A model generated the notes under the pieces. The model was not told the origin of the DNA and searched no databases. It saw nothing but the letters and a program-made list of their open reading frames with translations. From assembly GCA_035400625.1 (NCBI GenBank), contig DAOMZT010000005.1:1-32000 (forward strand): DNA of 32,000 nt. The letters run 5' to 3'. The stretch comes from an archaeon (GTDB lineage: Archaea > Iainarchaeota > Iainarchaeia > Iainarchaeales > CSSED10-239). Numbering within the stretch: the stretch's first letter is position 1; each line of letters starts with the position of its first letter. The translations under genes and the position numbers were made by a program. Positions 1 through 32,000 of the stretch are shown in pieces.

Positions 1-390
1 ATCTTCTGAAAATATAGCAAGAGGATATCCTTTTCCAGATCCAAATTGTTTATTATATTCTAACATTAAATTAGCATTATATTCATTTAATGCCTTTACT
101 TCATATTCTATTACAGCAACATCATTTCTGCTTAAGGAAATATCCCGTAAAAGAACAGGATCTACTTTAGCACAATGTGGGCAACCAATACCAGTAAAAT
201 AAACAATTCCTAAAACTTCTGTTTTTTGAGTATTATTTATTGGATTATTAATTATTGGAAAAATAGGATTATTATCTTCAATTGTACAACTGTCTGCATT
301 TGTGTCAGTTTCACAATCTGCAAAAACAACACCTATATTTGAAACAAATAGTATTAAAATTATGAAACAGAGTATTTTCTTTAAATCCAT
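1..390 (-). CDS. Secreted thioredoxin-fold thiol:disulfide oxidoreductase (CPHC active site), C-terminus outside window
   Basis: Not in the ORF track. I translated the minus strand by hand from the ATG at 390-388: MDLKKILCFIILILFVSNIGVVFADCETDTNADSC...VLGIVYFTGIGCPHCAKVDPVLL... It has a hydrophobic signal-like N-terminus followed by a CPHC (CxxC) motif in a beta-strand/helix context typical of DsbA/thioredoxin-like proteins. The frame stays open to position 1. Confidence 0.7.
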   Translation of the reverse strand, partial: MDLKKILCFIILILFVSNIGVVFADCETDTNADSCTIEDNNPIFPIINNPINNTQKTEVLGIVYFTGIGCPHCAKVDPVLLRDISLSRNDVAVIEYEVKALNEYNANLMLEYNKQFGSGKGYPLAIFSED

Positions 391-434
391 AGCAATTACC
401 TATAAATATTAGTTCTTATAAATAAATATAAATA

Positions 435-710
435 TTACTTTTCTATTTTTATAGCTTTGCCATTAACTAGAGCATCTGCAATTTTCTTTCTAGCACCTAA
501 TAAGGTCCTATGAAAGGTTGGCTGGGATATTTTCATTTTTTCTGCTGCTTTTTCTTGTTCATGGTTTTCATGGTCTTTTAGTCTTATGGCTTCTAATTCG
601 TCTACTCTTAAGATTACTTCTTCTAACTCTCTTAAATTTACCCCAGCAGGTTTAAAATGCAAAAACTCAGGATTAAACCCTATTCTTCTTTGACATCTTC
701 TTCTTGGCAT
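435..710 (-). CDS. DUF134 (UPF0251) family putative DNA-binding protein
   Basis: The N-terminus MPRRRCQRRIGFNPEFLHFKPAG, followed by DELEAIRLKD...EQEKAAEKMKISQPTFHRTLLGARKKIADAL, matches the DUF134 pattern (basic Cys-containing N-terminus plus a sigma-70 region-4-like HTH). The stop codon is TAA. Confidence 0.85.
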   Translation of the reverse strand: MPRRRCQRRIGFNPEFLHFKPAGVNLRELEEVILRVDELEAIRLKDHENHEQEKAAEKMKISQPTFHRTLLGARKKIADALVNGKAIKIEK

Positions 711-892
711 AGTTCTTTCCTATTGATTTCTGAATTTCTAAAACCTAAACCTCTTCCTTGACCACGACCTCTTCTGTGACCACAACATCTTCCAAATTCT
801 CTTTGATTTGTTGCTTCTGGATTACAACCACCAAAGCCTCTACCTGTCATCGGCCCTTTCCCTTCTGGTCCTGTTTTATCTTTTCCTGGCAT
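680..892 (-). CDS. DUF5320-like small Gly/Arg-rich protein
   Basis: MPGKDKTGPEGKGPMTGRGFGGC...GRGQGRGLGF resembles the DUF5320 signature (MPRGDGTGP.G.GPMTGRG). A strong SD sequence, AGGAGGT (revcomp of 901-907), lies 8 nt upstream of the ATG. The 3' end overlaps the DUF134 start by 31 nt in another frame. Confidence 0.7.
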   Translation of the reverse strand: MPGKDKTGPEGKGPMTGRGFGGCNPEATNQREFGRCCGHRRGRGQGRGLGFRNSEINRKELCQEEDVKEE

Positions 893-911
893 ATTTTATT
901 ACCTCCTTATA

Positions 912-927
912 ATGAATATATATTCAT
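912..927. promoter_or_regulatory. Perfect 16-bp palindrome ATGAATATATATTCAT in the divergent promoter/5' leader region
   Basis: Read directly from the sequence. It sits immediately upstream of the SD of the DUF5320/DUF134 operon, within the 161-bp divergent region shared with the peroxiredoxin gene. Confidence 0.3.
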
Positions 928-1053
928 AAAGGTTTTTAAACAGATTTTTTTGCAATCTTAAAACAGAAAAATTTAAATTTATTAATATTAACAATACTCT
1001 TTAAATCCTGTTTGATACACAATTATATTATAAAGAAAAAAGGGGGAAAATAT

Positions 1054-1707
1054 ATGGAGAATACAGAAAACAAGTTTCCATTAATTGGAGATAAATTCCC
1101 AGAAATGGAAGTGTTGACTACAAGAGGTACAAAGAAATTACCTTTTGACTATAAAGGAAAATGGGTTGTATTATTTAGTCACCCAGGAGATTTTACACCT
1201 GTTTGTACAACAGAGTTTGTTAGCTTTGCAAAGAAAAAGCAAGAGTTTGATAAAATCAACACAGAGTTAATAGGCCTGTCAATGGATCAAATACAAGCAC
1301 ATATAGTTTGGGAAAACTGGATTAAAGAAAAATTAGATACAGAAATTACTTTTCCAATAATTGCTGATTCCGGATTTGTAGCTAGTAAACTAGGAATGGT
1401 ACATCCAAACAAAGGAACAAACACAGTAAGGGCTGTTTTTATTATCGATCCAGATGGAATAATAAGACTAATTATGTATTATCCTCAAGAGATTGGAAGA
1501 AATATTGACGAGATAATAAGAAGCATAAAAGCATTACAAGTAACTGATAAACATAAAGTTGCAACGCCTGAAAACTGGCCAAACAACCCACTAATACAGG
1601 ATAAAGTAATTATACCGCCTGCAAAAGACACAGAAACAGCAAAGAAAAGACTAATTGAATACAAAGGCAGTTGTTACGATTGGTGGATGTGCTATAAGAA
1701 ATTATAA
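1054..1707 (+). CDS. Peroxiredoxin (archaeal Prx6-like/2-Cys type thioredoxin peroxidase)
   Basis: [13 protein letters not shown]...[20 protein letters not shown] contains the peroxidatic Cys motif [11 protein letters not shown]. The C-terminal [10 protein letters not shown] resembles the Cys pair of archaeal (Aeropyrum-type) Prx. I prefer the ATG at 1054, which is preceded by the GGGGG SD-like run, over the TTG at 1012 used in the track. Confidence 0.95.
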
Positions 1708-1728
1708 TTTCTTCTTCTTTTTCTTTCT

Positions 1729-2493
1729 TTATGAAAGCAGGATTAATGTCATTCCCATAACTAAGCTTCCTAAAAGAAATCCAAATGTCATGGTGTCTTG
1801 CTTTCCATCACAACTAGAATAAGCGGTTGGCAATAACTCATCTATACAGATATAAACCATAACTCCTGCAACAAAAACAAGGATTGTGCCAATTAGTTTT
1901 TCTGATAAAAATGGTAATAAAACTATTGCAGCTAAAATAGCACCAAGTGGTTCTGCAAGACCTGAATAAACAGAAGCAAGAAATGCTTTTTTCCTGTCTT
2001 TTGTAGCATAGAATATTGGCATAGATACAGCAAAGCCTTCTGGAATATTATGAATTGCTATTGCTATTGCCATTAATAACCCAAACTTAAAGGAGCTAAG
2101 ATTGCCTGCAAAGATTGCTATCCCTTCTGGGAAATTATGTATTGCAATTCCTAATGCTACAAGTAAACCGACCTTTAACAGTTTAGGATCAAAGTGCTTA
2201 TCTTTTGAATAATTTTCCATAATGTAAGTGTGTGGAGTAAAGTAATCTATAAGAAAGGCAACTGCCGAACCAATAAAAAATGCAAAAAGTGCATTAATAT
2301 AACCAATTGCTCTTATTCCTTCAGGAAGTAACTCTATAAATGAAACAGTAATCATAACCCCTGTTGCAAAAGCCAAAGAAAAAGCAAGATAGCTCTTTTT
2401 TGGGTTCTTTATTAAAAAAATAAGCATTCCACCAATTGCTGTCGATAGCCCAGCTAAGGTAGATAATAATATCCCTGTAAGAATTGTTTTCAT
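1729..2493 (-). CDS. zupT: ZIP family divalent metal transporter (ZupT-like)
   Basis: It is a multi-pass membrane protein with the paired motifs HNFPEGIAI and HNIPEGFAV, characteristic of ZupT/ZIP. Confidence 0.9.
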   Translation of the reverse strand: MKTILTGILLSTLAGLSTAIGGMLIFLIKNPKKSYLAFSLAFATGVMITVSFIELLPEGIRAIGYINALFAFFIGSAVAFLIDYFTPHTYIMENYSKDKHFDPKLLKVGLLVALGIAIHNFPEGIAIFAGNLSSFKFGLLMAIAIAIHNIPEGFAVSMPIFYATKDRKKAFLASVYSGLAEPLGAILAAIVLLPFLSEKLIGTILVFVAGVMVYICIDELLPTAYSSCDGKQDTMTFGFLLGSLVMGMTLILLS

Positions 2494-2507
2494 TTGGTTT
2501 TCCTGAT

Positions 2508-3416
2508 TTATTTAATACAATATTTATATGCAATCAATTTATAAATCAATTTTGAAAGAAGAAAACTTTCTGCAAAAGCTGCTTTTTCTTTTGTTGGTGA
2601 AAACTCAACTATATCAACACCAAGCACTTCTTTTTCTTCAAATATTTTCTTTAAAAGATTGTTTATTTGTGTCCAGTTTAGGCCACCTGGCTCTGGGGTA
2701 TCTGTATATCTTATGATTGATGGATCAAAGATATCAACATCAATTGAAACATAGATCTTTTTTGGCAATTGTCTTAGCTTTTCCTCTAGTTGAAAGCAAT
2801 GAACTAAGTCCCAACTTTGTTGCTTTTGTGAAGATAGTAGATCTTTTGCAAATATCACTCCTACATTTTCTCCTGCTTTTGATACTAAGAAATCAATGTC
2901 GTTGTTGTCCATAGATCTTGTACCTACAAGCAAGGTCTTATGCTTCTTGGATATCTCTCTAGAAACGCAAGCATGCCACCAGGTGTCTTTTCCCCAAGGC
3001 TCTCTAAGGTCTGTGTGTGCATCAAAGACAACTATACCAAAATCCTTCTCTTTCTTTTCAATTGCCTCTATTATTGGCATTGTTGTGGAGTGGTCAGAGC
3101 CAAGGGTTATTAGGAATTTATTGCCATCGTAAATCTTGGAGTATTTGTCCAAGATTTTGTGCTTTATTTTGATAAAATCTGTATCCTTGATTGTCAGTTG
3201 CTCTTCTGTAAAGATACCAACCTCATGAGGCTCAGAAAAAAGGTCCTCCTCAAAGTATTCCAATTCTTTGCTTGCCTCTAAGATTGCCTTTGGTCCAAGG
3301 TGGCTATCGTTCTTTCTTGTGGTCTTTGTTTTAAAAGAGACTGGTAAGATAACTACCTTTGCTTTCTTTTTGTCCCTATATTCCTTTGGAAGATCCATAA
3401 AGTTCATAATCATCAC
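2508..3416 (-). CDS. speB: Agmatinase / ureohydrolase (arginase family)
   Basis: Arginase-family metal-ligand motifs are present: GSDHSTT, VVFDAHTDL, YVSIDVDIFDPS and TPEPGGL. The start overlaps the stop of the upstream gene (ATGA). Confidence 0.85.
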   Translation of the reverse strand: MMIMNFMDLPKEYRDKKKAKVVILPVSFKTKTTRKNDSHLGPKAILEASKELEYFEEDLFSEPHEVGIFTEEQLTIKDTDFIKIKHKILDKYSKIYDGNKFLITLGSDHSTTMPIIEAIEKKEKDFGIVVFDAHTDLREPWGKDTWWHACVSREISKKHKTLLVGTRSMDNNDIDFLVSKAGENVGVIFAKDLLSSQKQQSWDLVHCFQLEEKLRQLPKKIYVSIDVDIFDPSIIRYTDTPEPGGLNWTQINNLLKKIFEEKEVLGVDIVEFSPTKEKAAFAESFLLSKLIYKLIAYKYCIK

Positions 3417-4120
3417 TTACTCATTGCTTTTTTTCTTAGTTTCTCAGGCATTAATTCGATAGCATATCTTAAGGAAGTTCTTGGCATTGTTTTTTTATTC
3501 CTCATTACATAATTGAAAACTTCTTTTTGATGCTTTCTACTTGCTTCTTTTAATAACCAGCCATATCCTTTCTGGACAAGGTCTTCTTTGTCTAAAAGTA
3601 AAGTATCTGATATGTCAAAAGCAACATCAAGATATTTTCCTTTTCTTACTGGGTGAATAAAAGAAACTGCAGATGCTCTTTTCAACCAGATATTTTTAGA
3701 TTTAGACCAAGATTTCACTTCTTTTGCTAGTTGGGGGTATTTTGTTATCATGTCTCCAATTGTGTTATTACAGAAGCTATCACATTTTGCCCAGTTGTTA
3801 ATATATTTTTTAATCCATCTCTTAAATATGTAGATGTCTTTTTTTTCTAGTTTATTAATTTCTTTTGGCAGCCATTTTGCCACGATATATGCTTCTTCAC
3901 AATAGTCTGATTTTAATAGTTCTTCACAAATCTTAAATACACCTTCTTTTTTTAATTCTTTAATTTCAGGATAATATTTTTTTGCGATTTTATTAACAAT
4001 TTCTGATTTTACACCATAAACTTTTATTTCTTCTTTAAAGAACCTTTTACTACTTTCTTTAGTTTTTAGGTCTGAACTTTTTTTAAGTTCTTTTCTTATA
4101 TTTGTAATTATTTTGTTCAT
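3413..4120 (-). CDS. DNA alkylation repair protein family (AlkD-like HEAT-repeat, PF08713-like)
   Basis: The pattern ...NNWAKCDSFC...SKNIWLKRASAVSF...VQKGYGWLLKEASRKH...LRYAIELMPEKLRKK matches the DNA_alkylation family signature (W.rR.a; GW.LRE; lryA.E). Confidence 0.8.
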   Translation of the reverse strand: MNKIITNIRKELKKSSDLKTKESSKRFFKEEIKVYGVKSEIVNKIAKKYYPEIKELKKEGVFKICEELLKSDYCEEAYIVAKWLPKEINKLEKKDIYIFKRWIKKYINNWAKCDSFCNNTIGDMITKYPQLAKEVKSWSKSKNIWLKRASAVSFIHPVRKGKYLDVAFDISDTLLLDKEDLVQKGYGWLLKEASRKHQKEVFNYVMRNKKTMPRTSLRYAIELMPEKLRKKAMSK

Positions 4121-4125
4121 TTACT

Positions 4126-5169
4126 CTAGTCCTCAAAAACAACTTCTGGCCTTTCAAGATTGAAAAGATCTGTATAATAGATATATGCCCCTGCATTTAA
4201 AAACACAATCTTGTCTCCAACTTCTGGCGGATAAAGATACACTCTATATCTAAAGATATCTTCTGATGCTGGTGTCAGGCCTTTTATGACATAAGCTGTG
4301 GCTCCTTTTGTCCCTTCTTCAAGTTCTCCTTCAACCAATAGCTTAATGTTAGCAACAATTAGGTCCATTGCTGAGTTAAAGACAGAAGCATCAATAAATA
4401 TTGCATCATCAACAATATTTTTTATTGTAGTTACTAATTTACCAGAAGGTCCAGCAATTGCTCTTCCTGGTTCAATTATTAGTTTTATGTTTTTGCTATT
4501 TGCGTGTGCTTTTAGTTCTTTTATTTTTCTGTAAATGTCTTTTATTGTTTCTGCTTTGACATTCTTGTAATCTATTGGTATTCCTCCACCAATATCAAGA
4601 TAGCTTATGCTTTGCCAGGTTTCTGGAGACAATGACTCTTCCAATTCACCAACAATATTCCATTCTGAAAGGTTCTGTGTTTTTCTGTGTGTGTGTATTC
4701 CTAGTTGTTTTATGTTTTTGTTTTTCTTTAGTTTTGGTATAAGTTCATTAATGTCTCTAGAAAAGAAGCCATATACAAAATATCTACCTGTCTGCACAGT
4801 ATATTCTTTTAGTCTCATTCTTAGAAATAAAGTAATTTGTTTGTTTTCTGATTGTAGGTGTTTTTCTAAGAAATTAAGATCGTTTATGTTATCTACTATG
4901 TAGTTATCTACTCCTTTTTCAAAAAGAACATCAAGTTCTTCTTTTTCTGGAGAATGAAGCATAAACAATATTCTTTTTGTGTCTTTGATATATTGTAACT
5001 CATTAATATGATGTATTAAAAAAAAAGAATTTGTTTTTTCTTCAAGTATTTGTGTTATGTGAGGATTAGATTTTACGCTATATGCAACAATATCTGTAAG
5101 CTCTTGAAGTTTAGAAAAATTATCAATGATTGCCTTTTTAGAAAAGACAAACTTTGCCTTAGAAAACAT
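4126..5169 (-). CDS. PLP-dependent fold-III decarboxylase (Orn/Arg/DAP decarboxylase family), divergent
   Basis: Family motifs are present: AYSVKSNP (PLP-Lys motif AxKxN), LGIHTH, DIGGGIP, EPGRAIAG and NAGAY. I prefer the start at the internal ATG (MFSKAKFVFSKK...) at 5169, because the track start at 5247 would overlap the upstream gene. Confidence 0.8.
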   Translation of the reverse strand: MFSKAKFVFSKKAIIDNFSKLQELTDIVAYSVKSNPHITQILEEKTNSFFLIHHINELQYIKDTKRILFMLHSPEKEELDVLFEKGVDNYIVDNINDLNFLEKHLQSENKQITLFLRMRLKEYTVQTGRYFVYGFFSRDINELIPKLKKNKNIKQLGIHTHRKTQNLSEWNIVGELEESLSPETWQSISYLDIGGGIPIDYKNVKAETIKDIYRKIKELKAHANSKNIKLIIEPGRAIAGPSGKLVTTIKNIVDDAIFIDASVFNSAMDLIVANIKLLVEGELEEGTKGATAYVIKGLTPASEDIFRYRVYLYPPEVGDKIVFLNAGAYIYYTDLFNLERPEVVFED

Positions 5170-5222
5170 AAATAATATATGGTTAAATAAGGTTTTAAAA
5201 ATAGTAGTTTTAAAGAAAAAAA

Positions 5223-5579
5223 TTATTCTCTGCCTGGCTTTTCCCAATAACCATTATATTTCTCTAGAGGGAATCTTTTTTCATTTTTTTTTAATTTTTT
5301 AAGTAATGCTTCTTCTAAATCTATATTGTTTCTTTCAGCAAACAACAATAAAAACCATAACACATCAGAAGCTTCTTCTGCAATTTCGTCTTTTCTTTTT
5401 AAATTATTAAGTATTTTTTCACATTCTTCATTAGTTTTAAATCTAAAATGATCTAATAATTCTCCAGCTTCTGTAGAAACACCAATCACTAGATCTTTTG
5501 GGGTTTGATATTTCTTTCAATTTCTCTTGTCATTAAAATTTAATATTATTTTACCAAGTTCTTTCAGATCTTTTGCCAT
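5223..5579 (-). pseudogene. MazG-like nucleoside-triphosphate pyrophosphohydrolase (DCTPP1-like) interrupted by one in-frame TGA
   Basis: Hand translation from the ATG at 5579-5577 gives MAKDLKELGKIILNFNDKRN*KKYQTPKDLVIGVSTEAGELLDHFRFK..., continuing into the track ORF 5223..5489 in the same frame. The TGA (5519-5517) falls where the family has the invariant Trp (F..ERDW.QFH.P.NL...L..E.GEL.E.FQWK). Confidence 0.75.
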
Positions 5580-5749
5580 ATCTTTCACCGACCTTATAAA
5601 AAACAATTATAGTTTAAAACAATTTAAATATTTATTCTTTATATATGCTAGATTTTATAATTGTATTATATTTTTCGGATTTTTACTAAAAAATAAAATA
5701 ATAATCTAATTATATTTTATAGATTTTTTAATCATTTTGATAATTATTC

Positions 5750-5938
5750 CTATTCTATTTTCTTTTTTATTATATCCCAATTATCTTTATATTTTAAAAA
5801 GTCAGGGATCTTTTTTATAAAACATTTATTCCAATTATCGTTTCCACGATACTTAATTATAATATCCGTTGGAAAAACATATATTTCTCTATTTGAATAT
5901 TTTAATTTTGGATCTGTTTCAAAATCGTTTATCCTCAA
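5750..5938 (-). CDS. Hypothetical small protein (doubtful; TTG start only)
   Basis: It is an open frame of 62 codons bounded upstream by TAA, with no ATG and no recognisable motif. Confidence 0.2.
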   Translation of the reverse strand: MRINDFETDPKLKYSNREIYVFPTDIIIKYRGNDNWNKCFIKKIPDFLKYKDNWDIIKKKIE

Positions 5939-5962
5939 TTCTTAAAAGTTAAAAATGAATAA

Positions 5963-6673
5963 TTATTTAGGATTGTATCCTAAGATTTTTTTTGCCTTTG
6001 AGATATCTATGTCTTTAATGTTATCATCAACAATTGTAAATGCTTCATACCAGATTTTTCTATTTGTATTTATTGCCAAATCTATTGCTTGTAGTGCATT
6101 TTCAATCTTAAGGTGTAGTTTTAGTTCTCCAAATGGATTATAAATATCTTTTGCTCTTGTTGGCCCAAAACGAAGAATAATAACTTCGAATTTCTTTAAT
6201 ATTCCATAATTTGCAAGAATTTGTTCTGCAATTACTTTACTTGTAGAATAAGATATGTCACAATCTCTAACAATAGGGGATAATGCTTCTGTTTCTAATT
6301 TTTGGGTAAAGATTTGACTATCTTCTGATATTGGAATTTTAATAGGCATTCCTTTTTCTAAACCATAATAACTCATAGAGCTTGTAAAAATTAATTTCTT
6401 AATTCCATTTTCTAAACATGCTTGAGCCACATTAAAAGTACCAATACAATTAGTGTCAAAATAATCTTTGAATACTTTATCCTCATAAGGTTTTCTATGT
6501 GCTGCTAAATGGATTACAATATCACAACCTTTCATTGCTGATTTAAGTTGTTCATAATTTAGGATATCGCAACCTTTATTATATGCATATTCAACGATTT
6601 CGTGTTTGCCTGATAAATATTTAATTAATTCATTACCAATAAATCCAGAACTTCCCGTTATTAAAATTTTCAT
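5963..6673 (-). CDS. NAD-dependent epimerase/dehydratase family protein (compact, 236 aa)
   Basis: It has the N-terminal Rossmann motif MKILITGSSGFIGNEL, the catalytic YSTSK (YxxxK) and a C-terminal AKKILGYNPK typical of extended SDRs. Confidence 0.85.
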   Translation of the reverse strand: MKILITGSSGFIGNELIKYLSGKHEIVEYAYNKGCDILNYEQLKSAMKGCDIVIHLAAHRKPYEDKVFKDYFDTNCIGTFNVAQACLENGIKKLIFTSSMSYYGLEKGMPIKIPISEDSQIFTQKLETEALSPIVRDCDISYSTSKVIAEQILANYGILKKFEVIILRFGPTRAKDIYNPFGELKLHLKIENALQAIDLAINTNRKIWYEAFTIVDDNIKDIDISKAKKILGYNPK

Positions 6674-6780
6674 TATAAAATCACAATTAGCTTGTTATTT
6701 CTTTGATTTTTATAATCGTTTACTTCTATTGTTCTTAATGTTAGTCCCATTTATAAAAATTCCATAGTTTAATTCTAAAC

Positions 6781-7512
6781 TTATTTATACCCACCATCTG
6801 CTATTAATACAATCCCGTTTACATAACTGGAGTCTTGTGATGATAGAAAGAAAGCAACTGATGCAATTTCTTCTGGCTTACCAAATCTTTTTGTAAATAT
6901 TCTTTTTTCTTCTTCTTTTATGTATTCTTTTGGTAGTTTTTTGTTTATGTCTGTTAATACCCATCCTGGAGCAATACAGTTTACTCTGATCTTTGGTGCT
7001 AGTTCTTCTGCTAAGTTTCTAGTAAAACTAATTATCCCTGCTTTTGAAGCATCATAGTCTGCAGAGTCTGGACAAGTAACATTTATTCCGTTTGTTGATG
7101 CTATGTTAATTATGTTTCCAAAACCTTGCTTTAACATATAAGGAGCAGTATATTTAGAACAAAAATAAGCCCCATTTAAATTAACATCAAAAGTTCTTTT
7201 CCATTGTTTTGTTGTTTTCTTTAATAATGGAACATCATAAACTATTCCTGCATTATTTACTAAAACATCTATTTTTCCAAATGTTTTAATAACTTGAGTA
7301 ATCATTTTTTTAACAGCGGTTTCATTTGAAACATCACATTTAATTGCAATAGCTTCTACACCTAGTTTTTTTATATCTCGAACTACTTTATTTGCTTCTA
7401 TTTTGGAATTATTATAGTTTACTACAATATTCATTCCTTCTTTTGCAAACCTTAAAGCAATTGCTTTTCCTATTCCTCTACTTGAGCCTGTAACTAATGC
7501 AACTTTATTCAT
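6781..7512 (-). CDS. Short-chain dehydrogenase/reductase (FabG-like 3-oxoacyl reductase family)
   Basis: The classical SDR signature is present: VALVTGSSRGIGKAIA (TGxxxGxG), NNAG, and YDASKAG (YxxxK). Confidence 0.9.
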   Translation of the reverse strand: MNKVALVTGSSRGIGKAIALRFAKEGMNIVVNYNNSKIEANKVVRDIKKLGVEAIAIKCDVSNETAVKKMITQVIKTFGKIDVLVNNAGIVYDVPLLKKTTKQWKRTFDVNLNGAYFCSKYTAPYMLKQGFGNIINIASTNGINVTCPDSADYDASKAGIISFTRNLAEELAPKIRVNCIAPGWVLTDINKKLPKEYIKEEEKRIFTKRFGKPEEIASVAFFLSSQDSSYVNGIVLIADGGYK

Positions 7513-7611
7513 TTCTAATTACCTCTTTTGATATTTTTATAACCTAAAGACTTTAAATACTTTTTGATTAGATATAGATTGCTAGTTATGTTGCTAACAA
7601 ATAAAAACCAT

Positions 7612-8529
7612 TTATTTCTCAAGAACTGCGATCTTGTCAAAAGTATTTTTAATTTTCTTATTATTTTTGTATTTGCCATTACCTGAAAATTTAATGATTT
7701 TATAAGGCAAACCAAATTGCTTACAAAACCTTACTAGATTCTTATTTATTGCAAAAGGTGGTGTTTTCTTTGCAATATCGTTAGGGTAAGTGGACAAGGA
7801 ATAAACATAAAAGAATAATATTCCTTTCTTTTTAACTAGCTTTAATAAATCTACAAATACTCCTTTGTATTCTTCTGAGTCATATTCAAATCTAAAACAG
7901 AAGTAATTAGGAATATTTGATATGTTTAACACATCAAACTTTTCTTTTAGTTTTTTACTAAAATTAAAAATATCTTCACATATGAAGTTTATCTTTTTAG
8001 TTTTTAATATTTCTTTACAGCGGTTATAATTTGCTTCTGTTTTAAGATATGCATTCATTTCAAATAAAGTTACAAGAAGCATTGATCTTTCATTAAATAA
8101 ACTTGAACGAATTATCTTATTTCCATCTTTTTTAAAATAAACATAAGCACTATTAAAAAAATCAAATGTGTCTTTTTTCAAATCTTTTGAAAATCTAATA
8201 AATAATTTATAATCAAAATTACCTATTTTATTTGGGCTTCCAAAAAACTCAAGAAATTCAATATAACTCAAATGTTTTATTGCGGTTGTTTTTAAATCAA
8301 TAAAATAACCAGTAAGCTGATTAATGTCAAAACATGTAACTTTCTTTGCACCACAATAAAAAGCATTGATTGCTTGATCTCCAGAACCTGCAATTGTCAG
8401 AACTGTTTTATTCTTCAAGTTAAATTTACTATAATAATTAGAAATCTGTTCTGTTCCATAAACATACATTGGGGTAATTTTGCCTTTCCCTACTCCTCTA
8501 ATTTCAGTAATTATTTTTTTAATATCCAT
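7612..8529 (-). CDS. DUF3419 / BtaA-like class I SAM-binding fold protein
   Basis: VLTIAGSGDQAINAFYCGAKKVTCFDINQLTGYFIDLKTTAIKHLSYIEFLEFFG resembles the DUF3419 (BtaA N-terminal-like) pattern ItSaG.nal...v.avD.N..Q..l..LK......l.y..f...fG. The assignment is from memory of the family pattern. Confidence 0.6.
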   Translation of the reverse strand: MDIKKIITEIRGVGKGKITPMYVYGTEQISNYYSKFNLKNKTVLTIAGSGDQAINAFYCGAKKVTCFDINQLTGYFIDLKTTAIKHLSYIEFLEFFGSPNKIGNFDYKLFIRFSKDLKKDTFDFFNSAYVYFKKDGNKIIRSSLFNERSMLLVTLFEMNAYLKTEANYNRCKEILKTKKINFICEDIFNFSKKLKEKFDVLNISNIPNYFCFRFEYDSEEYKGVFVDLLKLVKKKGILFFYVYSLSTYPNDIAKKTPPFAINKNLVRFCKQFGLPYKIIKFSGNGKYKNNKKIKNTFDKIAVLEK

Positions 8530-8638
8530 ATCAAATGTTTATTCTAAAGTATTTAAATAATTAACATTTCGCACTGGACACCTACCCTCCCGAAAACAAC
8601 CCTTGTTTCTACAACAATATATTTATGGTGTAAGGGTT

Positions 8639-9553
8639 ATGGAAAATAAAACTGACGATAAGCTTTTGGTTGTTGAAAACCTAAAGAAAAAAATATACAC
8701 AATTAGAAATCAACAAGTAATGCTGGATAGTGACCTTGCAAAGCTTTATGGTATAACTGTTAGTGCACTTAACCAAGCAGTTAAAAGAAATTTAGAAAGA
8801 TTCCCAAATGATTTTATGTTTCAACTTACCAAATCTGAACAAAATGATCTTATCGTTTACGATAACCTAAAATATCAAAAAATCTTGAAATCACAAATTG
8901 TGATTTCAAGTTCTGGATGGGGAGGCAAAAGAACAACCCCCTTTGTCTTCACAGAACAAGGTGTTGCTATGCTTTCTGGTGTCCTAAAAAGTGAAAGGGC
9001 TGTACAGGTTAATATCTATGTTATGAGAGCCTTTGTGGCTATGCGAAGATTTATGCAAGAAAACGCAGGGCTTATTGTAAGAGTAGATTCTCTTGAGAAA
9101 AAACAAATTGAAAATAACAAGAAATTTAAGGTGATATTTTCAGCTATGGATAACAAAGTAATATTAAAAAAACAAAAACTATTCTTTGATGGTCAAATCT
9201 TTGATGCTTATAAGTTTGTTAATGATATTCTGAAAGGTGCTAAAAAATCTATAATTATTATAGATAACTACATAGACGAATCTGTGTTTGTTTTATTTTC
9301 AGAACTTAATATAAACATCACAATTTATACAGAAAAGATTACAGAAAAACTAAAACTAGATCTTGAAAAATACAATCAACAATACCCTAAGATAGAAATT
9401 AAGATTCTGAAAAAATGCCACGACAGGTTCTTAATTATTGATAATACAGAAATCTATCATCTTGGAGCCTCCATTAAAGATCTTGGAAAGAAAATGGTTG
9501 CAATCTCTAAAATGAATAAAGAATCTTTGCAAATACTAAATAAATTGAAATAA
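8639..9553 (+). CDS. ORF6N (KilA-N-related) domain DNA-binding protein with conserved C-terminal HDRFLIID...YHLGASIKDLGKK region
   Basis: IYTIRNQQVMLDSDLAKLYGITVSALNQAVKRNLERFPNDFMFQLTKSE...LKSQIVISSSGWGGKRTTPFVFTEQGVAMLSGVLKSERAVQVNIYVMRAFV is the typical ORF6N domain. I prefer the ATG at 8639 over the TTG at 8603 in the track. Confidence 0.85.
   Translation: MENKTDDKLLVVENLKKKIYTIRNQQVMLDSDLAKLYGITVSALNQAVKRNLERFPNDFMFQLTKSEQNDLIVYDNLKYQKILKSQIVISSSGWGGKRTTPFVFTEQGVAMLSGVLKSERAVQVNIYVMRAFVAMRRFMQENAGLIVRVDSLEKKQIENNKKFKVIFSAMDNKVILKKQKLFFDGQIFDAYKFVNDILKGAKKSIIIIDNYIDESVFVLFSELNINITIYTEKITEKLKLDLEKYNQQYPKIEIKILKKCHDRFLIIDNTEIYHLGASIKDLGKKMVAISKMNKESLQILNKLK
8884..8910. repeat. 27-nt perfect hairpin palindrome (12-bp arms, 3-nt loop), copy P0, inside the ORF6N CDS
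   Basis: The sequence is cttgaaatcaca-aat-tgtgatttcaag, and the arms are exact reverse complements. It encodes L-K-S-Q-I-V-I-S-S. Confidence 0.85.
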
Positions 9554-9610
9554 TTAAAAACTTGTGTTACTTGGTAAATTTGCTGGAAACACCAGTATTT
9601 ATGCTAATCG

Positions 9611-9637
9611 TTTGAGGTCGCAATTTGCGACCTCAAA
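9611..9637. repeat. 27-nt perfect hairpin palindrome, copy P1, intergenic
   Basis: The sequence is tttgaggtcgca-att-tgcgacctcaaa, with the same architecture as P0 and P2. It is GC-rich relative to its surroundings. Confidence 0.85.
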
Positions 9638-9655
9638 ACAAGAAAAAGGAGATAA

Positions 9656-9682
9656 TTTGCGGTCACAAATTGTGACCGCAAA
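9656..9682. repeat. 27-nt perfect hairpin palindrome, copy P2, intergenic
   Basis: The sequence is tttgcggtcaca-aat-tgtgaccgcaaa, starting 18 nt after the end of P1. Confidence 0.85.
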
Positions 9683-9792
9683 AATCAGCAGTATCTTTGA
9701 CACAAATAAAAAGCAGAAGCTTTTTAACATTTTTATTACCTAAATATATATTTCTAGTTTTATTCTTTTAAAATATTAAAAAGACAAGAAAT

Positions 9793-12630
9793 ATGAGACA
9801 TAAAAGCATTATTATTAAAGGTGCCAGAGAGCACAATCTAAAGAACATTGATGTAGAGATACCTAGAGATAAGCTCGTGGTTATCACAGGAGTTTCAGGT
9901 TCTGGAAAATCAACACTTGCTTTTGACACTATCTATGCTGATGGCCAAAGAAGATATATGGAATCTTTATCTGCTTATGCTAGGCAGTTTCTTGGGATGA
10001 TGAAAAAACCAGATGTTGATTCTATAGAAGGGCTGTCCCCAGCAATCTCTATAGAACAAAGAACAAGTTCTAAGAACCCTCGCTCAACTGTAGGGACAAT
10101 TACTGAGATTTATGATTATTTAAGATTACTTTATGCAAGAATAGGAACACCTTATTGTCCTAAACATAACATACCTATACAGCCATTATCTGCTCAAAAG
10201 ATAACAGAAAATATCCTAGATGAATACAAAGAAGAAATTTACATACTTTCGCCAATAGTCCAGAAAAAGAAAGGGACCTATGAGAAGCTTTTCTTAGACC
10301 TTAACAAAGAAGGTTTTTTAAGAGTAAGAATAAACGGAGAGATCGCAAGAACAGACGAGGAAATAAAGATCGACAGATATAAAATGCATGATATTGATAT
10401 TGTTATTGACAGAATAACACCAAGCGATGATAAAACAAGGCTCTACCAGGATATTGAGCAAGGCCTTGACAGATCAAATGGACTAATCAAAATAATTTCA
10501 GTAAAAGACTTTGAAAAAAACAAAGAAAAAGCAAAAGAAAAGCTTTTCTCTTCTAAGATGTCTTGTCCAGTGTGTGGCCTTTCTTTTGAAGAGCTACAGC
10601 CTAGAATGTTTTCTTTTAATTCTCCGTTTGGTGCTTGTGAGGAGTGTTCTGGCCTAGGCTTTAAGATGGAGTTTGATCCAGATCTAATAATTCCAGACAA
10701 AACAAAATCAATAGCTGATGGAGCAGTAGTGATTTACAGAAACATTGTAGATAGTTGGCGCGGACAGCATCTTGCAATAGTTGCCAAACATCATAATTTC
10801 TCAGCAATGACTCCTATAAAAGACCTAACAAAGAAACAATATGATGTCTTGATGTATGGTTCAGAAGATAATATCCAATTTAATCTTGAAGGAAAAAACG
10901 GAACATCAAGCTTTAATTACAATGGCAAATGGGAAGGGATTATTCCTCAGTCTCAAAGATTGTACAGACAAACAGATTCTGACTACAGAAAAACAGAAAT
11001 GGAAAAATATATGAGCACTTCTCCTTGTCTTGCTTGTAAGGGTAGAAGACTAAAAGAAAAAATTCTAGCAGTAAAGATCAATAACAAATCAATAATGGAT
11101 ATTTGTGATTTGTCAATAGCCTCAGCTACTTATTTTTTCAAAAATATTAAACTAGATAACAAACAAAAAGAAATATCCAACCACATACTAAAAGAAATAA
11201 ACTCTCGTCTTGAGTTTTTAGAAAAGGTTGGTCTTGGCTATCTTACTCTTTCAAGAGCATCGGGAACTCTTTCAGGAGGAGAGTCTCAAAGGATTCGTTT
11301 GGCAACAAACCTAGGAACAAACCTAACAGGGGTTTTGTATATTCTTGATGAGCCATCTATTGGTCTTCACCAGAAAGATAACCAAAAGCTTATTGATACT
11401 CTTTGTAATCTAAGGGATCTTGGTAACACTGTTGTGGTTGTTGAACATGATGAAGACACCATTCGCCAGGCAGACTATGTTGTTGATATGGGTCCGGGGG
11501 CAGGCATCTATGGTGGAGAAGTTGTTGCTGTAGGAACTCCTGAAGATATAGAAAATTCCAAAAAATCATTAACTGGACAATATCTTGCAGGAACCCAGTT
11601 TATTCAAATCCCAAAGATAAGAAGAAAACCTAAGGATTTTATAAAAATAATTGGAGCAGAGGAAAATAATCTTAAGAAAATAGATTTAAAGATACCAACA
11701 GGGGTCTTTACTTGTATTACTGGAGTATCAGGCTCTGGTAAGTCTTCTCTTGTTTATGAGACAATCTATCCTTTCCTCATGAACAGGTTTTATAAATCAA
11801 GGATGAGTGTTGGTAAAGTTAAAGACGTAATAATCCCTAAAAATATTGATAAAGTAATTTCCATTGACCAATCACCAATAGGAAGAACCCCTCGTTCCAA
11901 TCCTGCAACATACACCAAGTTGTTTGATGATATTAGATGGGTGTTTGCCATGTCACCTGAGGCAAAGCTAAGAGGATATGATATTGGAAGATTTTCTTTT
12001 AATGTCAAAGGCGGAAGATGTGAGGCTTGTCAAGGTGATGGGCAGATTAAGATTGAAATGAATTTTCTTCCTGATATTTATGTTGACTGTGATGAATGTA
12101 AAGGCAAAAGATATAATTCTGAGACTCTTGAAATATTATACAAAAAGAAAAACATTGCAGATGTCTTAAACATGTCAGTTGATGAGGCTTTTACTTTTTT
12201 TGAAAACTTGCCATCTCTAAGGAAAAAGCTACAAACTCTTGTTGATGTTGGTCTTGGCTACATTAAGCTTGGTCAAAGTTCTGTAACTCTTTCAGGAGGA
12301 GAAGCTCAAAGAATCAAGTTGACAAAAGAGTTATCAAAGAGAGACACAGGAAACACAGTTTACCTTCTTGACGAGCCAACAACAGGCCTACATTTTCATG
12401 ATGTTAAGAAATTGATAGATGTTCTTAACCGTTTGGTGGAGAAAGGAAACACTGTTATCGTTATAGAACATAACCTTGATATCATAAAGTCAGCAGACTA
12501 TATTATTGACCTTGGTCCTGATGGTGGAGAGAAAGGAGGAGAAGTTGTTGCAGAAGGCACTCCTGAGGAAATCACAAAATCCAAAAAAAGCTATACTGCT
12601 GAATTTCTTAAAAAGATACTTAAAAAATAA
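9793..12630 (+). CDS. uvrA: Excinuclease ABC subunit A
   Basis: It is 945 aa with two ABC ATPase modules ([23 protein letters not shown], two LSGGE signatures) and zinc modules (CPVCG...CEECSGLG; CEACQGDG...CDECKGKRY). Confidence 0.98.
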
Positions 12631-12660
12631 TCTTATTTCTTTTTCTTTGTTTTATATTTT
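12631..12660 (+). terminator. T-rich tract downstream of uvrA (possible oligo-T terminator)
   Basis: tcttatttctttttctttgttttatatttt lies directly after the TAA stop. Oligo-T tracts act as terminators in archaea. This call is weak given the AT-rich background. Confidence 0.3.
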
Positions 12661-12718
12661 ATCTGTCCCAAAACAAGAAAAAGTTTATTTTTTAATATGT
12701 CTTTAACATATATTATTT

Positions 12719-14293
12719 ATGATTAATCTAGAAAATATCCCTTCTAGTCCTGGTTGTTATATCTATAAGGATAATCTAGATAATATAATCTATATTGGCA
12801 AAGCAAAAAACCTAAAGAAAAGAGTTTCTTCTTATTTTTTGAAGAAAGATCATGATAACAAAACAAATGCTCTTGTGTCTAATATCTCTTCTGTGGATTT
12901 CATTGTTACTTCTAATGAGCTTGAGGCTCTTGTCCTAGAGAATAATCTAATTAAGAAATATCTTCCAAAATATAATGTTGATCTAAAGTCTGGTCAAAGA
13001 TATGCTTATATCCAATTGACAAAAGATATATTCCCTAGACTTGTAACCATAAGAGAAAAGCCAAAAGGCAAAGATGACAACATATTTGGACCATTTGTTT
13101 CTGGTCAGAACAGAATTGAAACAATCAGGTTTCTTAACAAGCATTTCAAGCTTAGAACATGTAAGAGACTTCCAAAGACTGCTTGTGTAAGATATCATAT
13201 TGGTTATTGCTCTGCTCCTTGCATTGCCAACATCTCTAAGGAAGAATATGCTAAGACAATTGAAATTGTAAAAAAAATACTTTCTGGAAAAAGCACAGAA
13301 TATCTTCCAGATATGAAAAAAGAAATGGATAATTATTCTAAGAACCAAGACTTTGAGAAGGCCCTTGTCTTAAGAGACCAGATTTCTGCTATCGAGTATC
13401 TGGCAGAAAAGCAGAATATGGAAAGATTAGTTAATTATAATCAGGATATTATTAATTATGAGATAAGAGACAACAAAGTCTATGTCCTTCTCTTTAACAT
13501 AGACAAAGGGCTTCTTGTTAACAAAAGATCTTTTTCTTTTGATGAAACCTTGGTAGACATCTCTGTTCTTGATGATTTTCTTGTAAAATATTATTCCAAT
13601 AACCAGAAAACAATACCACAAGAGATTATTCTTCCAGAAGAGATCTCACAAAGCACCAAAGATTATCTTGAAGGCCTTTCTAAAAAGAAAATAACTATAA
13701 CAATTCCAAAAAAAGGAGAGAAAAAAGAACTTCTTGATCTTTGCTTTAAAAATATTGAGATTACTTTTTTTAGAAATATCAGTAAGGTTTATGCTTTAAA
13801 GGAAAAGCTAAAACTAAAAAAGGTTCCACACATGATCGAGTGCTTTGATATTTCTCATCTTTCTGGCACCCTCACTGTTGGCTCAATGGTTTGCTTTAAA
13901 GATGGTGTCCCTTTTAAGGAACAATATAGAAGATTCAGAATCAAGACCTTACCAAAAGACAAAATTGATGATTTTTCAGCAATGGCAGAAGTAGTCAGAA
14001 GAAGATATCTAAACAAAGAGCTTCCTTTGCCTGACTTGATTGTCATAGATGGGGGGAAAGGTCAGCTTTCTTCTGCTATAGATGCTTTAAAGGTGGCTGG
14101 TGTCCAAGATAAAGTGCAGATTATCGCCCTTGCTGAAAAAGAAGAAGAGATTTACTTGCCAGACCTGATGTTTCCAATAAAACTGAACAGAAAAGACATA
14201 GCTCTTCTTTTGCTGGAAGAGATAAGAGATGAAGCCCACAGGTTTGCTATAACCTACAACAAGCTTTTAAGAGAAAAAGAAATTAAAAAATAA
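12719..14293 (+). CDS. uvrC: Excinuclease ABC subunit C, short form (no C-terminal HhH2 region)
   Basis: It has a GIY-YIG domain (GCYIYKD...IIYIGKAKNLKKRVSSYF), a UVR domain (FEKALVLRDQISAIEYL) and an Endo-V-like domain (ECFDISH...IRDEAHRFAITYN). The protein ends about 20 aa after the RDEAHRFA motif. Confidence 0.95.
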   Translation: MINLENIPSSPGCYIYKDNLDNIIYIGKAKNLKKRVSSYFLKKDHDNKTNALVSNISSVDFIVTSNELEALVLENNLIKKYLPKYNVDLKSGQRYAYIQLTKDIFPRLVTIREKPKGKDDNIFGPFVSGQNRIETIRFLNKHFKLRTCKRLPKTACVRYHIGYCSAPCIANISKEEYAKTIEIVKKILSGKSTEYLPDMKKEMDNYSKNQDFEKALVLRDQISAIEYLAEKQNMERLVNYNQDIINYEIRDNKVYVLLFNIDKGLLVNKRSFSFDETLVDISVLDDFLVKYYSNNQKTIPQEIILPEEISQSTKDYLEGLSKKKITITIPKKGEKKELLDLCFKNIEITFFRNISKVYALKEKLKLKKVPHMIECFDISHLSGTLTVGSMVCFKDGVPFKEQYRRFRIKTLPKDKIDDFSAMAEVVRRRYLNKELPLPDLIVIDGGKGQLSSAIDALKVAGVQDKVQIIALAEKEEEIYLPDLMFPIKLNRKDIALLLLEEIRDEAHRFAITYNKLLREKEIKK

Positions 14294-14294
14294 A

Positions 14295-14969
14295 CTAATT
14301 ATTTTCTTCTTTTAAGATTTCATATATTTCCTTGTTTAAGATTACATTATTTACTTTTCCTATCTTCTCTTTTTTTATAATTTCATTATCTTCTAGATCT
14401 CTTAATATCCTATGGACTTTTAGTTTATTTAGCTTCGTTATTTGAACTAGTTCATATTGTCTTATTTTTCCATTATTTTCAAGAAGTGCCTGTATTAATT
14501 TTCTGTGTGTATCAGGGAGCATCTTTAAAATTAGCCCAGTATTGTTTGCCAAATGTTTTTCCGTTTTATCTACTTTACTTGACATAGCCCAGAAAACAAT
14601 AATACCAAATAACAAACCAATAAATGCAGCAAAAGGAATAAGATATTTATGATATTCAAAAACAAATGGTTTTTTCATGCGCTTAAATTCTGCATCAAGT
14701 TGTTCTTTTGTTTTGTGGGGTTGTATTTGACAACTACTATTGTCTTCATTATTATCACACAAAGCTATATATTTTTGAGTGGTGTGGCGTGTTATGGCAT
14801 TGTCATCAAATATTCTTTCTCTTCTTAATTTGTCTTGTGCTGACAAAAAGAAATAAACTGAAAATATTAATAGCAAAAATGCCACAAGAATTACAATACC
14901 CAAAACTACATTTTTCTTTATTTTCATAGATATTTCTGCATCTAAATATTTAAAAAACAATTGTTTCAT
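14295..14969 (-). CDS. Membrane-anchored winged-helix transcriptional regulator (2 TM segments, ~70-aa external loop with 2 Cys, C-terminal wHTH)
   Basis: The hydrophobic segments are VVLGIVILVAFLLLIFSVYFFL and YLIPFAAFIGLLFGIIVFWAM. The C-terminus HRKLIQALLENNGKIRQYELVQITKLNKLKVHRILRDLEDNEIIKKEKIGKVNNV is MarR/ArsR-like wHTH. An alternative start lies at 14927 (MKIKKNVV). Confidence 0.75.
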   Translation of the reverse strand: MKQLFFKYLDAEISMKIKKNVVLGIVILVAFLLLIFSVYFFLSAQDKLRRERIFDDNAITRHTTQKYIALCDNNEDNSSCQIQPHKTKEQLDAEFKRMKKPFVFEYHKYLIPFAAFIGLLFGIIVFWAMSSKVDKTEKHLANNTGLILKMLPDTHRKLIQALLENNGKIRQYELVQITKLNKLKVHRILRDLEDNEIIKKEKIGKVNNVILNKEIYEILKEENN

Positions 14970-15051
14970 ATTTTTGAAACTTTATTTTTTATAGTTTTAT
15001 TATTTTGAAACCCTGTTTTTTAGTTTCAAAAAAGCATATATATAGTTTCAA
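14955..15051. promoter_or_regulatory. Cluster of GTTTCA/TGAAAC half-sites (candidate operator array) in the divergent regulator/ABC promoter region
   Basis: GTTTCA occurs at 14963-14968, 15023-15028 and 15045-15050, and TGAAAC at 14975-14980 and 15006-15011. These form GTTTCA-N6-TGAAAC and TTTTGAAAC-N11-GTTTCAAAA inverted repeats. In addition, the 12-bp palindrome AAACAATTGTTT lies at 14955-14966. Confidence 0.5.
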
Positions 15052-15070
15052 TTCTATAATTTATATAAAC

Positions 15071-15763
15071 ATGAAAACAAAAAAAATAATAGAAATACAA
15101 AATGTAACAAAAACCTATAATATGGGTGACATTAAGCTTAATGCTTTAGAAAATATAAGCTTAACTGTATCTCGTGGAGAATTTCTAATTATAATTGGAC
15201 CTAGTGGTTCAGGCAAAAGCACACTTATGAACATTGTTGGTTGTCTTGACCTTCCTAGCTATGGGAAAGTATATCTAGATAATAAAGACATAACAAAAAT
15301 GAGTGAAAGCAATCTTGCAAAGCTCAGAGGAAAAACCATAGGATTTATCTTTCAACAATTTAATCTTATGCCCACTTTAACTGCATTAGAAAATGTGGTT
15401 TTGCCTCTTGAATTTCAAAACGTAAATCCAACAAAAGCAAGAAAAGAAGCATTAGATAAGTTAAAAATCGTAGATTTAGAAGATAGAATAAATCATTTAC
15501 CAAAAGAACTGTCTGGAGGACAACAACAAAGAGTAGCAATTGCAAGAGCACTTTGTGGAAATCCAGAAATTATTCTTGCAGATGAACCGACAGGAAACCT
15601 TGATTCAAAAACAGGAATATTCATTATGGATTTTCTTAAAGAATTACATGAAAAGGGCAAAACAATAATTGTAGTTACTCATGATTTAAATATTTCTAAA
15701 TATGGGGACAGAATAATACATTTAATAGATGGAAAAATAAATAAAATTGAAGAAAAAAGGTGA
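15071..15763 (+). CDS. ABC transporter ATP-binding protein, MacB/LolD/FtsE-like
   Basis: It has Walker A GPSGSGKST, the signature LSGGQQQRVAIARAL and Walker B ILADEPTGNLD. I prefer the ATG at 15071. The stop codon is TGA. Confidence 0.95.
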   Translation: MKTKKIIEIQNVTKTYNMGDIKLNALENISLTVSRGEFLIIIGPSGSGKSTLMNIVGCLDLPSYGKVYLDNKDITKMSESNLAKLRGKTIGFIFQQFNLMPTLTALENVVLPLEFQNVNPTKARKEALDKLKIVDLEDRINHLPKELSGGQQQRVAIARALCGNPEIILADEPTGNLDSKTGIFIMDFLKELHEKGKTIIVVTHDLNISKYGDRIIHLIDGKINKIEEKR

Positions 15764-15769
15764 AAAATA

Positions 15770-17089
15770 ATGTCAAAAAGAATAATATTAGCATTGCTTT
15801 GTGTGTTAATACTGCCAAGTATTTTCGCAACAGATACAGAAGGGATTAACTTAAGTGCAACATTAATTAACCAAATTCCTGATCCTGTTAGAGCCGGAGA
15901 AATAGTAGAGTTTAGATTTAGCATTCAAAATTATGGAAGTGCCAGCGTAAATGATGCAATCATCTCTCTTGAAACCGGCTATCCTTTTGAAGAAATGCCA
16001 GGAGAAAACTATAATATAACAATAAATAAGATTTCTGCATATCAAAATTCAGAATATGCAATAACAACAAAATACAAGTTATTAGTTAACAAAGATGCAC
16101 CAAATGGAGAATATGAAATTAAATTAAAAATAAATACTAACAACAACATTACAAACATCTATACTTTTGATGTTTTTGTGACAGGAAAAGAATATGCACA
16201 AATAATTACAATCAATAAATCAAATATTGATTTTGGGAAAGTTGAACAGCTTGATTTCTTAATAAGTAATACAGGCAATTCACAACTTAAAAATTTAGTT
16301 TTTTCATGGACAGATCCCACTGAAACTTTACTTCCTGTTAATTCTGATAATACAAAATATATTAAATATTTAGATGTGGGTGCATCAACAACAGTTAGTT
16401 ACAAAGTTATGGCTAATAGTAATGCAGATCCAGGACTTTATAAAATTGATCTTTCTTTAGAATTTGAAAACGAAGATTACAACGATACCAAAATAAATAC
16501 AATTGCAGGAATTTTTGTAGGAGGACAAACAAACTTTGATATTACTTTTTCAGAAAGCAATAGTGGAAATATATCTCTTTCTATTGCTAATGTTGGAAAC
16601 AATCCCGCATATGCAATTAATGTTATTATTCCTGAACAAGAAAATTACAAAGTAAGTGGAACCAACTCTTCAATTTTAGGCAATCTTGATAAAGGAGATT
16701 ACACAATTGCTTCTTTTAATATAAGTCCAAAAAGAAGCTTTGATACAAACTCAATGCCTACAAACCAAATACCAAGAAGAACAGATAAAAACGATAATTT
16801 ACCATATGCAAATCCTACACATCAAAACAATCTAGAAGTTACAATAGAATACACGGACTCTATGGGACAAAGAAACTCAATAACAAAAAAAGTAAATATT
16901 AGTTCAAATACAAATGTAGCTCCTAGCGAAATAACAAACAACACAAATTCCGGATATGTCGCACAATTTAATAGAAGAAGCCCAAGAACTAATTGGTATG
17001 TCTATATCATTATTGGATTAGTTTCTTTAGTTGCATTATTTTATGCACATAAATTTTATACAAAAAATAGCAAAAAGAAAAAACAATGA
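15770..17089 (+). CDS. Exported CARDB/COG1361-type S-layer-domain repeat protein with C-terminal TM anchor
   Basis: It has an N-terminal signal (ILALLCVLILPSIFA), repeated beta-rich modules (NQIPDPVRAGEIVEFRFSIQNYG..., ISNTGNSQLKNLVFSW..., LSIANVGNNPAYAINV...) and a C-terminal TM segment followed by KKKKQ. This architecture is commonly adjacent to MacB-type ABC systems in archaea. Confidence 0.7.
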   Translation: MSKRIILALLCVLILPSIFATDTEGINLSATLINQIPDPVRAGEIVEFRFSIQNYGSASVNDAIISLETGYPFEEMPGENYNITINKISAYQNSEYAITTKYKLLVNKDAPNGEYEIKLKINTNNNITNIYTFDVFVTGKEYAQIITINKSNIDFGKVEQLDFLISNTGNSQLKNLVFSWTDPTETLLPVNSDNTKYIKYLDVGASTTVSYKVMANSNADPGLYKIDLSLEFENEDYNDTKINTIAGIFVGGQTNFDITFSESNSGNISLSIANVGNNPAYAINVIIPEQENYKVSGTNSSILGNLDKGDYTIASFNISPKRSFDTNSMPTNQIPRRTDKNDNLPYANPTHQNNLEVTIEYTDSMGQRNSITKKVNISSNTNVAPSEITNNTNSGYVAQFNRRSPRTNWYVYIIIGLVSLVALFYAHKFYTKNSKKKKQ

Positions 17090-18336
17090 GATTTAAAAAG
17101 ATCATAGAACTTGCTGTAAACTATGTAATTCATAGTAAATTAAGAAGCTGGTTAACCATCTTAGGTATAGTTATAGGAGTTTCTTCTTTTGTTGCTATAT
17201 TGGCACTTGGAGAAGGAATGAACCAAGATATTGAAAATCGAATGGCTTCTTTACAAGTTGATCAAATAAACATAACTACCGGCTTTTCTAGGGCAATGGG
17301 GGCAATGCCTGGTTTTGAAGGTGGAGGTCCTCGTGGCTCTGGCGGAATAAGAAATCCAGAAAGTACATCAAAAGACACAAATCTCACAAAAAAAGACATT
17401 GCATCAATCAAAGGATTACCTGAAATTGATGTAATAAGCACAGAAGTTTCAGGAAGAGAAACCATTTATTATAATGGAGAGAAAATTGAGAGGGGCATAT
17501 TGGGAGTAGATGTGATTAATTGGTTACAAATTACAAACCTAGAACTAACAAGTGGAAGACTTCTTGGACCTTCAGATAAATACTCTGTATTAATTGGAAA
17601 CAGAATAGCAACAGAAAGTTTCTCTAAAGAAATACCATTAAATTCTTTAATAACAATAAATAACAAATCCTTTAGGGTTGTTGGGATTATAAAAAACAGT
17701 CAGGAAATAATAATACCACAAGATATTGCCTACATTGTGTTGCCAGATACTACACCTAATAAATATGATAGAATTATTGTTAAGGCTTCGAGTGTTGATG
17801 ATGTAAATTATCTAACTACAGAAATAACAAACAGATTAATGATGTCAAGACATGTTACAGCAAGAACAAAAGATTTCTCTGTATCTGCAGTAAAAGACAA
17901 TATTGAAAGAATGAGTGAGATGAGTAATTCTATGATACTATTCCTTGCTATAATTGCAGCAATTTCTTTAATTGTTGGAGCTATTGGCATTGCCAACACA
18001 ATGTTTACCTCTGTTCTTGAGAAAACAAAAGAAATTGGAATTATGAAATCAATTGGGGCAACCAACAATGATATACTTTTAATCTTTATTTGCACTTCTG
18101 CTTTCTATGGGATAGTAGGTGGAATTTTGGGCGTACTTCTTGGAGGAGCAATATCTGGCACTCTTGGTTCATATATTGGTATAACTATGGTAAGGGGAGG
18201 AGGCAATAGTGCATTATCCTTTACTCTTGCTCTAAAGGGTGTACTTCTTGCAACAGGGATTAGCATTATCTCTGGATTCTTTCCAGCATATCGTGCTTCA
18301 AAGCTAAAACCAGTAGATGCTCTAAGATACGAATGA
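17086..18336 (+). CDS. ABC transporter permease, MacB/FtsX-like
   Basis: It has an N-terminal TM segment, a large periplasmic-type domain and a C-terminal FtsX 4-TM region ending AYRASKLKPVDALRYE. The start overlaps the upstream stop (ATGA). Confidence 0.9.
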   Translation: MRFKKIIELAVNYVIHSKLRSWLTILGIVIGVSSFVAILALGEGMNQDIENRMASLQVDQINITTGFSRAMGAMPGFEGGGPRGSGGIRNPESTSKDTNLTKKDIASIKGLPEIDVISTEVSGRETIYYNGEKIERGILGVDVINWLQITNLELTSGRLLGPSDKYSVLIGNRIATESFSKEIPLNSLITINNKSFRVVGIIKNSQEIIIPQDIAYIVLPDTTPNKYDRIIVKASSVDDVNYLTTEITNRLMMSRHVTARTKDFSVSAVKDNIERMSEMSNSMILFLAIIAAISLIVGAIGIANTMFTSVLEKTKEIGIMKSIGATNNDILLIFICTSAFYGIVGGILGVLLGGAISGTLGSYIGITMVRGGGNSALSFTLALKGVLLATGISIISGFFPAYRASKLKPVDALRYE

Positions 18337-18449
18337 TTTTTTTTCAGAAAAATTTATGTCTTTAGGTTTTATAGTGTGCCTAAAAAAATAAATATTCTTT
18401 ATTTTAATATATATTAAAATACATTTCTAAACCTAAATATATATTTAAC

Positions 18450-20384
18450 ATGAACAAATTTAAACTTGTTGCCCCTTTTTCTCCAGATGGAGACCAGCCT
18501 CATGCAATCAAACAGCTATCAGCAGGGCTTAATAAAAAGTTTAAGAAAGTGCAGACTCTTCTTGGAGTTACGGGCTCAGGAAAAAGTTTTACAATCTCAA
18601 ACGTTATTGCTAACTATAACAGACCAACTCTTGTCTTGGCACATAACAAAACTTTGGCTGCTCAGCTCTATAATGAACTTAAGGAGTACTTTCCAGAAAA
18701 TAAAGTAGAATATTTTGTCTCATATTATGATTATTATCAACCAGAAAGCTACATTCCTCAAAAAGACCTTTACATTGAGAAAAACACAAAAATAAACGAC
18801 AAGATAGAACAAATGAGGCTTTCTGCAACTACTTCTCTTATCTCAAGAAACGACGTCATTGTTGTTGCTTCTGTCTCTTGTATCTATGGCCTTGGCAACC
18901 CAGAAACTTTCAAAGAAAAAGGATTTACAATTACAAAGGGGCAAAAACTTAAAAGAACAGAATTATTAAGACAATTAATAGATATACAATTTGAAAGAAA
19001 CGACATGGAGCTAGAGCCAGGAAGATTTAGAGTTAAAGGAGATGTCATTGATCTCTCTCCAGGCTATACTCAAAACATCATAAGAATAGAATTATTTGGC
19101 GAAATTGTTGACAGAATCACAGAGATAGACAAGATTACTAATCAAAAAATAAGTGACTTTGATAAATTTTATGTTCATCCTGCTAAGCAATTTGTTATAA
19201 CTAAAGAATCTCTTTTGCCAGCTATCAAATCAATCAAAGAAGAACTAGAAGGAAGACTTCCAGAGCTTGAACCACTTGAAGCACACAGGCTAAAACAAAG
19301 AACTCTTTATGATATTGAGATGATAGAAGAAACAGGCTATTGTAATGGCATAGAAAACTATTCTCGCCACTTTGATGGAAGAAAACCAGGAGAAAGGCCT
19401 TTTTGTCTTCTTGATTATTTCCCTGATGATTTCTTATTGATAATTGATGAAAGCCACCAGACAATACCTCAGCTTCACGGGATGTTTGCAGGGGATTATT
19501 CTAGAAAGAAAACACTTGTTGATTACGGGTTTAGACTTCCTTCTGCTTTTGATAATCGCCCATTAAAATTTAAAGAATTTGAAAAGTTCATGGATAATGT
19601 TATTTTTGTTTCAGCAACTCCTTCTGAATATGAATTGAAGTCCTCTTTCCAGGTTGTTGAACAGATTATCAGGCCAACAGGCCTAGTGGATCCTCCTGTC
19701 TTTATCAAGCCATCTAAAAACCAAATTGAAGATCTTTTAATAAATATTAGAAAAACAATAAAGAAAGGAAACAGATGTCTTGTTACTGCTTTAACAAAAA
19801 AGCTTGCAGAAGAACTGGCTGATTTCTTATCTCGTCAAGGGATCAAAACAAGATATCTTCATTCAGAGATAAAAACTCTAGAAAGAACAGAGATTATTCG
19901 TGAGCTTCGTTTAGGTAAGTTTGATGTGCTTGTAGGTATTAATCTTTTAAGAGAAGGAATTGATACCCCAGAAGTTAGCTTTGTTGGAATAATTGATGCA
20001 GACAAGGAGGGCTTTTTAAGAGACCAAAGAAGCCTAATACAGATTATTGGAAGAGCAGCAAGAAACTCTGAATCTTATGTGCATCTCTATGCTGACAAGA
20101 TGACAGAATCCATCAAAGGCGCAGTAAAAGAAACAGAAAGAAGAAGAAAGATACAGATAGATTACAATATGCAAAACAATATTATTCCAAAGACCATTAT
20201 TAAACCAATAAGGGAAAAAGAAATTGATGAGATTAAAGACATCATGCACATACCAAGACCAGAAATACCAAACCTAATTATAGAGCTTGAAAAGCAAATG
20301 AGCGAGGCCTCAGAAAAGCTTGACTTTGAGACAGCCATAAGGCTTAGAGATAAGATAAAAGAACTAAAGAAAAGAGTAATTTAG
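18450..20384 (+). CDS. uvrB: Excinuclease ABC subunit B
   Basis: Recognisable elements are LVAPFSPDGDQPHAI, GVTGSGKSFT, DESHQT, helicase motifs and the C-terminal UVR domain DFETAIRLRDKIKELKK. Confidence 0.98.
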   Translation: MNKFKLVAPFSPDGDQPHAIKQLSAGLNKKFKKVQTLLGVTGSGKSFTISNVIANYNRPTLVLAHNKTLAAQLYNELKEYFPENKVEYFVSYYDYYQPESYIPQKDLYIEKNTKINDKIEQMRLSATTSLISRNDVIVVASVSCIYGLGNPETFKEKGFTITKGQKLKRTELLRQLIDIQFERNDMELEPGRFRVKGDVIDLSPGYTQNIIRIELFGEIVDRITEIDKITNQKISDFDKFYVHPAKQFVITKESLLPAIKSIKEELEGRLPELEPLEAHRLKQRTLYDIEMIEETGYCNGIENYSRHFDGRKPGERPFCLLDYFPDDFLLIIDESHQTIPQLHGMFAGDYSRKKTLVDYGFRLPSAFDNRPLKFKEFEKFMDNVIFVSATPSEYELKSSFQVVEQIIRPTGLVDPPVFIKPSKNQIEDLLINIRKTIKKGNRCLVTALTKKLAEELADFLSRQGIKTRYLHSEIKTLERTEIIRELRLGKFDVLVGINLLREGIDTPEVSFVGIIDADKEGFLRDQRSLIQIIGRAARNSESYVHLYADKMTESIKGAVKETERRRKIQIDYNMQNNIIPKTIIKPIREKEIDEIKDIMHIPRPEIPNLIIELEKQMSEASEKLDFETAIRLRDKIKELKKRVI

Positions 20385-20422
20385 TAAAGTTTATATAATC
20401 TAATAAACAATAGATATTTATT

Positions 20423-21112
20423 ATGAAACTAGGATTACCCAGAACAGAGAAAGTTCTAAACTATATCACTTATGGAACAATACTTTCTTTAGTTATAGCT
20501 GTTGTTCTTGAAATAATAAATAAAAACTATGAGTTTCTTTATATTACGATTCTTTCCATAATCTTGTGCTTAGTGCCTTTTTTCATTCAAAGAAAATATG
20601 AGATCAGATTGCCTTCTGAAATACAATTGGCAACTGTGTTATTTATTTATTCAGGTATTTTCCTAGGAGAAGTTCAAAATTTCTATGTTAAATATTGGTG
20701 GTGGGATTCATTATTACACACCTTTTCTGGCTTTGCTATGGGCCTTGTAGTCTTTGGAGCATTGTATGTTCTGTACAAGACACAAAAAATAAAGACAAAA
20801 CCAATATTTATTGCAATTATTATTTTTAGTGTAACAATGACAATCGGAGTTCTTTGGGAGATATATGAATTTAGCTTTGATAGCTTTGCTGGAGGAAACA
20901 TGCAAAGAGCAAAAAACCTTTGCCCAGAAACAGGTTACTGTGATTCTCGTCTGGGATTAATGGATACTATGAAGGATTTCATGCTTAATGGTATTGGCGC
21001 AATATTCGCATCTGTCTTAGGTTATATCTATATAAAGAAAGGCGAGCAATTTCTTCTTAATGGAATGATTAAAAGATTTATAGAAAATAATCCTAAATTA
21101 TTCTATAAATAG
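20423..21112 (+). CDS. Multi-pass membrane protein (possibly DUF2238/YjdF-like)
   Basis: It has about 6 hydrophobic helices and the motifs WWWDSLLHTFSGF and WEIYEFSFD. The family name is tentative. Confidence 0.7.
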   Translation: MKLGLPRTEKVLNYITYGTILSLVIAVVLEIINKNYEFLYITILSIILCLVPFFIQRKYEIRLPSEIQLATVLFIYSGIFLGEVQNFYVKYWWWDSLLHTFSGFAMGLVVFGALYVLYKTQKIKTKPIFIAIIIFSVTMTIGVLWEIYEFSFDSFAGGNMQRAKNLCPETGYCDSRLGLMDTMKDFMLNGIGAIFASVLGYIYIKKGEQFLLNGMIKRFIENNPKLFYK

Positions 21113-21113
21113 T

Positions 21114-21956
21114 TTATTTTCTCTCAACTTTTATATATCTTATATATCTATTTTCTAAGTCTTTTTGAAAACCAGTTGGAGTTGTTACAGAATCAAGATA
21201 AACAATATCAGAAAAGCTAAACTGTTGTGAATATTTTTTACCACCATAACTTTCCAGAAATCTACTAACTACTTCTGGTAATCTATCAAGCTGATTAATC
21301 ATTCTTTTTCTGTGTTTTTCAGGGATATCAAAATGGCCTTTTCGAAAATCAGTAATTCTTTCTTTTGTTGGTACTTCAATATATGCAACACCACCTTTTC
21401 TTAGCATACAAGAAGCATTAAAAACATTAAATGCAGGATAAAGTGTGTGAAGACCTACACTTGATGGCGCCATTACCAAATCATATCTTCCTTTAATTTT
21501 AGATATTAATCTTTTATTTGCTTTTGGTTCTTGGGCAATTTGTTCTAATGCTTTTCCTGAAGATAAATCTTTTCTAACTATTCTTTTACTTAATAATTCA
21601 GGATTTATTGTTTTGTGTAAACCTAAAACATCTATTTGTGGATTAATATTATTACTTTTTAATTCAATATTCAAACGAGCAATATCATGACCTGCACCAG
21701 GTCCCAAGATTAGTAATTTAGGATGTTTATTTCCTGATTTTATTAAATGATTGATTGGATCTTTTCTTAAAATTTTAGAATTTATTCGCTTAAATCTGAC
21801 TCGTTGACCTTGGTTAGGCCAAGAATCTTTTTTCCACCCTTCTGCTCTAAATTCTACTGATTGTTTTAATTCTCTTTTTTTACCTACTTTTGGTTTAAGT
21901 TGAGATTTTGGTTTAGGTTTGGGTTTAAGAATTCTCCTTGCTAATTTCAATGCCAT
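21114..21956 (-). CDS. Class I methyltransferase-fold protein with lysine/proline-rich N-terminal extension
   Basis: The N-terminus is MALKLARRILKPKPKPKSQLKPKVGKKRELKQ. It is followed by LLILGPGAGHD (motif I-like), YDLVMAP and MLRKGGVAYI (post-II/III-like). No closer family was recognised. Confidence 0.6.
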   Translation of the reverse strand: MALKLARRILKPKPKPKSQLKPKVGKKRELKQSVEFRAEGWKKDSWPNQGQRVRFKRINSKILRKDPINHLIKSGNKHPKLLILGPGAGHDIARLNIELKSNNINPQIDVLGLHKTINPELLSKRIVRKDLSSGKALEQIAQEPKANKRLISKIKGRYDLVMAPSSVGLHTLYPAFNVFNASCMLRKGGVAYIEVPTKERITDFRKGHFDIPEKHRKRMINQLDRLPEVVSRFLESYGGKKYSQQFSFSDIVYLDSVTTPTGFQKDLENRYIRYIKVERK

Positions 21957-21969
21957 AAATATCTTAAGT

Positions 21970-22992
21970 TTAGATTTCTTTTAAAACATACTCTTTTGTT
22001 CCAAGACCAATACTTTCTGCATAATCAAAGGTCTTTTCCCCACCAAATACTTTTCTGTTTTCTCTCTTGTTTAAAATATCATAACACGCCTTATCAAGAG
22101 CAACAGGGTCAGTTCCTGCAAGTATTCCTATGTCTTTAGCTATTATCTTTGTACGCGACATACAATCACAGTTGTCTGTAATGTTTAGTAAGAAGTTAAT
22201 ATAAAGTATTTTAACATCCTTGTTTGCTTTTGTTGCAGCCAAGGCATATTCGCAAAGTTTTTCCTCAAAGACGCCAGGCATTGTTGATATCCAATTAACA
22301 GTACATGCACGATGAGGACAAATAGCTATACATTTTGCACAGCCAATACATTTTTTGGTGTCAATGCGAGGAATTATGCCAATGGTTATTGCATTAACTG
22401 GGCAGTTCTGTTCACATAGACGACACCTTTTACATTTCAGAGGGTTGATTATTGGTTTGGCATTAGAATGCATGTCTAGTTTTCCTGGGCGTGCTGCAAA
22501 GCCCATACCAAGTTGTTTGATTGCCCCGCCAAAGCCAGCAAGACTATGCCCTTTAAAATGAGAAAATACAATTATTTGATTAAAGTCGCCATAGGCTTTT
22601 CCAATTTTGCATTTTTGAAAATGTTTTTTATTAATTTCTACTTCTATAAACTCTTCGCCAGTATCTCCATCTGCAATGATTATTGGAAGATTAGTAAAGC
22701 CATGTTCTCTTGCTAGTTGAATATGGCTATCTTTTGCTGTTCTTTTGCTCTTATATAATACATTTGTTTCTATATAAGCTGGGCTTCCTCTATTTAGCTT
22801 AATATAATTTATAAGCTTGTCATAATTTTTAGGAGAAATAAAAGTATTGTTTCCTTCTTCTCCAAAATGCACTTTGATTGCCAAGTTATCAACAAAGCCA
22901 GGATTAATTTTTTTAAACACCTCAATTACAGCAAGATTTATCTCTTCTGTTTTAGAATAACTATCAATTGCTTTAAAATATACTTCTGACAT
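21970..22992 (-). CDS. DUF362 domain Fe-S protein with 2x[4Fe-4S] ferredoxin insert (COG2768-like)
   Basis: CKRCRLCEQNCP and CIGCAKCIAICP are ferredoxin motifs embedded in a DUF362-like scaffold (IKVHFGEEGN..., HFKGHSLAGFGGAIKQLGMG, ITDNCDC). Confidence 0.85.
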   Translation of the reverse strand: MSEVYFKAIDSYSKTEEINLAVIEVFKKINPGFVDNLAIKVHFGEEGNNTFISPKNYDKLINYIKLNRGSPAYIETNVLYKSKRTAKDSHIQLAREHGFTNLPIIIADGDTGEEFIEVEINKKHFQKCKIGKAYGDFNQIIVFSHFKGHSLAGFGGAIKQLGMGFAARPGKLDMHSNAKPIINPLKCKRCRLCEQNCPVNAITIGIIPRIDTKKCIGCAKCIAICPHRACTVNWISTMPGVFEEKLCEYALAATKANKDVKILYINFLLNITDNCDCMSRTKIIAKDIGILAGTDPVALDKACYDILNKRENRKVFGGEKTFDYAESIGLGTKEYVLKEI

Positions 22993-23105
22993 AACTTATC
23001 ACACAATAAATAAATAACATCAAACAATATATAAAGATTATTTAATCTTTATGGTTATTAAAAAATAAAGAACATTTCTAAATCTATAGAAAAACCCAAA
23101 GATCT

Positions 23106-23867
23106 CTATCGCTTTTGAGTAACCAGATATATGCTTTCGCTATTTTTGTCATCAAACTTTGAAAAGTTTGGGCCTCCATAAACTTTTAAAACCTTAAAAC
23201 CGTTTCTTTCAAGTATATCTTTTAGTTCTTTATAGACATAAATCTGCATGTCCCAATGGTTTTTAATAACATGATATGGCCTAATACCATGCTGAATATA
23301 AAGCTCATGTTTTGTTGTAAGTATTCCCTTCTTTTGGTCTATTTTGTTTTCACAAAACCTTACAAGAAAAAGATCTCCGACTTCTTCCATATTATCTATG
23401 TGCTTTTTTAATGGCAGGCCTTTAGGTAATACATTCAGATTATAAATATCAAAAATATAGTAGCCATTTGGCTTTAGATTTTTTTTAAAATTTAAAAGAG
23501 CCTTTTCAAAATCTGCTTTAGAAAGATGCCCAATTGCATTAAACATTGTAATAACAGCATCTGCCTTTCCATGATTAATGGTTCTCATGTCTCCCACTAT
23601 AAATCTATCTTTTATTTTTAGTTTCTTTAATTTATTATTTGCAACAGAAACCATGCCTTTAGAATAATCGCTTGCTTTTATCTTGTATCCTTTCTCCAGA
23701 AAATAAATTGCTTGGGCTCCTGTCCCGCAGGTAAGATCAAAAACAGATTTTATGTTATATTTCTTAAAGATCTTTTCAAGAAATAAATTTCTTTCTTTGT
23801 TTTCCTTTTCGCTTGTTTCTAAAAAATCATAATAATTACATGATTCATCAAAATTATATTGTTTCAT
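23106..23867 (-). CDS. Class I SAM-dependent methyltransferase
   Basis: Recognisable elements are VFDLTCGTGAQAIYFLEKGYKIKASDYSKGMV (motif I plus the acidic loop), ADAVITMFNAIGHL and LKPNGYYIFD. Confidence 0.85.
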   Translation of the reverse strand: MKQYNFDESCNYYDFLETSEKENKERNLFLEKIFKKYNIKSVFDLTCGTGAQAIYFLEKGYKIKASDYSKGMVSVANNKLKKLKIKDRFIVGDMRTINHGKADAVITMFNAIGHLSKADFEKALLNFKKNLKPNGYYIFDIYNLNVLPKGLPLKKHIDNMEEVGDLFLVRFCENKIDQKKGILTTKHELYIQHGIRPYHVIKNHWDMQIYVYKELKDILERNGFKVLKVYGGPNFSKFDDKNSESIYLVTQKR

Positions 23868-23873
23868 AATATA

Positions 23874-24488
23874 TCATTCCTCTAAGTGTTTAGTACAATT
23901 ATGTAAGATAATCTTATTATTTCTATCTTTATCTATATCAAAGATGGAAACGCCTGTGTTGTCTTGTGCCTTTATATCAAAATAACCTTCTCCTGTGATT
24001 ACAGAAATTATGGCTTTTCCAAAACTTCCATGGCTTACAATAACAACAACATCATCTTTATGTTTTTCATAAATATCATCTATAAATTCCTTTGCTCTTT
24101 TTATAAGACTTTCTGAAGATTCCATTCCGTATTTTTTTATATTCTCTGAATTATATGAAAATTCTTTAGGAAACGCTTCATTATCTTTAAAATTAGGATC
24201 TACCTGACTTTTTCTCAATCCTTCTATTGATCCATAATATCTTTCTCTTAATTTCTCTGTAAAGACAATTGGGACTTTTGAATGATATTTGTGAATTTCT
24301 CTTGCAGTGTCGCTTGCTCTTTTCAGATCACTTGAATAAATAATATCTAATTGTTCTTCTTTAAAACGTTGCCCAAGTTTTAGTGCCTGTTTTGTTCCTT
24401 CAACAGATAATTGACCATGACCGTGGCCCTGTAAAACTCCTTCAATATTACCTAGGGTTTCTCCATGTCTAGTTAAAATTAATCTCAT
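23874..24488 (-). CDS. Histidine phosphatase superfamily protein (phosphoglycerate-mutase-like)
   Basis: It has MRLILTRHGET (RHG catalytic motif), SSDLKRASDTA and VVIVSHGSFGKA. Confidence 0.85.
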   Translation of the reverse strand: MRLILTRHGETLGNIEGVLQGHGHGQLSVEGTKQALKLGQRFKEEQLDIIYSSDLKRASDTAREIHKYHSKVPIVFTEKLRERYYGSIEGLRKSQVDPNFKDNEAFPKEFSYNSENIKKYGMESSESLIKRAKEFIDDIYEKHKDDVVVIVSHGSFGKAIISVITGEGYFDIKAQDNTGVSIFDIDKDRNNKIILHNCTKHLEE

Positions 24489-24490
24489 AT

Positions 24491-24898
24491 TTATAATCTC
24501 TTTGGAGTCCTAAATCTTTTTAATATTGCTTTTCTCTTTTCCAAATGCTTTAAAACAAAATTTTCAACTCTGGCTTTTCCCTCATAACTTGAATTCCAAT
24601 CAAACTTTTTTGTTTTAGGAGAATAAGTAATTAACTTTACTTTTGATCCTTTTAAATGTGGTGTTACTTTTTCTAAATCATGTATTAAAAATAAAAAAGA
24701 AAAATGAGTATATTTAAAACTGCCTTTTATTTTTCTTGGCGCTATTGAAATGTATTTTTGACCATTTGGATATTCTACAAAAGATATAACTTGCTCAGAA
24801 TTGTGATTCTGATTTTTTGCATATATCAAAGTCAAATCTTTTCTTGCTTTTTTAATAACTAATTCTGATTTTTTTAGTTTATCAATTTCTAGAGTCAT
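24491..24898 (-). CDS. Hypothetical basic protein (135 aa), no recognised family
   Basis: It is wedged with gaps of only 6 and 2 nt between the RuBisCO and histidine phosphatase genes on the same strand. The C-terminus is basic (KRKAILKRFRTPKRL). Confidence 0.6.
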   Translation of the reverse strand: MTLEIDKLKKSELVIKKARKDLTLIYAKNQNHNSEQVISFVEYPNGQKYISIAPRKIKGSFKYTHFSFLFLIHDLEKVTPHLKGSKVKLITYSPKTKKFDWNSSYEGKARVENFVLKHLEKRKAILKRFRTPKRL

Positions 24899-24904
24899 AT
24901 CTTC

Positions 24905-26374
24905 TTATTTTTTCTTTTTTTGAGTTTTTTCTTGGTTCTTTGATTTCTTTTTTTCAAAGAACTCTATTGCTACTCTTAACTCTTTGTTTTTTGGATCTTT
25001 AGCATATTTGTGAATATCTATTTTTTTCTTGTATGCCTCACAAGCTTGGACAAGGGCTTTTGCTCCAGCTTTTGTGCCATCAGGATGAGCATGACATCCA
25101 GCACCCATTGTTGTTATAAAATCTATTCCTCCCATAATGTCCATAAATGGTTTCAACAATGTTGGGTTTAAACCACCAGAAATGATTGGGCAACATTTCT
25201 TTATGCCTCTCCATGAATCATCTACTAACATTCTTTTTTTGTTCTTGTCTTTCTCATTTAATTTTTGAAAATCCATATCTTTCTCAGGGATTTTAAACCA
25301 TGACTGATCAAAGAAATGACCTTTCGCATAAATTTGCAAGATATTATGTGCAGCAACAATATCTTCTCCTGGACTACCCGCCATCTTTCCTACACCTGCA
25401 GTTCCAGTATGTATTCCAGAAACACCAGCAAGCCTTGCAAACTTAGAATGAACTAAAACTGAGAAACCAAAAGGGCTTTCTGGTCTGGTATATGCCCCAT
25501 GTGATGCTCTATGATAATGAATAAAAACATCAGGATATTTCCTTCTTAGTGTTTGGACAGCCATCCAACCAGCAGTAATTCCATCAATCATGAAAGCATA
25601 AGAGCCTTTTTCAAAGCCAGCATCTTTTATCATCTCACATCTCTTAATCATAGTATCAAAATCTGCCGCAGAGACATTAAAAGAATGGATTTTCTTTTTT
25701 CCAGTTTCTTTAACTGCCTTGTCCATTGCTTCTTTAACATGTTTTACCATTTTATCATAAGGGCAGAAATCTTGATCAGCTTGTGGCTCATCATTCTTAA
25801 CAAAATCTCCACCACCAACCCAGAAATCATAACAAACTTCAGCATATTCTGCAGAGGTTAAGCCAATCTTTGGTTTAATTATGGTGCCTAAAATAGGCCT
25901 ATCATAAACTCCTAGATATTTTCTCATATCATCAATGGTATAGCTTGGCCCATCATATTGTTCTAACATACTTGGCGGAAACCAAACATCCAAAAGCTTA
26001 AGAGCAGAAACTTCTTTCATGCCTAAGACATTACCCACAACATAAGTTAGAATATTTTGAATATTTCCTCCTCTATCAAATAATCTCCAAGGATATGCAA
26101 TCCAAACTAATTCATCTTTAGTATCCATCTTATAGACTAAGGCATTCATTCGCCTTGAAAATGGAGTTTCTGTATTTACTGCAAAATTTGTTCCTGATGA
26201 AGATTCTGCAGCAATCTCAGATGCAGCTTGCAAGGTATTAAGTCCTTTTCCTGGTTTGAAATGGAAAACACACAACATATATTCTCCATTATATAATTGG
26301 CTATCTGTCATGTCAAGATTGACATAAGCCTTTTGTTTATCATTTAAAGTTTTATATAATTCAGAATTATTCAT
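24905..26374 (-). CDS. rbcL: Ribulose-1,5-bisphosphate carboxylase/oxygenase large subunit, form II/III
   Basis: It shows a form II-like active site: GGGDFVKNDEPQ (carbamyl-Lys K193, D195, E196), HYHRASHGA, GIHTGTAGVGKM and PIISGGLN. A ~27-aa insertion (FKIPEKDMDFQKLNEKDKNKKRMLVDDS) sits between the QSW and PIISGG blocks, as described for form II/III enzymes of Methanococcoides, DPANN and CPR. An SD-like AGGAAGGTG lies upstream. Confidence 0.95.
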   Translation of the reverse strand: MNNSELYKTLNDKQKAYVNLDMTDSQLYNGEYMLCVFHFKPGKGLNTLQAASEIAAESSSGTNFAVNTETPFSRRMNALVYKMDTKDELVWIAYPWRLFDRGGNIQNILTYVVGNVLGMKEVSALKLLDVWFPPSMLEQYDGPSYTIDDMRKYLGVYDRPILGTIIKPKIGLTSAEYAEVCYDFWVGGGDFVKNDEPQADQDFCPYDKMVKHVKEAMDKAVKETGKKKIHSFNVSAADFDTMIKRCEMIKDAGFEKGSYAFMIDGITAGWMAVQTLRRKYPDVFIHYHRASHGAYTRPESPFGFSVLVHSKFARLAGVSGIHTGTAGVGKMAGSPGEDIVAAHNILQIYAKGHFFDQSWFKIPEKDMDFQKLNEKDKNKKRMLVDDSWRGIKKCCPIISGGLNPTLLKPFMDIMGGIDFITTMGAGCHAHPDGTKAGAKALVQACEAYKKKIDIHKYAKDPKNKELRVAIEFFEKKKSKNQEKTQKKKK

Positions 26375-26450
26375 AATTACACACCTTCCTAAATATAATA
26401 TTAAAATAGATTATAAACTAGTTTAAAAAGATTGTGGTTTTAAAATATTT

Positions 26451-26864
26451 ATGGAAACAGGTACTTTTTCTGAAAATAATAACGCTGTTGAAGTTTATAT
26501 CCTAAATGAGAACAAAGAATTTATTATTGTCTTTTCTGCAGAAGATAATAACATATGTAGCATTCCTTCAGGGATTGCAAAAGAAGAAAACCTTGAAGAT
26601 GCAGCTAAAAGAATAGCTAAAGAAGAACTTGCAGCAGACATAAAAATCATAGGTGTTTCTAAAAATACATTTAGTTATGGCGAAAAGAAAGGCAAAAGTG
26701 TTGTTGCTGTTTTAATCCCAAAATATCAGCGTTTGAAGATACTGGGAAAAGACATCTCAGGATACAAATGGATCAATAAAGACCAAATATACAATTATCT
26801 TGAAAACCTAGATAAATGGCTACAAGCAGAAAAAGTTTTTAAAGAATTTAGCGATTATTTCTAA
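26451..26864 (+). CDS. Nudix-fold protein with divergent Nudix box
   Basis: PSGIAKEENLEDAAKRIAKEELAADIKI approximates GX5EX7REUXEEXGU. However, it reads RI instead of RE, A instead of the final G, and its G-to-E spacing is one residue short. Confidence 0.5.
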   Translation: METGTFSENNNAVEVYILNENKEFIIVFSAEDNNICSIPSGIAKEENLEDAAKRIAKEELAADIKIIGVSKNTFSYGEKKGKSVVAVLIPKYQRLKILGKDISGYKWINKDQIYNYLENLDKWLQAEKVFKEFSDYF

Positions 26865-26885
26865 TCCCCTCTTTCTTTATTTGCC

Positions 26886-27641
26886 CTATACTTGCATCTT
26901 TGAGAAAAGCTTAGAACCGATAACAAGCATTATTACTGCTAAAACCACAAGAATTATAAGATTAAAGAACATGCTACTTGTTGCTATACCTGACAAAGCT
27001 GATCTAAGCCCTGAAACCCCATAACTTAAAGGATTAATTATTGTAAGCCACTTGATTGATTTTGGAACACCCTCTAAAGGAAAAAGTGCACCAGATAAAA
27101 AAAAGATAGGCATGATTAGAAAATTCATAATCAATTGAAAACCTTGCATGTCATCAAGCAAAGAAGCAATGGCAGTTCCAAGAGCTGCAAAGAATAATGC
27201 TATTAATATCATAAAGAGAAGAGCTAAAGGCAACATTGTCCAAGAAATAATGCGAAAACCTAATATTAAAGAGAATAACAAAAATAAAATGCCTTGTGCC
27301 ACAGCAACTGTTGCTCCGCCTAAGGTTCTTCCAATCATTATTTCTAAGCGTGAAACAGGAGCAACAAGCGTTTCTTTTAAAAATCCAAATTGCCTATCCC
27401 AAATAATCTCTATTCCAGACATTACAGAAGCAAAAAGAATAGTCATAGCAATTATACCTGGAACAAGAAACTGCAAATAATTGCCTTGCCCTGCTTGTGC
27501 AAAAACCGGACCAAAACCAAAACCGAAAGAAATTAAAATAATTAATGGCATACCTAAAGAACCAATCATTCTTGGTCTTGATCTATAGTGCCTTTTGATT
27601 TGCCTTAACCATAATATTCCAATTGTGTTCATATCTTTCAT
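26886..27641 (-). CDS. ABC-2 type transporter permease
   Basis: It is a 6-TM protein with the typical ABC-2 layout, and its start lies 4 nt downstream of the ATPase gene. Confidence 0.85.
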   Translation of the reverse strand: MKDMNTIGILWLRQIKRHYRSRPRMIGSLGMPLIILISFGFGFGPVFAQAGQGNYLQFLVPGIIAMTILFASVMSGIEIIWDRQFGFLKETLVAPVSRLEIMIGRTLGGATVAVAQGILFLLFSLILGFRIISWTMLPLALLFMILIALFFAALGTAIASLLDDMQGFQLIMNFLIMPIFFLSGALFPLEGVPKSIKWLTIINPLSYGVSGLRSALSGIATSSMFFNLIILVVLAVIMLVIGSKLFSKMQV

Positions 27642-27644
27642 TCC

Positions 27645-28442
27645 TTATTTGTGGTGCCTTCTTTTTAGCCTCATTCTATCTATTGTGCTTGCTTCTTCAT
27701 CTCTTATATTATATCCTGTTATTTTAATAAACGCCTCTTCTAATGTTCTTGTTTTGGTTCTCTCCATAAGTTCTTTAGTTGTCCCAATATCAATTATCTC
27801 TCCACGATCTATTATTGCAATGCTATCAGCATATCTTTCGGCCTCATCCATATAGTGTGTTGTAAAGAATATAGTTGTTCCTTCTCTCTTGTTTATTTTC
27901 AGAATATAGTTCCAAATGTGGTTTCTGGTCTGAGGATCAAGACCAACAGTTGGCTCATCAAGAAACAATATTCTTGGATAATGCAATAGGCCCCTTGCAA
28001 TCTCCAATCTTCTTTTCATACCGCCAGAAAAGTTTTTTACAAGTTCATTTTTTCTATCCCATAACTCAACAATCTTCAATAATTCTTCTATTCTTTTAAG
28101 TCTTTCTTTTTTAGGAACGTGATAGAATATCCCGTGCATGTCTAGATTCTCATAGGCTGTAAGCTCTTCATCAACAGAGGGGTCTTGAAAAACAATTCCA
28201 AAGTTTTTTCTCACTTCATCTGATTCCTTTTCAGGATCTTTTCCATTAATCAAAACCATACCAGAATCTGCTTTTAAGATTGTTGTTAATATTTTAATTG
28301 TTGTTGATTTGCCAGCACCATTTGGTCCAAGAAAAGCAAAAATGCTTTTTCTTTTTACAGAAAAACTAACATCTTTTAAAACTTGTAATTTACCATAATT
28401 TTTATTTAGTAAATTTACTTCAATAATTTTATCATTATCCAT
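27645..28442 (-). CDS. ABC transporter ATP-binding protein (DrrA/ABC-2 exporter type)
   Basis: It has Walker A GPNGAGKST, the signature FSGGMKRRLEIARGL and Walker B LFLDEPTVGLD. Confidence 0.93.
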   Translation of the reverse strand: MDNDKIIEVNLLNKNYGKLQVLKDVSFSVKRKSIFAFLGPNGAGKSTTIKILTTILKADSGMVLINGKDPEKESDEVRKNFGIVFQDPSVDEELTAYENLDMHGIFYHVPKKERLKRIEELLKIVELWDRKNELVKNFSGGMKRRLEIARGLLHYPRILFLDEPTVGLDPQTRNHIWNYILKINKREGTTIFFTTHYMDEAERYADSIAIIDRGEIIDIGTTKELMERTKTRTLEEAFIKITGYNIRDEEASTIDRMRLKRRHHK

Positions 28443-28536
28443 AGTTTTCCACTTATTGTTAGAATTTGAATATATTATTTATATTATATATGTATTTAAA
28501 TTGCTTTTGTTACCATAAATAATATATGTGATTTTT

Positions 28537-29019
28537 ATGAAAAACAAATATAAATTAATTTTAGCAATGTTATTTTGTTTAGGTGCAGGAATCATTGGCT
28601 CTTTTGCTACACAGACTGGTCCTGGCTCATGGTATCAGACAATTAACAGACCAGCAATTACTCCACCAGGCTATGTTTTTCCAATTGCTTGGACTACTCT
28701 TTATATTCTTATGGGCTTGGCTCTTTATATTGTTTGGGCACAACCACCTAAATACAGAAAAGATCCTGCTCTTAAAAAATCAGCAATGATTTTTTTCTTT
28801 ATACAATTAATAATTAATATTGCATGGTCATTTTTATTCTTTAGCTTAAAATCACCAATTGCAGGACTAATATGTATAGCAATTCTTTTAGGTTTAGTTG
28901 CAATAACAATCCTTAAATTTTATAAATTAAATGAAAAAGCAGCATATCTTTTGATACCTTATTTGTTATGGTTATGCTTTGCAACAATACTAAATTTTCT
29001 GATTTTTATTTTAAATTAG
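28537..29019 (+). CDS. tspO: TspO/MBR family tryptophan-rich sensory protein
   Basis: Recognisable elements are WYQTINRPAITPPGYVFPIAWTTLYILMGLALYIVW, INIAWSFLFF and YLLWLCFATILN, across 5 TM helices. I prefer the ATG at 28537 over the GTG at 28528. Confidence 0.9.
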   Translation: MKNKYKLILAMLFCLGAGIIGSFATQTGPGSWYQTINRPAITPPGYVFPIAWTTLYILMGLALYIVWAQPPKYRKDPALKKSAMIFFFIQLIINIAWSFLFFSLKSPIAGLICIAILLGLVAITILKFYKLNEKAAYLLIPYLLWLCFATILNFLIFILN

Positions 29020-29872
29020 GCTTTACAAAGGAATTCAAAACAGATCTTTTAAAAGAATCACTAATGTTTCCTTTGTCTTCATTAATTACTTTTTCAATAA
29101 AAGAATAGATTTCTTTTTTCTGAGATGGTTTTGTTCTTAGGAAAACTTCTGAAAGAACATTATTAAAAGCAACCTTTTGCCCAGGTTCCTTTAGCTTTGG
29201 GTTTTGAACAAAACCATCAAAATCTAGAATCATAAAAGTATTCCTGTCTTTATATTTCATAAAAATATCAATTTCTGGATTATACCCTTTTGAGATTAAA
29301 ACCATAGAAGAATAAACAATCTCTTTGAATTTATTTGTATTGTATATTTCTGAAATTTCTGTTCTTTTTGCAAATTTAGAAACTTGTTTTTTATTTACTT
29401 GTTTTGTAAATGCTTGACTTACAAAAACAATTTGACCATCTATTAAAAAAACAGCACATTTTGGAATTAATGGTTGTGATTTATTACCAAACAAGCCCTC
29501 TGGAATTCTTACTGAACTTAAATCAGAAATTACATTTTTATATTTCCTAAGGGTTTCCTGCTGATATCTGTTATATTGCTCTCGTATTTGTCTATCTGTT
29601 GTCTTAGGTATTTTATTTTTATATATCTTGATTGCTACTCTTTGTTTTGAGCCATCTTGAAATTTAATATCTCCAAGATAAACTTTACCAAAGCTCCCTT
29701 CTCCAAGAAGTATTCTCTTGCCATTTACTCCTCTTCTTAATTTTAAAGACCTAATAAAATTTCCTCTATATTTCCCTGATGGCATTTGAGACTTATAAAT
29801 ACGAGTTCTTAATGAAGTCCATTTCTTTTTATTAATTAAAGGAGGATTAATTTTTGCTCTTTTTATTTTCAT
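29006..29872 (-). CDS. Atypical protein-kinase-like protein (ePK-like N-lobe, degenerate catalytic loop) with basic N-terminus
   Basis: It has the Gly-loop LLGEGSFGKVYLG, the beta3 lysine motif RVAIKIYK and a DFG-like ILDFDGF. Where HRDxxxxN is expected the sequence reads GYNPEIDIF. An alternative start is M30 at 29785. The 3' end overlaps tspO convergently by 14 nt. Confidence 0.55.
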   Translation of the reverse strand: MKIKRAKINPPLINKKKWTSLRTRIYKSQMPSGKYRGNFIRSLKLRRGVNGKRILLGEGSFGKVYLGDIKFQDGSKQRVAIKIYKNKIPKTTDRQIREQYNRYQQETLRKYKNVISDLSSVRIPEGLFGNKSQPLIPKCAVFLIDGQIVFVSQAFTKQVNKKQVSKFAKRTEISEIYNTNKFKEIVYSSMVLISKGYNPEIDIFMKYKDRNTFMILDFDGFVQNPKLKEPGQKVAFNNVLSEVFLRTKPSQKKEIYSFIEKVINEDKGNISDSFKRSVLNSFVKPNLK

Positions 29873-30395
29873 AGTATTTTAGTAACTTTTTTGTACCCCA
29901 AGGTAGTGCTTTTCTTTTTGGAACCTTTAATAGCTTTAATATCTTGTCTACATCTTTGAAATCTTTAACTTCTATTTCATAATAGGTTGGAATTTTAAAA
30001 GGCTTAGAGATAGTATCAATATCAAAGGTTGTGGTTCCAAGAACATAAGTGGTTCTTGTCTTTTCTATCCTATGATATCTTTTTAGGCCTAAAACAGAAA
30101 AAAGATTTTGAACTGTTTTAAAATCAGAAGATACTTCAAACTCTATTTCTTTACAGCTTTTTATGTTATTTCTTATTTCCTTAAATTGTTTATAGGTTAT
30201 AAAAACATCTTTTCCCATTTGTCTAACTCTAATTGCTGCGCTTTTTTTCTTTAGTTCCTTATTATCGTAGTTTTCCTGTATTACTTTTCTATCAGAAAAA
30301 AGTTTTTTTGCACCTATCTCTTTTAGTTTCCTCTCTAGTTCTTTCTTATCTATTTCTAGAATTTTTACTTCTATCTCATAATGGTCTTTACTCAT
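29847..30395 (-). CDS. CYTH domain protein (triphosphate tunnel metalloenzyme / class IV adenylate cyclase-like)
   Basis: The N-terminal ExExK motif (YEIEVKI), AIRVR, ITYK, EIEFEV, KTRTTY and FDID...YYEIEV form the alternating-charge beta-strand pattern of CYTH/CyaB proteins. Confidence 0.8.
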   Translation of the reverse strand: MSKDHYEIEVKILEIDKKELERKLKEIGAKKLFSDRKVIQENYDNKELKKKSAAIRVRQMGKDVFITYKQFKEIRNNIKSCKEIEFEVSSDFKTVQNLFSVLGLKRYHRIEKTRTTYVLGTTTFDIDTISKPFKIPTYYEIEVKDFKDVDKILKLLKVPKRKALPWGTKKLLKYYENKKSKN

Positions 30396-30409
30396 ATTAT
30401 CTCTCCTCT

Positions 30410-31147
30410 TTATAACAAATCTAATTTTTTAATATATTCTAATGCTAATTTCTTTCTATCCGCATTTTCTGGAAGATATCCTTTTTCCATTTTTACAAAA
30501 TATTTCTTTGTATTCTTATCATATCCAACACTTGAAAAGATAATTGGTATTTTTCTACCTAGCTCTTTTTCAGCCTTTTGAAGAATGTATATCCCACCGC
30601 TTCTACTGGTGCTTTCACCCAATTTTCTATCTATTGCTTTATTAGGATCCCCTGAATGCCCTCTTGGAAATGTACATATTATTCCGTTCTCTTTTAAAAC
30701 TTTTATGCTTTCTATTACTGCTTCTCTTAGTCCTCTTGTTGGATGAGATCTATTAACATTAATCATACCAAAAGATTTTGCAATTTTTCCAATAACTGGA
30801 AGATTACTAAATCTTAAACGTGTTTCTGGAGTTATTGAAAGCCCAAAGTCAGAGATATAATGCATTTTCTTTTCAGTAAGGGTCTCATAAACTAAAGGCT
30901 CCATTAATTGTTGATGTGTGCTCATTATCATTATTGGCCCTTTGCTTGATTCTTCTGCAATTAAGTTTCTTCCAACAATTTTTATTTTATTTTTTAATAG
31001 TTTTCTGCAGATTGCCTTGTATCGTTTGTATGGCATTTTAGGTGTTTTAGGTTTTTTGGGCGTTGATGATTTTTGAGCTTTCTTTATTTTTGGACGAACT
31101 AGCTTTTTCTCTGTTGTTGGTTTGATTTTTGATAGTCTTAATGCCAT
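30410..31147 (-). CDS. Lysophospholipid acyltransferase (PlsC/LPLAT) family-like protein with altered motifs and K/P-rich N-terminal extension
   Basis: Block I is GPIMIMSTHQQLMEP (HX4E instead of HX4D). Block II is LPVIGKIAKSFGMINVNR. Block III is FPRGHSG (instead of FPEGTRS). Block IV is GRKIPIIFSSV. The N-terminus is MALRLSKIKPTTEKKLVRPKIKKAQKSSTPKKPKTPK. The start overlaps the DHS stop (TAATG). Confidence 0.65.
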   Translation of the reverse strand: MALRLSKIKPTTEKKLVRPKIKKAQKSSTPKKPKTPKMPYKRYKAICRKLLKNKIKIVGRNLIAEESSKGPIMIMSTHQQLMEPLVYETLTEKKMHYISDFGLSITPETRLRFSNLPVIGKIAKSFGMINVNRSHPTRGLREAVIESIKVLKENGIICTFPRGHSGDPNKAIDRKLGESTSRSGGIYILQKAEKELGRKIPIIFSSVGYDKNTKKYFVKMEKGYLPENADRKKLALEYIKKLDLL

Positions 31148-32000
31148 TATATTATCCCTTCTTTACTTAAATTTTCTAATGCTTTAATCATTGCAAGCGG
31201 GAAAGTAATTGTAACATCGCCAATGACTGTTACAGCATCTGCTTCGTCTTTGATCTTTCCCCAAGACTTTGCCTCATCTGTTGTTGCACCAGAAAGGCTT
31301 CCTGATCTTGAAGAGGCTGTTGTCATGTAAAGTGCATAGTCTGCTCCGCCATTTATTAGTGTTGTTAAAATCACATGATGTTTAGAAACACCACCACCAA
31401 GAGCAATTATCCCTTTCTTCTCGTCATGTGTTGTTGAAAAAATAATCTGCTTAAAATCAGAAATTACATCAATCATAAAATCTTTATGATCCTGCTGGAA
31501 AAGATAAAGATGAAAGCCAAAAGAACCATCGGTTATTGCAGGGCAAAATACAGGAATATTGTTCTTTGCTGCTTGATACAGGAAAGAATTCTCATCATTT
31601 AGTTTCAAGCCAATTTCTCTTAATAACTCACAAGTTGCCCAAACTTTCTTTTGCTTATAAAGTTCCAAAAGTAGATTTTGCATTTTTCCTTCAAGTTTTG
31701 CATAGCTTTCATTTGTTATAAGTATATTGCCAACTCTGTTTTCTCCTCTCTCATAAAGCTCTTGATCATCTGCCTTAAAAGAAGCAAGAATAAACTTTTC
31801 ACCATCTGCCTTCATTATGTCTTCTTCAATTGCCCCTACTGTTGTACAAACAACGCTTGCCATTTTTAATTTTAAAACCTGTGCGAAAAAACCTCGTAAG
31901 CCAGTAGTTACCATATTTGAGGTAAAAGAAAGATAGACTTTTGCTCCTTCTTTTTTCATCTTCTCTATAAGGTTTGCAGCTCTTGATAGTTCTGAAGATT
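31147..32000 (-). CDS. dys: Deoxyhypusine synthase, N-terminus outside window
   Basis: The sequence ...VYLSFTSNMVTTGLRGFFAQVLKLKMASVVCTTVGAIEEDIMK...NRVGNILITNESY...IPVFCPAITDGSFG...ALGGGVSKHHV...EAKSWGKI matches DHS blocks (tsn.vssGlR; vtTaG.iEeD; GN...pn..Y; DgS.G; lGGG.pKH; EA.SWGK). By hand translation the frame stays open upstream of the track ATG to the window edge (SSELSRAANLIEKMKK...). Confidence 0.9.
   Translation of the reverse strand, partial: SSELSRAANLIEKMKKEGAKVYLSFTSNMVTTGLRGFFAQVLKLKMASVVCTTVGAIEEDIMKADGEKFILASFKADDQELYERGENRVGNILITNESYAKLEGKMQNLLLELYKQKKVWATCELLREIGLKLNDENSFLYQAAKNNIPVFCPAITDGSFGFHLYLFQQDHKDFMIDVISDFKQIIFSTTHDEKKGIIALGGGVSKHHVILTTLINGGADYALYMTTASSRSGSLSGATTDEAKSWGKIKDEADAVTVIGDVTITFPLAMIKALENLSKEGII

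What the first reader, a model, noticed from the sequence alone, without database searches (positions are those of the whole stretch)
8884..9682. Three 27-nt perfect hairpin palindromes with fully compensatory arm changes: one inside the ORF6N coding sequence, two in tandem downstream
Seen in sequence:
- P0 (8884-8910) is cTTGaaaTCaCA-AAT-TGtGAtttCAAg.
- P1 (9611-9637) is tTTGaggTCgCA-ATT-TGcGAcctCAAa.
- P2 (9656-9682) is tTTGcggTCaCA-AAT-TGtGAccgCAAa.
- All three have 12-bp perfect arms and a 3-nt A/T loop, with the shared skeleton TTG-NNN-TC-N-CA / TG-N-GA-NNN-CAA.
- Every position where the copies differ (aaa/agg/cgg, and a versus g at the inner variable position) is matched by the complementary change in the other arm. 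Pairing is therefore conserved rather than sequence. This is unexpected for decaying duplicates and unusual in ~30% GC DNA.

The coding reading is also striking. P0 encodes LKSQIVISS, the segment of the ORF6N domain just before the WGG...FTEQGVAMLS block. In one shared reading frame, P1 and P2 would read LRSQFATSK and LRSQIVTAK. That frame is open from 9558 to 9740, could start at a GTG at 9564, gives 59 codons and is absent from the track. This means the amino-acid alternation SQ-IV versus SQ-FA is exactly what arm covariation (TCA/GTG versus TCG/GCG) produces.

Inference: a nucleic-acid-level element is embedded in, and constrains, the ORF6N protein motif, and free-standing copies sit downstream. 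It could be an operator for the KilA-N-like DNA-binding domain, a recombination or nicking hairpin, or an RNA structure.
Basis: partly seen in the sequence, partly recalled or inferred. Interest (0 to 1): 0.7.

Follow-up and report, generated by a model that had tools for sequence, protein, structure and literature searches.

The report
Conserved hairpin palindrome inside defence genes
A 27-base DNA palindrome sits inside a widespread family of candidate anti-phage defence genes, is kept at the nucleotide level even where the reading frame changes, and the two "downstream" copies here are what remains of a second repeat array.

Summary
P0, P1 and P2 are perfect 13+1+13 palindromes: 3 sites found, 0.05 expected.

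It generalises far beyond this window.
- The host gene (8639-9553) is an ORF6N + PLD-fold protein of the candidate defence family PDC-S05.
- In 65 homologous genes from many bacterial and archaeal phyla, the same site carries a palindrome far longer than synonymous-codon shuffles give. Mean arm is 8.2 against 3.4, and 35/65 genes reach p<=0.01.
- RhuM-type relatives show the same (47/64).
- The core is read in all three codon phases.
- Pairing stops sharply at position 13, and the centre is A or T.
- Units occur as in-frame arrays of 1-5 copies.

P1/P2 are not independent elements. They are a truncated copy of the internal array of close relatives. Strain comparisons show unit gain and loss, a hybrid unit, centre flips and a conversion tract around the array.

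Best reading: a DNA-level hairpin/cruciform element. Its arms are homogenised by template switching, and its sequence is also under selection. It is most plausibly bound by the gene's own TrmB-like product. Function is unproven.

I found no prior description in the searchable literature.

The parts
8639..9553 (+). Gene for an ORF6N N-domain + coiled coil + PLD-fold C-domain protein (304 aa). It belongs to the candidate defence family PDC-S05.
   Evidence: Pfam ORF6N E 1.1e-31, residues 17-115. PADLOC PDC-S05 E 7e-112 over the full length. 100% identical to P0001, named 'MAG TPA: ORF6N domain-containing protein [archaeon]'. AF2 model: C-domain matches PLD3, F13 and TDP1; whole chain matches TrmBL2.
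8884..8910 (.). P0: the in-gene unit of the 27-nt palindrome (cTTGAAATCACAA-A-TTGTGATTTCAAg). It encodes LKSQIVISS.
   Evidence: The same site is palindromic in homologues. It lies in residues 76-97, which have pLDDT<50.
8740..8950 (+). Mosaic (conversion-like) tract containing P0. Here the window diverges from its otherwise ~97%-identical orthologues L001/L002 and resembles the L087 allele instead. Boundaries are approximate.
   Evidence: Sliding identity: 0.97-0.98 to L001 at 8639-8739 and mostly 0.96-1.00 (lowest 0.88) from 8964 on; 0.62-0.75 (lower in the array) in between; 0.90 to L087 at 8759-8819.
9559..9610 (+). 5' part of the relic array. It comprises a decayed stretch matching the '...EFEIL...' codons, and a well-kept leader (GGAAACACCAGTATTTATGCTAATCG) that precedes the first unit in the internal arrays of relatives.
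   Evidence: Alignment with the internal arrays of L001, L002, L087 and L083. Small hairpin CTGG-aaaca-CCAG at 9583-9595.
9611..9637 (.). P1: first unit of the relic array (TTTGAGGTCGCAA-T-TTGCGACCTCAAA).
   Evidence: Identical except for the centre to the internal unit of L001/L002. The centre is A instead of T in strain L297.
9638..9655 (+). Spacer between P1 and P2. It is homologous to the in-frame spacer (KQEKG.DN) of internal arrays.
   Evidence: There is a 3-nt indel polymorphism in L297 and L001.
9656..9682 (.). P2: second unit of the relic array (TTTGCGGTCACAA-A-TTGTGACCGCAAA).
   Evidence: The centre is T in L001. L002 carries a P1-left/P2-right hybrid. There is a G->A change in one arm in L297.
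9564..9743 (+). 59-codon open frame through the relic array. Probably not a gene.
   Evidence: No Pfam or NCBIfam family. The frame stays open in four strains, and all indels are multiples of 3.

Best explanation
What it is:
- P0 is one unit of a 27-nt hairpin-forming palindrome. The consensus is TTTRAGGTCRCAA-W-TTGYGACCTYAAA, with a stem at positions 2-13 and a 3-nt A/T loop.
- It is a nucleotide-level feature of the genes for PDC-S05-type candidate defence proteins, which have an ORF6N- or RhuM-type N-domain plus a PLD-fold C-domain.
- It lies in the codons for a poorly ordered, insertion-tolerant linker of the N-domain. The peptide L[KR]SQ[IF][VA][TI]S is largely its by-product.
- P1 and P2 are the two units of a truncated second array, a relic of an ORF6N paralogue, left behind the stop codon.

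How it works (at the DNA level):
1. Inferred from patterns: the palindrome forms a hairpin or cruciform during replication. The arms then copy-correct each other by template switching. This yields perfect arms, changes on both arms at once, and A<->T flips of the centre. It also makes the site a hot spot for unit gain and loss, deletion between units, and short conversion tracts.
2. Shown as a constraint, with the cause inferred: the nucleotide sequence itself is under purifying selection, seen in the A/T-only centre, the frozen synonymous stem positions and the sharp end at position 13. The DNA element is therefore used.
3. Inferred: its most likely use is as the binding site of the gene's own product, giving autoregulation that travels with the gene. 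The product has a TrmB-like architecture, and the core TCRC-N5-GYGA has the form of TrmB-family operators. Binding is probably to, or aided by, the extruded form.
For: Family-wide palindromy beyond codon expectation:
- ORF6N type: mean best arm 8.2 against 3.4, and 35/65 genes at p<=0.01.
- RhuM type: 11.8 against 3.9, and 47/64 genes.

Independence from the reading frame:
- The centre falls on codon position 1 in 81 units, position 2 in 15 and position 3 in 3.
- 20 units lie outside long ORFs.

A defined structure:
- Pairing is 0.71-1.0 at positions 2-13 and 0.28 at position 14.
- The 'SQN' variants (CA-AAA-TG) break the dyad at +-1 yet keep 9.5 of 11 stem pairs.

DNA rather than sense RNA:
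- Mismatches on the sense strand are A:C 36 against G:T 25.

Dynamics:
- There are 1-5 units per gene, always in frame.
- L002 carries a hybrid unit, and L001 and L297 show centre flips.
- L297 differs from the window by 3 events within the 72-nt array, against 7 substitutions in about 2,800 nt elsewhere.
- There is a mosaic tract around P0.
- Relic fragments begin or end at the palindrome.

Selection on sequence:
- The RhuM centre codon is AAA 40 / AAT 32 / AAG 0 / AAC 0. The background in the same genes is 22% AAG and 36% AAC.
- Third-position stem pairs +-3, +-6 and +-9 are nearly invariant, while neighbouring fourfold sites use all four bases.
- Stem arms diverge 2.6-4.8% against 18-26% for the flanks.

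Local action:
- Of about 90 units in 83 loci, about 62 lie in the gene site, about 25 lie within 30-400 nt of the gene, and almost none lie elsewhere.

Operator-like form and TrmB-like architecture:
- Foldseek matches TrmBL2 at E 3.3e-6.
- The TrmBL1/Tgr operator is TATCAC-N5-GTGATA (PMC4158304). This is literally the core of the L001/L002 unit GATATCACAAATTGTGATATC.

Published support for the mechanism:
- Template switching is documented to homogenise inverted-repeat arms and to invert the spacer (PMC8794818, PMC8604942).
Against: - No binding, expression or structure-probing data exist.
- A simple dimer operator does not explain why P0, P1 and P2 differ from one another at positions -4 and -7 to -9, yet each is perfectly self-complementary. 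Pairing must therefore be invoked separately.
- Most genes have only the internal copy, about 250 nt into the ORF. That is an unusual place for an operator.
- About half of the homologues have lost the long palindrome, so any function is dispensable.
- The TrmBL2 match is architectural only (rmsd ~21 A over the whole chain).
- RhuM-type and ORF6N-type N-domains are not detectably homologous (hhalign probability 0.2%).
- The same core occurs in about 70 phage intergenic sites with no ORF6N gene nearby. Autoregulation does not explain these.
- Among eight near-clonal strains the array is stable, so the dynamics are not fast.
- The statistics treat related sequences as independent.
Confidence: 0.4

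Rival explanations
1. Self-perpetuating palindrome with no function. An ancestral quasi-palindrome in the linker codons is kept perfect purely by template-switch correction. Extra units, relics such as P1/P2, and the phage copies are by-products.
For: - Both-arm changes, centre flips, unit gain and loss, and hybrid units are all expected from template switching (PMC8794818 and PMC8604942).
- By direct count on the tables, relic copies are about as perfect as in-gene copies.
- Half of the homologues have lost the palindrome.
- The encoded segment is poorly ordered and tolerant.
Against: - Arm correction cannot remove a G or C at the unpaired centre. Yet AAG and AAC are absent from 72 sites, although they would be synonymous.
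- Correction does not slow evolution. Yet freely covariable third-position pairs are frozen, and the arms evolve 5-10 times more slowly than the flanks.
- Pairing ends sharply at position 13.
- The core is enriched 30- to 90-fold over matched control palindromes in viral contigs.
Confidence: 0.2
2. Built-in diversification device. Hairpin-induced breaks at the array are repaired from paralogous or relic arrays, with P1/P2 acting as a silent cassette. This rewrites the sensor linker of a defence protein, much as in antigenic variation.
For: - There is a mosaic tract of about 200 nt centred on the array, with an L087-like donor.
- The relic array is kept about 90-95% like the internal arrays while its flanks decay.
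- All indels in the relic are multiples of 3, and its frame stays open in 4 strains.
- The window's relic units plus P0 reproduce the three-unit internal array of L087.
- Tandem paralogues and N-domain relics are common.
- The gene family is a defence candidate.
Against: - Only about 18% of loci have nearby extra copies.
- Near-clonal strains show no switching.
- There is no evidence that the linker determines specificity.
- No dedicated recombinase was found among the 13 ORFs scanned between 3.4 and 20.4 kb.
Confidence: 0.15
3. RNA hairpin in the mRNA and its UTRs. It would control stability, processing or translation, or be bound by the protein as RNA.
For: - The extra copies lie where the 5' and 3' UTRs of the same transcript would be. 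Examples lie about 25 nt before the start codon, just ahead of the RBS, in L027 and L044.
- It is a stable triloop hairpin.
- In phages, free copies look like intrinsic terminators.
Against: - There is no G:U tolerance on the sense strand (A:C 36 against G:T 25).
- No Rfam family reaches its threshold.
- P1/P2 have no T-run.
- Centre flips, unit rearrangements and breakpoints at the palindrome are DNA events.
Confidence: 0.12
4. Site of a recombination or mobility system. The palindrome would be a core site or a mobile palindromic unit (REP/MITE-like) acted on by the PLD-fold domain or by a host recombinase.
For: - At 27 bp, with symmetric arms and a central AAWTT, it has the dimensions of recombinase core sites.
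- Fragments begin or end at the palindrome.
- The same core occurs in unrelated phage intergenic regions.
- PLD-fold enzymes work through covalent intermediates (general knowledge).
Against: - The catalytic HxK is HxR here (read).
- No dispersed copies were found: 3 in the 32-kb window, all at the gene, and almost none in about 640 kb of flanks.
- No transposase or recombinase gene was found among the ORFs scanned.
- There is one copy per phage locus.
Confidence: 0.08
5. P1/P2 belong to a real small protein gene (9564-9743).
For: The frame is open, the GTG is kept in four strains, and all indels are multiples of 3.
Against: - No family match.
- In-frame indels follow from the coding origin of the units.
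- Relatives with a 90-nt intergenic region lack it altogether.
Confidence: 0.05

Closest known systems
Quasi-palindrome / template-switch-maintained hairpins (PMC8794818, PMC8604942, PMC7202029)
   Same: Arms are homogenised, both-arm ('compensatory') changes arise in one step, and the spacer or centre is inverted. The site is a hot spot for complex local mutations.
   Different: Here one particular palindrome is kept across a whole gene family in Bacteria, Archaea and phages, inside coding sequence and in three codon phases. There is also extra selection on its sequence.
TrmB-family operators (TGM, TATCAC-N5-GTGATA) and autoregulated wHTH regulators (PMC4158304)
   Same: The inverted repeat has the form TCRC-N5-GYGA. 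The protein has a DNA-binding N-domain, a long helix and a PLD-fold C-domain, like TrmBL2. TrmB-family proteins autoregulate.
   Different: The N-domain is ORF6N or RhuM, not TrmB. The site lies inside the ORF rather than at the promoter. Perfect symmetry extends to 27 nt, including positions that differ between sites in one locus. Binding is untested.
REP/BIME elements and REPINs with RAYT transposases
   Same: Short hairpin palindromes that occur singly or in small clusters and often sit just behind genes.
   Different: REPs are extragenic, present in tens to hundreds of dispersed copies, and linked to a RAYT gene. These units sit in or beside one gene family only, and no RAYT was seen.
Rickettsia palindromic elements (in-frame palindromic insertions in genes; from my own knowledge, Ogata et al. 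2000)
   Same: Palindromic DNA is tolerated in frame inside protein-coding genes, in surface or linker regions.
   Different: RPEs are about 100-150 bp, insert into many unrelated genes of one genus, and are not conserved across phyla.
Structure-initiated gene conversion from silent cassettes (pilE/pilS with a G-quadruplex; from my own knowledge)
   Same: A non-B DNA structure lies next to or inside a variable coding segment, with promoterless partial copies nearby.
   Different: No evidence of programmed switching was found here. The structure would be a hairpin or cruciform, and most loci lack a cassette.

Membership tests
ORF6N domain / PADLOC PDC-S05 (host gene) | Profile match above the curated threshold over the domain or the whole protein | tested here: met
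   PF10543 at 109.4 bits against a cut-off of 27.8. PDC-S05 at E 7e-112, residues 2-303.
ORF6N domain / PADLOC PDC-S05 (host gene) | Anti-phage activity | not testable with these tools
   One PDC-S05 member (with a RhuM domain) is reported to protect E. coli against T7, T5 and T4 (bioRxiv 10.1101/2024.09.26.614923). This gene itself is untested.
Intrinsic (rho-independent) terminator | G+C-rich hairpin followed directly by a T-run on the transcribed strand | tested here: not met
   P1 and P2 are preceded by TTT and followed by AAAA on both strands. The scan lists neither. Only P0 on the minus strand scores. Phage free copies often do meet the criterion.
REP/BIME-RAYT | Many dispersed extragenic copies in the genome | tested here: not met
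   There are 3 copies in 32 kb, all at the ORF6N gene. Almost no unlinked copy was found in about 640 kb of flanks of 80 loci. The whole source genome was not available.
REP/BIME-RAYT | Associated RAYT (Y1 transposase) gene | tested here: not met
   None among the 13 ORFs scanned between 3.4 and 20.4 kb. The rest of the genome was not seen.
Rickettsia-type in-frame palindromic elements | Insertion into many unrelated genes | tested here: not met
   In-frame units were found only in ORF6N/RhuM-type N-domains.
TrmB-type operator | Inverted repeat of the form TATCAC-N5-GTGATA | tested here: met
   The cores are AATCAC-AAATT-GTGATT (P0), GGTCAC-AAATT-GTGACC (P2) and TATCAC-AAATT-GTGATA (L001/L002).
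TrmB-type operator | Position at the promoter, TATA box or transcription start of the regulated gene | tested here: not met
   In the window the sites are 246 nt inside the ORF and 58-129 nt behind the stop codon. Upstream copies exist in only about 10 other loci.
TrmB-type operator | Bound by the cognate protein | not testable with these tools
   Only an architectural match to TrmBL2 is available.
Quasi-palindrome template-switch hot spot | Arm homogenisation with both-arm changes, and inversion of the spacer | tested here: met
   Covarying arms are seen within and between loci. The centre flips in L001 and L297. Overall the centre is A 70, T 60, C 2, G 0.
Quasi-palindrome template-switch hot spot | Elevated mutation rate measured at the site | tested here: inconclusive
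   One strain pair shows 3 events in 72 nt against 7 in about 2,800 nt. Eight other strains are identical.
Curated RNA family (Rfam) | Match at the gathering score | tested here: not met
   The best match is SSRC34_2 at 31 bits against 48.
CRISPR array | Repeats with spacers of about 30 nt or more, and cas genes | tested here: not met
   The spacer is 18 nt, there are two units, and no cas-like ORF is nearby.
Diversity-generating retroelement (VR/TR) | Reverse transcriptase gene and adenine-specific differences | tested here: not met
   No RT among the scanned ORFs. The differences are not A-specific.

The most novel reading that the evidence does not exclude
The palindrome is a built-in diversification device of a defence gene.
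- Hairpin or cruciform formation at the array provokes breaks and template switches.
- These are repaired from paralogous or relic arrays such as P1/P2.
- The sensor linker of PDC-S05 proteins is thereby continually rewritten.
- The same DNA also serves as the protein's own binding site, so that regulation and variability travel with the gene on horizontal transfer.

An even bolder variant is not excluded. The hairpin, which is enriched in phage intergenic DNA, could be the ligand that the N-domain senses.
Probability: 0.15. Interest if true: 0.9.

Novelty: new variant of a known kind. Interest (0 to 1): 0.8.

Why it matters
- A DNA element that is more conserved than the reading frame it sits in shows that part of a widespread protein motif (L[KR]SQ[IF][VA]TS, TVA[KN]FATV) is dictated by nucleic-acid pairing, not by protein function.
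- It gives a concrete and easily testable system. Synonymous recoding breaks the pairing without changing the protein, so one can ask how hairpin DNA shapes the regulation or variability of single-gene anti-phage defences.
- It also warns that codon-optimised constructs of PDC-S05 genes delete a conserved cis element.
- Small ORFs or sRNA candidates called next to such genes may be relic arrays.

Tried and rejected
- **Rfam.** Only sub-threshold matches to Streptococcus sRNAs were found. On inspection, the consensus of the best of them, SSRC34_2, does not encode an ORF6N-like peptide, so the resemblance is to the hairpin alone.
- **Terminator reading of P1/P2.** Rejected, because there is no T-run.
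- **First viral scan with the 17-mer.** It became interpretable only after the 19-mer scan plus four control palindromes.
- **Regulon idea for the phage copies.** Only 20 of 91 loci hold an ORF6N-like ORF, and the neighbours are diverse.
- **Homology of RhuM-type and ORF6N-type N-domains.** hhalign finds none, so their 'equivalent position' is only an impression from motif order.
- **Mixed-phase units within one array.** None were found at strict thresholds (0 of 24 pairs). L217 is the only example, seen by eye.
- **E. coli population test of centre flipping.** No RhuM-type match at DNA level.
- **PDB sequence search.** Nothing useful.
- **Literature.** 11 papers mention ORF6N and none mentions the palindrome.
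- **Empty-site comparison.** Not pursued, because the ORF6N-uvrA adjacency is conserved in relatives.
Full report
**1. Observation**

P0 (8884-8910), P1 (9611-9637) and P2 (9656-9682) are each 13+1+13 perfect palindromes.
0.05 matches are expected, and none of 100 shuffles reaches this.
- As single-stranded DNA they fold at -11 to -15 kcal/mol, z -6 to -8.
- P0 is in frame in the gene and encodes LKSQIVISS. The 59-codon frame through P1/P2 exists.
- Eight contigs from other samples are identical to the window across the array, so this is not an assembly artefact.

**2. The gene**

- 8639-9553 encodes a 304-aa protein with an ORF6N domain (E 1e-31).
- It matches the PADLOC candidate defence family PDC-S05 over its full length (E 7e-112).
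- One PDC-S05 member has been reported to protect E. coli against T7, T5 and T4 (bioRxiv 10.1101/2024.09.26.614923).
- The source is a DPANN-type archaeal MAG.
- An AF2 model gives a confident N-domain, a long helix and a PLD-fold C-domain (matches to PLD3, F13 and TDP1). The best whole-chain match is the archaeal DNA-binding protein TrmBL2.
- Residues 76-97, which contain the P0-encoded peptide, have pLDDT<50. The palindrome therefore codes for a poorly ordered linker.

**3. Family-wide test**

I fetched 80 loci encoding relatives from many bacterial phyla and from archaea.
- About half carry a perfect odd palindrome with arms of 10-16 nt at exactly this site.
- I compared the stretch between the RFPxxFxFxL and FTEQG motifs with synonymous-codon shuffles using each gene's own codon usage. 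The mean longest arm is 8.2 against 3.4, and 35 of 65 genes reach p<=0.01.
- Arm changes alter the peptide in a coupled way: S..V/A (TCR..GYG), F..G (TTC..GGA), Y..G and C..G.
- So the amino-acid covariation is produced by the DNA.

**4. Independence from the reading frame**

- One subfamily reads the same core GGTCGCAAATTGCGACC one base out of phase, as ELVANCDRF.
- In ORF6N loci the centre base is codon position 1 in 81 units, position 2 in 15 and position 3 in 3. Twenty units lie outside long ORFs.
- Genes with a RhuM-type N-domain, fused to the same PLD-fold C-domain and sometimes in tandem with ORF6N-type genes, carry AACTGTCGCAAA-W-TTTGCGACAGTT (TVA[K/N]FATV). Of 64 such genes, 47 reach p<=0.01.
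- Other RhuM sub-types have quite different arms that are again perfect.
- hhalign does not detect homology between the two N-domain types. The DNA element is therefore the more constant feature.

**5. Anatomy**

- Over 119 units, pairing is 0.71-1.0 at positions 2-13 and drops to 0.28 at position 14. This defines a 27-nt element.
- Loops are AAT, ATT or AAA.
- The AAA ('SQN') variants break the dyad at +-1 but keep 9.5 of 11 stem pairs. What is conserved is therefore a hairpin with a 3-nt A/T loop, not merely a symmetric duplex.
- Mismatches in near-perfect stems on the sense strand are A:C 36 against G:T 25. There is no G:U tolerance, which argues against a sense-RNA structure.

**6. What P1 and P2 are**

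- Many relatives have 2-5 in-frame units inside the gene.
- The window's downstream module (leader, P1, spacer, P2) aligns to the internal array of the orthologues L001, L002, L087 and L083. The alignment includes the non-palindromic leader and spacer.
- Similarity fades about 55 nt upstream of P1 and ends right after P2.
- It is thus a truncated second ORF6N array.
- Comparable relics that begin or end at the palindrome occur in L011, L022, L222, L238 and L289.
- Of about 90 units in 83 loci, about 62 are at the gene site, about 25 lie within 30-400 nt of the gene, and almost none lie elsewhere.

**7. Dynamics**

The orthologues L001 and L002 are about 97% and 93% identical to the window outside the array region. 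They differ from it as follows:
- The number of internal units is 1, 2 and 1 in the window, L001 and L002.
- Downstream of the stop, the window has 2 units and L001 has 3. L002 has one unit plus a P1-left/P2-right hybrid.
- The centre of P2 differs.

Strain L297 encodes the identical protein. It differs from the window by a P1 centre flip, a 3-nt spacer indel and one P2 arm change. That is 3 events in 72 nt, against 7 substitutions in about 2,800 nt elsewhere.

A tract of about 200 nt around P0 is only 62-75% identical to L001 (lower within the array itself), but 90% like the L087 allele at 8759-8819. This looks like a conversion tract centred on the array.

Eight other near-clonal strains show no change, so the dynamics are not rapid.

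**8. Selection on the sequence itself**

- The centre base is A 70, T 60, C 2, G 0.
- In RhuM-type genes the centre is a third codon position. The codon is AAA 40 / AAT 32 / AAG 0 / AAC 0, although AAG and AAC make up 22% and 36% of K and N codons in the same genes.
- The third-position stem pairs +-3, +-6 and +-9 are almost invariant, whereas fourfold sites in neighbouring conserved codons use all four bases. Position +-12 covaries cleanly, A:T 42 and G:C 28.
- Arms diverge 2.6-4.8% where the flanks diverge 18-26%.
- Arm-to-arm correction alone cannot produce these patterns.
- Caveat: the sequences are related, so the nominal probabilities are too optimistic.

**9. Operator reading and its limit**

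- The core TCRC-N5-GYGA has the form of the TrmBL1/Tgr operator TATCAC-N5-GTGATA (PMC4158304). One unit in L001/L002 matches that operator exactly.
- TrmB-family proteins share the DNA-binding-domain plus PLD-fold architecture.
- The only partner constantly linked to the element is the gene's own product.
- However, P0, P1 and P2 differ from each other at -4 and -7 to -9, yet each is perfectly self-complementary. One protein cannot demand three different symmetric sequences. The symmetry must therefore come from intrastrand pairing or arm homogenisation, not from half-site recognition alone.

**10. Phage copies**

- The 19-mer AGGTCRCAAWTTGYGACCT occurs in 91 viral contigs. Four composition-matched control palindromes give 0, 3, 1 and 2.
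- About 70 sites are intergenic. About half of all 91 sites have T- or A-run flanks like terminators, several lying between convergent genes.
- Only 20 loci hold an ORF6N-like ORF, and the neighbours are diverse.
- This is unexplained. The copies could be relics exapted as terminators, a mobile unit, or the ligand of the domain.

**11. Conclusion**

- Shown: the element is real, family-wide, nucleotide-level, hairpin-shaped and sequence-constrained. It is local to PDC-S05 genes and is a site of rearrangement. P1/P2 are a relic array.
- Inferred: perfection of the arms comes from template switching at a DNA hairpin or cruciform, a documented mechanism (PMC8794818, PMC8604942). The element is used in cis, most plausibly as the binding site of its own product.
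- Rivals: no function, programmed diversification from relic cassettes, an RNA hairpin, a recombination or mobility site, or a small protein gene.

I found no description of this palindrome in the searchable literature.

Noticed in passing
window 3416-20384: The ORF6N gene sits in a DNA-repair neighbourhood: a DNA alkylation repair enzyme, then uvrA directly downstream, followed by uvrC, and uvrB 9 kb on. The ORF6N->uvrA adjacency is kept in DPANN relatives down to 59% protein identity, while the upstream neighbour varies.
   Followed up: partly
window 9564-9743: A 59-codon frame with a GTG start stays open in four strains, and every indel in it (36, 3 and 48 nt) is a multiple of 3. It has no family match.
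   Followed up: partly
IMG/VR loci L090-L346: The 19-nt core of the palindrome is enriched 30- to 90-fold over four matched control palindromes in viral contigs. Most sites are intergenic, many look like (bidirectional) terminators, six are next to gp32 genes, and most have no ORF6N gene in the locus.
   Followed up: partly
L069 2884-4903; L222, L238, L289, L217: PDC-S05 genes form tandem paralogue arrays. RhuM-type and ORF6N-type N-domains are fused to near-identical PLD-fold C-domains. Truncated N-domain relics lie directly upstream of the next gene's start.
   Followed up: partly
window 8958-8971: There is an SD-like AAGGTG followed by ATG inside the conserved FTEQGVAM codons. In tandem arrays (L238, L289) the next gene's ATG sits right after a truncated '...KQGV' relic. 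This hints at an internal start or a preferred fusion point.
   Followed up: no
window 8874-8910, minus strand: Read on the minus strand, P0 is followed by ATTTTTTGAT and scores as terminator-like for antisense transcripts.
   Followed up: no
window 9583-9595: A small extra hairpin, CTGG-aaaca-CCAG, lies in the conserved leader that precedes the first unit of arrays in this clade.
   Followed up: no
L050 ~4025; L225 522; L265; L264 1264: Other RhuM sub-types carry perfect palindromes with wholly different inner arms (for example AACTATTCGGAA-A-TTCCGAATAGTT = TIRKFRIV) but the same outer AACT...AGTT. That is five compensated pair changes relative to the TVAKFATV type.
   Followed up: partly
window 8845-8971 and 9611-9739: There are sub-threshold Rfam matches to the Streptococcus sRNA families SSRC34_2, Spd-sr07 and SSRC38, driven by the hairpins.
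   Followed up: partly
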